DNA of 64,000 nt from Bradymonadia bacterium (GTDB taxonomy: Bacteria; Myxococcota_A; Bradymonadia; UBA7976; UBA1532): positions 32,001-96,000 of the forward strand of contig JBKAGE010000036.1 of assembly GCA_046290225.1 (NCBI GenBank), read 5' to 3'. A program made the translations under genes and the position numbers. Each line of letters starts with the position of its first letter. Positions within the stretch are counted from its first letter, which is position 1. The notes beneath the pieces are model-generated. The model was given only the letters and a program-made list of their open reading frames with translations. It did no database searches and was not told the origin of the DNA. Of the stretch, positions 1 through 64,000 are shown piece by piece.

Positions 1-549
1 TGCGGCTCCTTCATCTGCATCGGTGACGGCAACGGCGGTGGCGTCTGCTCTCAGGACTGCAGCGCCGTCAACCCCTGCCCCGACAACTGGCGCTGCCAGA
101 ACACGATCAATGGAGGCGCCACCTGCTTCCCGCCGAACGAGCCCGTGGGTGGCGCTGGCGGTGGTGGTGGCACAGGTGGTGGTGCAGGCGGTGCCGGTGG
201 CAATGCAGGTGCTGGCGGCGGCAACGCAGGCGCCGGCGGTGCTGGTGGCGGTAACGCAGGTGCAGGTGGGGCCGGCGGTGGTGCAGGAGGCGCTGGTGGC
301 GGCAATGCAGGTGCTGGTGGCGGCAACGCAGGTGCCGGAGGTGGTGCAGGTGGCGCCCCCGTCGGTGGTGGCGTCGGCGGTGGCGCTGGTGATCCGGGCA
401 GCTTCGATGGTGGCGTCGAGGGGGGTGTCGTACGCAGGAACGAGGGTGGCGGAGGCGGCGGCTGCATGGCTATGCCGGCCAGAGCCAACCCCTGGTCCCT
501 CGCCCTTTTGCTGGTCAGTTTGGGCGCCGTGCTGCGGCGCCGGCGGTGA
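1..549 (+). CDS. Partial (5' truncated) secreted Cys-rich protein with Gly/Ala-rich linker and MYXO-CTERM-like C-terminal anchor
   Basis: Frame 1 is open from base 1 (CGSFICIGDGNGGGVCSQDCSAVNPCPDNWRC...), followed by GGNAGAGG repeats. It ends GGGGGC-x8-WSLALLLVSLGAVL-RRRR (GC motif, TM helix, basic tail). Confidence 0.8.
   Translation, partial: CGSFICIGDGNGGGVCSQDCSAVNPCPDNWRCQNTINGGATCFPPNEPVGGAGGGGGTGGGAGGAGGNAGAGGGNAGAGGAGGGNAGAGGAGGGAGGAGGGNAGAGGGNAGAGGGAGGAPVGGGVGGGAGDPGSFDGGVEGGVVRRNEGGGGGGCMAMPARANPWSLALLLVSLGAVLRRRR
148..410 (+). repeat. Degenerate Gly/Ala-coding tandem repeats (GGNAGAG units)
   Basis: Repeated ggcggcaacgcaggtgctggt-like units inside the CDS linker. Confidence 0.8.
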
Positions 550-1199
550 ATGCACACTCTGCAGTGAGGGTCCAGGTCCACACAGCAGGCGAATCTCTGG
601 AGGCGATCTTGAGCCGATTCTCTCTCAACTCGATTCTGCTCGGCGCTCTGATGTGCGCCCCAGCCGTCGTACACCTCGCGCCCCAGCAGGCCGATGCCAC
701 GGTGATGAAGGCGCTGTCTCTCGATCAGATGGTGAAGCAGTCGGACGTCATCGTGCGCGGTGAGGTCGTGGCCCAGCACAGCGCGTGGAACGAGGCGGGC
801 AACCGCATCTACACCGTCACTGAGCTGAAGGTGATGGAGCCCCTCAAAGGGCAGGCCACCTCAGAGACGATCATCAAGATCAGGCAGCTCGGCGGCACTG
901 TGGACGGCATCACCCAGAACATCGCTGGCAACGCGCTGCTCTCTACAGGAGAAGAGGTGGCGATCTTCCTCAGGGCTGATGCTGAGAAGTCGCTGCACTA
1001 TGTGGTGGGTATGGCCCAGGGCAAATACACCATCGACCGCTCGAGCGGGACGCCGATGGTGGTGCGCCAGATGCACGGTCTGAGCTTCACCCGTCCAGGT
1101 GTGAAGACCCTCGCCGACGCCCCCAAGCCCACGGGCAAGACCACCTCGTGGGCCGATCTGAAGGCCCAGATTACGGCAGCTCAGGCACCACCACGCTGA
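546..1199 (+). CDS. Secreted hypothetical protein
   Basis: Signal-like hydrophobic segment followed by 'ATVMKALSLDQMVKQSDVIVRGEV...RQLGG...GMAQGKY'. The start overlaps the upstream stop (GTGA); the true start may lie downstream. Confidence 0.7.
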   Translation: MNAHSAVRVQVHTAGESLEAILSRFSLNSILLGALMCAPAVVHLAPQQADATVMKALSLDQMVKQSDVIVRGEVVAQHSAWNEAGNRIYTVTELKVMEPLKGQATSETIIKIRQLGGTVDGITQNIAGNALLSTGEEVAIFLRADAEKSLHYVVGMAQGKYTIDRSSGTPMVVRQMHGLSFTRPGVKTLADAPKPTGKTTSWADLKAQITAAQAPPR

Positions 1200-2025
1200 T
1201 CTCCGCCTCGCAGGCTTCACCGAAAGCCGGGCGGCCTGTGACCTTGAGCCGCCTGATCCCGGGCGCCACCGTCACCGGGCGGAAGGCCCCCTCCCCTGCC
1301 GAAACCGCAGAGACGTCCACCTCTTCGTCATCGACGCTGAGCACGACAGGGATGTCTGCCTGCAGATCAGTCTCCACCTGTACGGTGATCTGGAACCCTG
1401 CCTGAGCGGCACCATCGTCCTCGGCGGTGAGCCGCTGCTCCGCGAGAGGGCGGACGATGTCGACAAAGCAGCCCTGAGGGCCCATGTCCGGACCCTCTTC
1501 CACACGTGGAGGCACGAACGTCACTGATGGGCAGCGCTCTGCGACGTGCGTGGTCAGTTCAGCATACGCCTCGGCAGGCCGCTCGCGTGTCTCCGACAAA
1601 GCCTGCCGCCACTGGGCAACCTCACCCGCGCAAGGTGGATAGACAGTGTGGAGCGTATCCTGGGTGTAGAGGAGCACCACCCACCACCCTTCTTGCCCGG
1701 TCATATCGAGATCGAGCAGCACATCGGCTTCGGTGATGAACGCCGAGGTCTCCGGTGCATCGATCAATGGAGAGACCAGAGGCGCCCCTTCGAGCATGTT
1801 CGGATCGCCGAAGAACAACATCACTTCACCCCGAAGGGGTTCAGAGAGCGACCGGTTGGTGAGCACTTGCACCCGATGCGGGCCGGGGATCTCCACCTCG
1901 CCGAGGGGTCCCTCCACGTCGAGGATGCGCAGTCCCTCTTCGGCATCATCTCCACAGCCACCCGACACCACTGTGCTGGTGAGGGCGAGGGACAAGAGCA
2001 CAGGTGAGAGAAGGTGGCGAGTCAC
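1171..2025 (-). CDS. Putative lipoprotein
   Basis: N-terminal signal with lipobox-like 'VSGGC', plus a possible Ig-like C-terminal region. Confidence 0.6.
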   Translation of the reverse strand: MTRHLLSPVLLSLALTSTVVSGGCGDDAEEGLRILDVEGPLGEVEIPGPHRVQVLTNRSLSEPLRGEVMLFFGDPNMLEGAPLVSPLIDAPETSAFITEADVLLDLDMTGQEGWWVVLLYTQDTLHTVYPPCAGEVAQWRQALSETRERPAEAYAELTTHVAERCPSVTFVPPRVEEGPDMGPQGCFVDIVRPLAEQRLTAEDDGAAQAGFQITVQVETDLQADIPVVLSVDDEEVDVSAVSAGEGAFRPVTVAPGIRRLKVTGRPAFGEACEAEISVVVPELP

Positions 2026-2170
2026 GGGGTCTCCTCGATGCAGGCTCGATGAAGGTGGGGCAGATGGCGGGTATGTGTCAATCCGCCCCAGGGTGTTGCG
2101 GTGATTCGTTGCCTCTCCGTACTCGCCGGAGGTATAACCTCGCCCCCGCCATCGACGTCCGGAGAGCCCG

Positions 2171-3856
2171 GTGACCCCTGCAGATCAGGCCCCCATCGCC
2201 CAGCATCTCGCCCGCGCCCTCGCTCGGGCCCTCGCCCCGGAGCGCAAGGTGCTCCTGGCCCACGAGACCTTCGACACCTTGCAGCACATGGCCGAGGCCG
2301 AGGTGAAGGAGTTGGTCCTCGTGGAGCCCAGCCTCGATGGCGACATGCCTGCAGGGCAGACCGCCCACGGCGCCCCTCTGCGCATGCGGCCCGACTGGCG
2401 TGAGCGCCCATCGTCGAAGGATCTCATCCTCGACGTCGAAGGGGGCATGCCTGCAGAGCAGGTCACCCGACTCTTGAAGAAGGCCGGCCTCTACGTCACC
2501 ACTGTCGCGGCACCAGCCCTCGAAGCTCTGCCCCACGTGACCACGCTGCACGGCGCCGCGCTCTCGGGGTGGGCCGTGGGCGGAGATGCTCACGCAGGCG
2601 ATGTTCAAGTGGACGACCTGCGCTCGGAGGGCATCGCCCACGACGATCAGGCGCCTGTGATCTATGTGGCAGGCAAGCTGCCCATCGATGATCTCACCGG
2701 TGTGGCCTGGGTGGGCGCAGGGGGTGAGGCCGACGCGCTTCGCGAGGCGTTGCGAGAGGCTCAGGCAGCCCGCGCTGATGCAGAGGGCCTTGTGGCCACT
2801 CGCGATGGCGAACTCGATGCCGCTCGGGCACGGCTGGCCGAACAAGAGGCCGAGCTGGAGCGCCTCCGTACACGGGTTGCTGCAGCGGAAGGCGGCATCG
2901 CCGAGGCAGAGGCCACCGCAGAGGCCGCTACACAAGAGCTGGCCGAGCGCCGGATCCGCGATCGTCGCGTCGATCTGGCTGAGGCCCGCTTCGATCAGGC
3001 ACGGGCCAGCCTGCAGACGGAGATCGATGGCCTGCGAGAGCGGCTGCGGGCCGCCGAGCCCGAGGGGGCAGATCGGATGGCCCTCGCCGCCGCCCGAGAC
3101 ATGGCCCGAGGCAGCTGGGATCGACTCGCAGGCGTCATTCAAGGGGCCATGGGCGATCTCGGCGTGGCCCTCGGTCGCACGGCACCGCCGCCACCTCCCC
3201 CCGCTGGGGCCGAGCCGCCACTGCTCGAGGCCTGGATCGAGCTTGTGGGCACTCAGCTCACTGCCCTCACAGAAGAAGCGCAGGCACGAGGCGCGCGGTT
3301 GACCACCACCTCCGAAGCCCTCACAGCCGCCGAGGCCAGTGTCGCTGCGCAACGAGAGACGCTCGCCGCCTTGAGCACAGATACGCAGGCGGCCCCGGCT
3401 CTGACCATCGACCTGCCTGATCTCGACGCCGCTCGCCGGGTCAAGGCCCTGGAAGAAGCCCTCGCCCAGGAGCGGGCTCTCCGAGCCACCCTCGACGACG
3501 AGCAACTGCGCGCCCGGCAAACCGTGCATCACGTGGCCAGCGCCCTCCAGAGCGCCCGCAGCCAGCTCGCCGAGGCCCGAGCCGCCGGCGCCCGGGCCCG
3601 CCTTGGTCAGGCACAGGCAGAGTCGCAGGCAGCACTCTCCAAGACAGAGGCCGAAGATCGCACCCGACAGATCGCCGATCTCGAGGCCATGGTGGGCACC
3701 TACCGTCAGATGCTCGGCCTCGTCTCTCAGGGGCTCGCACACGCGGAGCAGGACCGCACTCAGGCCCAGACCGAGCTGGCGGCGACCGCCGAGAACCTCC
3801 GGATTCTTCAAGGGGAATTCGAACGCCATCGCGCCCAGGCCGCATCTGCGGATTGA
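2171..3856 (+). CDS. Long coiled-coil protein with a degenerate methyltransferase-like N-terminal domain
   Basis: Ala/Glu/Arg-rich heptads over ~370 aa. The N-terminal 'DLILD...VTRLLKKAGLYV' resembles class I MTase 'RVLKPGG', but no GxGxG motif is present. Confidence 0.65.
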   Translation: MTPADQAPIAQHLARALARALAPERKVLLAHETFDTLQHMAEAEVKELVLVEPSLDGDMPAGQTAHGAPLRMRPDWRERPSSKDLILDVEGGMPAEQVTRLLKKAGLYVTTVAAPALEALPHVTTLHGAALSGWAVGGDAHAGDVQVDDLRSEGIAHDDQAPVIYVAGKLPIDDLTGVAWVGAGGEADALREALREAQAARADAEGLVATRDGELDAARARLAEQEAELERLRTRVAAAEGGIAEAEATAEAATQELAERRIRDRRVDLAEARFDQARASLQTEIDGLRERLRAAEPEGADRMALAAARDMARGSWDRLAGVIQGAMGDLGVALGRTAPPPPPPAGAEPPLLEAWIELVGTQLTALTEEAQARGARLTTTSEALTAAEASVAAQRETLAALSTDTQAAPALTIDLPDLDAARRVKALEEALAQERALRATLDDEQLRARQTVHHVASALQSARSQLAEARAAGARARLGQAQAESQAALSKTEAEDRTRQIADLEAMVGTYRQMLGLVSQGLAHAEQDRTQAQTELAATAENLRILQGEFERHRAQAASAD

Positions 3857-3887
3857 AAACCACACGGTTGAGTAGGAAAATGCCGGC

Positions 3888-4343
3888 ATGAAGCTTTCCA
3901 CTCGATGCCGGTACGCCACCCTCGCACTCTTCGACATCGCCTTTCACGCCGGCGATGCCCCCACTCAAGTCAGACAGATCGCCGAGCGGCAGGACATCCC
4001 CCTACGGTTCCTGGAGCAGATCTTTCAGGATCTCAAACGGGCCAACCTCGTAGAAGGCAAGCGAGGTCGAAAGGGGGGCTACCAGCTCAGCCTGCCGCCA
4101 AGCGAGATCTCTGTGGGTGACATCGTTCGGGCCACGGAAGGGCCCATCGAGGCCTGCCTCGGCGCCGACGACACCCCCGACGGTCCTCCTGTGAACGGTC
4201 GGGACATCTGCGCTCTGGCGTGGATGGAGATCACCGAGCAAGTGGCCGTCATCTTCGACAACCTCTCTCTGGCTCAGCTCGTCCACCGCGCCCAGGCCGC
4301 AGGCATCACCCGCGATGTAGCGGGCTACATGTACTTCATCTAG
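3888..4343 (+). CDS. Rrf2 family transcriptional regulator (CymR/IscR-like)
   Basis: MKLSTRCRYA...IAERQDIPLRFLEQIFQDLKRANLVEGKRGRKGGYQL; C-terminus YMYFI. Confidence 0.92.
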   Translation: MKLSTRCRYATLALFDIAFHAGDAPTQVRQIAERQDIPLRFLEQIFQDLKRANLVEGKRGRKGGYQLSLPPSEISVGDIVRATEGPIEACLGADDTPDGPPVNGRDICALAWMEITEQVAVIFDNLSLAQLVHRAQAAGITRDVAGYMYFI

Positions 4344-4823
4344 ATGGTGCAGATGATCCCCTGGTCTGTCGAAGAGCATGCTTCGCTCTGGAGCGAGATG
4401 ACGCGCCACGCCAGTGCCGGCTGGCCAGAAGAGGTGTGTGGTGTCGTCTCGCAGGATCGCGCTGACACCCTCCGCGTTCACCTGGGTGTCAACAACGCCT
4501 CGATGCCGCGTGCCGCCTTCGATCTGGCAGCAGGGCTTCTGCTCGACCTCGCCCGCCATGGGCGTCGACCCGTCGCGTTCTTTCACAGCCACCCTGATGC
4601 AGCGCCTGTGATGAGCGCGGCAGATCACCACGCAGCGGTCCTCGACGGCGAGCCGATCTGGCCGGGGGTGGATCACATCATCATCTCCGTGTACAACCGC
4701 CGGCCGCGCGCGCTCATCATCCATCGGTGGTCTCAGAGTCATCGACGACATCGGCCACTGCTGACCATCGATCTCGAGTCCGCGCCTATGAACATCCCTC
4801 AGCCCTCGGTCCCTCGCCCATGA
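4344..4823 (+). CDS. JAB/MPN (Mov34, M67) metallopeptidase, Mec-like
   Basis: PEEVCG...FHSHP-x5-MSAAD, a complete JAMM motif. ATG directly follows the Rrf2 stop. Confidence 0.85.
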   Translation: MVQMIPWSVEEHASLWSEMTRHASAGWPEEVCGVVSQDRADTLRVHLGVNNASMPRAAFDLAAGLLLDLARHGRRPVAFFHSHPDAAPVMSAADHHAAVLDGEPIWPGVDHIIISVYNRRPRALIIHRWSQSHRRHRPLLTIDLESAPMNIPQPSVPRP

Positions 4824-5662
4824 ACACCACGCCTCTCACCACCAAACACCAGCACCTGCGCCGCCTGCTCAAAGAGATGGGTGATGTCCTCATCGCCTAT
4901 TCTGGAGGCGTCGACTCGGCCTTTTTGCTCCACGAAGCCGTCCAGGTACTCGGCGATCGAGCAGTGGCCCTCACCGCCCGCTCAGGCAGCTACCCGCCCT
5001 GGGAGCTCGAAGAGGCCCGCACCCTCGCCGAGCAGATGGGGGCCCGGATGATCGAGGTGGACAGCTTCGAGATGGAGCGCCCTGGATATCGCGCCAATGC
5101 GGGTGATCGCTGCTACCACTGCAAGACCGAGCTCTTCGAGATCGCCGAGGCCCACGCCGAGGCCTTGAGCATGGGCACGCTGTGCTATGGCGCCATCCCC
5201 GACGATCTCGGCGATCATCGACCGGGCATGCAGGCGGCGAAGGAGCGCTCGGTCCGAGCACCTCTCATTGAGGCAGGGCTCAACAAGGCCGACATCCGGC
5301 AGCTTTCGAAGGCAGCAGGGCTGCCCACATGGGACAAGCCAGCCTCGGCCTGCCTGTCGAGCCGGTTCCCCTACGGCACCGAGATCACTCCGGACCGCCT
5401 GGATCAGGTGGCCCGGTGCGAAGCAGGCTGGCTGGCGTTGGGCTTCCGGCAGTTCCGCGCCCGCTTCCACGGGCAGCTGGTGCGACTGGAGCTTTCAGTG
5501 GACGAGATGCCCCGCCTGCTCGGTGACGCCGCTTTGCTCGCTGAGGTCGTTCGAGTGGGGAAAGAGGCCGGCTTCCTTCACGTGAGCCTGGATCTCGAAG
5601 GCTATCGGAGCGGCAGCGCCAACGCCGCCCTGGTTCAGCTCGACGAGCCACGCCAACGCTGA
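4820..5662 (+). CDS. larE: LarE-family ATP-dependent sulfur transferase
   Basis: PP-loop SGGVDS, RCYHCK, DDLGDHRPG, WDKPASACLSSRFPYG and GYRSGS. ATG at 4820 overlaps the JAB stop (ATGA). Confidence 0.9.
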   Translation: MNTTPLTTKHQHLRRLLKEMGDVLIAYSGGVDSAFLLHEAVQVLGDRAVALTARSGSYPPWELEEARTLAEQMGARMIEVDSFEMERPGYRANAGDRCYHCKTELFEIAEAHAEALSMGTLCYGAIPDDLGDHRPGMQAAKERSVRAPLIEAGLNKADIRQLSKAAGLPTWDKPASACLSSRFPYGTEITPDRLDQVARCEAGWLALGFRQFRARFHGQLVRLELSVDEMPRLLGDAALLAEVVRVGKEAGFLHVSLDLEGYRSGSANAALVQLDEPRQR

Positions 5663-5668
5663 GTTGAC

Positions 5669-6994
5669 TCAGTCGAAGTCGTGCCGGAACTGCAGGGCCA
5701 TGTGCCAGATCTGGCCCCCTGCTGTGTACGAGCCCACCGAAGACGCCACCCCTTCTGCCTTGCGCATCTCTCGATCCGTCAAGAACGTGCCCTGAATCGA
5801 GAGATCGAGGGTGATGGGTGATCGGTGCATGGCCAGGGGGTCGGGGAAGGTGTAGCCGAAGCCCAGGCCGATCTGATGGGCGGCGCTGTCGATGTAGTTC
5901 GGCGCCTGTGTCTGCTGAGGCAGCGGCGTCGGATGAAACCCGTAGCCCCCGCGCAAGGCCCAGAAGTCGTTGGGCCGCCACTCCATGCCCAGGCGCACAT
6001 CGAGTGTGTCTTTGGCGCCGAGGTCGACAGGGGTGGCGCCCACGTCCACCGAGCCCTTGTCGATGGGCTCACCGTCGAGCAACAGGTTGAAGCTCGCCGA
6101 GGGATCAGGTGAGAGGCTCCACCGAGACCACACGAGATCAGCCGTGGCCGAGAGCGACTGATGCTTCCAGCTCGCGCCCCAGGTGTAGGTCGGGGGCGTC
6201 CAGAGCGCCTGCCCTTCCACCACGGCCACCATGCGGCCGGCCCCCTGAATGGTCAGATCTGTGGACAGTGAGTAGTCGAGCGACAGCGCCCCCCGATAGG
6301 AGAACCCCAGTCGCCAGTCATCGGCAGGCTGTACGAGCACCCCGGCGATGGGTGCGCTGGCGGTCTCCAGATCTACGGCCAGGTCACGCCTCAAGAACCG
6401 ACGGCCCAATGGGTCGAGGGTGGCGGTGGCTTTGCCCGTGAGGGTGCCCAGGAGTTGCCCCCCGACGCCGATGGACACCCGGTCGTGCACGCGATAGGCA
6501 AGGCCTGCCGCCATGACCAGCTTGTCGGTGAGGGCATCGTATCGGTGAAAATGCGGCGTCTGTACGTCGACAGCGTCGACTCGAGTGACCTGGATTGTGG
6601 GCACATAAAGCCCCACGCCGAGGGCGAGCCGATTCTCGATGAGGCCACCCAGGGGGAACAACAGACCCAGGTTGACACCCACGTTGCTCTCAGGCAGCTC
6701 GGTGAGCGGGGCGTCCGCACCAGACTGCTGACGATCGACGTAGAGGCTCGGCACCACCACGTTGAGGCCTGTGCCCACGTGGGGCTTTCCGTGCACTGTG
6801 AGGGCGCCGGGGTTGTAGAACACCGCCGTGTAGTCTTCGCTGGCAGCGCAGTGGGCATTGCCCATCGCCGTCGCTCGGGCACCGAAGCCATACACATCGA
6901 AGAGGCCCGCCGAGGCCACCTGAGGCAAGCAGGCCGCAGCCACGGCCCAGGTGAGCAGCCCCTTGGAGAGCGAGCGCTTGTGGAGCACGTTCAT
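5669..6994 (-). CDS. FadL/OmpP1-family outer membrane transporter
   Basis: Signal peptide, then 'GFGARATAMGNA...AVFYNPGAL' (FadL N-terminal motif), alternating beta-strands and a C-terminal aromatic residue. Confidence 0.85.
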   Translation of the reverse strand: MNVLHKRSLSKGLLTWAVAAACLPQVASAGLFDVYGFGARATAMGNAHCAASEDYTAVFYNPGALTVHGKPHVGTGLNVVVPSLYVDRQQSGADAPLTELPESNVGVNLGLLFPLGGLIENRLALGVGLYVPTIQVTRVDAVDVQTPHFHRYDALTDKLVMAAGLAYRVHDRVSIGVGGQLLGTLTGKATATLDPLGRRFLRRDLAVDLETASAPIAGVLVQPADDWRLGFSYRGALSLDYSLSTDLTIQGAGRMVAVVEGQALWTPPTYTWGASWKHQSLSATADLVWSRWSLSPDPSASFNLLLDGEPIDKGSVDVGATPVDLGAKDTLDVRLGMEWRPNDFWALRGGYGFHPTPLPQQTQAPNYIDSAAHQIGLGFGYTFPDPLAMHRSPITLDLSIQGTFLTDREMRKAEGVASSVGSYTAGGQIWHMALQFRHDFD

Positions 6995-6997
6995 CGG

Positions 6998-7666
6998 TCA
7001 GCTCAACACGTAGACGTCGGCGGGGTGCGCCCGACCCACGACCACAACGCGCTGCTCCACATCGGGTGGGGGCGTCTGGCCGAGGACGTCGAGGGTGCTG
7101 GCATCGGCAAGCACCTGACCCTCTGCCGCAGCGTCTTCGATGGCGCCGGCGAGGGTGGTCAGCTCACCGAGCAGCGTCCAGCTGCAGAAAGGCCGCTGGC
7201 CCACCAGACCAGAGAGCGCTTTGCCAGAGGCCAGGCCACAGGCCACCCCCTTCACGCCCACCTCGAGGCTCTGCTGCAGTTGTAGGGGCAAGTCAGCAAG
7301 ACGGCTCTGAATCAGCTGTGCAGCCCTCACCGCCTGCTCTGCGGAGACGTGTGCCTCCAGCCGTCTGGGGGCGCCGAAGACCGCATGGACTTGATCGTCG
7401 ATGATGCGGTCGATGCATCCCCCCTGCTCGACCAGGATCGAGATCACGGGCCCGAAGTAGTGTGCATTGAGCGCCGCGAAGACCTGTTCAGCATCTTTGA
7501 AATGGCGGCGTGCGGTGCGGAAGCCTCGGAGGTCGACACAGAGTACCGTCACGTCGGTCCAGGCCGGGGCGAGCTGCTCGAGGGAATGCTCCAGGGCGGC
7601 GAGGGTCTCCTTCGACACCCGACCCTGCAGAGCGCTCAGCGCACGCCGGTACAGATCTTCACTCAT
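6998..7666 (-). CDS. Stand-alone class III adenylate/guanylate cyclase-like domain protein (degenerate)
   Basis: VTVLCVDLRGF, IDRIIDDQVHAVFGAP, GLASG, WTLLGE and GQVL match the cyclase fold motifs. Confidence 0.75.
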   Translation of the reverse strand: MSEDLYRRALSALQGRVSKETLAALEHSLEQLAPAWTDVTVLCVDLRGFRTARRHFKDAEQVFAALNAHYFGPVISILVEQGGCIDRIIDDQVHAVFGAPRRLEAHVSAEQAVRAAQLIQSRLADLPLQLQQSLEVGVKGVACGLASGKALSGLVGQRPFCSWTLLGELTTLAGAIEDAAAEGQVLADASTLDVLGQTPPPDVEQRVVVVGRAHPADVYVLS

Positions 7667-8513
7667 CGGCGAGCACCTCCAGGCTGAGATCGACGGCAGT
7701 GGCGGAGTGCGTCAAGGCGCCGATGGCGATGAGATCCACCCCTGCGCGAGCGAAAGCAGCCACTGTGCTGAGATCAACCCCACCGCTGGCCTCGATGAGG
7801 GCGCGGCCTCGGGCCTGGGCCACAGCCTCTGCAGCCTGCTCGGGGGTGAAGTTGTCGATGAGCACGACATCGGCCCCGGCTTCGAGAGCCACCTCGAGGC
7901 CCTGCAGATCCTCCACCTCGATCTCGATGCGCAGAGGGTGTGGTGCCCGAGCTCGGGCTTGCTCCACCGCAACAGCGATGCCACCAGCGGCGGCGAGATG
8001 GTTGTCTTTGATCAAGATGCCGGAGTCGAGGGCGCCGCGATGGTTTCTGCCCCCACCAATGCGCACGGCGTATTTGTCCAGGGCACGCCATCCCGGCAGG
8101 GTCTTGCGGGTACACACGACCTGAGCCGAGGTGCCTTGCACCGCCTCAACATAGCGCCGGGTCAGGGTGGCCACCGCGGACATGCGCTGCATGAAGTTCA
8201 GCAACGGACGCTCCACCACCAGCACGTGGTCGAGCGGGCCTTCGAGATGACCCACGACGGTGCCACCCTCCACCTGAGCACCATCCGCCACAGTCCAACG
8301 GACCGCGGGGGCGCCTGGGCCATATCGCCAGAGCAAGCGCTCCGCGAGGGGGATGCCACACAGCGTCAGCGGAGACCGGGCGATGAGCGCCCCGGTGGCG
8401 GTGACAGTGGGTGGAATCAAGGCTTCGGTGGTCACGTCGCCCACGCCGATGTCTTCTGCGAAGGCGAGGTCGATGAGGGCGTCGATGTGCGGGGTGGGCA
8501 TCAGTCGGATCAT
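7659..8513 (-). CDS. nadC: Quinolinate phosphoribosyltransferase
   Basis: EDIGVGDVTT, TRKTLPGWRALDKYAVRIGGGRNHR, ILIKDNH, EIEVE, IDNF, EASGG and GALTHSA. Confidence 0.97.
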   Translation of the reverse strand: MIRLMPTPHIDALIDLAFAEDIGVGDVTTEALIPPTVTATGALIARSPLTLCGIPLAERLLWRYGPGAPAVRWTVADGAQVEGGTVVGHLEGPLDHVLVVERPLLNFMQRMSAVATLTRRYVEAVQGTSAQVVCTRKTLPGWRALDKYAVRIGGGRNHRGALDSGILIKDNHLAAAGGIAVAVEQARARAPHPLRIEIEVEDLQGLEVALEAGADVVLIDNFTPEQAAEAVAQARGRALIEASGGVDLSTVAAFARAGVDLIAIGALTHSATAVDLSLEVLADE

Positions 8514-8690
8514 GGAATGGCCGTACCACGTCGCACGGTTTGCCGCAACAGCGGCTCATCGAGGCGAAAGACGTCGGCGGCCTTCACACCAACCCTTGCG
8601 GGCGATACGGTGCGGCGACCTCGAACCCTACGCCTGCAGGCGCCTCGAGCAGCTCTCTCTCTGCCTGTTCGCAGCTCCAGTGGAGGATGC

Positions 8691-9956
8691 ATGTACCCTT
8701 TGATCTGGCCCATCACTCTGATTCTCGCTCAACTCGGCGGCCCCCTCGGCAGTGACAAGGCCGATCCCAAGGCCCTCGAGGGCATGGCTCGGGAGGCCCT
8801 CGCCGATGTGGAGTTCATGCGTGGGCAGCAGCTGTCCGCGCCTTTGAAGATGGGGGTGAAGACCAAACCCGAGGTCACCAAGTTCATCCAGCGGCGTTTC
8901 AAAGAAGAGTATGGCCCCGCCTACATCGAGGCCGAGGGTCGCCTGCTCAAGATGTTGGGTTTGATGCCCGCCGACATGAAGTACGGCCAGTTCATGACCG
9001 AGCTGCTCACCGAGCAGGTGGCGGGCTTCTACGACCACACCCGCCAGGAACTGCACATCGCCGCGTGGCTACCGGCAATGATGCAGGGCCCGGTCATGGC
9101 CCACGAGATCTTCCACGCCATCCAAGATCAGGAATGGGGCGGCGGCAAACTCATCGACTCGAAGAAGTACAGCCATGACGCCGTGCTCGCCCACGCAGCC
9201 CTCCTCGAGGGGGACGCCACGGTAGTGATGTTCAACTACACCCAGTACGTCACCCAGAAACAGATGGGGGCTCAGAACGGCGAGTTGCCCGACATCAGCA
9301 CGTCCAAGTTCACCATCGCCACCATGGCCGCCGCCCTCGCTTCTCAGATGGGAGGGGCTGCCTATCCGGTCATGGCCCGGGCGCCCAAGTACATGAAGCA
9401 GAGTCTCATCTTCCCCTATCAGCAAGGGCTGCTCTTCGTCGCAGCGCTCCGACAGGCCGGTTGGGGCTGGGACAAGATCAAGGGGGTGTACGCCGATCCG
9501 CCGAGCTCTACGGAGCAGGTGCTGCACCCGGAGCGGTACCACGGCACTCGAGATCTGCCGAGTGACGTCACCCTTGAAGGCGATTTGCTCCCGGGCTTCA
9601 CCCGCGGATGGGACCACGTCGCTGGAGAGTTTCATTGGCGGGCCTGGCTTCAGAGCGGCCTCGACCAGGGCAAGGCCGAGGAGGGCGCCGCAGGCTGGGA
9701 TGGTGATCGCACGGTCCTGCTCATGAAGGGGGCCGACTCGGTCCTGGCCAGCGCTCAGATCTGGGACGCCCCGGAAGAGGCCGCCTCTTTCGTGAAGGCC
9801 GCTCAGGCGGTCCACGCCACGCGCAGCGGCAAGAAACCAGCCATGAAGATCGCGCAGCGCGGCGACAAGGTGTTCATGGTGCTCGCCCACGACAGCGCCC
9901 TCGCCGATCGCGCCATGACCGCCCTCGAGAAGCAGGCCCGCTTCACCAAACGCTGA
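8691..9956 (+). CDS. Secreted HExxH zinc metallopeptidase-like protein
   Basis: Start MYPLIW follows a GGAGG RBS. Motifs: AGFYD, HEIFHAIQDQ, EGDA, FPYQQG and PPSSTEQVLHPERY. The longer ORF extension overlaps nadC antisense. Confidence 0.8.
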   Translation: MYPLIWPITLILAQLGGPLGSDKADPKALEGMAREALADVEFMRGQQLSAPLKMGVKTKPEVTKFIQRRFKEEYGPAYIEAEGRLLKMLGLMPADMKYGQFMTELLTEQVAGFYDHTRQELHIAAWLPAMMQGPVMAHEIFHAIQDQEWGGGKLIDSKKYSHDAVLAHAALLEGDATVVMFNYTQYVTQKQMGAQNGELPDISTSKFTIATMAAALASQMGGAAYPVMARAPKYMKQSLIFPYQQGLLFVAALRQAGWGWDKIKGVYADPPSSTEQVLHPERYHGTRDLPSDVTLEGDLLPGFTRGWDHVAGEFHWRAWLQSGLDQGKAEEGAAGWDGDRTVLLMKGADSVLASAQIWDAPEEAASFVKAAQAVHATRSGKKPAMKIAQRGDKVFMVLAHDSALADRAMTALEKQARFTKR

Positions 9957-10034
9957 GGCCTGCCAGGGTGCCCGAGTCGGTCCCGACCCACCCACCCCCA
10001 ATGCTCTTGGGTCAAATCTGCCGATGTTTCCATC

Positions 10035-12299
10035 GTGAAGCCGGGAGATGCGCCCATGGCCATTGTGTTCAACAAACTCACCTGCACCTGGGCCTCGCTG
10101 CTGTGGGCAGGCCTCAGTCTGTCCTGGGCCTCGGCGGCCCCGGGGCCCGGTGAGATCCGGCTGTCGGGTGACCGCATCCGCCAGGTGAGCGCCTCCTCGG
10201 AGAGCGAGGTTCACGAGCGAAACCGACCGGTGTACCCCGCCGCCCACCTCACAGACGGCAGAGACTGGTCCGCCTGGGGGAGTACCCCCAGAGATCGTCT
10301 CGGCGCGTGGGTGGAGATCGGGTTCTCTCGTGTCGAGTACGTGAGCCGCCTGGTCTTCGTGCCTGGTGACGCTCGCAATCGCAGCAGCTTCGAAGGATGT
10401 GGCAGGCCAGCGAGGGTGCGTCTGAGCACCGACCAGGGCGAGCGCACTTTCGAACTGGGCGACAAACGCTGGCGCCAGGATCTCGAGATCTCGCCGCCCC
10501 TGGCCGGCCGTTCACTCCGTGTGACGGTGGAGCAGGTACATGGTCGCGGGCGCATCGCTGGGGTGTGTATCTCCGAGATGAAGCTCTATGTGCCTCGGGC
10601 CATCCTCGATGCGCTGCCTCTGCTCACACGACAAATCGAAGAGTCACTCAACGAGCTCGAAGCGGGCCACGAGCCCGAGGCAGCCCTCGCTCGGCTGAAG
10701 TCCATCGGCCGCCCGGCCCTGCCTGCCATGCTGCGACGTCTCGATCCCGATCTGCCTCAACGCACGGCATCGATGCTGGCGGCTCTGGCCGACCTCGGGG
10801 ATCCACAAGCGATCCCCTCGGTGACACAGGTGTTCGAAAGCTCTTCGCCCTACCTGCAGCAACACGCTTTGCTGGCCCTCGTGGCCCTCGGCAGCTCCGA
10901 TCATGTAGATGCACTGGTGCTCAGCTACGCGGGCTCGCAGAACCATGAAGCGCGTCGGGGCATGTTCTCGGCCCTCGCCCGCTCCGGTCACCCCAGAGCC
11001 CTGCCCATCGTACTTGAGGGTGCGCGCTCGGGCTCAGCCCCCATCAGGGCCCTGGCTGCGGCTCACCTCGGCCGCTTTGGTGCTGAGGCGATGCCCCATG
11101 TAAGCGCGCTGCGCAAGAGTCCGGATCCGCACCAGAGAGCAGTGGCCTATGCCGCTCTGGGTACCCTGGCCACTTCGCCGGACTGTACGCCCATCGGCGA
11201 CGGCCTCAATGACGAAGATGGCCTCGTCCGGGGTGCGGCCCTCACTGCCATGAGCCAATGTGATCCAGGGGGCAGCGTCGCTGAGCTCGAGGGGGCGGTG
11301 TACAGCCCCTTCAGTGATGTCCGCAGGGCCGCAGCAGAAGCCCTCGGTCGCCTCACGCCGCCTTCGGGGTTCGACGCGCTGCGCGATCAACTGCTCTTCG
11401 ACGAGACGCTGAGCGTGCGGCTGGCAGCCATCGCGGCCCTTGGCCAATATGGCCTCAAGGCTCAGAAAGATCTGCGACGCCTGGCACTCCAGAGCGGAGA
11501 CGAGGCAAGTGCCCTGGCTGCGGCAGAGGCGATGATCGCGCAGAAACCCTCGGGGATGGTGCTCACGGATCTCCTGAAGGCCTGGTACCCCGGCGTGCAC
11601 ACGCTCGCGTTGAAGGGGCTCAAGGACATGGGTGTCGATGGCCGCGCCGCACTGCTCGCTGTGGCCACTGGCCCCAATGACGTCGCCCGCAAGGCGGCCC
11701 TGAAGCACATCGATCTCGACACGCCCGGCACTGCCGAGGCTCTGTTGATGTATGCCCAGAGCGCGCCCCCACAGGCACTGCCCGACGTACTCGCCCGCCT
11801 CTCCAGCTCCAAGCGCCCCGAGGCCGCCTCGGTGGCCTTGCAGGTGCTCTCACACCCACAGCCTCCGGAGGTCAGGGCCGCTGCCATGCACGTCTTCGGG
11901 CAATGTGGCGATCCGCTTCAAATCACCCCAGCCCTCGTCAAAGGGGTGGCTGACACCTCCCCTGAGGTGCGGATCTCGGCGATCGAGAGCATCGGCGCCC
12001 GCAAACTCATCGGCGCCGCCGAAGTGCTCGAGGTGGCGCTGCTCGAGGTGTCCCCGAGGCCTCAGCGTGTGGCGATCCTTCAGGCCTTGGGTCGAATCGC
12101 CGCAGCCCGCAGCCTCGATCCACTCATCGAGGCCTATCACCGCACCTTCCAAGGTGGGCCATACGATCCGGGCTTCAGGGCCGAGGTGGTCGACGCCATT
12201 GGTAAAATCGGTGGTCGCGAGAGCCTTGACGTCCTCATCGATGCCGCTCTAGACCGGGAGCAGGTGGTTCGGGTGGCCGCCCTCAAGGGCCTGCAGTAA
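10035..12299 (+). CDS. Secreted discoidin/glycan-binding-like domain + HEAT repeat protein
   Basis: Signal peptide; 'LTDGRDWSAW...WVEIGF...CISEMKLY' discoidin-like domain; many VRRAAAEALG-type HEAT repeats. Confidence 0.8.
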   Translation: MKPGDAPMAIVFNKLTCTWASLLWAGLSLSWASAAPGPGEIRLSGDRIRQVSASSESEVHERNRPVYPAAHLTDGRDWSAWGSTPRDRLGAWVEIGFSRVEYVSRLVFVPGDARNRSSFEGCGRPARVRLSTDQGERTFELGDKRWRQDLEISPPLAGRSLRVTVEQVHGRGRIAGVCISEMKLYVPRAILDALPLLTRQIEESLNELEAGHEPEAALARLKSIGRPALPAMLRRLDPDLPQRTASMLAALADLGDPQAIPSVTQVFESSSPYLQQHALLALVALGSSDHVDALVLSYAGSQNHEARRGMFSALARSGHPRALPIVLEGARSGSAPIRALAAAHLGRFGAEAMPHVSALRKSPDPHQRAVAYAALGTLATSPDCTPIGDGLNDEDGLVRGAALTAMSQCDPGGSVAELEGAVYSPFSDVRRAAAEALGRLTPPSGFDALRDQLLFDETLSVRLAAIAALGQYGLKAQKDLRRLALQSGDEASALAAAEAMIAQKPSGMVLTDLLKAWYPGVHTLALKGLKDMGVDGRAALLAVATGPNDVARKAALKHIDLDTPGTAEALLMYAQSAPPQALPDVLARLSSSKRPEAASVALQVLSHPQPPEVRAAAMHVFGQCGDPLQITPALVKGVADTSPEVRISAIESIGARKLIGAAEVLEVALLEVSPRPQRVAILQALGRIAAARSLDPLIEAYHRTFQGGPYDPGFRAEVVDAIGKIGGRESLDVLIDAALDREQVVRVAALKGLQ

Positions 12300-12356
12300 T
12301 CATACTTCGTACGAAGCGGTCGACGTACGGCCGCCATTGCCCTACCCTCCCCAGCC

Positions 12357-13040
12357 ATGCTCTGGGCCATCGCCATCATCATTGGATACCTGCTCGGCGC
12401 GTTCCCTACGGGGGTACTCGTCGGTCGCCTCTCGGGCCTCGATCCCCGCACCAAGGGCAGCGGGAACATCGGCGCCTCCAACGTCACCCGAACGATGGGG
12501 TGGCGCCTGGGGGCTGCAGTGCTCGTCGTCGACGTGGCCAAGGGCGCCCTGGCCACGGCGTTGCCATTGTGGGTGGGCGGCGACATCGAGCATGCCGCCA
12601 CCGGGGGCTTCATGGCCGTCGTGGGCCACTGCTACCCGGTCTGGTTGAAGTTCAATGGCGGCAAGGGCGTGGCCACAGCGCTGGGGGCCATGCTCGTCGG
12701 CGCCCCTGTTGTCGCCCTCATCACCGCCCTCGTGTGGATCGCTGTGGTGTTCATCACCCGGATCCCCGCCCTGGGCAGCTTGCTCGGGGTGCTCATCTTC
12801 GCCCTGCTCACCCGCCACCCCAGCGTGGACTTCCCCGTGCACGTCATGGCCCTCGGGGTGGCGTTGATCATCGTGGTGCGCCACCGCAGCAACATCCGCG
12901 TGCTCGTCAAGCGGGCCCAGGGCAAGGCACCGCCACCCAAGCGCCGCCGCAATCCGCAACCTGGTGGCGGAGGCCGCACGTCGGGCAAGAAGGTGAACAA
13001 GCACAAGGGCCGCGGCCGGGGTCGTGGTCGTGGGCGCTGA
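12357..13040 (+). CDS. plsY: Glycerol-3-phosphate acyltransferase PlsY
   Basis: GYLLGAFPTG, GSGNIGASN, DVAKG, GHCYPVWLKFNGGKGVAT and RHRSNIR. Confidence 0.95.
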   Translation: MLWAIAIIIGYLLGAFPTGVLVGRLSGLDPRTKGSGNIGASNVTRTMGWRLGAAVLVVDVAKGALATALPLWVGGDIEHAATGGFMAVVGHCYPVWLKFNGGKGVATALGAMLVGAPVVALITALVWIAVVFITRIPALGSLLGVLIFALLTRHPSVDFPVHVMALGVALIIVVRHRSNIRVLVKRAQGKAPPPKRRRNPQPGGGGRTSGKKVNKHKGRGRGRGRGR

Positions 13041-13059
13041 GGCGTCCTGGTCCGAGGCG

Positions 13060-14154
13060 CTACAGCTGATCCTGATAGGCCAGTGAGAGGCCCAGCACCT
13101 GTCTGCTGAAGGGCTGATCAGAGGCGAAGGGTGAGAACCAGAAGCCCCCATGGGCCGAGATGCCCCATGGCCCGGTGATGGGGCGCAACACCCTGAAGGT
13201 CACCGAGGAGCGGTTCTCATCATCGAGCAACACAGTGGGGGCGCTGTTCTCCGCGCTCACGGCCACAGTGTTGTCGTACCGCACGTGCTGCACGCCCACC
13301 GCGAGGGAGGCGATGAGCGACCAGGGCAGGCTCGTGGTGCCGCTCAGCTCGAACCGATGCTGAACCAGCCCACCCCCGAACGAATTCGAAGCGTTGTCCA
13401 CCAGCGTGTACCGCACCTGACCCACAGAGTTGCCAACGTACTGCAGTTGAGCGCTCAGGGTGCTCAGGGTGTCTTGCCGACTCGAACCGGCCACGGCAGA
13501 GATCACGGGCACCCCACCCACAGTCTGCTCTCCCCTTAACCTGGGCCCTTCGAAGCGGCGGGTGAGGGCCGAGCCACTCAGGGCGAGCCGTACGCTTCCC
13601 CAGCGAGTGCTCAGGGCCCCCCGGCCGCCAAACCCTTCAGTGCTCTGGGCAGCATTGGGCTTGAAATAGAACCGCTCTACGGTCCCGCGGGTGACGAGCT
13701 GCCATGCGCCCCACCTGAAGCTGGGCCCGACCTCCGCTGAGGTCCGCAGGTAGTCTCGAGGCAGGAACGGATCGCGCGTGCTGCGATCGCGCAACGAGAC
13801 CGCGCCACCCACCGAGACAGCCCCCTTCGGGGTCAGACGGGTCCCCGCCCCCACGGTGAGGCGCTGCAACAACACGTCTTCCTCGGGTCGGTCGAAGAAC
13901 CTCTTCCCACCCCCTTGATACTGTCCGTAGATCGATGCGCCTGGGGCGAGCTTCTCCTGGCTCTGGAGCACGCCGATGACGCGGAGCAGGCCACTGGAAA
14001 TGGAATCGCCCTGGCCTTCTTCGATGCGGGTGACGTTGGTGTCGACGGCAGGGCCGCTCTCGAGACGCAAACGGCCCCGGGCCTCACCAGACAGAGGGTG
14101 CAGGCAGATCACCGCCAGACAGGTGAGCGAGAGCGCGGTGGGCGAGACGATCAC
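13060..14154 (-). CDS. Putative outer membrane beta-barrel protein
   Basis: Signal peptide, 'DTNV' near the N-terminus, amphipathic strands and C-terminal 'LGLSLAY'. Confidence 0.6.
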   Translation of the reverse strand: MIVSPTALSLTCLAVICLHPLSGEARGRLRLESGPAVDTNVTRIEEGQGDSISSGLLRVIGVLQSQEKLAPGASIYGQYQGGGKRFFDRPEEDVLLQRLTVGAGTRLTPKGAVSVGGAVSLRDRSTRDPFLPRDYLRTSAEVGPSFRWGAWQLVTRGTVERFYFKPNAAQSTEGFGGRGALSTRWGSVRLALSGSALTRRFEGPRLRGEQTVGGVPVISAVAGSSRQDTLSTLSAQLQYVGNSVGQVRYTLVDNASNSFGGGLVQHRFELSGTTSLPWSLIASLAVGVQHVRYDNTVAVSAENSAPTVLLDDENRSSVTFRVLRPITGPWGISAHGGFWFSPFASDQPFSRQVLGLSLAYQDQL

Positions 14155-14156
14155 CC

Positions 14157-15467
14157 TCAGGGAGCCCCCTCGATGGCATCGGCCTGGCGCTCCAGATCGG
14201 CGGTGCGGTCCTGAAGAGCCCTGGCGGTGCGCTTGAGAGCCCGGCGCTGCGACTCCATCTTCTCGATGTAGTCTGCGAGGGCCTCGGGAGAGAGGTCATC
14301 GACGTCGCCGATGAGCAGCTGGGGATCGAGGCCCTGAGAGAGCGATACCGCGCCACCTTCTGCGCTGTCGAAGCCCCCATTGACCACCACGCCCGTGGTG
14401 CCAGGATCCACGGGGGCAGGGTCGAAATCAGGATCTGCGCCCAAATCATCACCCGTCGGATCACCGGCGCCCTGCTGACCGAAGTCATTGCCACCTTCAC
14501 CCTGAGCGCCAGGCTCAGCAGGCGGAGGGGCCGCCTCGGCCTCGGGCTGGTCGAAGGCCTGATCTCCATCATTGGCTTCCATGGTGGGCGCTTCTTCGGC
14601 CCCACCCCCACCGACGTTGCGGCCATTCGTGTCGTCGCCGACGACAGGGCCCGGGTTGTCGCTGTCGCGCTGGCCTCGTGCTGGGCGAAGGCCCTGAGCA
14701 TCCACCGAGGCCACCCGTCGGTTGCGCTCGTCTTCACCGAAGAGGTTGGAGTCGGTGGCAAAGTCCTGGGCGGCCTGCAACACACGGCGCCGGTCCCGCA
14801 GGGCGCTCAAACGACTCTCCAACGCCTGCAAACGGCCCTGCACCCGCTCCTCGTGATCGCGGGTCTCGTCGGCGAGTTCTCGCAGCTCGTCGGGGCTGGC
14901 ATCTTCCGCACCGTTCAGGGCTGGCAGCTGGACAGCGGGCGACGCACTGGGGGTTGCAGAGGCCAGCACATCCCGGCGGGTCTCGATGAGCCCCTTGAGG
15001 GCCTCAAAATACTGACGCCGTTGCTCAGCGTTTGCGCCAGACATGGCACGCCTCAGGCTCGCGATCTCGCCTTCGACAGCCTCGACCAGGGCAGTGCGGG
15101 TCTGATCGACCACTGCGCGCCGCCGAGCCACCTCACGGTCGAGGACTTGCAGCTGCTCTCCCATGGCCTGGGCGGCCTTCAGCTTGCGATCGAGGGCGCC
15201 TCCACCGACACCGGGCAGCACCTCGACCCGGTTCGCCTTCGCCTCAGCGATCTCTGCGGCGAGGGACTCACTGCGTGTCGCCAGGGCGTCTCGGGCAGCC
15301 GTAGCCTCTTCGAGGGCCTGCTGCGCTGCCTGATGTGCTGAGCGTGCCGACGCCGTCGACGGCGCAGCGGCAGCGGACTGCACGAGCCCGTTGCTCAAAT
15401 CGCTGATGCTCAGGCCGCTGAGGCTCAGAGCAGTCGCGAGCACATATGGGAAGAGGCGTTTCATCAT
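14157..15467 (-). CDS. Secreted coiled-coil protein with acidic disordered linker
   Basis: Signal peptide, heptad-rich segments and a Pro/Asp/Gly-rich insert. It ends 2 nt before the beta-barrel gene. Confidence 0.7.
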   Translation of the reverse strand: MMKRLFPYVLATALSLSGLSISDLSNGLVQSAAAAPSTASARSAHQAAQQALEEATAARDALATRSESLAAEIAEAKANRVEVLPGVGGGALDRKLKAAQAMGEQLQVLDREVARRRAVVDQTRTALVEAVEGEIASLRRAMSGANAEQRRQYFEALKGLIETRRDVLASATPSASPAVQLPALNGAEDASPDELRELADETRDHEERVQGRLQALESRLSALRDRRRVLQAAQDFATDSNLFGEDERNRRVASVDAQGLRPARGQRDSDNPGPVVGDDTNGRNVGGGGAEEAPTMEANDGDQAFDQPEAEAAPPPAEPGAQGEGGNDFGQQGAGDPTGDDLGADPDFDPAPVDPGTTGVVVNGGFDSAEGGAVSLSQGLDPQLLIGDVDDLSPEALADYIEKMESQRRALKRTARALQDRTADLERQADAIEGAP

Positions 15468-15651
15468 CGGACAGCTAAAGCAGACTCCGTGCCAGACATG
15501 CGAGGGCTGCGCAAGCCCACAACTGTGTTGATGATGCCTGTGTCACCCGGGTTTTCATCAAAAAACTGAGCACCCGTCCACACGGCTTTTTGAAAATCTG
15601 GCGAGCCGGTACAGTGCCCCACGTCATCGGTGCTCTGCACGTGCAGGATCC

Positions 15652-16629
15652 TTGGCCGAAGGGGCGGCCCTTCGAGACCCATCGGGAGGGGTAGTTTTGG
15701 CCGACTTGGACATTCAGTTCACCCACGATCATCAAGAGGCCTGTCGTCTGCGAGATGCAGGCTACGAGCCCATCGAGTGCGCCTTCGGGCAATACGGCTC
15801 GGTGTTGGGTCCGCTGGCCCTCGATCATCACGGCACCGAGAGCCACCGTGAAGGCGTGGCGCTCAGGGCCTGCCGAGACCATCACGGCGCTCGAGCAGAC
15901 GATCCACGCTTCGTGGTCACCGGCACCCCAGATGCCGACGCCGTGCTCGCCATCGTTGCCCTCGCCGACCTGGTCCCCGAAGGGGCCATCAGCGATCAGT
16001 TCTATACCCTCGTCAATCAACACGACACTGATCCCATCGGTCATGATCTCATGTCCACTGAAGCGGGGCTGGCTCTGGCGTGGTTCAACCAGCGCCCCTC
16101 GATGTCTCAGTCGGCGAAGGGTTTTCGCAAAGCCGTGACCGACATGGTCCGGGTGCTCACCCAGGGCCTCGATGCCGAAGACGAGCGACACATCAGAGGT
16201 TCAGATCGCTCCCGCCGCCGACGGGCCATGGAGGGCATCGTCGCCCTGCTCGACGGCGACGGCTTCGACGTCACAGTGCCTGCCCGTGCTGAAGGCCTGC
16301 CCGTTCGCCGCGGAGACGAGCTGTTCGCCCACGACGGCATGGTGCTGGTGGTGAAGAGCACGGTGTGGGGCTTCGATCAGTGGTACCGCATGGCGCCGTT
16401 GGTGGTGAGCTTCGCCAGCCGACTGCACAAAGTCACTGTCGGCTGCCCCGACGTGGCCACCGCAGAGCGCCTGCTGGGCCCTGGAGGCCTCACCGCTGCA
16501 TGGAAGCTGCTCGGCAAGGGGTGGGGTGGCCGGGAAGCCATCGGTGGCAGCCCCCGTGGGGTTCAGCTCACCCTCGACGACGCCCGCGAGACCGCCCACC
16601 GCCTGTGCCCGCTGGTTGCGCGTCCGTGA
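15652..16629 (+). CDS. Hypothetical protein with DHH-phosphoesterase-like motifs
   Basis: LALDHHG, GTPDADA and C-terminal WGGREAIGGSPR; the start is uncertain. Confidence 0.55.
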   Translation: MAEGAALRDPSGGVVLADLDIQFTHDHQEACRLRDAGYEPIECAFGQYGSVLGPLALDHHGTESHREGVALRACRDHHGARADDPRFVVTGTPDADAVLAIVALADLVPEGAISDQFYTLVNQHDTDPIGHDLMSTEAGLALAWFNQRPSMSQSAKGFRKAVTDMVRVLTQGLDAEDERHIRGSDRSRRRRAMEGIVALLDGDGFDVTVPARAEGLPVRRGDELFAHDGMVLVVKSTVWGFDQWYRMAPLVVSFASRLHKVTVGCPDVATAERLLGPGGLTAAWKLLGKGWGGREAIGGSPRGVQLTLDDARETAHRLCPLVARP

Positions 16630-17443
16630 GAGGCGGCTTCTGCATGATGATCAGGTGATTGAACCCCCGCAGGAAGAAGTTCCCCTCTTCTGCAGCGCGG
16701 TGATAGTTCCCCATCTTGAGCGTCTTGTTGTGTCTCACCACGGCGATGTGGTCCACGGGGATGAAGTACTGCAACAGCAAGGCGAGGCAGCGGGTGCCGA
16801 TGGGCACGAAGCCATCTTTCTTGCTGTGGGTGTCGCAGATGTAGACCGCCATGTGACGGCCGGGGTGCAGCACTCGGTGGGTCTCGGCGAAGACCTCGTC
16901 GAGGGCCTCGAAGTAGGCCTCGTCGGTGGCCTTGATCCGGCCGATGCAGTTGGGCTTGTCGCTGTACTTGATGTTGTCGGAGTATGGCGGATCCATAAAG
17001 ACGAAGTGCGCCGTCTCGTCGTCGAGGGGCAGGGCCCGAGCGTCGGCCTCTTCGATGTCGCCGCGGAACGGGTTCACGTCGAAGCCCCGGCCCCGGCGCC
17101 GTAGATCTTTCGCCACGTCGAGGGTGGTGCCCGATCCACAGAACGGGTCGACGACGATCTCCCCCGCCTCGGTGTACCGCTGCAGCAGGTTCCAGATGAC
17201 GTACGACGGCGTCGCGCCGATGTAGCGCTGATCACCCTGCATACCCTCGCCATAGTGCTGGCTCGGGTAGTCCCACAACGTCGTGGTCTGGATCCTCAGC
17301 GGGGGCTTCTTGAAGGCCGGGCGTCGCTTGGGCGGGCCGCTCTGACCAGGCCCCTGCCCCCCCTGACGTCGCGGGCCCTTGCCGCCGCCCTGCCCCCGGC
17401 CGCGGTTCGGCCGCTGTGATCTCGGTGGACGCTCATCGCTCAT
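16568..17443 (-). CDS. Amino-(N6A/N4C)-type SAM-dependent DNA/RNA methyltransferase (orphan)
   Basis: Motif I VVDPFCGSGTT and motif IV FMDPPY. ATG at 17443 overlaps the LOG stop (ATGA). Confidence 0.85.
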   Translation of the reverse strand: MSDERPPRSQRPNRGRGQGGGKGPRRQGGQGPGQSGPPKRRPAFKKPPLRIQTTTLWDYPSQHYGEGMQGDQRYIGATPSYVIWNLLQRYTEAGEIVVDPFCGSGTTLDVAKDLRRRGRGFDVNPFRGDIEEADARALPLDDETAHFVFMDPPYSDNIKYSDKPNCIGRIKATDEAYFEALDEVFAETHRVLHPGRHMAVYICDTHSKKDGFVPIGTRCLALLLQYFIPVDHIAVVRHNKTLKMGNYHRAAEEGNFFLRGFNHLIIMQKPPLTDAQPAGTGGGRSRGRRRG

Positions 17444-18036
17444 GGGCGGCTGATCCACTTCTCGGTTTCGGGGATGGTCACCGTGGCCAGGCCCTGTACG
17501 AGGGCGCCGATCTCATCGGACACCACCATGAGATCACGGTGCATCGGCCGGATGAAGCCCTCATCCGAGGCGTGATGGATGAACTGCACCAGGCCGTCGT
17601 AGAAGCCCTTGAAGTTCAACATGCCCACAGGCTTGAGGTGATAGTTCAGCTGGGCCCAGGTGGTGACCTCGAAGATCTCCTCGAGCGTGCCCCAGCCACC
17701 GGGCAGCGCGATGAAGGCGTCAGAAAGCCGGGCCATCATCGCCTTGCGGGCGTGCATGCCCCGGACGACGTGCAGGTTGTTCCCGAGACCCTCGTGCCCC
17801 ACCTCGAGGTTGAGGATCTTCTCGGGGATCACCCCCTGTACCTCACCTCCGGCCTCGAGGGCGCCATCGGCCACGGCGCCCATGAGGCCTACCCGGCCGC
17901 CGCCGTAGACCAGCCCGATGCCGCTCTCGGCGAGCCACTTGCCCACGGAGCGGGCCATCTCGATGTACGCGGGATCGACATTGTTGCTCGATCCGCAGAA
18001 GACACAGATACGCTTGAAGATACGATGTTCACTCAT
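17440..18036 (-). CDS. LOG family phosphoribohydrolase (TIGR00730-type)
   Basis: ICVFCGSS, LVYGGGRVGLMG, MHARKAMM and PGGWGTLEE. Confidence 0.93.
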   Translation of the reverse strand: MSEHRIFKRICVFCGSSNNVDPAYIEMARSVGKWLAESGIGLVYGGGRVGLMGAVADGALEAGGEVQGVIPEKILNLEVGHEGLGNNLHVVRGMHARKAMMARLSDAFIALPGGWGTLEEIFEVTTWAQLNYHLKPVGMLNFKGFYDGLVQFIHHASDEGFIRPMHRDLMVVSDEIGALVQGLATVTIPETEKWISRP

Positions 18037-18208
18037 GGGACGAACCTAACGATCTGCCCCACGACGCACAAGGGCGTGGTGCATACAATACAGACAGAAC
18101 TTGTGCCTGCGTCGAGGCATCAGAGAATGGCCGACACGGTGTCGCGCACTCTGTACTCAGAGGTCCGCTGTCGTGTCGGGGCCTCGCAATCACCTGGAGA
18201 GATGTTCG

Positions 18209-19354
18209 GTGTCCGAGATCACAGTGAAGACCCTCCCCCAGGTGGGCGAGGTGGCCCCGGAAGCCTGGGACGCCCTCGTCGGCGTCGGCGGCTGCCCCTT
18301 CCTCGAGCACGGCTTCTTGTCCAGCCTCGAAGACGCCGGCTGTGTGGGGCCAGGCACCGGGTGGAGCCCTCGCTACATCGCCGCCCGACGGGGTCGCGAT
18401 CTGGTGGGCGCCTTGCCTCTGTTTCGCAAAGACAACGGATACGGCGAGTTCATCTTCGACTGGGGGTGGGCCGATGCCGCTCAGCGGGCGGGGATCCCCT
18501 ACTACCCCAAGATGGTGGTGGCGGCCCCCTTCTCCCCCGTGGCAGGCCCTCGGTTCCTGCTGGCCCCGGGTGAAGGTGAAGCGGTGATGGACGCCCTGCT
18601 TCAAGGGGCGCGCACGGCGGCGGTGCAGGAGCCCGCCACAGGCATTCACTGGCTCTTCATCACCGAGACAGAAGAGGCCTTTTTGCAGAGCCGTGGCTTC
18701 GCCATCCGCCACACCCACCAGTTCCACTGGACCAACGACGGCTACGACGATTTCGACGGCTTCTTGCAGCGTTTCAACAGCAAGCGACGCAACCAGATCA
18801 AGCGAGAGCGCCGCAGAGTGCGTGAGGCCGGGGTCACCACCCAGGTGCTCACGGGTGAGGCCATCACCGAAGATCACATCGACACCATGTGGCGCTACTA
18901 CACCTCCACCGTCGATCAGTACTTCTATGGCCGCCGGTATCTGAACCGTCGAGCCTTCGATCTCATGCATCAGCGTTTCCGCGACCGTATGTTCTTTCTC
19001 ATCGCCGAGCAGGGCGGCGCCCCCATAGGTGGCACCTTCAACGTGGCCAAGGACGGCGCCTTGTACGGCCGCTACTGGGGCACGACGACGCAGATCCCGA
19101 ACCTGCACTTCGAAGTCTGCAGCTATGCCGGCATCGAGGCCGCCATCGAGCGGGGCTTTCACCGCTTCGAAGCGGGCGCTGGCGGCGGAGGCCACAAGTT
19201 CGGCCGGGGGTTCCTCCCCAACATCACCCGCTCAGCCCACGAGATCTTCATCCCTGGCCTCGATGAGGCGATCCGACGCTTTGTTCGACAGGAGAAGTTC
19301 TCGCTGGCCTGCGAGTTGGAGGAGGTCCAGGGGCGGGTGCTCAAACCCCGTTGA
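18209..19354 (+). CDS. FemAB-like GNAT family protein (DUF482-type)
   Basis: PFLEHGFLSSLE, GEFIFDWGWA, YYPK..PFSP, LYGRYWG, LHFEVC, FEAGA..HK.RGF. GTG start follows GGAGAG. Confidence 0.88.
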   Translation: MSEITVKTLPQVGEVAPEAWDALVGVGGCPFLEHGFLSSLEDAGCVGPGTGWSPRYIAARRGRDLVGALPLFRKDNGYGEFIFDWGWADAAQRAGIPYYPKMVVAAPFSPVAGPRFLLAPGEGEAVMDALLQGARTAAVQEPATGIHWLFITETEEAFLQSRGFAIRHTHQFHWTNDGYDDFDGFLQRFNSKRRNQIKRERRRVREAGVTTQVLTGEAITEDHIDTMWRYYTSTVDQYFYGRRYLNRRAFDLMHQRFRDRMFFLIAEQGGAPIGGTFNVAKDGALYGRYWGTTTQIPNLHFEVCSYAGIEAAIERGFHRFEAGAGGGGHKFGRGFLPNITRSAHEIFIPGLDEAIRRFVRQEKFSLACELEEVQGRVLKPR

Positions 19355-19387
19355 GCGGACGGCCGTGCGCTCAAGGCAGCTCACTGC

Positions 19388-20380
19388 TCAGTTGAGCAGA
19401 TCCTTCACGGTCTCGCGCTCGCCGGAGAGCTCCGCAGCGGTCTTCTCGATGCGGGCCTTGGACTTCTCGTCGATCTCGAGGCCCTGCACGATGTGGTACT
19501 GGCCGTTCTCGTCCACGGTGCAGGGGAAGCTGAAGATCAGCCCCTCAGGCACACCGTAGCTGCCGTCAGAGGGCACGGCCATGCTGACGAACTCACCGTC
19601 GGGGGTGGGGAAGAACCAGTCGTGGATGTGGTTGATGCCTGCCCAGGCAGCGGAGGCCGCGGAGGACTTGCCGCGGGCCTTGATGATGGCCTTGCCGCGG
19701 GTCTGCACCGTCTTCATGAAGTCGTTCTCGAGCCACTCGCCATCGGTGATGACCTCGGTGAGGGCTTTTCCGCCGATCTCGGCGTGGGTGTAGTTCGGGT
19801 ACATCGTGGGGGAGTGGTTGCCCCAGATGGCCAGCTTCTTGATCTCACCCACGGGGGCGCCGCTCTGGATGGCGAGCTGTGCCTTGGCGCGGTTCTGGTC
19901 GAGGCGGGTCATGGCGGTGAAGTTCGCCCGGGGGATCCGCGTGGCCTGGTGCATGGCGATCAGGCAGTTGGTGTTGCAGGGGTTGCCGATGACCACGATC
20001 TTGGCGTTCTCGGACGCCACGGCGTCGATGGCCTTGCCCTGACCCACGAAGATGGGGCCGTTCTCGCGGATGAGATCAGCACGCTCCATGCCGGGGCCAC
20101 GGGGCTTGGAGCCCACGAGCATCACCACGTCGGCGTCTTTGAAGCCCACCATGGGATCATCGGTGCAGATGATGTCCTGCACTAGGGGGTAGGCGCAGTC
20201 GCGCAGCTCCATCTCCACGCCCTTGAGGGCGTCGAGGGCCGGGGTGATCTCGAGCAGCTGCAGGATCACGGGCTGATCGGCGCCGAGCATGTCGCCGTTG
20301 GCGATGGGGAACAGCAGGCTGTAGCCGATGTTGCCGGCGGCGCCGGTCACTGCAACGCGAAGGGGCGTCTTGGTGCTCAT
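19388..20380 (-). CDS. mdh: Malate dehydrogenase
   Basis: [43 protein letters not shown] and [11 protein letters not shown]. Confidence 0.97.
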
Positions 20381-20454
20381 GGGATCTCCATGGGTCGGGG
20401 GGTTGTGCGTGCCCCCGCTCACGCATGGGACACTCTGGTTGGGGCGCAGTCTAC

Positions 20455-21861
20455 TCAACCAGCCTTGGGTGTCGAGGGGGTTGGCGTTTTCAGGGCCACG
20501 ATCTCGAAACCGATGGCGAGCAGGAGCGCCACGGCGGTGAGCCCTGCAGTGAGACCCCACCACAGACCACGGGGGCCCTCTGTGGTGCCGTAGGCCAGCC
20601 ACATGGCCAGCGGAAACCCTACGGCCCAGTGGCCCACGAGGTTCATGATCATGGGCGCTCGGGTGCGTCCGAGACCTCGCCACGCCCCGGCGCCTACGGC
20701 CTGCAATCCATCGCTCACCTGAAACAACGCCGCCACGTGCAGCAGCGGGATGGCCACCTGGACCACATGACCCTTGTCGGTGAGCAGCCAGGCCAGCGGC
20801 TCGGCGAAGGTCCAGAACATCAGGCCGTTGCACCCCATGAACACCGCAGCCGCTCCGAGGCCGGCACGGCCAGCAGCGCGGGCGCGCCGCAGATCCCCCT
20901 CCCCCACAGCCTGACCCACCATGGCCGAAGTGGCCCCGGACAAACCCATACAGATGGTGAAGGTGAAGCTGGCCAGCATGAGCGCCACATGATGACCGCT
21001 GGTGACCACTGGACCGAACCGCCCCATGAGCACGGTGACGCCGGCGAAGATGCCCACCTCGGCGCCGAGCTGCAGCCCGATGGGCCACCCCATGCGGAAG
21101 ACCTCGGCCACCTCCCCTGGGGCCGGTGGCAGCGCCCCACCGCCGATGGCCTTCACCGAGCGATGCATGATCCAGAGCTGAAGCAGTGACGAGGCAGTAG
21201 ATGCCAGCCCCACACCGGCGACGCCGAGCCCGGCGCCGATGTGTCCGAGCCCCAAAGCCCCTGCCTGCTCTGGCGTGAAGGCCAGATAGACGCTCATGGG
21301 TACATTGATGAGGTTGGCGCCGATGGTGGCCACGAGGACCGGGCGGCCGTGGCCCATGGACTGAGCCATCCCTCGACCAGAGATGTACATGAAGAGGGGC
21401 AGCAAACCCACGCAACGGGTGACGAGGTACACCCCACATTCCTGAATCGAAGCAGGATCTACACCGATCGGGTGCAGCAGCCACCAGGCCAGGGCCAGCA
21501 ACGCCGTAAGGGGCAGGCTCATCAAGCGGCTGAGCTTGAGCGCCGCCCCATATACCCTCCGGGCCCGGGTGAGATCACCAGCACCGACGCCCTGAGACGC
21601 CAGTGGGTCCATGCCACCGAGCACACCCATGCCCAGCACCATCGTCCCTGCAAAGAGACCTCCGGCGAGGCTGGTGCCTGCCATGGCTTCGGCGCTGATG
21701 CGCCCCACCACCGCAGCATCGACGACGCTCATCAGCTGTTGACCTGCGTAGGCCACCACGAGGGGGCCGGCGAGCTTGAGCACTGCAAAAAGAGGGGCAT
21801 CGGGGCCCTGGCGACCCAGCGTAATCAAGGTTTCACCTCTAACAGCCGATGACTGTGACAC
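20455..21861 (-). CDS. MATE family efflux transporter (NorM-like)
   Basis: About 12 TM segments; 'VDAAVVGR', '[13 protein letters not shown]', '[12 protein letters not shown]...RGLG.T'. Confidence 0.92.
21825..21852 (+). promoter_or_regulatory. Candidate sigma-28 (FliA)-type promoter for the diguanylate cyclase
   Basis: TCAAG-N15-GCCGATGA about 100 bp upstream of the ATG at 21956. Confidence 0.45.
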
Positions 21862-21955
21862 GCCCCCGTCTACCGGTCCTATGGGTCGGGTTCAAGCGGG
21901 GTTTGTTCGCGCAGCGCCTGAGCAGGTCTCAGGCTGATCGACTGCAGAGGGGTCC

Positions 21956-23005
21956 ATGCACCAGGAGCAACAGCGATCACCGGCAACGTTGGAGGCCCGG
22001 TCCACCAATGCGCTCGGCTCTCAGGCCAGCGAAGCCGAGGCCCACAACTTCATCAAATCGATCGCCCACACCCTCAAAGTGTTGGTGGCCGAAGATGATC
22101 GCATCACCCGTCGTATCCTCACTCGAACGGTGGAACAGCTCGGCCATGAGTGCGTCGCAGTCTCGGACGGCGAGAGCGCACTGGCCATTTTCGAAGAGCG
22201 CCCCTTCAACGTGATCATCAGCGACTGGATGATGCCGGGTATGGACGGCAAAGAACTGTGCCGCCAGATCAGATCGCGACAAGGCTACACCTATTTCATC
22301 CTGCTCACTGCCCTCGACGACCATCAGTATCGCCTCGAGGGTATGCGGGCCGGCGCCGATGACTTCTTGACCAAGCCTCTGAACCGGGATGATCTCGAAG
22401 CGCGCCTGATCGCCGCTCAACGGGTCACTCAACTGCACGCGCAGATCGCGGAGCAGAAGGCTGAGCTCGACAAGCTCAATGCCAAACTCTTCGAGGATGG
22501 GCGCCGAGATCGACTCACGGGCGTGGGCAATCGACTCAAGATGGACGAGCGCATCGAATCTCTCGAAGCGCAACTCACCGAGACCACCATTCCCTTGTGT
22601 GTGGCTCTGGTAGACATCGATTGCTTCAAAAGCTTCAACGACACCGCAGGTCATATGGCAGGGGATCGTGCTCTGGCGGCGGTGGCTCAGTCTCTCGAAC
22701 GTGAGAGCCGACGCAGCGACGCCATCTATCGCTTCGGCGGTGAAGAGTTCGTCATCTTCCTGCCCGAGCTGACGCTCGACGAAGCAGAGAAAGTGCTCGA
22801 GCGAGTCAGAGAAGCTGTTCAGGGTCTCAAGATCCACCACCCGGGCACGAGCCCCTTCGGCGTGGTCACCATCAGCATTGGTGCAGCAGCCGTAGCCCCA
22901 GATGGCCCTGGATGCATCCTGTCGGCCATCAAACGCGCCGACAAAGCCCTCTACGCCTCGAAAGACGGCGGCCGAAATCGTGTATCGGTGAGCGAAGGCT
23001 CATAA
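21956..23005 (+). CDS. Response regulator diguanylate cyclase (REC-GGDEF)
   Basis: REC domain (VLVAEDD, ISDWMMP, DDFLTKP), DRLTG, DIDCFK, I-site RRSD and GGEEF. Confidence 0.93.
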   Translation: MHQEQQRSPATLEARSTNALGSQASEAEAHNFIKSIAHTLKVLVAEDDRITRRILTRTVEQLGHECVAVSDGESALAIFEERPFNVIISDWMMPGMDGKELCRQIRSRQGYTYFILLTALDDHQYRLEGMRAGADDFLTKPLNRDDLEARLIAAQRVTQLHAQIAEQKAELDKLNAKLFEDGRRDRLTGVGNRLKMDERIESLEAQLTETTIPLCVALVDIDCFKSFNDTAGHMAGDRALAAVAQSLERESRRSDAIYRFGGEEFVIFLPELTLDEAEKVLERVREAVQGLKIHHPGTSPFGVVTISIGAAAVAPDGPGCILSAIKRADKALYASKDGGRNRVSVSEGS

Positions 23006-23041
23006 AAAACGGGGTCATCTAAAAAACTCCGCCTCGGGCAC

Positions 23042-23069
23042 TCAATGTCAGGCGGGTTTCAGCCGAAAA
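23042..23069 (+). promoter_or_regulatory. Candidate sigma-28 (FliA)-type promoter for the che operon
   Basis: TCAAT-N15-GCCGAAAA in the AT-rich intergenic region upstream of cheA. Confidence 0.4.
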
Positions 23070-23200
23070 CATGAATGACTGCTTGACAAACATGAGTATT
23101 TTCATCGAGCAGACCTGAACTTTTATTCACACGACACTGCTGAATCCAGAAGGAGTGCTGGTTCGAGCGGTGGGGTGTATCAGCCGGTGGGACAGAGCCC

Positions 23201-25954
23201 ATGAGTGACTTCGACGACGAAATCATCAGTGAGTTTCTGGTCGAGGGGCGAGAGAGCCTGGACCAGCTCGATCGAGATCTCGTTCAGTTGGAAGAAGATT
23301 CTGCAGATCGAGGCACCCTCGATCGCATCTTTCGCCATATCCACACACTGAAGGGCACCTGCGGCTTCATGGGGTTCAGCAACCTCGAGGCCCTCGCTCA
23401 CGTAGGTGAGAACCTCTTGAGCAAGTTGCGAGATGGTGAATTCGATGTCACCCCAGACATCATCACCGCCCTGCTCAAAACCGTCGACGCCATCCGCGAG
23501 ATGATGGACACGATCGACGAGACAGGGAGTGACGGGACCAACGAGTACGCAGATCTCAAGGCGGAGCTCACCCGACTGCTCGCAGGCCCTGGCGCCGCTG
23601 CAGCCGCTGAACCCGTGGCCGAGGCGGCCCCTGAGCCTGCCCCTGAGCCCGAGCCTGTGGTCGAGGCGGCCCCTGAGCCTGCCCCGGAGCCCGAGCCCGT
23701 GGTCGAGGTTGCCCCCGAGCCTGAGCCCGCCCCTACGCCGGCGAGCTCCGGTGGGGTCGACAGCATCAAGGCCGCCTTGCTCGCCGAGTTGGGCCTCGAT
23801 GACTCGGAGATCAGCGCCGTGCTTTCGGGTGAGGACGTCACCGAGACCGCCTCTGCGGCTCCGGCACCTGCTCCGGAGCCCGAGCCAGCACCCGAGCCTG
23901 CCCCGGCACCTCAGGTGAACGTCAACGATCTCAGTGGCGATCCTTCTGCCCTCGCCGACGCGATCCTCGCTGGCACCCTGGGTCACGTAGGTGGTGCCAT
24001 GGAGCTCGACGCCAAGCCGGACGAGCCAATCGACGTCAACGCCGCGGTCTCCGCCCTGCTCAGCGAAACCATGCAGCAGATCCCGGGCACCGAAGAGAAA
24101 AAGAAGAACGTCACCGCCAAGGCCCAGGACGACGCTGAGCAGGTCATGGCTGCCCCGCCTCCCAAGAAGGAGAAGAAGGGCAAGCCTGCAGAGAGTGGCC
24201 AGCGCAAGGCCCGCGCCCACGAGAACATCCGCGTCGACGTGACACTGCTCGACACGCTGATGAACCTCGTCGGGGAGCTGGTGCTCATCCGCAACCAGAT
24301 CGTGCAGTGCACGCAGAGCAAGGAAGACACCGTGCTCACGGCGGCCACGCAGCGTCTGAACCTCGTCACTTCCGACCTTCAGGAAGGGGTGATGAAGACG
24401 CGCATGCAGCCCATCGGCAATGTGTGGAGCAAGTTCCCCCGCGTGGTCCGCGATCTCGCCATCACCTGTGGCAAGCGGGTGCGCGTCGAGATGGTGGGCA
24501 AAGAGACCGAGCTCGACAAGTCTCTCATCGAAGCCATCAAGGACCCCCTCACCCACTTGGTCCGCAACTCTGTGGATCATGGCATCGAATACCCCGGTGT
24601 CCGTGAGGAGAAGGGCAAGAACGGTGAGGGCCTGCTGCAGCTGCGTGCCTACCACGAGGGCGGCAAGGTCAACATCGAGATCAGGGACGACGGCGGGGGC
24701 ATCCCACCGGCGAGGATCAAGCAGAAGGCCATCGAGAAGGGCTTGATCACCGAGGAGCAGGGCGAAGGGATGACCGATCACGAGATCGTGAACCTCATCT
24801 TCACCCCGGGCTTCTCCACCGCCGAGAAGATCACCAACGTCTCTGGCCGAGGTGTGGGCATGGACGTGGTGCGCTCGAACATCGAGCGCATCGGTGGCGC
24901 CATCGAGGTGCAGAGCACCGAGGGTCAAGGCACCACCTTCCGCATCAAGATCCCGCTCACCCTGGCCATCGTGCCTGCCCTCATCGTGGGCAGCGGCAAT
25001 GGCCGGTATGCCATCCCTCAGGTGGCACTGCAGGAGCTCGTGCGACTCGACGCCGACGAGGCGAAGAAGTCGGTGGAGTTCATCCAGGGCACCCCGGTGT
25101 ACCGCCTGCGCGGTCGCTTGCTGCCGCTGGTGTTCCTCAGCGACACGCTGGGTCACGCTCGGCAAGAGGATGTGCTCAACGGCAGGGGCCGGTCGATGCG
25201 CATCGCCGTGCTGCAAGCCGACGATCGACAGTTCGGCATGGTGGTCGACTCGATTCAGGACACGCAGGACATCGTGGTCAAGCCACTGTCGAAGCACCTG
25301 AAGGCCATGTCCATCTACGCCGGCGCCACCATCATGGGTGACGGCCAGGTGGCCTTGATCCTCGACGTGCTCGGCATCGCCCAGCGAGGCAACGTGCTCA
25401 AGGCGCTGCGCTCCCGCGCTGCGGAGGATCAGGTGGAGGACAACATGAACGACGCTGGCGAGCGCACCAAGCTTTTGCTGGTGCGGTCCCCCGACGACGG
25501 GCGCCAGGCGGTGCCTCTGGCCATGGTGGCCCGCCTCGAAGAGGTGGAGGCCGACAAGGTGGAGCACGTGGGCAGCCAGCGTGTGGTCCAGTACCGCGGC
25601 GAGATTCTGCCTCTGGTCTTTGTGTCCGACGTGTTGCCCGAGCGCCGCTCGATGTACCGCAGCGAAGACGATTCAGCGGCTCAGCGGCTGCTCAACGTGG
25701 TGGTCTACACCGAGAACGGTCGCAGCATCGGCCTCGTGGTGGACCAGATCCTCGATGTGGTGGAGACCCGCCTCGACGAGCTTCAGCCCGGCTCCCGCCA
25801 TGGGGTCACCGGCTGCCTCGTGGTCCGCGACAAGGTGACCGAGCTCCTCGACGTCCGGGCCATCATCCGCGCAGCGGAGCCCTCCTTCTTCGACGCCGTA
25901 CAGCAGCCCACTCACAGCACCTACCGCGAGAGCGGTATGGCCATGGAGATGTGA
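23201..25954 (+). CDS. cheA: Chemotaxis histidine kinase CheA with two C-terminal CheW-like domains
   Basis: HPt IFRHIHTLKG, dimerisation LMNLVGELV, HATPase HLVRNSVDHGIE, DDGGG and SGRGVGMDVV; P5 plus a second CheW-like domain. Confidence 0.96.
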   Translation: MSDFDDEIISEFLVEGRESLDQLDRDLVQLEEDSADRGTLDRIFRHIHTLKGTCGFMGFSNLEALAHVGENLLSKLRDGEFDVTPDIITALLKTVDAIREMMDTIDETGSDGTNEYADLKAELTRLLAGPGAAAAAEPVAEAAPEPAPEPEPVVEAAPEPAPEPEPVVEVAPEPEPAPTPASSGGVDSIKAALLAELGLDDSEISAVLSGEDVTETASAAPAPAPEPEPAPEPAPAPQVNVNDLSGDPSALADAILAGTLGHVGGAMELDAKPDEPIDVNAAVSALLSETMQQIPGTEEKKKNVTAKAQDDAEQVMAAPPPKKEKKGKPAESGQRKARAHENIRVDVTLLDTLMNLVGELVLIRNQIVQCTQSKEDTVLTAATQRLNLVTSDLQEGVMKTRMQPIGNVWSKFPRVVRDLAITCGKRVRVEMVGKETELDKSLIEAIKDPLTHLVRNSVDHGIEYPGVREEKGKNGEGLLQLRAYHEGGKVNIEIRDDGGGIPPARIKQKAIEKGLITEEQGEGMTDHEIVNLIFTPGFSTAEKITNVSGRGVGMDVVRSNIERIGGAIEVQSTEGQGTTFRIKIPLTLAIVPALIVGSGNGRYAIPQVALQELVRLDADEAKKSVEFIQGTPVYRLRGRLLPLVFLSDTLGHARQEDVLNGRGRSMRIAVLQADDRQFGMVVDSIQDTQDIVVKPLSKHLKAMSIYAGATIMGDGQVALILDVLGIAQRGNVLKALRSRAAEDQVEDNMNDAGERTKLLLVRSPDDGRQAVPLAMVARLEEVEADKVEHVGSQRVVQYRGEILPLVFVSDVLPERRSMYRSEDDSAAQRLLNVVVYTENGRSIGLVVDQILDVVETRLDELQPGSRHGVTGCLVVRDKVTELLDVRAIIRAAEPSFFDAVQQPTHSTYRESGMAMEM
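23618..23735 (+). repeat. ~3x 42-bp tandem repeat in the CheA linker (VEAAPEPAPEPEPV)
   Basis: gtcgaggcggcccctgagcctgcccc...gagcccgtg repeated. Confidence 0.8.
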
Positions 25955-25957
25955 TCA

Positions 25958-26389
25958 ATGAGTGACGCAGCAGGTGGACAGTTCTGCACCTTCTTTCTCG
26001 ACAACCACTTCTTCGGGGTGGAGGTCAACCACGTCCAGGAGGTCTTGCGGTACCAGGAGATGACTCCGGTGCCCCAGGCCCCCGACACCATCCGCGGACT
26101 CATCAACCTCCGCGGGCAGATCGTCACCGCCATCGACCTGCGGCGACGGCTGGCCTTCGAGCCTCTCCCCGAAGAGGCCAAGCCCATGAACGTCGTCGTG
26201 GGCACGGATGATGGCACCGTGAGCTTCCTCGTCGACCGCATCGGCGACGTGCTCACCGTCGACGAGGGGCAATATGAGGCCCCGCCGGAGACCCTGGAAG
26301 GCCCCGTTGCCAACATGGTCACCGGCACCTACAAGCTCGAAGACCGGCTCCTGCTCGTCCTCGACACCTTGCAGGCCACCGCAGTCTGA
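25958..26389 (+). CDS. cheW: Chemotaxis adaptor CheW
   Basis: VQEVL..TPVPQAP...GLINLRGQIVTAIDLR. Confidence 0.95.
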   Translation: MSDAAGGQFCTFFLDNHFFGVEVNHVQEVLRYQEMTPVPQAPDTIRGLINLRGQIVTAIDLRRRLAFEPLPEEAKPMNVVVGTDDGTVSFLVDRIGDVLTVDEGQYEAPPETLEGPVANMVTGTYKLEDRLLLVLDTLQATAV

Positions 26390-26429
26390 CACTGCGGGGC
26401 CCCCCTCACGCCTGCCCCGAGGTCGCATC

Positions 26430-27767
26430 ATGAGCCAGAAACCCATCCGCGTGGTGGTCTGCGACGACTCCTCCACAGTCCGACGCATCATTCGTCGGTG
26501 CCTCAAAGATCTCGATGACATCGAAGTGGTCGGCGAAGCCAAAGATGGCATCGAAGTCTTGCCTTTGATCCGCGAGCTCGAGCCCGATCTGCTCACCCTG
26601 GACATCGAGATGCCCCAACAAGACGGCCTCTCGACCCTGGCGCAGCTCAAACGGGAAGGCGTGAGGCTGCCGGTCATCATGATCAGCACCCTCACTCACC
26701 GTGGTGCGGCCATCACTCTGGAGGCCCTCTCTCGAGGGGCGAGCGAGTACATCGCCAAGCCCTCGAACGTAGGCTCTCTCAATGAGGCCCTCGATCTCGT
26801 ACGGGCCCAGCTCGTGCCCAAAATCAGAGGCCTCACCGAACATCTCCGGCGGCCTCCGCGGCCCGCGACGCCTTTACCAAAGGCGCCTTCGGCCCCGACA
26901 CCTTTGATGACGAAGCCCACACCGGCACCCAGGCCATCGCGGCCTTCGTCGGCGCCTTCCAGGTCTGCAGAGCCTGCGCTCTTGAACCTCGCGGCAAAAC
27001 GCAAGCGCTCGCTTCTGGCGACGCCGGCGCCGCTGAAGAGCAGCCGTACACTGACCCCCGCGAAGCCAAAGCCTGTTCGAGCAACGCCTGCGCCATCGCT
27101 CAAACGGGCACCGAGGCCAGCCCTGCGGGTCGGGCAACATCGCATTGTGGTCATCGCGGTCTCTACAGGTGGGCCCAACGCCATCACCCAACTTCTGTCA
27201 GCGCTCCCTGGGAGCTTCCCAGTGCCCATCCTCGTGGTGCAGCACATGCCCGCCCCCTTCACTCAGCTGCTCGCTGAGCGGCTCGACGAGCGGTGCGCCC
27301 TCACGGTCCGTGAGGGATACGCAGGTGGTCTCGTAGAGCCCGGTACGGTGTGGATCGCCCCCGGTGGTTTCCACATGGTGCCCCAGAAAACTGAGTCGGG
27401 GGTCATGTTGGCAATTAATCAAGACCCACCCGAGAACTCTTGTCGCCCAGCTGCCGATCCAATGTTCAGAGCGGCGACAGAGATCTACGGCTCTCAGGTC
27501 CTCGGTGTGGTGATGACTGGCATGGGTCAAGACGGCCTGGTCGGTAGCCAGCACATCAAGGCAACTGGTGGTGAGGTCATTGTCCAGGACGAGAGCTCCA
27601 GCGTGGTCTGGGGCATGCCTGGCGCAGTGGTCGGTGCCAACCTCGCCGATGGGATCTTCTCTCTCGACCAATTGGCCCGAGAGATGAGCACCCGAGTCAG
27701 TCAACAGAAGGGGCGTGGGGCCAGTCAGGGTCGGACGTCCATTGCAGAAGCCGCGGGACAGAGCTGA
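26430..27767 (+). CDS. cheB: Chemotaxis methylesterase CheB
   Basis: REC domain (DDS, TLDIEMP), catalytic STGG, QHMP, GMGQDG and VVWGMP; long Pro-rich linker. Confidence 0.95.
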   Translation: MSQKPIRVVVCDDSSTVRRIIRRCLKDLDDIEVVGEAKDGIEVLPLIRELEPDLLTLDIEMPQQDGLSTLAQLKREGVRLPVIMISTLTHRGAAITLEALSRGASEYIAKPSNVGSLNEALDLVRAQLVPKIRGLTEHLRRPPRPATPLPKAPSAPTPLMTKPTPAPRPSRPSSAPSRSAEPALLNLAAKRKRSLLATPAPLKSSRTLTPAKPKPVRATPAPSLKRAPRPALRVGQHRIVVIAVSTGGPNAITQLLSALPGSFPVPILVVQHMPAPFTQLLAERLDERCALTVREGYAGGLVEPGTVWIAPGGFHMVPQKTESGVMLAINQDPPENSCRPAADPMFRAATEIYGSQVLGVVMTGMGQDGLVGSQHIKATGGEVIVQDESSSVVWGMPGAVVGANLADGIFSLDQLAREMSTRVSQQKGRGASQGRTSIAEAAGQS

Positions 27768-27859
27768 CACACGTCAGGCCCAAGGCATCACCAACCCGAT
27801 GACCACGGTCATCTCACAGCAGGTCTGTCTTCAAGCAGACCCTGGGGAGTGCATCGAAG

Positions 27860-28330
27860 ATGGACGCTGAAGTCATCAACCCGTTCATCAACGCCACCCG
27901 TAATGTGGTGGCGACCATGGCAGGGATCTCCCCGAAGCCGGAAAAGCCCCGGCTCAAGAGAGATCACGCCTCGACCATGGATTTTACCGGTGTGGTGGGG
28001 CTGGCCGGAGATGGAGCCAAGGGCTCTTTCGCGGTCAGCTTCAGCCAGAGCTGTATCGAGCGCATCGTGCGCAACATGCTCGGCGACGAGATCGAAGACA
28101 TGGAGCAAGACGTCCGCGATGCCGTGGGCGAGCTGGCCAACATGATCTCCGGTGGCGCCCGAGCAGAGCTGGAGCAGAAAGGCTACAGCTTCGATATGGC
28201 GGTGCCCACCCTCATCGCAGGCAGAGGACACCGCATCTTTCAGCTCACTGAGATGCCGGTACTGGTCGTCCCCTTCAATACAGAGGATGGCCCGTTCACC
28301 GTCGAAGTCTGCCTCAAGAGCGGACGCTGA
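27860..28330 (+). CDS. cheX: CheY-P phosphatase CheX
   Basis: INPFINAT, GVVGLAG, DAVGELANMISG (ExxN) and VPT. Confidence 0.92.
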   Translation: MDAEVINPFINATRNVVATMAGISPKPEKPRLKRDHASTMDFTGVVGLAGDGAKGSFAVSFSQSCIERIVRNMLGDEIEDMEQDVRDAVGELANMISGGARAELEQKGYSFDMAVPTLIAGRGHRIFQLTEMPVLVVPFNTEDGPFTVEVCLKSGR

Positions 28331-28397
28331 GAGCCACTGAGTCAATAGATCTCACACAACACCAACTGGGAAGACTGACAGACAGCGAATCTGTCAG

Positions 28398-28805
28398 ATG
28401 GAGAACGACAGCATGAACATCGACAAGAACATGCGGATCCTGGTGGTCGACGATTACTCCACCATGCGTCGGATCGTCAGGGGCATTCTGCGCCGCCTCG
28501 GCTTCAACAACATTGAAGAAGCCGAAGAGGGCAAGAGTGGCCTCAAGAAGCTGCAGGAAGAAGAGTTCGAACTCATCATCTGTGACTGGAACATGCCGGT
28601 CATGACGGGTCTCGAGCTGCTCAAGACTGTGCGAGCTGACGACAAGCTCAAGCACATCCCCTTCTTGATGGTCACCGCCGAGGCCAAGAAGGAGAACATC
28701 ATCGACGCCATTCAGGCGGGGGTGAGCAACTATGTGGTGAAGCCCTTCACCGAAGATGTGCTCGCGCAGAAGCTCGAGGCCATCTTCAAGGCTCAGGCGG
28801 CCTGA
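28398..28805 (+). CDS. cheY: Chemotaxis response regulator CheY
   Basis: [32 protein letters not shown] and YVVKPFT. Confidence 0.95.
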
Positions 28806-28832
28806 TCGGTCGGGGGTACATCTGGCAGGGGC

Positions 28833-31238
28833 TCACCGCACCTGCCGAATGTTGGACTTCTCCTGAACGAAGACCTTGAACCCTCCAAATGCAGGCAGGT
28901 ACTGCGCTGGAGGTAGAGGACGACGACCGCCGCTCACCTTGTGCAAGGTCACCCGTCGACGACCGGGCTCGTACTGAGCCCGGTATTTGACTTCGTCGAG
29001 CGTGATTTGCCGGGGAAAGCTGCGGTCGAGCTTATCTTGCACCCAGGGGTCGAGGGCCTCCGGGAGCACGTCCTCTACCGACATCAGCACCAAATCAGCC
29101 CCAGAGTCGAGGCCAATGGTGTCGATCTGGTGGCTGAGCCAGGCCTCCACCTCTCCACCCCACCGTGCGGTGTCGGGTGTATCTCCCCGTTCTACCCCGG
29201 CGTCGACGAGGGCGGCCCACAAGGCTGCGCTCTGTAGCCTCTCGGCACACAGTTCTGCTGCGCCCTTGAGCACACGGTTCTGCATGATCAAGCGGACCAC
29301 CGCCGCACGGGCGATGGCCCCCTCGGGGACCACTTCGCGACTGCGGAGCACCTTGCGTGCGTAGACCTGCTCCACCTGAGCCACCACCCGTACATCGTCA
29401 CCCCGGCCGCTGATGCTGGCGTCACCCAGTCGATCCCGCCCCAGGCCTGCTGCAGCCATCCAACTCAATGGCAACGGCATGGCGCAGGTGGCGATCACCT
29501 GTGCATCTCGGATACCGCCGATGGCCCGGGTCTCGAAGACAGCCACGGCATCGGGGCGGTGCTCGAGTCGATGGATGGCGCTCTCCCGGCCCACCTCGAT
29601 CTCGGTGCCGCCATTGCTCCACCCGATCTTGCGACCTCGATCTCGACCCACATGGGCGATGCGCGGATCTGCCGCCATGGCCAGGGCGGCGATGGCCCGT
29701 CGCTCGATGGGCGCCTCTGGCCCCGATCTGTGCGGACAATCGAAGACCTTCCGCAACCGATCGCTGAGGGTGCGCGCCTCTTGCCAGGCCTGGGGGTTGA
29801 TCCCGTGGGGGTTCACACCACGGCTGGGCCGTGGCGCACGCACCGCACGAATACAGGCAGTGACATCACACCCTGATGCTCGGAGATCGTCAGCGTCGTC
29901 CTCGAACTCACCTGAGCCCCTTCGTGGGAGAAAGAGCGATCGTGGCAGATCAAGGCAGCTGACCAGATCGATGACGTCCCCGAGGATCTCCGAGCCCTGG
30001 GCTTCGACGAGCAGTCGGGCGAGGGCCGGGTCGAGGGGCATCCCGAACATCTGACGGCCGCGCTCGGTGATCTCACCTTGGGTATCCAGGGCGCCGAGGG
30101 CGGTCAGATCCTCGATGGCGGAGTCGACCGCGTGGGGCTTGGGGCTGTCGAGGAATGTCAGACCGTCGAGCGGTGCGCCCGCGGAGGCTCGACATGCCGC
30201 AGCGGCGAGAACCAACGGCACCAGAGACTCGCGGTGCATCTCTGGTGGGGTCGAAGCATCGAGGCGATGCCCCTCGCCCCAGAGTCGAATGGCCACCCCG
30301 GGGGCAGTCCGCCCTGCTCGGCCTGCCCGCTGATCTGCGGAGTCCTGAGCCACCACGGCGAGGCTGAGTACACCACGGCCCCGCTGATAACGCGTACGGC
30401 GGACCAGGCCCGAGTCGATGACCACCCGAATGCCGGGCACCGTGATGGAGGTCTCTGCCACATTGGTGGACAGAATGACCTTGCGTCGATCTGCTGGCGC
30501 GAAAACCCGCGACTGTTCTGCGAGGGTCAGACTGCCGTGCAGAGGCATCACCTCAAGATCGGCTCGACCTCTGAGACTCCGGGCCACAGCGCCGATCTCC
30601 CCCTTCCCTGGCAGGAACACCAGTACGTCGCCGGGCACTCCATCGAGCTCTGAGAGCGCAGCCCCCACTCGACGCTCCAACGCCTGCGGATCAGGGCGAG
30701 CGCTGCGATCGGGCAAGTAGCGATGCTCCACGGGGAACAGACGACCACCGCTCTGCAACAACTGGCCCTCAACGTGGTGGGCCACCCGCTCTCCATCGAG
30801 GGTGGCGGACATGATCACTCGACGGGGCCCACGGCGGGTCAACGCGAGGATGAGGTCGATGTCGAGGCGGCGCTCGTGAAACTCGTCGATGACGAGGGTG
30901 TGCACATCGCTGAGAGGGCCACGGGCGAGACGCTGGAGCACGATGCCCGGCGTGGCGAAGAGCAATCGTGTCGACGGCCCAGCCTTGCGCTCGCCCCGGA
31001 CGGCATAGCCCACCCGCCCGCCGAGCTCACAGCCCTCGAGCTGAGCCACCCGCACTGCCAGAGAGCGGCAGGCCACTCGACGGGGCTGAATCACCAGGGT
31101 GTAGCCCGACTCGGCGCACCAGCGAGGGACCAGGGTGGACTTCCCCGAGCCTGTGGGTGAAGTCAACACCACAGGTCCGTCTACGATGGCCTCTTCGAAA
31201 GCCCCCCGGAGCCCCTCGACGGGCAACGCGCTCGTCAT
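28833..31238 (-). CDS. hrpB: DEAH-box ATP-dependent RNA helicase HrpB-like
   Basis: PTGSGKST, DEFHER, SAT, TNVAETSITVPGI and QRAGRAGR. Confidence 0.85.
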   Translation of the reverse strand: MTSALPVEGLRGAFEEAIVDGPVVLTSPTGSGKSTLVPRWCAESGYTLVIQPRRVACRSLAVRVAQLEGCELGGRVGYAVRGERKAGPSTRLLFATPGIVLQRLARGPLSDVHTLVIDEFHERRLDIDLILALTRRGPRRVIMSATLDGERVAHHVEGQLLQSGGRLFPVEHRYLPDRSARPDPQALERRVGAALSELDGVPGDVLVFLPGKGEIGAVARSLRGRADLEVMPLHGSLTLAEQSRVFAPADRRKVILSTNVAETSITVPGIRVVIDSGLVRRTRYQRGRGVLSLAVVAQDSADQRAGRAGRTAPGVAIRLWGEGHRLDASTPPEMHRESLVPLVLAAAACRASAGAPLDGLTFLDSPKPHAVDSAIEDLTALGALDTQGEITERGRQMFGMPLDPALARLLVEAQGSEILGDVIDLVSCLDLPRSLFLPRRGSGEFEDDADDLRASGCDVTACIRAVRAPRPSRGVNPHGINPQAWQEARTLSDRLRKVFDCPHRSGPEAPIERRAIAALAMAADPRIAHVGRDRGRKIGWSNGGTEIEVGRESAIHRLEHRPDAVAVFETRAIGGIRDAQVIATCAMPLPLSWMAAAGLGRDRLGDASISGRGDDVRVVAQVEQVYARKVLRSREVVPEGAIARAAVVRLIMQNRVLKGAAELCAERLQSAALWAALVDAGVERGDTPDTARWGGEVEAWLSHQIDTIGLDSGADLVLMSVEDVLPEALDPWVQDKLDRSFPRQITLDEVKYRAQYEPGRRRVTLHKVSGGRRPLPPAQYLPAFGGFKVFVQEKSNIRQVR

Positions 31239-31260
31239 CTTCCCTCACCTGCCCCCATGA

Positions 31261-32199
31261 TCACCGAGAGCGCCGCCAGAGGCGACGGCGTCGGCGACCA
31301 GGGGTGCGCATGAGGTGGATGGCCACGAAGATCGACAGCCAGGGCAGCCAGCGGGCGAGGCGCGTCACGAGGGGGCTCCGACGGCGACGGCCGGAGACCG
31401 AAGCCACAGCGTCGCCATCGCAGCTCTCGCAATCTGCGCCGCCACCGCTGTCGCTGGCGCTGGATTCGTCGAGATCGTCACCGGCGCAGCCCGAAGTCTC
31501 AGGCTCGCTCTCTTCGTACCCTTCGCTGAGATCGTCGCCGCCACAGCCAGAGTCTTCTTCGGCGAACTCTTCAGAGTCGTCATCGGCCCACCATGTGGTG
31601 CAGCCATCCCAGACGCTGGCGTCGGCGGAGGCCCCGGGCACGTCGCCGCTGGCGTCCCGCACCGCGGGACGCATGTTGATGCGATCGACCTCCAGGCGAC
31701 GCCAGGTGCGATCCTCCCCTTCCACCTCGAGGTCGTAGCTGAGGGCCAGGTAGTTGTCGAAGGCCACGTCACCGCTGAGCCGAACGAAACCGCTCACCAC
31801 CCGGCTGGCCTTGAAGTGCAGGCTGCCGTCAGAGGTGTACTCGGTGTAGGCCACCTTCACCTCGCTGTCGGGCAGGGTGATGCCTCGGCCCTGAGCTCGG
31901 TCGAGGGGCATCCGCATCGACAGGACCCCGTCAGGGCCAGGCAACGCGAGGGTCTGCACGATGTGCCCTCTGCCTCCCGGGCCATCGCTCGCTTCGAAGC
32001 GGCCCGTGGCATCTACGGGCACCTCTGCGCCATCAGCGACCCCATCTCCTTCACCAGAGGTCCATTGAAGTTGACCAACGCCGCCCCCCTGCCACCCCAG
32101 GAGCGCCACCGCGAGCACCATCAGAGCGCCCGGCCAGCCCAGCCGTCGGGCCAGCTGCGCCATGGGGCTTGTGCCCCTGATCATCTGCCTCCCCCTCAT
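31261..32199 (-). CDS. Secreted/membrane-anchored hypothetical protein with acidic Cys-containing linker
   Basis: N-terminal signal, acidic 'SGCGGDD/SGCAGDD' repeats, C-terminal TM helix and Arg tail. Confidence 0.6.
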   Translation of the reverse strand: MRGRQMIRGTSPMAQLARRLGWPGALMVLAVALLGWQGGGVGQLQWTSGEGDGVADGAEVPVDATGRFEASDGPGGRGHIVQTLALPGPDGVLSMRMPLDRAQGRGITLPDSEVKVAYTEYTSDGSLHFKASRVVSGFVRLSGDVAFDNYLALSYDLEVEGEDRTWRRLEVDRINMRPAVRDASGDVPGASADASVWDGCTTWWADDDSEEFAEEDSGCGGDDLSEGYEESEPETSGCAGDDLDESSASDSGGGADCESCDGDAVASVSGRRRRSPLVTRLARWLPWLSIFVAIHLMRTPGRRRRRLWRRSR

Positions 32200-32211
32200 G
32201 TGTGCTGCCTC

Positions 32212-32892
32212 CTAGAAGTGAAATGTCGTGGTGAGCCCAGCTGACCAGCGGCCCTGAGAGTTCTGGGAGCCCGGGATGCTCGCAGCCTGAGCAGCGAGAT
32301 CTGGCTCTTCCGGTGAGGGCATCCAGACCATGCCCACTCGGCCACCCAGAGAGAAGTGGTTGGTCATGCGGTATTGCAAGCCTGCTTCGGTGAAGAGCCC
32401 GAATCGGTCAGTGCTGAATTGAGCGGGAAAGTCTTCCTGGCCCTTGAAGGTCACCTGGGAAGTCTCGAAGACCTGCCCCATGGCCACCTCGGTCATCAGC
32501 CTCAGGCGCGGCGTGAAGGGAAAATATCCACGCACGCCCAGGGCCAGATCAGCCTGGCTGCGATCCACCACAGGGCGGCCCATCCGGTTGGGGCCGTATT
32601 GTGTCATGTCGGCCCAGGAGAGCCGCGTGACCAGGTACCAGGCGGGTCGCGTACCGGGGAGGCGCCCGCCGACCCCCAGGGTGGCCCCCCATAAACTGCC
32701 GCTCTCGGCCTCGGCATCGAGGCCAGTGGGAGTGCTCACCCCGCCGGTGAGCTCGGCGATGAAGTGGTTCCCGGCGGCGGCCTGCCCCGAGACGCCGACC
32801 AGCGTCGGGGCCACGAGCATCGCCAGACCGAGGGCGAGCAATTTGAGGGCCGAACGGGGCCCGGGAGTGACGGTGTGGTGCAGCAAACTCAT
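32212..32892 (-). CDS. Small outer membrane beta-barrel protein
   Basis: Start MSLLHH follows GAGGAG; signal peptide, amphipathic strands and C-terminal 'AGLTTTFHF'. Confidence 0.7.
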   Translation of the reverse strand: MSLLHHTVTPGPRSALKLLALGLAMLVAPTLVGVSGQAAAGNHFIAELTGGVSTPTGLDAEAESGSLWGATLGVGGRLPGTRPAWYLVTRLSWADMTQYGPNRMGRPVVDRSQADLALGVRGYFPFTPRLRLMTEVAMGQVFETSQVTFKGQEDFPAQFSTDRFGLFTEAGLQYRMTNHFSLGGRVGMVWMPSPEEPDLAAQAASIPGSQNSQGRWSAGLTTTFHF

Positions 32893-33061
32893 CGCGCTCC
32901 TCCTCGAGGGTGGCAGAGGGGTCGTTGTGGTGAACGGCCCCAGGTGGCAGACAGCGGTTGACGCTGCACCCTCTCCGCAAGATACGTACCACCACCGCCG
33001 CTTCGGGGCGAGCGTTCTCCCCGCTGTGGTCATCTCTCGACAGACGTGAAAGGGGTTCACG

Positions 33062-33730
33062 GTGAGCATCGCCTTCTTCGACCTCGACAAGACCCTCCTC
33101 GACGTCAACAGCGGCAGCCTCTGGGTCAAGGCCGAGCTCCGAGGGGGTCACATCACCCGCGTTCAGGCACTCAAGGCCTCATGGTGGCTGACGAAATACC
33201 ATCTGGGTTTCGCCGACATCGAAGACGCCTTCAGAGAAGCCATCCGCAGCCTCGAAGGTGTCAGCGTCGACGCGCTCGCCGATCGAGCCACCGACTTCTA
33301 CCACCGCGAGGTGGCCCATCGTTACCGCCCTGGCGCCCGAGAGGCCGTGGAGGCCCACCGCGCCGCGGGCGACACCCTGGTCCTGCTCACCAGCTCTTCG
33401 CCCTACCTCTCGCGTCACGTCGTGGAGGATCTCGCCCTCGACCACGCCTTGTGCAACCAGTTCGAGATCGAGTCGGGGGTACACACCGGCGCACCCATCG
33501 AGCCGCTCTGCTATGGCCCAGGCAAGGTGGACCACGCCCTCACCTATGCAGAGGCTCGGGGCGTTGCCCTCGAGCAGTGCACCTTCTACTCCGACTCCGC
33601 CTCTGACGCCCCCATGCTCGAAGCCGTCGGCCGCCCCATGGTGGTGCATCCGGATCCGAAGCTGAAGCGGATGGCACGCCGCAAACAGTGGCCCATCATC
33701 TCGTGGGGGACGACGTCAGCAGCGACTTGA
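33062..33730 (+). CDS. HAD-IB family hydrolase (SerB-like)
   Basis: FFDLDKTL, LLTSS, GK and FYSDSASDAPML. Confidence 0.9.
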   Translation: MSIAFFDLDKTLLDVNSGSLWVKAELRGGHITRVQALKASWWLTKYHLGFADIEDAFREAIRSLEGVSVDALADRATDFYHREVAHRYRPGAREAVEAHRAAGDTLVLLTSSSPYLSRHVVEDLALDHALCNQFEIESGVHTGAPIEPLCYGPGKVDHALTYAEARGVALEQCTFYSDSASDAPMLEAVGRPMVVHPDPKLKRMARRKQWPIISWGTTSAAT

Positions 33731-34736
33731 GACGCGGATCCTCCCGTGTGCGCCAGATCTTGCCGTCGATGTAGTAGTGCCAGAGCACGATCATGGCAAA
33801 AGGCGTAAACACAAGCGACCACGAGCGATTCATCAGCGCCGTCACCTCGATCACCCCCACCACGATGCCATACACGAGGGCGAGCGAGCCCCAGCGCACC
33901 GCCATGGCCTGCCGCGGGAACCGCCGCCGTTGCCAGTGCATCACGAAACCCTGGTACTGCACGTTGTGATAGGCCGTCTCCAACGCCTCGGCCACGAGAA
34001 AAGGGGTGGCCGTGAGCCAGAACACGACACCGTGGGTCCCGATGGCCGCGCCCATCAGTGCCAGCTTGGGCCAGTTCACCCCCACCCCACGCCAGAGCCT
34101 CCAGATCTGCCGAGCGACGAACAAGCAGGTGGCCACCCCGAAGAGCAACATCAAGCCATCAGCCACAGATGAAGGCACTGAAGGAAACTGCACCTTCAAA
34201 GTGCCATAGACCGTACTCGGGGCCTCCTCGTCGACATAGTCGTGCACCGTGAGGGCCAACATACCCAGATAGAAGAATGCCCCATCGAGATGATCGTCCA
34301 CCGGGCGGAAGTCGGCGTTGAGCCCCTTGTAGATTTTGATGAAGCCCCAGTGCTGCCGGATGATGTGCCACGTGCCATAAAAGGCCGCGAAGATGATCAG
34401 CTCCCCCTCCAGCCCCATGGCGCCGAGCACGAACCCCGCGACGATGAACCCACCAAGCCCCCAGGTATGCGCCAGGCGATGGCGGGCGAAGCTCTCCTTG
34501 TCGAGATGCGTACGGCTGAACGTCTGGAAGATGTGCGGGTGGTCGAAGATCGCCGTGTAGACGAAGTAGGTGAGGATGATCGCGTCACCCCGGGGGCCCA
34601 CCTCGTAGGCATCGGCGAGGTGGTAGAGCCCGAGGAACAGCAAGGTGACGAGGGCGCCCCCGATGAAGAACAGCCCGTCATAGCGCGGGCTGACCAGCCA
34701 TCTGGTCTGTCGAGGGGGCGCCGGAGGTGCGTTCAC
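33696..34736 (-). CDS. Integral membrane protein with conserved His motifs
   Basis: About 9 TM segments; DHPH, WHIIRQHWG, HNVQY and HYYIDGKIWR. Confidence 0.75.
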   Translation of the reverse strand: MNAPPAPPRQTRWLVSPRYDGLFFIGGALVTLLFLGLYHLADAYEVGPRGDAIILTYFVYTAIFDHPHIFQTFSRTHLDKESFARHRLAHTWGLGGFIVAGFVLGAMGLEGELIIFAAFYGTWHIIRQHWGFIKIYKGLNADFRPVDDHLDGAFFYLGMLALTVHDYVDEEAPSTVYGTLKVQFPSVPSSVADGLMLLFGVATCLFVARQIWRLWRGVGVNWPKLALMGAAIGTHGVVFWLTATPFLVAEALETAYHNVQYQGFVMHWQRRRFPRQAMAVRWGSLALVYGIVVGVIEVTALMNRSWSLVFTPFAMIVLWHYYIDGKIWRTREDPRLKSLLTSSPTR

Positions 34737-35809
34737 TCAGCGCGTCCAGGGGTGGGCTCTGTCTCGACGGATGGCTTCAAAAGGCGAATGGCGATGCGCC
34801 CGGAGACCTTCCCACTGCACACCACCTCCAGGTGAACGCGCCCCGCCTCGGGGAACTGCGAGGGATAGAAGATCTTCTCGATGGGCCACCGGAACATGTA
34901 CCAGCCTTCCTTCGCAGTCACCTTCAGAGCCGGCTTGATCTGTACCGTGGCGCCGCCAGCATTGGCGAACTGAAAATGACAGGTGCGCCCTTTGCCGTCG
35001 GCGTTGCTCAGCATCACCTCGAATCGCTGAGCCTGACCCAGAGTCGCTTGAGCAGGCTGGATCGACGCCAGGCCCATGGCACCCTTGGGGCCCTTGACTG
35101 CGATCTTGGGGCTGGCTGACTTGTGGCTGGGTCCCTGGGAATTCGGTGACTGGGAGTTGGCTGACTGGGAGTTGGCTGACTGGGACGCCTGCGTCTCCGG
35201 CTTCTCGAGCTGGCTCACCTTCAGATAACGCGTCGAGGTTTTATCCAGCTTTGGCGTCTTCTTCTGAGTCTTCTTCTGGGCCTTCTTTTGCGGCTTCTTC
35301 GGTGCTGTGCGCTTGGGCGTCCTGGCAGAGGCTGCGAGCGCAGCACTTTGGGTGCTCTTCCTCTGCCTGGCCCGTGCTGGAGCCCGTCGCCCCTCTGATG
35401 CGCGCTTTGCTTGAGCAGGTGCCACCTGCTCTGCCTCGATGATCTCCACCGCGACGTCCTCTGGCTGCGTCTTCTCAGGTGCCTGGACGGCCTCCTCCCC
35501 CTTGAGCGCCTGAGCCTGAGTGAGGCGGCTCGCGCCCATCGCCAACGCGCCAGACAACTCCGGGCCCGGCGCGATCCCGGCATCGAAGCCCGGCGGTAGA
35601 TCCTCAGGACGTACTCGGGGCGGATCACCCTTGTCACCCGCCCCTGCGTCCAACGGCACCCTTGCATCGACCACCACCACACGTGGCGTCACGTCGGCGT
35701 CGCGCGTCGACTGTGCCTCTGGGGACGAACGATGGTGATGACCTGGATGATCGTGCTCACACCCGAGGGCAGTGCCGAACAACATCAACGCGAGCATCGC
35801 CGTGCGCAT
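34733..35809 (-). CDS. Putative lipoprotein with low-complexity linker
   Basis: GGAGG RBS; MRTAMLALMLFGTALGC lipobox; His-rich segment, KKTQ repeats and NSQSA repeats. Confidence 0.65.
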   Translation of the reverse strand: MRTAMLALMLFGTALGCEHDHPGHHHRSSPEAQSTRDADVTPRVVVVDARVPLDAGAGDKGDPPRVRPEDLPPGFDAGIAPGPELSGALAMGASRLTQAQALKGEEAVQAPEKTQPEDVAVEIIEAEQVAPAQAKRASEGRRAPARARQRKSTQSAALAASARTPKRTAPKKPQKKAQKKTQKKTPKLDKTSTRYLKVSQLEKPETQASQSANSQSANSQSPNSQGPSHKSASPKIAVKGPKGAMGLASIQPAQATLGQAQRFEVMLSNADGKGRTCHFQFANAGGATVQIKPALKVTAKEGWYMFRWPIEKIFYPSQFPEAGRVHLEVVCSGKVSGRIAIRLLKPSVETEPTPGRAE

Positions 35810-35865
35810 AACACACCTCCATACACCGCATGATTTTTCCCGACACTTGCCTTCATGACAAGAAT

Positions 35866-37089
35866 TCAGCGTGTACGGCGCCTCAAGCCCACAACCAGGA
35901 GCAAGCAGATCCACCCGATAGGCGCCTTGCCCGTATGGGCCTGGCACCCGCCGCGTTGCGTCACCCGGCGAGCGTTGAGAGAGGCCAGACGAGAGAGTTC
36001 ATCGCCAGCACGACACGACGCCGCCGCAGTGATCTCGGTGCAGAGCAGGCCCATGGCGGAGCAATCCTGCTCCTGAACCTGAGTCCCGTCACACAGCACC
36101 AGAACCTCGCCCCGGCACATGCCCCCCCAAGGGATGTCGTCACAGGGTGAAGGTGGCCGACAGTAGAACCCCAGCTCAGGGTTCACATAGCCACACACCG
36201 CACCGTCGTCCTGAGTACAATCTCGCTGGTTCACCTCGCCGTCTTCGCACCAGACCGCCGTGCGACCTTCGCAGGCACCAAAATAATCCAAACCATCACA
36301 GGCACCTGGAGGAGCTCCGGCGGCGCTGGCGTCGATCCAGTCCACGATGGCGTCGACGCGGGTGAGCTTGTCTTTGTCGACACAGGAGCTGTTGCCACGG
36401 TGCAGGACCGCCATGATCATCGGACCCTGCTCACCTTGAGCGAGGAGTGGTCCACCCGAATCACCATGGCAAAGGCCCTGAACCCCTTCCCCGTCGGTGA
36501 ACAGGTAATCGGCCTGGATGGCCGTGAGCACCACCGTGACGAAGTAGCGGCCTGTACGATCGGCGGCGCGGGTATCGCCAAAGCCTGCACCCTCCATCGG
36601 CTGGCCGAGGCGATCCCCCCCCACTGAAGTGCGGTTCACGGGGATCGGCTGCAGATTGGCGATCTCGGTCATCGGATCAGTGGTGAGGACGAGTACGGCA
36701 GCGTCGACCCCTGGATGCTCGTGAATGCTCTCCACCTCGAAGGTCCCGAGGGGTTGCTGGGGCTGAAGCCCGACGCCAAAGCCCACATTCTCCGGTGTCC
36801 GCCCACGCGTGCAATGACGCGCCGTGAGCACAGTACGTGGTGCGATCACCGTGCCCGTACACAGCGCCTGGCCAACGATGCCGTCGTAGTAGAGCCATCC
36901 GATGGCCAGCGCCTGTCCGGGGGTCACCGAAACGAGCGTGGGCTCTCGTGTGCCGTTGATCACAGCCTGCTCTTGTTGGGCGACCTGCGGTTGAGCAGAG
37001 ACCTGAGGTGTATCGAAGAAACAGTGTACGCCGACACACGTGAGGATGTGACACCACAAGAGAACGGTTGGGCGCGGAAACTTCGACAC
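35866..37089 (-). CDS. Trypsin-like S1 serine protease with Cys-rich domain and MYXO-CTERM-like tail
   Basis: VING, CTGT, LTARHC, D and GDSGGP; C-terminal GGC...WICLLLVVGLRRR. Confidence 0.9.
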   Translation of the reverse strand: MSKFPRPTVLLWCHILTCVGVHCFFDTPQVSAQPQVAQQEQAVINGTREPTLVSVTPGQALAIGWLYYDGIVGQALCTGTVIAPRTVLTARHCTRGRTPENVGFGVGLQPQQPLGTFEVESIHEHPGVDAAVLVLTTDPMTEIANLQPIPVNRTSVGGDRLGQPMEGAGFGDTRAADRTGRYFVTVVLTAIQADYLFTDGEGVQGLCHGDSGGPLLAQGEQGPMIMAVLHRGNSSCVDKDKLTRVDAIVDWIDASAAGAPPGACDGLDYFGACEGRTAVWCEDGEVNQRDCTQDDGAVCGYVNPELGFYCRPPSPCDDIPWGGMCRGEVLVLCDGTQVQEQDCSAMGLLCTEITAAASCRAGDELSRLASLNARRVTQRGGCQAHTGKAPIGWICLLLVVGLRRRTR

Positions 37090-37208
37090 GTGGCTCCTCG
37101 ATGGCTCTCGTCAGCGCTGGGTGTATCTCACGCTCACGCTGGTGTCTCACAGCAAGAAGCGCACCAGAACAGCCTTACGCACAGCGCGCCACAACCATTT
37201 GAAATCAT

Positions 37209-37225
37209 TTGGCAGTCAAGCTGCT
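37209..37225 (+). promoter_or_regulatory. Candidate sigma-54 -24/-12 promoter for the giant RCC1 gene
   Basis: TTGGCAGTCAAGCTGCT: GG at 37211-12 and GC at 37223-24 (GG-N10-GC). Confidence 0.4.
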
Positions 37226-37469
37226 CAACCTGAGCGTTGATGTCTCTGCTTGAGCTGCCGGCGACACACCTGATGTCTCAATGCCATTTTGCGCGCACAT
37301 AAAGGAACAACAATATGTACGATTCTCCTCCCTCATGTCTTCCATCTACCCACAGCCCCCCTTACACTCTTACCGCTGAGGTGACTTCATGTGTCTGGTC
37401 AGAGAGCCTCTGACAATACATGCGTAGAGCAAATGATTGTGTTGCATATCGGGTCGAGGAATTTTTTAC

Positions 37470-40400
37470 ATGTTCAATCTGAACTCAGGGTCGAGCGGGC
37501 GCGCCTGGCGAGTCGCGCTGATGCTCGTGGGCGGCTTTGCCGCGAGCGCCCCAATGACGGTCTCTGCCGAACACCAGTGTGTGGTGCAGGTAGATGGCAC
37601 TGTGAAGTGTTGGGGTCTAAACAACTATGGTCAGCTCGGCCAGGGTGATTCGCACAATCGGGGCACGGAGAGCCCCGAGATGTACGACGCCCTGCTCGAC
37701 ATCAACCTGGGGACAGGACGCACCAGTACACAACTGGAAGCCAACCTCAACAGCACCTGTGCGATCCTCGACGACGGCGGGGTGAAGTGCTGGGGTTACA
37801 ATGGCTACGGTCAGCTCGGTCACGGCAACACCACCCAGCGCGGTGACGGCAGCAACGAGACCGGTGACAACCTGCCCTATACCGACCTCGGGACCGACGG
37901 TCAGGGCAACGATCTCGATGCCACAGATCTCGCAATGGGTGATCGGCACGTCTGTGCGGTGCTGAACAATGGTGGGGTCAAATGCTGGGGCAACAACGGC
38001 AGTGGCCGCCTTGGTCAGGGGAACACGACTCAACGGGGCGACGGTGCCAACGAGATGGGCGACAACCTCGCCTACACCGCTCTGGGTACCGGCTACACAG
38101 CAACTCAGATCGACGCCTTCACCACTCACACCTGCGCCGTGCTCAACACAGGCGAGCTCAAATGCTGGGGCTACAACAACTACGGCCAGCTCGGTCAGGG
38201 TGACACCAGCGCCCGAGGCACTCAACAGCCCGAGATGTTCGGCGCCCTTGGCGACATCAACCTCGGCACAGGCCGCACTGCCACCCACGTGGCTCAGGGT
38301 AATACCCACGCCTGCGCCATCCTGGATGATGGCACCTTGAAGTGCTGGGGTTACAATGGTTACGGCCAGCTCGGCCAGAACAACACCACTCAGCTCGGCG
38401 ATGGCGCCAACGAGACCGGTGACAACCTGCCCACCGTCGATCTCGGCACCGGCCGCTCAGCGACTCAGGTCACGCTCGCCGATCGTCACTCCTGCGCGAT
38501 CCTCGACGACGGCAGCGTAAAATGCTGGGGCTACAACGGCCACGGACAGTTGGGTCAGGGGAACACCACCCAACGCGGTGATGGCGCCAACGAGATGGGC
38601 GACAACCTCACCACCGTCGATCTCGGCACGGGCCGCACTGCGGCACAGATCGACGCCAACTACTATCACACCTGCGCTCTGCTCGATGACGGCACGGTGA
38701 AGTGTTGGGGCTACAACAGCAACGGTCAGCTTGGCCAGGGCGACACACGCAACCGCGGCACTCAAGCCCCTGAGATGAACAGCGCACTCGGCGACATCGA
38801 CCTCGGGAGCGGCACCTCGGTGGTCTCCCTCGAGGCGGGCGCCAACTACAGCTGCGCGATTCTCGACGACAACTCTCTGAAGTGCTGGGGGTACAACGGC
38901 TACGGCAACCTCGGCCAGGGCAACACCACTCAGCGCGGCGACGGCGCCAACGAGATGGGCGACAACCTCGCCGTCACTGATCTCGGTACTGGCCGCACTG
39001 CCACTGACGTCGGTGCAGGCCTCTACCACGCCTGCGCTCGCCTCGATGACGGCAGTGTGAAGTGCTGGGGTTACAACAACTATGGCCAGCTGGGTCAGGG
39101 GAACACCACCCAACGGGGCGACGGCGCCAACGAGATGGGTGACAACCTCGTCGCTGTCGATCTTGGCACCGGCCGTACCGCCACCGCCGTCGATGCATTC
39201 TCCAGCACCAGCTGTGCAGTCCTCGATGATGGCAGCGTAAAATGCTGGGGTTACAACGGTTACGGCCAGCTCGGCCAGGAGGACACCCTCAGCCGCGGCA
39301 ACCAGCAGCCTGAGATGTATGACGCCCTGCTCGACGTCGACCTCGGTACCGGCCGCACAGTGAGCAAGGTCGAGGGGGGTGAAGCCTTCAGCTGTGCAGT
39401 CCTCGACGACGGCAGTGTGAAGTGCTGGGGTTACAACGGTTACGGCAACCTCGGTCAGGGCAACACCACTCAGCGTGGCGACGGTGCCAACGAGATGGGC
39501 GACAACCTCGCCGTCACTGATCTCGGCACTGGCCGCACCGCCACTGACGTCGGCCTCGGCCGCTATCACGCCTGTGCCCTGCTCGACGATGGCAGCGTGA
39601 AATGCTGGGGTTACAATGGCTACGGCCAGCTGGGCCAGGGCAACACCACCCAACGGGGCGACGGCGCCAACGAGATGGGCGACAACCTCGTCGCTGTCGA
39701 TCTTGGCACCGGCCGCACCGCCACCGCCGTCGACGCCATGGGCGACTTCAGCTGCGCCCTGCTCGATGATGGCAGTGTGAAGTGCTGGGGTTACAACGGC
39801 TACGGCAACCTCGGTCAGGAAGACACGCTCTCTCGCGGCACCCAGCAGCCAGAGATGTACGGTGCCCTCGACGATGTGAACCTGGGGACTGGCCGAACGG
39901 TCCAGCACGCGGCGGTGGGCAACCGCCACAACTGTGTGATCCTCGATGACGACACGGTGAAGTGCTGGGGCTACAACGGCTACGGCAACCTCGGTCAGGG
40001 CAACACCAGCGCCCGTGGCGACAGCGCCACCGAGATGGGCGACAACCTCGCTGTCACCGATCTCGGCACTGGCCGCACGGCGCAGCAGCTCGCTGCCGGT
40101 GAAGATCACGCCTGTGCCCTGCTCGACGACAACTCGATCAAGTGCTGGGGCCGCAACAACTATGGCCAGCTGGGTCAGGGGAACACCACCCAACGGGGCG
40201 ACGGCGCCAACGAGATGGGCGACAACCTCGCCGCCGTCGATCTTGGCGTGGGGCGTACCGCTACGGCCATCGACGCCCGAGGTGGCCAGACCTGCGCCAT
40301 CCTCGACACCGGTGACATGAAGTGCTGGGGCTACAATGGATACGGCCAGCTCGGCCAGGGCGATACCAACGCCCGTGGCAACACCCTCCCGGAGCGGTTC

Positions 40401-43400
40401 GGCTTCATCGACGATGTAGACGTGGGCACTGGTCGTACCCTGCAGCAGGTTGAGACCTCCGGGCAGCACATCTGCGCTCTGCTCGACGACGGCCAGGTGA
40501 AGTGCTGGGGCTACAACGCCCAAGGGCAGCTCGGGTTGAACACCACGGGCAACCGCGGCGACTCAGTGAGCGAGCTGGGCGACAACCTCGCCTACGCCAT
40601 CCTGGGCAACGATCCTCAGGGCAGCCCCTGGACTGCCACGGACATCGGCGCCGGTTACCGTCACAGTTGTGCATTGCTGAGCAATGGCGAGGTGAAGTGC
40701 TGGGGCCACAACAACTACGGCCAGCTCGGCATCGGCAACACCACCCAGACGGGGGACAACGCCAACGAGATGGGCGACAACCTCGCCACCGTCGATCTCG
40801 GCACCGGCCGCACCGCCACCGACATCGACGTGCGCTTCTCCACCACCTGCGCCACCCTCGACACCGGTGACATGAAGTGCTGGGGCTACAACGGATACGG
40901 CCAGCTCGGCCAGGGCGACACCAACAGTCGCGGCACTCAGCCCGAGGAGATGTTCGACAGCCTCGAAGACATCAACGTGGGCACGGGTCGCACCTTCGAC
41001 TGGATCGAGACCGGTGGCTACTTCACCTGTGGCCTGCTCGACAATGATCTCCTGAAGTGCTGGGGCCGCAACAACCGTGGCCAGCTCGCTCAGGGCAACA
41101 GCACCACCCGCGGCGACGGCACCAACGAGATGGGTGACAACCTCGCTTATGCCAGCCTGGGCACCGGCCGCACGGTGCAGAGCGTCGGCACCGGCCTGCA
41201 GCACGCCTGCGCGCTGCTGGACAATGGTCAGGTGAAGTGCTGGGGCTACAACGGCCATGGCAACCTCGGCCTCGGCAACACCACATACATCGGAGACGCC
41301 GTCAGCGAGATCGGCGACAACATGCAGGCCGTGGACCTGGGCACCGGCCGCACGGCCACCCAACTCTGGGTGGGGCCGTACCACAGCTGTGCTCGACTCA
41401 ATACGGGGGAGACCAAGTGCTGGGGGCTGAACAACTATGGTCAGCTCGGCTACGGAGACACTGCCTACCGTGGTGACGGCGGCAACGAGATGGGCGACAA
41501 CCTGCCGGCGGTGGACGTCGGCACGGGCCGCACCATCGTCGAAATGGCCCTGGGCCAGCAGCACAGCTGCGCACGCCTCGACAACGGCACGGTGAAGTGC
41601 TGGGGCCGCAACAACTTCGGCAACCTCGGCCAGGGCAACACCACCACCCGCGGCGATGGCGCCAACGAGATGGGCGACAACCTCGCCATCACCAACCTCG
41701 GCACCGGGCGCACCGCCACCCACATCGAGGCGGGCTACTATCACACCTGCGCCATTCTGGATAACGGCGACACCAAGTGCTGGGGCTACAACAACCAGGG
41801 GCAGCTCGGCTACGGCAACACCACCAGTCTGGGCACGAACGCTGGCCACATGGGCGACGGCCTCGCCGCCGTCGATCTTGGCACTGGCCTCACTGCGGTC
41901 AGCCTCGGCGCCTTCGGCAGCCACACCTGCGCGGTGCTCAGCGACGCCACGGTGAAGTGCTGGGGTGAGAACAACAATGGCGAGCTCGGCATCGGCACCA
42001 CCGACAACCGCGGTGATGCCGCCAACGAGATGGGTGACAACCTGCCCCGCGCCCGCATCCCCGCCGATACGGCCGTGGTGCAGGTCTCCGGTGGGTACAA
42101 CCAGACCTGCGCCCGCTACGCCGACGGCACGGGCAAGTGCTGGGGCTACAACGGCTACGGCCTCCTCGGCTACGAAGACACCGTTCAGCGCGGCGACATC
42201 TCATATGCCGTGGGCGACGAGCTGCCCTCGATCGACCTGGGCACAGGTCGCACGGTGGCGCAGAGCAGCGTGGGCTATCACCACGTGTGTGCGCTCCTCG
42301 ACGACAACTCCATCAAGTGTTGGGGTCGAAACGATCTCGGGCAGCTGGGTCAAGGGAACAACACCCAACGCGGTGACGGCGCCAACGAGATGGGCGACAA
42401 CCTCGCCGCCGTCGATCTCGGCACCGACAACGGCACCCCCTTCGTGGTGACCAAGCTCGTCTCGGGCCACTATCACAACTGTGCACTCTTCAACGACGGC
42501 CGCGCCAAGTGCTGGGGCTACAACAACAGCGGCCAGCTCGGCATCGAGAGCACCAGCACCCGCGGCACCAGCGCCACCCACATGGGCGACAACCTCGCCT
42601 TCGTGAACGTGGGCGCCGGCCGCACCATCACGGACATCGACGCCGGCGGCAACCACACCTGCGCCACCCTCGACGACAACACCGTCAAGTGCTGGGGTGA
42701 GAACAACAACGGCGAGCTCAACCTCGGCAGCAGCGACAACCGAGGCGATGGCGCCAATGAGATGGGCGACAACCTGCTCACCGCCGACATCATCTACGAC
42801 CGGCCGCTTGCCGGTGTCATCGCCGGCGAGAACCACAGCTGCGCCATCTTCAACGACGGCAACATGCAGTGCTGGGGCTACAACGGCCATGGCCAGCTGC
42901 TCCGGGGCGACACCACCCAGATCGGTGATCTGGGCTACGCCATCGCCGACGATCTGCGCCCCATCCTCCTGGGCACTGGCCGCACCGTCTCTGCTGTGTC
43001 GATGGGCACGCATCACACCTGCGCGCTGCTCGACGACAACACCGTCAAGTGCTGGGGCCGTAACGATCTCGGCCAGCTGGGTCAGGGCAACAACACTCAG
43101 CGGGGCGACGGCATCAACGAGATGGGTGACAACCTCGCCGCCGTCGATCTCGGCACTGACGGCGGTGTCCCCTTCGTCATCAGCCAGCTCGTCTCTGGCG
43201 ATCATCACAACTGCGTGCGGTTCAACGACGGCCGGGTGAAGTGCTGGGGCTACAACGTCTACGGTCAGCTCGGCATCGAGAACAACAGCAACCGCGGCAC
43301 CAGCGCCACCCACATGGGCGACAACCTCGCCTTCGTCGATCTCGGCACCGGCCGTACCGCCACCCACATCGAGGCGGGACACAACCACACCTGCGCCACC

Positions 43401-46400
43401 CTCGATGACAACTCGGTGAAGTGTTGGGGTTACAACAACGGTGGCCAGCTCGGCCTCGGTGATACAGCCAACCGCGGCGACAACGCCGACGAGATGGGGG
43501 ATGATCTCGCACCTGCGAAGATCCTCTCCATTGGTCGGGCGCCGGCGTACACCTTCTCGGGTGCCACCCACACCTGCGTGGCCTACGACGACGGCAACGT
43601 AAAGTGCTGGGGCAGCAACGGCAGCGGTCGCCTCGGTTATGGCGACTCGTTGAGCCGCGGTGACGCCACTGGTGGTGCCGGTGACGATCTCGACGGCATC
43701 GCCCTGGGCACTGGCCGCACCGCGGTCCAGCTCTCTGTGGGCTATCACCACGTGTGTGCACTGCTCGACGACAACAGCGTCAAGTGCTGGGGCCGAAACG
43801 ATCTCGGCCAGCTGGGTCAGGGCAGCAACACTCAGCGGGGCGACGGCATCAACGAGATGGGCGACAACCTCGCCGCCGTCGATCTCGGCACTGACGGCGG
43901 CAACCCCCTCGTGGTGAGCCAGCTGATCTCCGGTGCCCACCACAACTGCGTGCGGTTCAATGACGGCCGGGTGAAGTGCTGGGGTTATAACGTCTACGGT
44001 CAGCTCGGCATCGAGAACAACAGCAACCGCGGCACCAGCGCCACCCACATGGGCGACAACCTCGCCTTCGTCGATCTCGGCACCGGCCGCACCGCCACCC
44101 ACATCGAGGCGGGCTACCATCACACCTGCGCCACCCTCGACGACGAGACGGTGAAGTGCTGGGGCTACAACAACGGCGGCCAGCTCGGTCGCGGTGACAC
44201 CCACAACCGCGGCGACAACGCCAGCGAGATGGGTGACGATCTCGAGACGGTGAAGCTGTTCTTCCACCGGCCTCCGGTGGCCACCGCTGGCGGCAACACC
44301 CACAGCTGCATGGTGTTCAATGACGGCAACATCAAGTGTTGGGGCAGCAACAGCAACGGCCGCCTCGGCTACGGTGACACCCTCAGCCGCGGCGACAACA
44401 CCGGTGGGCTCAGTGATGATCTCGAGCCCATCGATCTCGGCACTGGGATCACGGCCACCGACGTCGCCGTGGGCTACTACCACGCATGTGCCTTGCTCGC
44501 CGACAACCAGGTGAAGTGCTGGGGCTACAACGCATATGGCCAGCTCGGCTTTGGCGGTACAGCCCAGACCGGCGACAGCCTCAACGAGATGGGCGACAAC
44601 CTCGGCCATGCCCTCCTCGGCACCGACAACGGCAACCCGTTGCAGGTGTCACAGCTCGTCTCCGGCAACCACCACATGTGTGCTCTCTTCGGCGGCACAG
44701 CCGCTGGCCAGGTGAAGTGCTGGGGCTACAACGGCCATGGTCAGCTCGGTTACGGCAACACCAACCACCGCGGTGATGGTGGCGTCGGCGAGCTCGGCGA
44801 CAACCTGCCCTTCGTCGATCTCGGTACGGGGCGCTCGGCCACCTTCCTCACCGCTGGGGCCAACCACACCTGCGCAGTGCTCGACAATGCGCGGGTGAAG
44901 TGCTGGGGCTACAACGGCAACGGCCAGCTCGGCCTGCTCGACACGGTGAGCCGCGGTGACGGCGCCGACGAGATGGGCGACAACCTCGAGTACGCCAAGA
45001 TCCCCACCAGCCGCCCAGTGGTGGCCCTGAGCGCCGGCGACAACCACACCTGCGCCATCTACGACAATGGCACCTCGAAGTGCTGGGGCAGCAACAGCAA
45101 CGGCCGTCTCGGCTATGGCGACACGCTCAGCCGGGGTGACAACAGCGGCGGTCTCGGCGACGATCTCGATCCTGTGGCCCTGGGCACCAACGCCCAAGGC
45201 GATCCCCTGCTCGCGACTCAGGTGGCGGCGGGCTACACCCACAGCTGCGCCCTGCTCGACAACGGCCGGGTGAAGTGCTGGGGCTACAACGGTTATGGCA
45301 ACCTCGGCACCGGCAACACCACTCAGTACGGCGACAGCGCCAACGAGATGGGCGACAACCTGCCCTTCGTGGACCTCGGCACCGACAACCAGGGGGACCC
45401 ACTGCTCGCCACCAAGGTCACTGCTGGCACCTACTTCAGCTGCGCGCTGCTGGAGAACAACACGGCGAAGTGCTGGGGCTATAACGGCCACGGTCAGATG
45501 GCCCAAGGCGACACCAACCACCGCGGTGATGCCGGTGCCTCGGAGCTCGGCGACAACCTGCCGGCCATCAACTTCGGCACCGGTCTCTATCCCGTGGACA
45601 TCGAGGCGTACTACTACCACGCCTGCGCCACCCTCAACGACGACACGGTGAAGTGCTGGGGCTACAACGCCCATGGCCAGCTCGGTCTGCTCGAGACCAA
45701 CAGCCGGGGTGACATCGTGCAGGAGATTGGCGACGGCATGGAGCGGCCGAAGATCATCTTCGATCGCGACGTGGTTCAAGTCATCCCAGGCTATCTGAGC
45801 ACCTGTGTGCGATTCGACGACGGCAACGTGAAGTGCTGGGGCAACAACGGCAACGGCCAGCTGCTCCAGGGCGACACGCTCAGCCGGGGCGACAACAGCG
45901 GCGGCCTCGGCGACGATCTCGAGCCTATCGATCTCGGCTTCAACAGCCAGGGGCAGCGACACACAGTCTCTCAGGTGACCACCGGCTACCTGTTCACCTG
46001 TGCGCTGCTCGACGATGGCAACGTGAAGTGCTGGGGTTACAACGGCAACGGCCAGCTCGGCCTCGGTCACACCAGCACCCGCGGCAACAGCCAGAACCAG
46101 ATGGGCGACAACCTGCCCTATGTCGACCTCGGCACCGGGCGCACCGCCACCCGCATCGAGGCGGGCTACTATCACGTGTGTGCCCAGCTCGATAACGACG
46201 AGGTGAAGTGTTGGGGCCACAACAGCAGCGGCCGCCTCGGCCAGGGGAACACCACCCAGCGGGGTGACGGCGCCAACGAGATGGGCGACAACCTCGCCGC
46301 AGTGTCGTACGGCGACGGACTCCAGTCGAAGGCTGTGCGCATCGGCTCCTACCACGGCTGCAGCATCGTCGAAGACAACGAGGGCACCACCACTGGGGTG

Positions 46401-49334
46401 AAGTGCTGGGGCTACAACGCCCATGGTCAGCTCGGTGTGCTGGCCACGGATCACCGCGGTGACGCCGCGGATGAGATGGGTGACGATCTCGAGTACGCCA
46501 AGATCCCCATGGATCGCGAAGTGGTCGACCTTGCCCTCGGCGAGTACCACAGCTGTGTGCGCCTCGCGGACGGCAATGTGAAGTGCTGGGGCTACAACGG
46601 CAACGGCCAGCTCGGCTACGGTGACACCCGATCCCGCGGCGACACCAGCGGTGGCATCGGGCGAGATTTGCCCACGGTGGATCTCGGCGACGGCGTGGTC
46701 GTGGTCTCGGTGGCTCAAGGCTACCGACACACCTGCGCCCTCACCGAAGAGGGTCTCGTGAAGTGCTGGGGTTACAACGGCAACGGCCAGCTCGGCCAGG
46801 GCCACTCAAGCAACCGCGGCAATTCCCGGAGCCACATGGGCGACAACCTGCCCTATGTCGATCTCGGCACGGATCGCACGGCGATCTCCATCACCGCGGG
46901 CTACAGCCACACCTGCGCATTGCTGGACAACAACCGGGTGAAGTGCTGGGGCTACAACGGACACGGCAACCTTGGCCAGGGCAACACCACCCAGCGCGGC
47001 GACGGCAGCAACGAGATGGGTGACAACCTCGCCTACACTGATCTCGGAGATGGCTTCGCTGCCACGGCCATCAGCGCCGGCGACTACCACACCTGTGCGA
47101 TCTTGAACGACGGCGCGGTGAAGTGCTGGGGCTACAACGGCAACGGCAGCCTCGGCCTCGGCAACACCGCCTACCGCGGTGACGGCGCCAACGAGATGGG
47201 CAACAACCTGCCTGCTGTGGATCTCGGCACTGGCCGCACGGCGCAGTTCATCTCCTCCGGCGGCTATCACACCTGCGCGGTGCTCGACGACAACAGCGTC
47301 AAGTGCTGGGGGTACAACGGCCACGGCAACCTCGGCCAGGGCAACACCACCCAGCGCGGCGACGGCAGCAACGAGATGGGCGATGCCCTGTTGGTGACCG
47401 ATCTGGGGCCGAACCGTCGGGCCCTCGCCATCAGCGCCGGCACCTATCACACCTGCGTCATCCTCGACAGCGGCGACACCAAGTGCTGGGGCTACAACGG
47501 CTATGGTCAGCTCGGCACTGGCAACACCAGCTACTACGGCGACAGCGCCAACGAGATGGGCGACAACCTGCCTGCCGTCAACCTCGGCGCCGGTCGCACC
47601 GCCCAGTCGGTCATGGCCCACGTGAACCACAGCTGCGCCGCCCTCGACGACAACAGCGTCAAGTGCTGGGGCCGCAACAACTACGGCCAGCTCGGCCAGG
47701 GCAGCACCCAGCAGATCGACAACAGCGTCGAGTTCGGCGACAACCTCGTCGCCGTGGATCTCGGCCTCGACACCATCGACCCCCGCAACGCCCTCAACAA
47801 CGGCAACCCCGTACCCTGTGACGACACGGATGAGGACGGCATCTGCGATGGCGGTGACAACTGCCCGCTGGTGGCCAACCTCGACCAGGCTGATCGGGAC
47901 TTCGACGGCATCGGCAACGTCTGCGACGTGTGCCCCGATGATGCGTTGAACGACGGGGACAACGACGGTCACTGTGGCTCGGTGGACAACTGCCCCGTCA
48001 TCGCCAACGCCGATCAGGCCAACGCGGACGGAGATGCCTTCGGTGATGTCTGCGACGCGTGCACCTTCGACGCCGACAACGACATCGACGCCGACGGCAT
48101 CTGCGGCGACGTGGACAACTGCCCCACGCTGTCCAACCCCGACCAGCGGGACGACGACGGCAACGGTCTCGGCGATGCCTGTGTAGCCACCGACGCCGAG
48201 ATCGGTCCCGACACCAACATCCACCCCTCGGTCATCATCAGCTCCGGCTGTGTCATCGGGAATGCAGTGCAGATCGGCGCCAACACGCTGCTCAAGCCCA
48301 ACTGCCGCCTCGACAGCAACGTGGTGGTGGGGGCTGACGTGGTCATCGGCATCAGCACTCACCTGCACGCCTACGCCAGCGTCGGTGACGGGTCCAACAT
48401 CGGCGACGGCGCCGAGATCGGCCAGTTCAGCCACTTTGGCGCCAACACGCTGGTGGCGGCAGACGTGGCCATCGGCCGCCGGGTCACCGTGGGTGACAAC
48501 GCCCAGATCGCCGGCACCATGGGCAACTCCATCGGCATCGGCGACGACTTCATCCTCGGCGCTGGCTCCGACTGGCAGAACAACATGACCGCTGGGGATC
48601 GGGTGACGATCGGCGCCAACTCGGTCATCGAGTCGAACACCCGCATCGGCAACGATGTGGTCATCGGCGACGAAGGCTTCGCGGGTGACTACACCACCAT
48701 CGAGAGCGATGTGACCTTCGGTGTGAGGGCCTACCTCGCCGACGGTACCGAGATCGGTAACCGGGTGGTCACTGGGGACGACTTCGAGTCTCGAGGCTTC
48801 GTCCGCGACGACATCACCGCCGGCGACAATGTCTTCATCGGCGTACAGGGCACCGTGAGCCCTGGTGCCCAGCTCGCCGACAACAGCTCGGTGAGCAACT
48901 ACGCCACCGTGGGCCCCGACGCGGTGCTCGCCGCCGACGTACGTGTCTACGACCGCGCAGTGGTGGGTGCCCGGGTCAACCTCGGCGCCAACACTGTGGT
49001 GCTCTTCAACGCTCAGATAGGCGACGACTTCACCATGGGCTCCGACGGCATCATCGATGATGGATCCATCGTCGGTGACAACTGCACCTTCGGCACCAAC
49101 AGCCGGGTCTGGCCCTACGTCACCATCGGCGACAACGGCAACTTCGGCTCTGGGGTGATCATCGGCCTGAACGCCGAGGTGGGCGTCGACGCCCTCTTCG
49201 AGAACAACGTCACCGTGTGGGCCGAGACGGTCATCGGGGATCGCGTGATTCTGCGTCAGGGCTCCGAGGTTCGCTACCAGGCCACCGTGGCCAGCGACGC
49301 CGAGGTGGGCGCCAACCAGATCGTCGAGCGCTGA
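37470..49334 (+). CDS. Giant secreted RCC1-repeat protein (56 blades) + TSP3 Ca-binding repeats + hexapeptide left-handed beta-helix
   Basis: Sec-like signal peptide; 56 'H-x-C...[KQ]CWG-x-N-x-x-GQLG' repeats (manual count); DNCP/DxDxDG repeats at ~47817-48185; [IV]-G-x-x-x-x hexapeptides at ~48195-49330. Confidence 0.93.
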   Translation: MFNLNSGSSGRAWRVALMLVGGFAASAPMTVSAEHQCVVQVDGTVKCWGLNNYGQLGQGDSHNRGTESPEMYDALLDINLGTGRTSTQLEANLNSTCAILDDGGVKCWGYNGYGQLGHGNTTQRGDGSNETGDNLPYTDLGTDGQGNDLDATDLAMGDRHVCAVLNNGGVKCWGNNGSGRLGQGNTTQRGDGANEMGDNLAYTALGTGYTATQIDAFTTHTCAVLNTGELKCWGYNNYGQLGQGDTSARGTQQPEMFGALGDINLGTGRTATHVAQGNTHACAILDDGTLKCWGYNGYGQLGQNNTTQLGDGANETGDNLPTVDLGTGRSATQVTLADRHSCAILDDGSVKCWGYNGHGQLGQGNTTQRGDGANEMGDNLTTVDLGTGRTAAQIDANYYHTCALLDDGTVKCWGYNSNGQLGQGDTRNRGTQAPEMNSALGDIDLGSGTSVVSLEAGANYSCAILDDNSLKCWGYNGYGNLGQGNTTQRGDGANEMGDNLAVTDLGTGRTATDVGAGLYHACARLDDGSVKCWGYNNYGQLGQGNTTQRGDGANEMGDNLVAVDLGTGRTATAVDAFSSTSCAVLDDGSVKCWGYNGYGQLGQEDTLSRGNQQPEMYDALLDVDLGTGRTVSKVEGGEAFSCAVLDDGSVKCWGYNGYGNLGQGNTTQRGDGANEMGDNLAVTDLGTGRTATDVGLGRYHACALLDDGSVKCWGYNGYGQLGQGNTTQRGDGANEMGDNLVAVDLGTGRTATAVDAMGDFSCALLDDGSVKCWGYNGYGNLGQEDTLSRGTQQPEMYGALDDVNLGTGRTVQHAAVGNRHNCVILDDDTVKCWGYNGYGNLGQGNTSARGDSATEMGDNLAVTDLGTGRTAQQLAAGEDHACALLDDNSIKCWGRNNYGQLGQGNTTQRGDGANEMGDNLAAVDLGVGRTATAIDARGGQTCAILDTGDMKCWGYNGYGQLGQGDTNARGNTLPERFGFIDDVDVGTGRTLQQVETSGQHICALLDDGQVKCWGYNAQGQLGLNTTGNRGDSVSELGDNLAYAILGNDPQGSPWTATDIGAGYRHSCALLSNGEVKCWGHNNYGQLGIGNTTQTGDNANEMGDNLATVDLGTGRTATDIDVRFSTTCATLDTGDMKCWGYNGYGQLGQGDTNSRGTQPEEMFDSLEDINVGTGRTFDWIETGGYFTCGLLDNDLLKCWGRNNRGQLAQGNSTTRGDGTNEMGDNLAYASLGTGRTVQSVGTGLQHACALLDNGQVKCWGYNGHGNLGLGNTTYIGDAVSEIGDNMQAVDLGTGRTATQLWVGPYHSCARLNTGETKCWGLNNYGQLGYGDTAYRGDGGNEMGDNLPAVDVGTGRTIVEMALGQQHSCARLDNGTVKCWGRNNFGNLGQGNTTTRGDGANEMGDNLAITNLGTGRTATHIEAGYYHTCAILDNGDTKCWGYNNQGQLGYGNTTSLGTNAGHMGDGLAAVDLGTGLTAVSLGAFGSHTCAVLSDATVKCWGENNNGELGIGTTDNRGDAANEMGDNLPRARIPADTAVVQVSGGYNQTCARYADGTGKCWGYNGYGLLGYEDTVQRGDISYAVGDELPSIDLGTGRTVAQSSVGYHHVCALLDDNSIKCWGRNDLGQLGQGNNTQRGDGANEMGDNLAAVDLGTDNGTPFVVTKLVSGHYHNCALFNDGRAKCWGYNNSGQLGIESTSTRGTSATHMGDNLAFVNVGAGRTITDIDAGGNHTCATLDDNTVKCWGENNNGELNLGSSDNRGDGANEMGDNLLTADIIYDRPLAGVIAGENHSCAIFNDGNMQCWGYNGHGQLLRGDTTQIGDLGYAIADDLRPILLGTGRTVSAVSMGTHHTCALLDDNTVKCWGRNDLGQLGQGNNTQRGDGINEMGDNLAAVDLGTDGGVPFVISQLVSGDHHNCVRFNDGRVKCWGYNVYGQLGIENNSNRGTSATHMGDNLAFVDLGTGRTATHIEAGHNHTCATLDDNSVKCWGYNNGGQLGLGDTANRGDNADEMGDDLAPAKILSIGRAPAYTFSGATHTCVAYDDGNVKCWGSNGSGRLGYGDSLSRGDATGGAGDDLDGIALGTGRTAVQLSVGYHHVCALLDDNSVKCWGRNDLGQLGQGSNTQRGDGINEMGDNLAAVDLGTDGGNPLVVSQLISGAHHNCVRFNDGRVKCWGYNVYGQLGIENNSNRGTSATHMGDNLAFVDLGTGRTATHIEAGYHHTCATLDDETVKCWGYNNGGQLGRGDTHNRGDNASEMGDDLETVKLFFHRPPVATAGGNTHSCMVFNDGNIKCWGSNSNGRLGYGDTLSRGDNTGGLSDDLEPIDLGTGITATDVAVGYYHACALLADNQVKCWGYNAYGQLGFGGTAQTGDSLNEMGDNLGHALLGTDNGNPLQVSQLVSGNHHMCALFGGTAAGQVKCWGYNGHGQLGYGNTNHRGDGGVGELGDNLPFVDLGTGRSATFLTAGANHTCAVLDNARVKCWGYNGNGQLGLLDTVSRGDGADEMGDNLEYAKIPTSRPVVALSAGDNHTCAIYDNGTSKCWGSNSNGRLGYGDTLSRGDNSGGLGDDLDPVALGTNAQGDPLLATQVAAGYTHSCALLDNGRVKCWGYNGYGNLGTGNTTQYGDSANEMGDNLPFVDLGTDNQGDPLLATKVTAGTYFSCALLENNTAKCWGYNGHGQMAQGDTNHRGDAGASELGDNLPAINFGTGLYPVDIEAYYYHACATLNDDTVKCWGYNAHGQLGLLETNSRGDIVQEIGDGMERPKIIFDRDVVQVIPGYLSTCVRFDDGNVKCWGNNGNGQLLQGDTLSRGDNSGGLGDDLEPIDLGFNSQGQRHTVSQVTTGYLFTCALLDDGNVKCWGYNGNGQLGLGHTSTRGNSQNQMGDNLPYVDLGTGRTATRIEAGYYHVCAQLDNDEVKCWGHNSSGRLGQGNTTQRGDGANEMGDNLAAVSYGDGLQSKAVRIGSYHGCSIVEDNEGTTTGVKCWGYNAHGQLGVLATDHRGDAADEMGDDLEYAKIPMDREVVDLALGEYHSCVRLADGNVKCWGYNGNGQLGYGDTRSRGDTSGGIGRDLPTVDLGDGVVVVSVAQGYRHTCALTEEGLVKCWGYNGNGQLGQGHSSNRGNSRSHMGDNLPYVDLGTDRTAISITAGYSHTCALLDNNRVKCWGYNGHGNLGQGNTTQRGDGSNEMGDNLAYTDLGDGFAATAISAGDYHTCAILNDGAVKCWGYNGNGSLGLGNTAYRGDGANEMGNNLPAVDLGTGRTAQFISSGGYHTCAVLDDNSVKCWGYNGHGNLGQGNTTQRGDGSNEMGDALLVTDLGPNRRALAISAGTYHTCVILDSGDTKCWGYNGYGQLGTGNTSYYGDSANEMGDNLPAVNLGAGRTAQSVMAHVNHSCAALDDNSVKCWGRNNYGQLGQGSTQQIDNSVEFGDNLVAVDLGLDTIDPRNALNNGNPVPCDDTDEDGICDGGDNCPLVANLDQADRDFDGIGNVCDVCPDDALNDGDNDGHCGSVDNCPVIANADQANADGDAFGDVCDACTFDADNDIDADGICGDVDNCPTLSNPDQRDDDGNGLGDACVATDAEIGPDTNIHPSVIISSGCVIGNAVQIGANTLLKPNCRLDSNVVVGADVVIGISTHLHAYASVGDGSNIGDGAEIGQFSHFGANTLVAADVAIGRRVTVGDNAQIAGTMGNSIGIGDDFILGAGSDWQNNMTAGDRVTIGANSVIESNTRIGNDVVIGDEGFAGDYTTIESDVTFGVRAYLADGTEIGNRVVTGDDFESRGFVRDDITAGDNVFIGVQGTVSPGAQLADNSSVSNYATVGPDAVLAADVRVYDRAVVGARVNLGANTVVLFNAQIGDDFTMGSDGIIDDGSIVGDNCTFGTNSRVWPYVTIGDNGNFGSGVIIGLNAEVGVDALFENNVTVWAETVIGDRVILRQGSEVRYQATVASDAEVGANQIVER
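37570..47770 (+). repeat. Array of 56 ~180-bp RCC1-like coding repeats with 540-bp and ~735-bp higher-order periodicity
   Basis: Recurrent aagtgctggggctacaac...gagatgggcgacaacctc; near-identical blocks offset by 540 bp (38880 vs 39420) and by 735 bp (43047 vs 43782). Confidence 0.95.
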
Positions 49335-49448
49335 TGTCGGGGCCGCTCGCGCCCTGACCCCCTCCGACAGCATCTCTTCTCAAGGCACAGCCGGGTCATG
49401 TTAGGTTGCCCCGTCTGTTGATCTGCCCAGTCACGAGAAGAGCCTCCC

Positions 49449-51443
49449 ATGGACGACACCACTCTCGCAGCCGCCCTCGCGGGCACCCCCTACGCTGGCG
49501 ATTTGCCCGGCCTCGACGCACTCATCGCCGGCGTGCATGCCGCCCCCCGGCCACGGGATCCCAGAGCCTGGATGGTTCTGGCAGGCGTCGATCCGACGAG
49601 CGAAGCCGCTGATCATCTGCAGGCCCGCTTCGAGGCGCTGACTCCCGCAGCCATCGAGGCCCCCTCGCCTGCAGCCCGCGTGGAGGCCCTGCGAGCGGCC
49701 ATGAGTGCCCGTGATCTCGCAGGCTTCGTCATCCCCCGGGCTGACGCCCACCAGGGGGAGTATGTACCTTCCTGCGCCGAGCGCCTCGCCTGGCTCACGG
49801 ACTTTACGGGCTCTGCCGGGGCCGCGGTGGTGCTTCGAGAGAAGGCGGCAGTCTTCGTCGACGGTCGATACACCCTTCAGGTCACCGATCAGGTCGATCT
49901 CGATCTGTTCGAGACGCTGCACCTCATCAATGATCCCCACGTGCGTTGGGCCGCAGATCAGCTGAGCGCTGGCGATCGCCTGGGGTACGATCCACGCCTG
50001 CACACGCTGAGCTGGATCGAGCGGGCCACGGCCACCCTCGAGGCCGTCGGCGCCACCCTGGTTCCCGTGGACGCCAACCTGGTGGACGAGGCCTGGGGTG
50101 ATGCCCGACCACCGGCCCCCATCTCTCCGGTCATCTCACAGAGCATCGAGCTCGCTGGCGAGTCGAGCGCGGACAAGCGGGTGGCCATCGGCGAAGCCCT
50201 CGCCCTGGCGAAGATCCCGGCGGACGCCACCGTGCTCACCCGACCAGAGTCCATCGCATGGCTGCTCAACGTCCGCGGCGCCGATGTGCCGCGTACACCA
50301 CTGCCCTTGTCATACGCCATCGTGCGCAGCACCGGCGCAGTGCAGTGGTTCATCGATCCCCGCAAGCTCACCCCTGCTGTCACCGAAGGCCTCGACGCCG
50401 AGGTCACAGTGCACCCCATCGAGGATCTCGGCTCTGCCCTTCAAGCCCTCGGCGGGACCGTGCAGGTCGACCCGGCTCAGGACAGCGGCTGGATCGGCGA
50501 TCACCTCCGTGCCGGTGGGGCCACCCTGAGCAAGGCTCAAGATCCGACCCTGATGCCCAAGGCCACCAAGAACGCCGCGGAGCAGGCGGGCACCCGGGCT
50601 GCGCACCTGAGAGACGGCGTGGCGCTGGTGAAGTTCCTCGCCTGGATCGACGCCCACGGCCCCTCGGGTTCGATCACCGAGCTTCAGGCCGTGGATCAGT
50701 TGTACGCCTTCAGGGCCGAGAGCGAGCTGCTGCGGGATCTCAGCTTCGACACCATCTCGGGCAGCGGCCCCAACGGCGCCATCGTGCACTACCGGGTCAC
50801 CGAAGAGAGCGATCGCCCCCTGGGACCCGGAGAGCTGTACCTCGTGGACAGCGGCGCTCAGTACCCTGACGGCACCACCGACGTGACCCGCACTGTGGCC
50901 ATCGGCGAGCCCACGGACGAGATGCGGCACCGATTCACCCGGGTACTGCAGGGGCACATCGCTCTGGGCTGCGCCTGCTTCCCCGAAGGCACCACGGGCA
51001 GTCACCTCGACGTGCTGGCCCGTATGCCGCTCTGGCGCGATGGTCTCGATTACGATCACGGCACGGGTCACGGCGTGGGCAGCTACCTCTCGGTGCACGA
51101 GGGGCCTCAACGCATCTCTCAGCGAATGAGCACCGTGCCATTGCAGGTGGGCATGATCTGCTCCAACGAGCCAGGCTTCTATCAGACCGACGGCTACGGC
51201 ATCCGCATCGAGAACCTGGTGCTGGTGGTGCCTGCCGAGGGGCTGCTGGGCGATCGGGCGATGCTGAGCTTCGAGACCCTGACCCTGGCGCCGATCGATC
51301 GACGCCTCATCGACACCGCGATGCTCACCGAGAGCGAGCGGGCATGGGTCGACGCCTATCACGCTCGGGTGCGTGAGGCCCTCAGCCCCCACCTCGACGC
51401 AGAGACGGTGCGCTGGCTCGAGGCGGCCACTCAGGCGCTGTGA
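49449..51443 (+). CDS. pepP: Xaa-Pro aminopeptidase (aminopeptidase P, M24B)
   Basis: DAHQGEY, FTGSAG, DGRY, DSGAQY.DGTTDVTRT, HGTGHGVG.YL.VHEGP, SNEPG and GIRIENL. Confidence 0.93.
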   Translation: MDDTTLAAALAGTPYAGDLPGLDALIAGVHAAPRPRDPRAWMVLAGVDPTSEAADHLQARFEALTPAAIEAPSPAARVEALRAAMSARDLAGFVIPRADAHQGEYVPSCAERLAWLTDFTGSAGAAVVLREKAAVFVDGRYTLQVTDQVDLDLFETLHLINDPHVRWAADQLSAGDRLGYDPRLHTLSWIERATATLEAVGATLVPVDANLVDEAWGDARPPAPISPVISQSIELAGESSADKRVAIGEALALAKIPADATVLTRPESIAWLLNVRGADVPRTPLPLSYAIVRSTGAVQWFIDPRKLTPAVTEGLDAEVTVHPIEDLGSALQALGGTVQVDPAQDSGWIGDHLRAGGATLSKAQDPTLMPKATKNAAEQAGTRAAHLRDGVALVKFLAWIDAHGPSGSITELQAVDQLYAFRAESELLRDLSFDTISGSGPNGAIVHYRVTEESDRPLGPGELYLVDSGAQYPDGTTDVTRTVAIGEPTDEMRHRFTRVLQGHIALGCACFPEGTTGSHLDVLARMPLWRDGLDYDHGTGHGVGSYLSVHEGPQRISQRMSTVPLQVGMICSNEPGFYQTDGYGIRIENLVLVVPAEGLLGDRAMLSFETLTLAPIDRRLIDTAMLTESERAWVDAYHARVREALSPHLDAETVRWLEAATQAL

Positions 51444-51451
51444 CCCGAGAG

Positions 51452-51685
51452 TTACGCGCTCTCCTCGAAGATCAGCTCCGAGTCGGGGTGATGTGGGCAC
51501 TGCCACCTCGGGGTCTCCCCATCGGCGGCGATGTTTTGAGCGGGGTTGAGGCACGCCATGCAGACGGGGGCCGTGGGTTTGGGGACCTCGGGGCGCCCGG
51601 GCCAGCTGATGCCCACCATCTCGACGAATTGCCCCCAGAGACCCAACTTCTGCTCGCTCACCGTGTCCTCCGTAGAGTTCCCCAC
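51452..51685 (-). CDS. Small putative zinc-ribbon protein
   Basis: CMAC...WQCPHHP; the ORF fills the gap between convergent genes. Confidence 0.5.
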   Translation of the reverse strand: MGNSTEDTVSEQKLGLWGQFVEMVGISWPGRPEVPKPTAPVCMACLNPAQNIAADGETPRWQCPHHPDSELIFEESA

Positions 51686-51784
51686 CGTTCAGTTTGAAGC
51701 GAACGGCGAGGTCGTACGTACCCTCAGATGCCTGAATCGGCTCGCCGGTGCAAAGATGCCCTGTGGGCCACCCCATGTTAGAGC

Positions 51785-53359
51785 ATGGGGATGACCTGTG
51801 CATCTGGAGCAACCATGGGCCCTTCTCGTCTGATCTCCCTCGCCCCCTTGTGTCTCGGCCTCCTGGCCTGCGGAGGGGCCCAGGGTCAGGTGTCAGTGGC
51901 CCTGCCCGAGAACACGATCATCCTGGAGATCCCCGAAGCCCGCCTGGGGCCTCCAGAGCTCAGCTGCGCCGACGCCCTAGCCCATGCCGCCGCAGAGAAA
52001 GAAAAGCGCGACGCTGAGTCTTCCGCGGCCATCAGTGGCGATCCCAGCAAGCCGGTCCAGCCCGTGGACGCCCCGGAAGCGACCACGGTGAAGAACGCCA
52101 TGGTGACCGGCAACGCAGCAAAACGCCCCACCCTCAAGGGCTACACCAAGAAGGACAAGCTCCCCCTCACCCGCATCATCGTGGATCGCCGCAAGGTGAA
52201 GGTGAAGGATCTCCCCGGTGGCAAGCCCGACGAGTTGCCTCTGCAACCCCTCGAGGGCCCCACCAAGGCCCTGGAGAAGGTGGCGGAGGTGATGCGCAAG
52301 ATGACCCGCGGCGAGCGCACCCGCTTGTCGTTCTACGGCGCTTCCCACACGGGGGCAGACATGTGGACGGGTCAGGTGCGCCGCGTGCTCCAGGGCAAGT
52401 ATGGCGACATCGGTCACGGCTTCATCTTCCCAGCGGCGCTCTACAAGGGCTACCGCGGGGCGGACATCAATCTCTGCCGCACTGACGACTGGCGCCCTGA
52501 CTACGTGGGCAAGCGCGGCGGCCGGGGCGACGGGCTCTACGGCTTTGCCGGGGCCAGTCTCTCCAGCAACGATCCCTTGGACTTCGGCTGGGTGGAGACG
52601 ACCCACGAGTCGGAGCTGGGCCGCGTCGTGAGCCACTACGAGATCTTCGCTCTGGGCCAACCTGAGGGCGGCACCCTCGTGCTTCAAGTGGACGAGACCC
52701 CCATGCGAGAGGTCTCCACGGCCCGCGACGCCCACGGACTGGTCCACATCAGCGTACGCGTGCCCGAGGGCCCTCACCGCCTGACGCTGCGCCCCAAAGG
52801 GGACGGCGAGATCAGGCTCTTCGGGGTGAGCGCGGAGCGGAACGGTCCCGGGGTGCTGGTGGACGCCATGGGCATCCGCGGCCGCACGGCCCGCACGCAG
52901 CTGAGCTGGGACGCGGATCTCTTTGGCGCAGGCCTCAAGGCGCTGTCCCCAGATCTGCTGGTGCTGGCCTACGGCACCAACGAGGCAAACGCCCGTGGTT
53001 ACACCGATGACGGGTACCGGGAAGATCTCCGCGAGGTGCTGGCGAACATGCGCAAGATCGCCCCCGATGCGGCCTGTATCCTCGCGGGGCCCACGGATCG
53101 CGGGAAGAAGATCAGCCGCTCACGCTACCGTATCTGGGCCCGCACGGCCCCGGTGGCTCAGGTCCAGCGCGAGGTGGCAGGCGAATTCGATTGTGTGTTC
53201 TGGGACTGGCAGAAGGCCATGGGGGGTGAGGGCTCGATGATCGCCTGGCGCCTGCTGAAGAAGCCCTACGCCAGCAAGGATCTCATCCACTTGAGGTATC
53301 GTGGGTATGTGTGGTCGGCTGATCGGCTGATCGCGGCGATGGAAGCCACAGTGAAGTGA
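51785..53359 (+). CDS. SGNH/GDSL-family lipoprotein (PatB/AlgJ-like O-acetyltransferase or esterase)
   Basis: Lipobox LLAC; FYGASH, MGIRG, YGTNE and DLIH. Confidence 0.82.
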   Translation: MGMTCASGATMGPSRLISLAPLCLGLLACGGAQGQVSVALPENTIILEIPEARLGPPELSCADALAHAAAEKEKRDAESSAAISGDPSKPVQPVDAPEATTVKNAMVTGNAAKRPTLKGYTKKDKLPLTRIIVDRRKVKVKDLPGGKPDELPLQPLEGPTKALEKVAEVMRKMTRGERTRLSFYGASHTGADMWTGQVRRVLQGKYGDIGHGFIFPAALYKGYRGADINLCRTDDWRPDYVGKRGGRGDGLYGFAGASLSSNDPLDFGWVETTHESELGRVVSHYEIFALGQPEGGTLVLQVDETPMREVSTARDAHGLVHISVRVPEGPHRLTLRPKGDGEIRLFGVSAERNGPGVLVDAMGIRGRTARTQLSWDADLFGAGLKALSPDLLVLAYGTNEANARGYTDDGYREDLREVLANMRKIAPDAACILAGPTDRGKKISRSRYRIWARTAPVAQVQREVAGEFDCVFWDWQKAMGGEGSMIAWRLLKKPYASKDLIHLRYRGYVWSADRLIAAMEATVK

Positions 53360-53381
53360 TCCGGAGCCCCCTGTTCAATTG

Positions 53382-53680
53382 AAGAGAGTTTCGGGCACGG
53401 GCACGGGCACGGGCACGGGCACGAGTTGATTCGGGTGTGGACCCGTAACCCATCCTGAACTCAGGGCGAAGGCTGTCATTGAAACTGAGATGATGTGTTT
53501 TGGAACGACCTGAGAGTTCAGGTCTTGGGGTGTATGGAGGTCAAAACCTCCAATGAGAGACACATGGGGCCGAGTGGAGCCTCCACCATCACACACCCAC
53601 GAGCGGAGGTATGCAGGGCCACGGGTTCACACCCGAATCAACTCGTGCCCGTGCCCGTGCCCGTGCCCGAAAACCCTCTT
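53382..53680. repeat. ~300-bp inverted-repeat element with (CGGGCA)n arms and nested internal hairpins
   Basis: Left arm 53382-53451 with 5x CGGGCA is the near reverse complement of right arm 53616-53680 with 4x TGCCCG. Confidence 0.9.
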
Positions 53681-53749
53681 GCCCGCGGAGCGCCCCCCAA
53701 AACCACCAGAACACCCCACTCTGCAACCAGAGATGGGATATCCCCATCC

Positions 53750-55615
53750 TCAGGGCGCACTCCCCTCCCCCGGATCCACATCAAACGACTTCACCGGCCC
53801 ATCAACAGCGGGCTTCTTCTCTTCGTTCGCGGGTGCTTCAGGTGCAGGTGCGTCTGTCGGTGCAGTGGGCGCAGCCACCGCGGGCATCTCCACCTTGGGG
53901 TGGGCGTAGCGCCAGGCCGTGTACGCCGCCAGCATCGCGTCGGCGAGCGTGTTGCCCATCAGCTTCTGCCCCTTACGGGTCAGGTGGCTGAGATCTGCCA
54001 CAGCGAGGCGGGGCTTCATCTTGTACCAGCGACCGATGCTGTTCTCGCCGCCCATGGCGTGGCGGCCATCCCAGAAGGCACAGCCAAGCTCCGTGGCCAC
54101 CCCGCGCTGCAGGGTGATCATGCGATCGAGGTTGGCCTTCGACACGATGCGGCCGCGCTTGTGCTCCCCCTTGTCGAAGGGCGAGATGATGAGGCACGAG
54201 GCCTTGGGCGCGCCCGCCCGCAATCGGCCGAGGATCTTGCGCAGGTTCTGGGTGTAGGCCCCTCCGTCCTTCTGGCGCAGCGCCGGGTAAGAGAGCGCGT
54301 TGCCGCCCATTTGGTACACGATGAGGTGGGGGCTGCGGTGCTTGATCTGCGTCGCGAGGTGTTTCTCTGGCTGGCGCAGCAATGAAGCCTGGCTTGCTCC
54401 GGCAACGCCGAAGTTCTCCCAGGTCACCCCAGGGCCCTCGGTCTCGAGGGCCACGCCGTACACAGTGGTCTTGCCATTGCCCGGCGCGGTCACCGTCACC
54501 GAGGTCGAGCCCTCAGGCACCACGATACGCTTGAATCGATCAGCCGTGCGGCCACCGCCGGTGCGGGTGGCGAAGCCCGCGGCCCCCTTGGGCTTCACCT
54601 TGAGGGTGCCGCCACCAGGGCGGCTCTGGAAGTAGACGTCAAAGACGTGCAGAGGCTGCCGGGCGCCGTCGACCTTGCGGCCCGTGAGCACGCTCTTGGC
54701 GGCCCCAGCAGAGGTAGAGACAGTGCCTGCGAGGCCGTAGCGGCCCTTGTTGGCGCCGCCCTGGGTGATGTTCGCCGTATCCCACTCCCCAGTGGCCTTG
54801 CGCACGATGCCCGGGCGCATTTGCCAGCGCGGATCGACCTGTACCGACAGGAAGCCTGGGCCACCGTCACCGAACTTCTCCTGAAGACGATCACGCACCG
54901 CGCCGGGGATGCCGTCGGCGGCGATGATGGAGTCACCCCAGTGGAACGCCCGGGCGATGTGGCCCTTGGCCCCCTGCTCTGCCTGAGCCAGGGCGGTGAA
55001 CCACGCGTCGAGGGCCCCAGCGGGGATCTCGAGGGGCGTGGGCACTGCGGGCTTGCGCACTGGGAGCGTGATCTTTGGGGGCGGGGGACGCTGGGCGACG
55101 GGCTTCGCCCCAGCGTCGGCGCCCTCGGTGGGGTTCTCCTGAGCGGCCATGCCACCATCGGCGGCAGCAGGCGTCGGGGGTACTGGGATCTCCACGGGGA
55201 TCTCCACAGGCACCTCGACGGCGGTCTCACCACCTGCAGGCTCCTCGGTGGGATTGTCCGCCACCGTGAGGCGGCCGGGCTCGCTCTCCACCACACTCTT
55301 GCTCTGATCGAACATGCCCACCAGGGGCAGAGGCTCATCTGGAGTCCAAGGGCGCAGATCGATGGTGGCGAGCAGAGAAGGCTTCACAGGCTCGGGCTCG
55401 TCAGGGGGCGTCTCGCCCTTCGCTTCGGCCTGCTCCACGGCCTTGGTCCATACCTTCTTGGCAGCATCGGTCTGCTCCGCTGCTGCAGTTTTGGCCTCGG
55501 CGTTGATCGCCTCCCAGTCCACCAGATAGCTGGTGGCACTCAGGGCCGCGAAGGTGGCCAGGAAGGCCCCCAACCGATTGAGCTCTCTGTGATGGATGTG
55601 CTGTGTATCGGGCAT
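53750..55615 (-). CDS. Membrane-anchored SGNH/GDSL protein (PatB/AlgJ-like O-acetyltransferase)
   Basis: N-terminal TM helix, Pro-rich linker, then HWGDS, NFGVAG, GGN and DLSH; it starts 12 nt after the MBOAT stop. Confidence 0.85.
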   Translation of the reverse strand: MPDTQHIHHRELNRLGAFLATFAALSATSYLVDWEAINAEAKTAAAEQTDAAKKVWTKAVEQAEAKGETPPDEPEPVKPSLLATIDLRPWTPDEPLPLVGMFDQSKSVVESEPGRLTVADNPTEEPAGGETAVEVPVEIPVEIPVPPTPAAADGGMAAQENPTEGADAGAKPVAQRPPPPKITLPVRKPAVPTPLEIPAGALDAWFTALAQAEQGAKGHIARAFHWGDSIIAADGIPGAVRDRLQEKFGDGGPGFLSVQVDPRWQMRPGIVRKATGEWDTANITQGGANKGRYGLAGTVSTSAGAAKSVLTGRKVDGARQPLHVFDVYFQSRPGGGTLKVKPKGAAGFATRTGGGRTADRFKRIVVPEGSTSVTVTAPGNGKTTVYGVALETEGPGVTWENFGVAGASQASLLRQPEKHLATQIKHRSPHLIVYQMGGNALSYPALRQKDGGAYTQNLRKILGRLRAGAPKASCLIISPFDKGEHKRGRIVSKANLDRMITLQRGVATELGCAFWDGRHAMGGENSIGRWYKMKPRLAVADLSHLTRKGQKLMGNTLADAMLAAYTAWRYAHPKVEMPAVAAPTAPTDAPAPEAPANEEKKPAVDGPVKSFDVDPGEGSAP

Positions 55616-55626
55616 GATCGAATGTC

Positions 55627-57147
55627 TCAGAACTTGTAGTAGACGAAGCCGAGGTGCTCGCCGGTGCTCATCATCAGGCAAGCGGCCCCCACCAACACCG
55701 AGGCGATGGCCCAACCCACGGGCCCCAGGCCTTTGATTTTGGAGCCGAGATCGTCTCGCCAGCTCTCCGGTGAGAAGTGAATGGCATAACCGATGAAGAG
55801 CACTGCAAATGCCGTGGGCGAGAATCGAGGCATCAACCACTCGATGTCGCCGAGGCCCACGAACATCTCCCATGAGGTGGTCAGGTCTCGAGCCCGGAAC
55901 AAGATACGGGCCACCACCACGAAGTGGAAGGTGAGCATGAACCGCCAGATGAGGCCCCAGAGGTGAGGCGCAGGTGCGTCAGGCTTGCGACCAGTCCGCT
56001 TGCGATTCCAGCGACATACGCACTGAGCGATGCCGTGCAGAGTGCCATAGACGACGAAGTTCCAGCTCGCCCCGTGCCAGATGCCGATGATCAGCATGGT
56101 GGCCATGAGGTTCCGATAAATCTTCCACTGCCCCCCCTTCACCCAGCCGCCGCCGAGGGGGAAGTAGATGTAGTCACGGACCCAGTTGCTCAGGGTGATG
56201 TGCCAGCGGCGCCAGAAGGCAGCTACGCTGAGGGCCTTGTACGGGCGGCGGAAGTTCTCCGGCAGATCGATGCCGAAGAGTCGGGCCGAGCCGATGGCGA
56301 TGTCGGTGTAGGCCGAGAAGTCGTAGTAAATCTGGAGTGTGTAGGCGTACAGGGCCACCCACACCTCGAGGCCGGTGTAGCCAGAGGGATCCTCGAAGAC
56401 CGGATCGGCGATGGCCCTGCGGATCGCATCGGCGATGACCACCTTCTTGAACAGGCCCAGCATGATGCGCCAGAGGCCTGCGGCGACGTCGTCTTTGCGC
56501 AGCCAGCCCAGGTTTCGCAGCTGAGGCATCAGCTCGTGGCGTCGAACGATGGGGCCCGCCACCAACTGAGGGAAGAAGGCCAGGAAGGTGCCGAAGCGCA
56601 GCAGGTTCGCTTCGACGATGGGCTTGCCGTGCTCGTCGAGGGGCTTCTCGTCACGGGCGGCGCGCTGCACGTCGATGACGTAGGCCAGGGCCTGGAAGGT
56701 GAAGAACGAGATGCCCACGGGCAGCTGCACATCGAGTCGGGGCAAGGCGAATGTCTGGGTGGTGCCATCCACCAGACCGGCGATGTTCGCAGCCACCCAG
56801 GCCAGGGAGTGCTCGCCCTTGATGGCGCCCACCACCCAGTCGATGTTATCGGCGATCCAGGACCAGTACTTACAGGCCAGCAGGGGCAGCAGCAGCGCGA
56901 TGAGCAGGCCCGCTCGGGCCAGTGGATGTGACGACGGGCCACCAGCCTGTCTCCCCAGGTAGACGCCTCCGAACCACGCGAGGCCCACGACGCCGAGGAG
57001 AATCGGAAGGTAGAACACGTTCCACGATGCGTAGAACAACACCGAAGACGCCGCGAGGATCCCCAGCCGCCAGGATCTCGGGCTCAGCCAGTACAGATAG
57101 ACGGTGAGCGGCAGAAATATGATGTAGTCGAGGGTATGAAACAGCAC
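55627..57147 (-). CDS. MBOAT family O-acyltransferase (AlgI/PatA-like)
   Basis: LPVGISFFTFQALAY, FFPQLVAGPI, QIYYDFSAYTDIAIG, FWRRWHITLS and GIWHGA. Confidence 0.95.
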   Translation of the reverse strand: MLFHTLDYIIFLPLTVYLYWLSPRSWRLGILAASSVLFYASWNVFYLPILLGVVGLAWFGGVYLGRQAGGPSSHPLARAGLLIALLLPLLACKYWSWIADNIDWVVGAIKGEHSLAWVAANIAGLVDGTTQTFALPRLDVQLPVGISFFTFQALAYVIDVQRAARDEKPLDEHGKPIVEANLLRFGTFLAFFPQLVAGPIVRRHELMPQLRNLGWLRKDDVAAGLWRIMLGLFKKVVIADAIRRAIADPVFEDPSGYTGLEVWVALYAYTLQIYYDFSAYTDIAIGSARLFGIDLPENFRRPYKALSVAAFWRRWHITLSNWVRDYIYFPLGGGWVKGGQWKIYRNLMATMLIIGIWHGASWNFVVYGTLHGIAQCVCRWNRKRTGRKPDAPAPHLWGLIWRFMLTFHFVVVARILFRARDLTTSWEMFVGLGDIEWLMPRFSPTAFAVLFIGYAIHFSPESWRDDLGSKIKGLGPVGWAIASVLVGAACLMMSTGEHLGFVYYKF

Positions 57148-57161
57148 AGCGAGACCAGACC

Positions 57162-58166
57162 GTGAAACCGAGAAGGCAGAGCGTCCACCACGGGTCGAAC
57201 AAGGGGCGCAGGCTAGACAACTCTTCCCATGGGGGAAAGATCTTCCCTGTCGATGCCCTCTGCGCCGCGCTGCTCATGGCGCTTTTCGGTGTGTCTGTGA
57301 TGACGGGTTGTGATGACACGTCGACGCCCGCGAACGGCAATGACGCAGAAACTTCGGATGCTTCTGCACACCTGGATGCGGGCGCAACCGCAGATGCCCT
57401 GCCACCAGACCTGGCCTTCGATGCCGTGGCAGCACCGCCCATGGCTGATGGCGGAGATCTCCCGGACAGCACGTCGATCGACGAGGGCACCTCGGATGCA
57501 GCCCCTGTAGACAGCGCTCTTCCCTCCGAGCTCGACGCTCTTGTTCTCGACGAGGGCCTCGATGTCGATGTGCTCGACATGACCCCTGCCGACGAAGGCC
57601 TGCCAGATGCTGGCGCCCTCGACGCCGAACTCGTCGACGAAGGGCCCCCCATCGAGCTCGCGTGTGCTGATGGCGAAGACAACGACGATGACGGCGTCGC
57701 TGACTGCGCCGACATCGACTGCCGGTTCAACGCCTTCTGCTTCGACGCTCGGGAAACCTGCGACAACGCCGTGGACGACAATGCCGACGGATGGGTGGAC
57801 TGCGACGACGTCACATGCCACGACACGCCGCAGTGCCCCGCCCCCAACGTCGAGCCTTTCACCACTGCGGAGATTCAGGCGCTCTTCGACGAGGCCTGCG
57901 CCCCCTGCCACTTCACCGAGCCGCCCTCTGCCCAACTGGGCTTCGCCGACTTCGCCGAGCAGACTGTGGGCGTGCCGTCGAGCCAGACGCCGCTGTTGCG
58001 CATCAAGGCCGGTGATCGCAGCGGGAGCTATCTCTTCGACAAGATCAGATACAGCCACCTCGACGCCCTCGGGGGTGGAGGCGAGGGCATGCCCCCCTTT
58101 GATCGCTTCAACGCAGAGCAGGTCGAGCGTATCGGTCGCTGGATCGACGCCCTGGGCACGGACTGA
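57162..58166 (+). CDS. Acidic Cys-repeat lipoprotein with C-terminal c-type cytochrome domain
   Basis: Lipobox MTGC; CADGEDNDDDGVADCAD repeats; CAPCH heme motif and distal 'GMPP'. The start is uncertain. Confidence 0.7.
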   Translation: MKPRRQSVHHGSNKGRRLDNSSHGGKIFPVDALCAALLMALFGVSVMTGCDDTSTPANGNDAETSDASAHLDAGATADALPPDLAFDAVAAPPMADGGDLPDSTSIDEGTSDAAPVDSALPSELDALVLDEGLDVDVLDMTPADEGLPDAGALDAELVDEGPPIELACADGEDNDDDGVADCADIDCRFNAFCFDARETCDNAVDDNADGWVDCDDVTCHDTPQCPAPNVEPFTTAEIQALFDEACAPCHFTEPPSAQLGFADFAEQTVGVPSSQTPLLRIKAGDRSGSYLFDKIRYSHLDALGGGGEGMPPFDRFNAEQVERIGRWIDALGTD

Positions 58167-58169
58167 GGC

Positions 58170-59195
58170 TCAGCCGCGGGGGCCAGTGAGGGCTTCGAGA
58201 TCGAGATCGGGCAGCGGCTCGTGATGGGGCTCGATGTCGGGGATCTCCTCGTCGGGGGCCGGCGCTGTGGGAGCGCCAGGGCGGAAGTCTCCGTAGAACC
58301 CCACGTCGAGGCCGTAGAACTGGCGCAGGATGTCCGGAGCGTCGAGGCCTCGGCGCAGCGCGTGACAGATGGCGCCGTACTGGCTCATGGCCCCACGATT
58401 CGTGCCCCGAGCGGGGGCCATGGGCGTGCCTTCGACCTCGTCCCCCTGCTTCCCCCCATTGTCGGTCACCAGGATCTCCGTCCAGTAGCGGCCCTTGAAC
58501 TTCAAGCGACGGCCCCTCTTCTTGGAGGCGTAGTAGGCCTTGCGCATCTCGGGCCAGGAGTCGTAGTCGAAGCCGCTGTCCTCCGGCGGCTGGGGGGTGC
58601 AGTCCGTGTTCCGCTTTCGGGTACCCGAGACATAGTTGGCGTCGAGCACTGCACCGCCCCGCACCATGACCACCCCTTCGGTGTCGGCGACGGCTTGCAC
58701 GCTCGTGGGTCGTTTGGCGGGCTTCCAGCACTGAAAGTGTGGGCCGATCTTCACGGCCCCCTTTCTCGCAGCGCCCTTCCGCCGAGCTTTGCGCTTGAGA
58801 TGCGCCAGCAGATAGGTGCGGGCGGCGACGGCCTGAGCCCTCAACGCCGCCGGCGCGCGGTGGGCGCCGCCGAGCTCGCACTCCACCACCCCAGGCAGAT
58901 ACTCGTCCTCCACCGACATCACGCCCTTGGCGGTCTGAATGCACCCTGGCAGGGCGTAGGCGTTCTCCGCGGGGCCTCGTTTCCAGCGGGCCTCGCAGGC
59001 CGCCACGTCGGGGTCGTCGCTTCGAGGCACCACAGTGAGATCGGGCTCGGGCAGCGGCCCGGGTCGAGTGAGCCGCAACTCTGGCCCGGCGCCGCTGCGG
59101 TGGGGGGTGCCACTGCATCCCATGGCCACGATGACAGCGACGATGCAGAGATGCACTGGACGCCAGCAGGCGTTCCAGTGACCATGGCCCCCCAT
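58170..59195 (-). CDS. SpoIID/LytB domain lipoprotein (putative lytic transglycosylase)
   Basis: EYLPGVVECE, ALRAQAVAARTY, FQ, GAMSQYGA and ILRQFY. Confidence 0.85.
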   Translation of the reverse strand: MGGHGHWNACWRPVHLCIVAVIVAMGCSGTPHRSGAGPELRLTRPGPLPEPDLTVVPRSDDPDVAACEARWKRGPAENAYALPGCIQTAKGVMSVEDEYLPGVVECELGGAHRAPAALRAQAVAARTYLLAHLKRKARRKGAARKGAVKIGPHFQCWKPAKRPTSVQAVADTEGVVMVRGGAVLDANYVSGTRKRNTDCTPQPPEDSGFDYDSWPEMRKAYYASKKRGRRLKFKGRYWTEILVTDNGGKQGDEVEGTPMAPARGTNRGAMSQYGAICHALRRGLDAPDILRQFYGLDVGFYGDFRPGAPTAPAPDEEIPDIEPHHEPLPDLDLEALTGPRG

Positions 59196-59208
59196 TGCTC
59201 TCCGCTTC

Positions 59209-59931
59209 ATGCTCTGCGAGGACGCACTCATGCTCCGATCCCTCGGCGCCTGCGCGATGGCGCTGCTCGGTCTGCTGGCCACCCCTGTCACCGCGACGGG
59301 GGCGCCGAAGACGTACCAGATACAACCAGGGCAGAGTCGCGTCGACATTCAGGTATTCAAGGATGGCGTCGCAGATGGCTTCGCCCACAACCACGTCATC
59401 CGCGGCACCGACGTCACCGGCACCGTGACGTACGATCCCGACGACGTGGCTCAGTGCAGCTTCGACGCCACCCTGAAGACCACCACCCTGAAGGCGGATC
59501 TGGCCTCGGCCCGAAAGCGATACAAGCTCGAAGGCACCCTCGACAAAGACGATCGCGAAGAGGTCGAGGAGAACATGAAAGCTGAAGATCAGCTGCACGT
59601 GAGCAAGTACCCCACGGTGCGCATGAAGTCGGTGAAGGTGTCCAAGGCCGGTGAGCGCTACCTGATCATCGCGGACACCACCCTCAAAGGTGAGACGCGG
59701 CGCACGGTGCTCCGTGGTCAGGTCTCCGTCAACGGTGACACCCTCACGGGCACGGGCAAGATGAAGGTCAAGCAGTCCGCCTTCGGCATGGAGCCCTACA
59801 GCGCCTTCCTCGGCGCCGTGGAAAACAAAGACGAGCTGATCATTCACGTACGTTTTGTGGCTGAGGCCCTCCAGGCGGCCCCTGAGGCGCCTTCCACTCA
59901 AGCCACCCCCTCTCCGGAGCCCCAGCCATGA
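59209..59931 (+). CDS. YceI family lipid/polyisoprenoid-binding protein
   Basis: Signal peptide; AHNH, L..SKYPT, TLKGETR and SAFGM.P. Confidence 0.8.
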   Translation: MLCEDALMLRSLGACAMALLGLLATPVTATGAPKTYQIQPGQSRVDIQVFKDGVADGFAHNHVIRGTDVTGTVTYDPDDVAQCSFDATLKTTTLKADLASARKRYKLEGTLDKDDREEVEENMKAEDQLHVSKYPTVRMKSVKVSKAGERYLIIADTTLKGETRRTVLRGQVSVNGDTLTGTGKMKVKQSAFGMEPYSAFLGAVENKDELIIHVRFVAEALQAAPEAPSTQATPSPEPQP

Positions 59932-60764
59932 CCTCATTGCCTCGCCTGCGCAGCCGACGCGCCCCCCTGCCCGACCGACCCCGCGTGGTCATCACCGGCG
60001 CCGGGAGCGGCCTGGGCCGTGCCCTCGCAGAAGCCTTCGCCACCCGCGGAGCCTGGATCGGCCTCACCGACATCAAGAACGACGGCCTCATGGAGGTGGC
60101 GGCCCTGGTGAAGCGCAAAGGCGGGCTGCCCTGGACCCGCATCTGCGATGTCGCTGACGCTGATCAGATGCTCGCCCTCGCCGATGACGCCTTCGAACGC
60201 ATGTCCGGCGTGGACGTGCTCATCAACAACGCCGGCGTCGCCGTGGGCGGGCCCATTGGTCAGGCCACCCTGCAAGACTGGCGCTGGGTCATGGACATCA
60301 ACCTCTGGGGGGTGATCCACGGCTGCCACGCCTTCGTGCCCCGCATGCTCGAGCAGCCCCACAGCTGGGTGCTCAACGTGTCTTCGGCGGCGGGCCTGCT
60401 GGCCCCTGCGAAGATGGCGCCCTACAACGTCACCAAAGCGGGCGTGGTCTCTCTCACGGAAACCCTCGCCGCGGAGGCCTGGCGAGATGGCCTCACCGCC
60501 ACGGTGCTGTGTCCCACCTTCTTCGAGACCAACCTGCTCGACAGCGCCCGGGGCAACACCGAGAAGACCCGGAACACCATCGCCCGCATGATGAAGCACG
60601 CCAAGGTGCAGGCCCCCGACGTGGCCGAGGCGGCCATCGAGGCCATGTCTCGCGGACAGCTCTATGCCCTGCCCATGCAGGACGGCCGCCGGGCGTGGCG
60701 CCTCAAGCGCATGATCCCCGAGCGCTACCAGGAGGTGCTCGATCAGCTGATGGGGCGCCGCTGA
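59928..60764 (+). CDS. SDR family oxidoreductase
   Basis: TGAGSGLG, NNAG, NVSS and YNVTK. Confidence 0.93.
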   Translation: MTSLPRLRSRRAPLPDRPRVVITGAGSGLGRALAEAFATRGAWIGLTDIKNDGLMEVAALVKRKGGLPWTRICDVADADQMLALADDAFERMSGVDVLINNAGVAVGGPIGQATLQDWRWVMDINLWGVIHGCHAFVPRMLEQPHSWVLNVSSAAGLLAPAKMAPYNVTKAGVVSLTETLAAEAWRDGLTATVLCPTFFETNLLDSARGNTEKTRNTIARMMKHAKVQAPDVAEAAIEAMSRGQLYALPMQDGRRAWRLKRMIPERYQEVLDQLMGRR

Positions 60765-60859
60765 AACCGGCACGGGTCGACGCGGGTTGAGCTTGCGCCA
60801 CCTGGACACCCTCAGTACAACAGCCGCTCACTTCGACACACCACGAGAGGAGTTGCCCC

Positions 60860-61937
<1,078 letters not shown>

Positions 61938-61954
<17 letters not shown>

Positions 61955-63071
61955 CGCGCTCCGGATCGGTGAGGGGGGTGACCTCCAGCTCGATCTCCTC
62001 ACCTGCCCGAAGCAGCCTGATCGATACAGGCTCTCCTGTCACCGACAAGGCCACAGCAGTGGCCAGTTGATCCGCACTGGTGGCAGGCACACCTCCAAAT
62101 GATCTCACGACGTCGCCGGGCAACACACCTGCCCTGGCCCCAGGGCTTCCAGGGATGACTGCCTCTACACCCACCCCCCTGAGGGGCGGGGGTGGGGCAT
62201 CCATGGAGAGGCCCACCCAGCCACGGCTGAAACGGCTGTGACGAAAGAGCACGGGCACCAGTGACTTCACCGCCTCTACCGGCACTGCGTAGGCGATGCC
62301 CGGGCCCCGGCCATCGATGGCCGTGATCACCCCTACGACCTCGCCCCTGACGTTGAGCAAGGGTCCACCGGAGTTGCCTGGCTGAATCGCGGCGTCGGTC
62401 TGCAGGTATTGGAACAGCTCGTTGGGGCTGCCGGTCCGCATGACGTTGGCCGCGCTCATGCCATCTGGCGCCCGGCCCTTGCCCGACAAGATGCCCATGG
62501 AGGCGCTGTACTCCAGGCCATGCGGGTGGCCGATGGCCAGCACATAGTCTCCCACCCTGAGGGTGCTTGCCTGACCCAGGGGCAACACCGGCCAGGGCCC
62601 CTGCCCACCAAACACCCTGATGAGCGCCAGATCGGCAAGCGAGTCACGGCCGATGACCTCTGCAGTGAAGGTGTCACTGGACCACGCGGTGCGCACAGTC
62701 AGGTGCTCTGCCTCGCCGATGACGTGCTGATTGGTCACCGCGAGCCCCGAGGGGTGGATCATGAAGGCGGTGCCCTTGCCGCTCACCTCTCGCTCCTGCC
62801 CTTCGAGGGGCGGGTGCCCTGGGGGCAACATCTCGAGCACCCTGGCAGGGGGTAGCTCCAACACGAGCACCGCCTCGCTGGCCTCGGCGATGATCGGGGC
62901 CATGGAGGGTCTGAGAGGCGCCTCAGCCTGTGGAGGCTCGGTCCACAACTCACCCGTCTGCCCTCGAGCCTTCGAGCCGTGACAGATGAGCGTGAGTCCC
63001 AGAATCGTGCTCCCGAGGAGCGCATGTGTTCGATGCATGAAAAGAAGATGAGCCGTGATCTGTAAGGACAC
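61938..63071 (-). CDS. HtrA/DegQ-like S1C serine protease with one PDZ domain
   Basis: TNQHV, DLALI, QTDAAIQPGNSGGPL and PDZ GSPGARAG..GD. Confidence 0.9.
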
Positions 63072-63103
63072 ATTGAACAGTCTGACAGAACAGGAGACAA
63101 ATC

Positions 63104-63526
63104 ATGCACGCCCATCACGAGAGAGGCCACCTGATGCGCACTGATCCCGAAGCCGAGCAGCTGGCCCGTGAGCGCCGCGCCCACCAACTCCGGGAGACCG
63201 CACCGTACCTCGTCGCCGGGTGTGCGCTGCTCCTGAGCATCGTCAACGCTCTGCTCTACGACGTGCTGGTGATCGTGTTCTTCGGGGTACTGCCGCTCTT
63301 CGCAGCGTGGGTCATGAAGCACGCCACGGAGTTCGGGGCACGCTTCAACATACTCGACCGTATGGGCCACAGCGCGCTCCGTCGGCGCATTCAGCTGATC
63401 TGCCTCTGGGGCTTCATCATCCTGGCCGTCGTGGGGCATCTGGCGGGACTCGTGTGCTGGATGCTCGGCATCGACTTCGGGGCTGTGCTGACCTCCATCA
63501 TCGACTTCATTCTGCCGTCGTCGTGA
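63104..63526 (+). CDS. Small integral membrane protein
   Basis: AGGAG RBS; 3-4 hydrophobic segments. Confidence 0.65.
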   Translation: MHAHHERGHLMRTDPEAEQLARERRAHQLRETAPYLVAGCALLLSIVNALLYDVLVIVFFGVLPLFAAWVMKHATEFGARFNILDRMGHSALRRRIQLICLWGFIILAVVGHLAGLVCWMLGIDFGAVLTSIIDFILPSS

Positions 63527-63592
63527 CCTGCCCGTAGCCCACACATCGACGAGGGTTTGCCACAGCCCATTTCGGGCCTTACTCTGCCCTGC

Positions 63593-64000
63593 ATGTATCG
63601 ATGCCTGCTGGCCTTCGCCCTCGTGGCAGGGGCCCTCCCCCTCACCCGCGTAGCCATCGCCGCCCCCACCCTGGAGGTCAAGGCCCGGCCCTGGATCGAC
63701 ACCCTCGAGACTGAGGCCATCGGCGGTCGAGTACAGGTCACCGGGACCTTGAGGGACAACCTCAACCAGAGCGTACCCGGCGCAGAGGTGGAGATTTCGG
63801 TCGCCAACCACCCCGAAGTGCGGCCTCTCACCCTCAAGACCAACGCAGACGGAGTATTCAGCGGCACGGTGCGCGTGAAGGGTGAAGGTCGCTACACCAT
63901 GCTGGCGCGGTTCTCCGGCAGCAGCCTGCTGGGGCCTGCGGAGCAGCAGGAGCGGGTCTATGTCGGCCGCATCACCGTGCAATTGCAGGTGGATCTACCC
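63593..64000 (+). CDS. Partial (3' truncated) secreted protein with Ig-like domain
   Basis: MYRCLLAFALVAG signal, then 'VTGTLRD...PGAEV...TNADGVF...ARFSGS'; the frame is open to the window end. Confidence 0.7.
   Translation, partial: MYRCLLAFALVAGALPLTRVAIAAPTLEVKARPWIDTLETEAIGGRVQVTGTLRDNLNQSVPGAEVEISVANHPEVRPLTLKTNADGVFSGTVRVKGEGRYTMLARFSGSSLLGPAEQQERVYVGRITVQLQVDLP

What the first reader, a model, noticed from the sequence alone, without database searches (positions are those of the whole stretch)
37470..47770. Matryoshka 'out-and-back' stack of eight nested RCC1 beta-propellers in a giant secreted protein
Seen in sequence: 56 [KQ]CWG blades by manual count, exactly 8x7. A variant loop (RG[TN]xx[PE]E[MR] instead of RGDGANEM) follows blades 1, 4, 7, 10, 13, 16 and 19 (nt 37674, 38229, 38769, 39309, 39849, 40389, 40944; spacing 540-555). 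A different variant loop (GDISYAVGDE, GDLGYAIADD, GDATGGAGDD, GDNTGGLSDD, GDNSGGLGDD x2, GDTSGGIGRD) follows blades 26, 30, 34, 38, 42, 46 and 50 (nt 42192, 42924, 43659, 44391, 45135, 45888, 46638; spacing 732-753). Each of these is preceded by a blade with an atypical 'AKIP/KIIF'-type linker. Established: RCC1-family propellers have 7 blades. Inference: the 7 outbound and 7 return junctions pair so that every unit totals 7: P1=1+51-56, P2=2-4+47-50, P3=5-7+43-46, P4=8-10+39-42, P5=11-13+35-38, P6=14-16+31-34, P7=17-19+27-30, and P8=20-26 is the only contiguous one. Each propeller would be inserted into a loop of the previous one, giving a doubly linked rod with both termini at the base and P8 at the tip. 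A linear 7+7+... arrangement cannot explain period-3 and period-4 markers. I am not aware of this architecture being described for RCC1 proteins.
Basis: partly seen in the sequence, partly recalled or inferred. Interest (0 to 1): 0.95.

Follow-up and report, generated by a model that had tools for sequence, protein, structure and literature searches.

The report
Giant 56-blade RCC1 protein, possibly nested
A secreted 3,954-residue bacterial protein is built from 56 seamless RCC1 propeller blades arranged as seven 3-blade units followed by seven 4-blade units, a pattern that fits eight propellers plugged into one another, but the fold could not be confirmed here.

Summary
One ORF (37470..49334, +) has 56 of 56 [KQ]CWG blades at about 60-aa spacing.

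A paralogue in the same genome has 77 blades (11x7) with the same grammar, 10 A then 10 B. A truncated relative (67% identity) from another metagenome keeps the 4-blade array and the final six blades.

Equal unit numbers do not discriminate. 3a+4b is a multiple of 7 exactly when a equals b modulo 7, so a plain linear array also needs them.

Evidence for nesting is circumstantial:
- unit sizes are 3+4=7;
- there is no period-7 signal;
- the termini look like a split closing blade;
- recent duplications in the paralogue are mirror-placed (r=0.72);
- the family's plainly linear paralogue has linkers every 7 blades.

The one usable AlphaFold2 model (pLDDT 77) closes a ring from blades 23-29.

My odds: full matryoshka 0.40; outer propeller split 1+6 around consecutive rings 0.25; plain linear 0.20.

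Earlier notes of this scan describe similar, unconfirmed nested RCC1 readings in phage proteins. I found no paper describing this.

The parts
37470..37568 (+). Predicted Sec signal peptide (MFNLNSGSSGRAWRVALMLVGGFAASAPMTVSA)
   Evidence: Read from the sequence: a basic n-region, a hydrophobic core and VSA before EHQ. No signal-peptide program was available.
37569..37646 (+). Blade 1. It starts directly at strand B (EHQCVV), so it lacks an innermost strand A. The first A-type connector follows it.
   Evidence: Comparison with the strand pattern of the AF2 model, where each 60-aa block has strand A at +27-32, B at +36-41 and C at +46-50. The 24 single-propeller paralogues have the same truncated first blade.
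37647..40916 (+). Six 3-blade units u1-u6 (blades 2-19), each opened by an A-type connector (RG[TN]xxPEM...)
   Evidence: DNA identity at lag 3 is 61-87%.
40917..42176 (+). Central seven blades 20-26. They open with the seventh A connector and end with the first K-type blade (26) and the first B connector.
   Evidence: In the AF2 model these blades are not a ring of their own.
42177..46622 (+). Six 4-blade units v1-v6 (blades 27-50). Each is opened by a B-type connector (GDxxGGxGDD) and closed by a K-type blade.
   Evidence: DNA identity at lag 4 reaches 92%.
46623..47702 (+). Last six blades 51-56, entered through the seventh B connector
   Evidence: The same 'B connector then six blades then tail' is kept in P0002 and in the truncated relatives P0373 and P0480.
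47703..47801 (+). C-terminal tail: one more connector plus a strand-A-like segment with no blade after it. It is a candidate closing strand for blade 1.
   Evidence: Sequence comparison with the singles' tails and with the linear paralogue, where each ring ends in such a tail before a Gly-rich linker. This is inference, not a structure.
47802..48176 (+). Cys/Asp-rich thrombospondin type-3-like repeats
   Evidence: Pfam TSP_3 scores 37.5 bits against a cut-off of 25, best stretch residues 3530-3570.
48177..49334 (+). Left-handed beta-helix (hexapeptide repeats), stop codon included
   Evidence: Pfam Hexapep scores 111.6 bits against a cut-off of 27. LbH_EIF2B scores 58.8 against 54. The module has 149 matches in the genome.

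Best explanation
The gene encodes a secreted giant surface or extracellular protein: signal peptide, 56 RCC1 blades, Ca-binding TSP3 repeats and a C-terminal left-handed beta-helix. Most likely, but unproven, the 56 blades fold into eight seven-bladed propellers that are inserted one into another. Blade 1 plus blades 51-56, closed by the C-terminal tail strand, would form the base propeller, built like the single-propeller paralogues. The chain would leave it through an A connector and lay down three blades of each successive propeller (u units). It would complete the innermost propeller (20-26), then return and add the missing four blades of each propeller (v units) through B connectors. A and B connectors would then always be propeller-to-propeller crossings, and the K-type blade would always be blade 7 of a ring. 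The result would be a doubly tethered row of eight side-by-side rings with both termini at the base, probably a long adhesin- or fibre-like binding rod. What is shown: blade count, markers, family membership, paralogue grammar. What is inferred: secretion, velcro closure, the nesting, the rod shape and the function.
For: (1) The array is 1 + 7x3 + 7x4 + 6 blades with three connector types in fixed places. The paralogue P0002 is 1 + 10x3 + 10x4 + 6 = 77. Unit sizes summing to 7 is not required by any linear model. I estimate about 1 in 6 by chance.
(2) There is no lag-7 similarity (48% and 46%, the lowest values), against peaks at lags 3 and 4. The same genome's plainly linear six-propeller paralogue (C77, 3537 aa) shows period 7. 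Gly-rich or TSP3-like linkers are placed exactly between a tail strand A and the next three-strand first blade.
(3) Giants and all 24 singles share a first blade without strand A and a tail with a spare strand A. So blade 1 and blade 56 should be ring neighbours, and the first A and last B connectors must then be ring crossings. The other copies are most simply read the same way.
(4) In P0002 the similarity matrix of 3-units matches that of 4-units under mirror pairing. r is 0.72, and 0.1% of 20,000 permutations reach it; same-order pairing gives 0.21. DNA tracts of recent duplication are blades 14-25 and 36-55.
(5) By eye, A and B connectors are absent from the 24 singles. By regex the periodic pattern is present in 3 of 252 stored homologues, which are the two giants and the window's own database copy.
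(6) The AF2 model is not an in-phase 7+7. Its closed ring is internal, with 6 blades before it and 1 after.
Against: The AF2 model's ring is blades 23-29. UVR8 8gqe_B gives Z 25.0, rmsd 2.6 A and 368 aligned residues over model 388..815. Blades 26 and 27 therefore sit in one ring, and 20-26 is not a ring. 0 of 50 rows and 0 of 50 lie inside model residues 186-605.
Equal unit numbers are forced modulo 7 by any seven-blade model, so they are not independent support.
Mirror pairing is not significant in this protein itself (r = 0.32, p = 0.15; same-order 0.34). In P0002 one unit (v1) has no similar partner. A conservative null that only slides the clusters gives roughly 1 in 14, by my estimate.
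A, B and K connectors are the same length as ordinary ones, so there is no extra linker.
Position-specific homology of blades to the singles' seven positions could not be detected.
The arithmetic also allows other parses. For example, the AF2-like parse 6+1 / 4+3 extends to eight rings as [1,2-4,54-56], [5-10,46], [11-16,38], [17-22,30], [23-29], [31-37], [39-45], [47-53].
No multi-level nested propeller has been solved, as far as my searches show.
Confidence: 0.4

Rival explanations
1. One level of nesting only ('necklace'). Blade 1, blades 51-56 and the tail form a velcro-closed outer propeller as in the single-propeller paralogues. The 49 blades in between fold as seven ordinary propellers of consecutive blades (2-8, 9-15, 16-22, 23-29, 30-36, 37-43, 44-50). 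The period-3 and period-4 markers are then relics of unit duplications without a structural role.
For: It uses the same termini argument as the main reading. The ring found in the AF2 model, blades 23-29, is exactly one of these rings, which has a chance of about 1 in 7. Seamless 14-, 21- and 56-blade RCC1 arrays without special junctions are common in metagenomes, so ordinary connectors can evidently join rings.
Against: No sequence feature marks the boundaries 8|9, 15|16, 22|23 and so on, and lag-7 identity is the lowest. A and B connectors would have two different roles: a crossing at 1->2 and 50->51, and an intra-ring link elsewhere. The ring register in the model may be an artefact, because the 12 external rows of the alignment cover blades 18-29 only and 23-29 are the last seven covered. 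Growth by +3 and +4 blades would re-phase every ring between the two events.
Confidence: 0.25
2. Plain linear array. Eight propellers form from consecutive blades (1-7, 8-14, ...), as in other tandem RCC1 proteins. The 3- and 4-blade periodicities only record unequal crossing-over of two sub-arrays. Selection merely keeps the total at a multiple of 7, which forces equal unit numbers.
For: Most large homologues are beads of 7 blades separated by linkers. Sequential folding of a secreted chain favours neighbours. Equal unit numbers are explained arithmetically. Near-identical neighbouring units (up to 95% protein identity; 96% DNA identity in P0002) show that unequal crossing-over or gene conversion is active.
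Against: Blade 1 would lack strand A and the tail strand would be orphaned at opposite ends of the molecule, yet both are conserved in P0002, P0373 and P0480. The AF2 model did not choose 17-23 + 24-30. Unit sizes summing to 7 and the mirror-placed recent duplications in P0002 would be coincidences. The family's own linear member looks quite different.
Confidence: 0.2
3. Rings of other sizes or mixed, branched parses. Examples are 6- or 8-bladed rings within the halves, or the 6+1 / 4+3 parse suggested by the AF2 model. The protein could also be partly unclosed and only fold on a partner or with calcium.
For: Arithmetic allows several complete parses of both giants (my own enumeration). The fate of blades 17-22 and 30 in the model is unknown because no coordinates were given.
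Against: The one ring that could be read superposes on seven-bladed UVR8 over 368 of 386 residues at 2.6 A. Both giants have totals divisible by 7, which is 1 in 49 by chance. Mixed parses give each connector type several roles.
Confidence: 0.1

Closest known systems
Single RCC1-like domains (human RCC1, plant UVR8, HERC2 RLDs, RPGR, BLIP-II)
   Same: They share the repeat family (Pfam RCC1, RCC1_2 and WD40_RLD) and the seven-bladed ring. The model matches UVR8 8gqe_B at Z 25.0, rmsd 2.6 A, 368 aligned residues and 26% identity; HERC2 RLD3 3kci at Z 23.0; RCC1 1a12 at Z 20.4; and BLIP-II 3qi0 at Z 18.4.
   Different: Those are single propellers of seven blades. Here 56 blades follow one another without any linker, in a 3-blade array then a 4-blade array. 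The protein is secreted and carries TSP3 and beta-helix modules.
Trm734 (yeast) and DDB1-type triple WD40 propellers
   Same: They are a solved example of a complete propeller inserted inside another. In Trm734, BPB lies between strands c7 and d7 of BPA, and the N-terminal strand completes the last blade of BPC. I read passages of 'Overall structure' in PMC6847430.
   Different: Those are WD40 rather than RCC1 blades, with one level of insertion, explicit linkers and three propellers. The reading here needs seven (or ten) successive levels with connectors of ordinary length. Membership is not claimed; it is only a topological precedent.
Linear multi-propeller RCC1 proteins, including the same genome's C77 protein (3537 aa)
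   Same: They share the blade type, and C77 has the same C-terminal TSP3 + beta-helix module. Many metagenomic giants have 7-blade groups.
   Different: Those show period 7 and linkers of 80-600 aa after every seventh blade. This protein and P0002 show periods 3 and 4, no period 7 and no linkers.
Giant phage RCC1 proteins noted earlier in this scan as 'nested propeller trees'
   Same: They are also seamless RCC1 arrays whose junction marks pair like brackets around multiples of seven blades (AI notes).
   Different: Those are phage tail-fibre-region proteins with branched parses and split strands. Here a bacterial chromosome encodes a strictly a^n b^n (unbranched) grammar. None of those notes reports a confirming 3D model, and I did not test them.

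Membership tests
RCC1-like repeat beta-propeller (Pfam PF00415, PF13540, PF25390) | Repeats score above the curated cut-offs | tested here: met
   WD40_RLD scores 1675.6 bits (cut-off 150, 13 stretches). RCC1_2 scores 1371.5 (cut-off 22, 54 stretches). RCC1 scores 563.8 (cut-off 21.7, 22 stretches).
RCC1-like repeat beta-propeller | Seven blades close into one ring | tested here: met
   Met for one ring, and only in a model. AF2 gives pLDDT 77. Blades 23-29 superpose on UVR8 at Z 25.0, 2.6 A and 368 of 386 residues, with Foldseek TMt 0.81-0.85. The other rings are not resolved.
Propeller-in-propeller insertion (Trm734 / DDB1 type) | A complete propeller lies in the chain between two parts of another propeller | tested here: inconclusive
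The model has an internal closed ring with 6 blades before it and 1 after. Whether those 6+1 blades form the enclosing ring could not be read, because no coordinates were available.
Propeller-in-propeller insertion (Trm734 / DDB1 type) | The outer ring is closed by strands from both chain ends (velcro) | not testable with these tools
   The only evidence is a sequence inference: the first blade lacks strand A and the tail has a spare strand A, in the giants, in 24 singles and in each ring of C77.
Linear tandem-propeller array | Period-7 similarity and/or a linker or split blade after every seventh blade | tested here: not met
   Lag-7 identity is 48% in P0001 and 46% in P0002, the lowest of lags 1-14. 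All 55 intervals are 60-67 aa. The feature is met by the paralogue C77.
Thrombospondin type-3 repeat (PF02412) | Profile match above the cut-off | tested here: met
   37.5 bits against a cut-off of 25, residues 3530-3570.
Left-handed beta-helix / hexapeptide repeat (PF00132) | Profile match above the cut-off | tested here: met
   111.6 bits against a cut-off of 27, 6 stretches. LbH_EIF2B scores 58.8 against 54. Trimer formation was not tested.

The most novel reading that the evidence does not exclude
The protein and its 77-blade paralogue are seven- and ten-level 'matryoshka' stacks. Each seven-bladed RCC1 propeller is inserted between blades 3 and 4 of the previous one. The chain therefore follows an a^n b^n (context-free, bracket-like) grammar and grows by adding one 3-blade and one 4-blade unit near the tip. 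This would be the deepest recursive domain insertion known in any protein. It would also be a bacterial counterpart to the unconfirmed nested RCC1 proteins that this scan noted in phages.
Probability: 0.4. Interest if true: 0.9.

Novelty: new variant of a known kind. Interest (0 to 1): 0.68.

Why it matters
If the nested reading is right, a protein chain can be folded by long-range bracket pairing. Blades 2-4 would find their partners about 2,700 residues later, seven to ten levels deep. That would be a new way to build a stiff, doubly tethered rod from a common repeat. It would also be a hard test case for folding pathways and for structure predictors, which are biased to neighbouring repeats. 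It would give a rule (3+4 units, A/B/K connectors) for recognising such proteins in sequence data. Even if the fold is linear, the strict u^n v^n layout kept in two paralogues (7/7 and 10/10) shows selection on blade number through paired +3/+4 changes. That is an unusual mode of repeat evolution.

Tried and rejected
(1) The AF2 run without an alignment on blades 17-30 gave pLDDT 32.6 and pTM 0.21, which is useless. One of the two fold jobs was lost this way.
(2) Complex prediction with blades 17-23 and 24-30 as two chains (alignments A4 and A5) returned 'no answer'. Scores were 0.43, 0.01 and 0.00 against a mark of 0.32, and the controls were not run. This is no evidence either way.
(3) A sliding-window self-alignment of 112 rows was staggered by MAFFT and discarded. 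A 105-row set of 6-blade 'closure-free' pieces piled onto blades 20-25 in a local MAFFT trial and was discarded.
(4) Mapping giant blades onto the seven positions of the 24 single propellers gave no position-specific signal: mean scores, split connector/strand scores, best hits. My idea that the K-type blade equals 'tail strand + first blade' was therefore not supported and was dropped.
(5) Searches for more complete family members found little:
- 120 and 150 listed database hits, with 252 stored proteins screened;
- 76 genome loci;
- 78 metagenome loci;
- 7 viral loci, listed but not examined;
- 40 relatives, where 3 genomes have matches in ORFs of 1379-2452 aa at 41-52% identity that I did not examine;
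- 400 genomes of the phylum, with 0 matches at E <= 1e-150;
- 120 shorter proteins.
Only the truncated P0373/P0480 emerged.
(6) Type consensus per unit position shows type-specific features, for example the third blade of each 3-unit lacks the GxxH turn. Descent alone can explain these, so I did not count them.
(7) Literature: three full-text searches found nothing on nested or recursive RCC1 propellers. One candidate, PMC9935623 (one passage read), concerns small inserts between blades and is irrelevant.
(8) Foldseek against the PDB gives no ranges and added nothing on topology.
Full report
WHAT IS THERE. The region is one gene. The frame 37437..49334 (+) is open for 3965 codons. The ATG at 37470 gives the 3954-aa form that the protein database holds as P0003. 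The N-terminus reads as a Sec signal peptide ending VSA|EHQ; this comes from the sequence only, as no program was available. Pfam finds RCC1-family repeats throughout: WD40_RLD 1675.6 bits, RCC1_2 in 54 stretches, RCC1 in 22. These are followed by a thrombospondin type-3 repeat region and a hexapeptide left-handed beta-helix. The long antisense ORFs across the gene are what a GC-rich repeat produces, and I did not treat them as genes.

There are 56 CWG motifs, and 56 of 56 are preceded by K or Q. All 55 intervals are 60-67 aa. 'A' loops (RG[TN]xxPEM-type) follow blades 1, 4, 7, 10, 13, 16 and 19. 'B' loops (GDxxGGxGDD-type) follow blades 26, 30, 34, 38, 42, 46 and 50. Each B loop is preceded by a blade whose connector has a hydrophobic second half, which I call K-type (7 of 7).

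I used the strand positions of the later model as a ruler. In each 60-aa block, strand A lies at +27-32, B at +36-41 and C at +46-50, and strand D is the GQLG after CWG. On that ruler the variant loops are the first halves of inter-blade connectors, and every blade from 2 to 56 is intact. The layout is therefore blade 1, seven 3-blade units, seven 4-blade units and six blades (1+21+28+6). Blade similarity peaks at lags 3, 4, 8 and 12 and is lowest at lag 7.

RELATIVES. The window's genome (8.58 Mb, 83 contigs) holds a large family with the same C-terminal module: 149 matches. I found three groups.
- 24 proteins have a single seven-blade propeller.
- One 3537-aa protein on contig C77 has six propellers. 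These are clearly linear, with Gly-rich or TSP3-like linkers after every seventh blade.
- One giant on contig C44 equals P0002 (5195 aa, 53% identical).
P0002 has 77 blades = 11x7. Its A loops follow blades 1, 4..., 28 (10) and its B loops follow 35, 39..., 71 (10; the last is degenerate and was read by eye). Six blades and a tail follow.

Outside this genome, regex screening found the periodic A/B pattern in only 3 of 252 stored homologues: the two giants and the window's own database copy. It appeared in none of the multi-blade ORFs of 76 genome loci or of 78 metagenome loci. Among 107 further shorter proteins, one (P0373, 67% identical, ENA metagenome) reads B...B...B...B..... and then tail, TSP3 and beta-helix. 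Its cluster mate P0480 has five B junctions and then six blades. Both start inside a blade and are therefore truncated, so their 3-unit number is unknown. In 40 related genomes and 400 genomes of the phylum I found no close relative; these are samples, not proof of absence.

WHY EQUAL NUMBERS DO NOT DECIDE. P0002 meets this. However, 3a+4b is divisible by 7 exactly when a = b (mod 7). Any model that only demands whole seven-bladed rings therefore predicts the same. Both giants being multiples of 7 (1 in 49 by chance) shows selection for whole rings, not for nesting.

WHAT FAVOURS NESTING.
- Unit sizes 3 and 4 sum to 7, which no linear model requires.
- Nothing in either giant has period 7, although whole-ring duplication is the only neutral single step for a linear array. 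The family's own linear member looks quite different.
- In the 24 singles, in each ring of C77 and in both giants, the first blade starts at strand B right after the signal peptide or linker. The last blade is followed by one extra connector plus a strand-A-like segment. The natural reading is a velcro closure. In the giants this puts blade 1 and blade 56 in one ring, which makes the first A and the last K/B connectors true ring-to-ring crossings. Giving the other six (or nine) copies of each the same role is the most economical reading.
- In P0002 the units that were duplicated recently sit at mirror positions: 3-units u5-u8 (blades 14-25) and 4-units v1-v5 (blades 36-55). Matrix correlation under mirror pairing is 0.72, and 0.1% of 20,000 permutations reach it; same-order pairing gives 0.21.

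Two cautions apply to the mirror result. Neighbouring repeats are always more alike, and a conservative estimate of the coincidence is about 1 in 14. In the window's own protein the test is not significant (0.32, p = 0.15).

THE STRUCTURAL TEST. A fold of blades 17-30 without an alignment failed (pLDDT 32.6). For the second and last job I wanted an alignment that carries no information on which blades close a ring.

I chose 22 rows that MAFFT aligned collinearly:
- the query;
- the orthologous stretch of P0002;
- eight little-overlapping 14-blade windows of the two giants;
- twelve external 12-blade windows (blades 2-13 of 14- or 21-blade arrays), which contain no first/seventh-blade pair.

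The model has mean pLDDT 77.0 and pTM 0.55. The lowest internal confidence is just after the A connector (residues 211-220, 57) and at the B connector (611-620, 64).

No coordinates are given, so I read the topology from aligned ranges. UVR8, which has seven intact blades, superposes at Z 25.0, 2.6 A and 368 of 386 residues on model residues 388..815. That span runs from strand A of blade 23 to the connector after blade 29. Targets with split first blades align at 347..773 or 405..833, which is what a closed ring 23-29 predicts for them.

The model therefore closes blades 23-29 and leaves 17-22 and 30 (6+1); their fate I could not read. It equally contradicts an in-phase 7+7. It coincides with the phase of a 'necklace' in which blade 1 and blades 51-56 close the outer ring and blades 2-50 form seven consecutive rings, a chance of about 1 in 7.

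It may also be an artefact, for three reasons:
- the external rows cover blades 18-29, and 23-29 are the last seven covered;
- predictors favour neighbouring repeats;
- only the top model was available.

I weight it as mild evidence against the exact matryoshka and against the plain linear array.

The AF2-like rule (6+1 and 4+3) can also be extended to a complete eight-ring parse of the whole protein. That shows how permissive the arithmetic is. Such a parse gives each connector type several roles and is less economical.

VERDICT ON MECHANISM. The protein is a secreted, probably calcium-stabilised multi-propeller protein of a family that this bacterium has expanded greatly. The propellers are most likely binding heads, and the TSP3 and beta-helix module is a common base; the function is inferred, not tested.

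For the fold I put these odds:
- full matryoshka, 0.40;
- one-level insertion with consecutive inner rings, 0.25;
- plain linear array, 0.20;
- other parses, 0.10.

COMPARISON WITH WHAT IS KNOWN. Single RCC1-like domains share the fold (Z 18-25). Insertion of a whole propeller into another is documented once per protein in WD40 proteins. In Trm734, BPB lies between strands c7 and d7 of BPA, and the N-terminal strand completes BPC (PMC6847430, passages read). Three full-text searches found no description of recursive or multi-level propeller nesting, or of RCC1 arrays with 3+4 grammar; subscription journals are not covered.

Earlier AI notes of this scan describe several phage giant RCC1 proteins read as nested propeller trees. 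None has a confirming model, and two state that the tests could not decide. So the idea has been seen before in the scan on other DNA. This is a bacterial, strictly unbranched case with a second paralogue obeying the same rule.

I rate it a new variant of a known kind (domain-in-domain propellers) and interesting, but unproven.

Noticed in passing
own genome, e.g. G000:C35:168-199 kb, C82:23-43 kb, C36:162-167 kb and 217-236 kb (outside the window): There is a very large paralogous family. The C-terminal TSP3 + hexapeptide beta-helix module has 149 matches in the 8.58-Mb genome. 24 of them are behind a single seven-blade RCC1 propeller, often in tandem gene clusters.
   Followed up: partly
G000:C77:~71960-82600 (locus L188): A 3537-aa paralogue has six seven-blade propellers separated by long Gly-rich runs and small Cys/Asp-rich (TSP3-like) inserts. 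These are placed between a tail strand and the next three-strand first blade. It is a clear linear contrast to the seamless giants.
   Followed up: partly
database proteins P0041 (3952 aa), P0036, P0016, P0023: Other metagenomic giants have seamless RCC1 arrays: 56 or 54 blades in a row, or 14-blade groups. None shows detectable periodicity at lags 1-14. How such arrays partition into rings is equally unknown.
   Followed up: no
P0373 / P0480 (ENA metagenome proteins): These are truncated relatives, 67% identical to the C-terminal third. They keep K-type blades, B connectors at period 4, six final blades, the tail, TSP3 and the beta-helix. Their gene calls begin at an internal Met inside a connector, which suggests contigs broken in the repeat.
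   Followed up: partly
window 35866-37089 (-), 49449-51443 (+), 51785-53359 (+), 53750-55873 (-): The flanking genes are a trypsin-like serine protease, an M24 aminopeptidase P and two GDSL-type lipases. The aminopeptidase's nearest named homologues are alphaproteobacterial (Azospirillum, about 57% identity). One unnamed relative is at 71%.
   Followed up: partly
window 37617-49373, minus strand: Long antisense ORFs (up to 855 aa) run across the whole gene. This is the expected by-product of a GC-rich, codon-biased repeat, and I did not treat them as genes.
   Followed up: no
window 38922-40181 and 42357-44195: There are gene-conversion-like tracts. Blades 9-10 versus 12-13 share 87% DNA identity, and blades 32-33 versus 36-37 share 90-92%. 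The junction blades next to them stay at 60-74%. Homogenisation spares the blades that carry the A, B and K connectors.
   Followed up: partly
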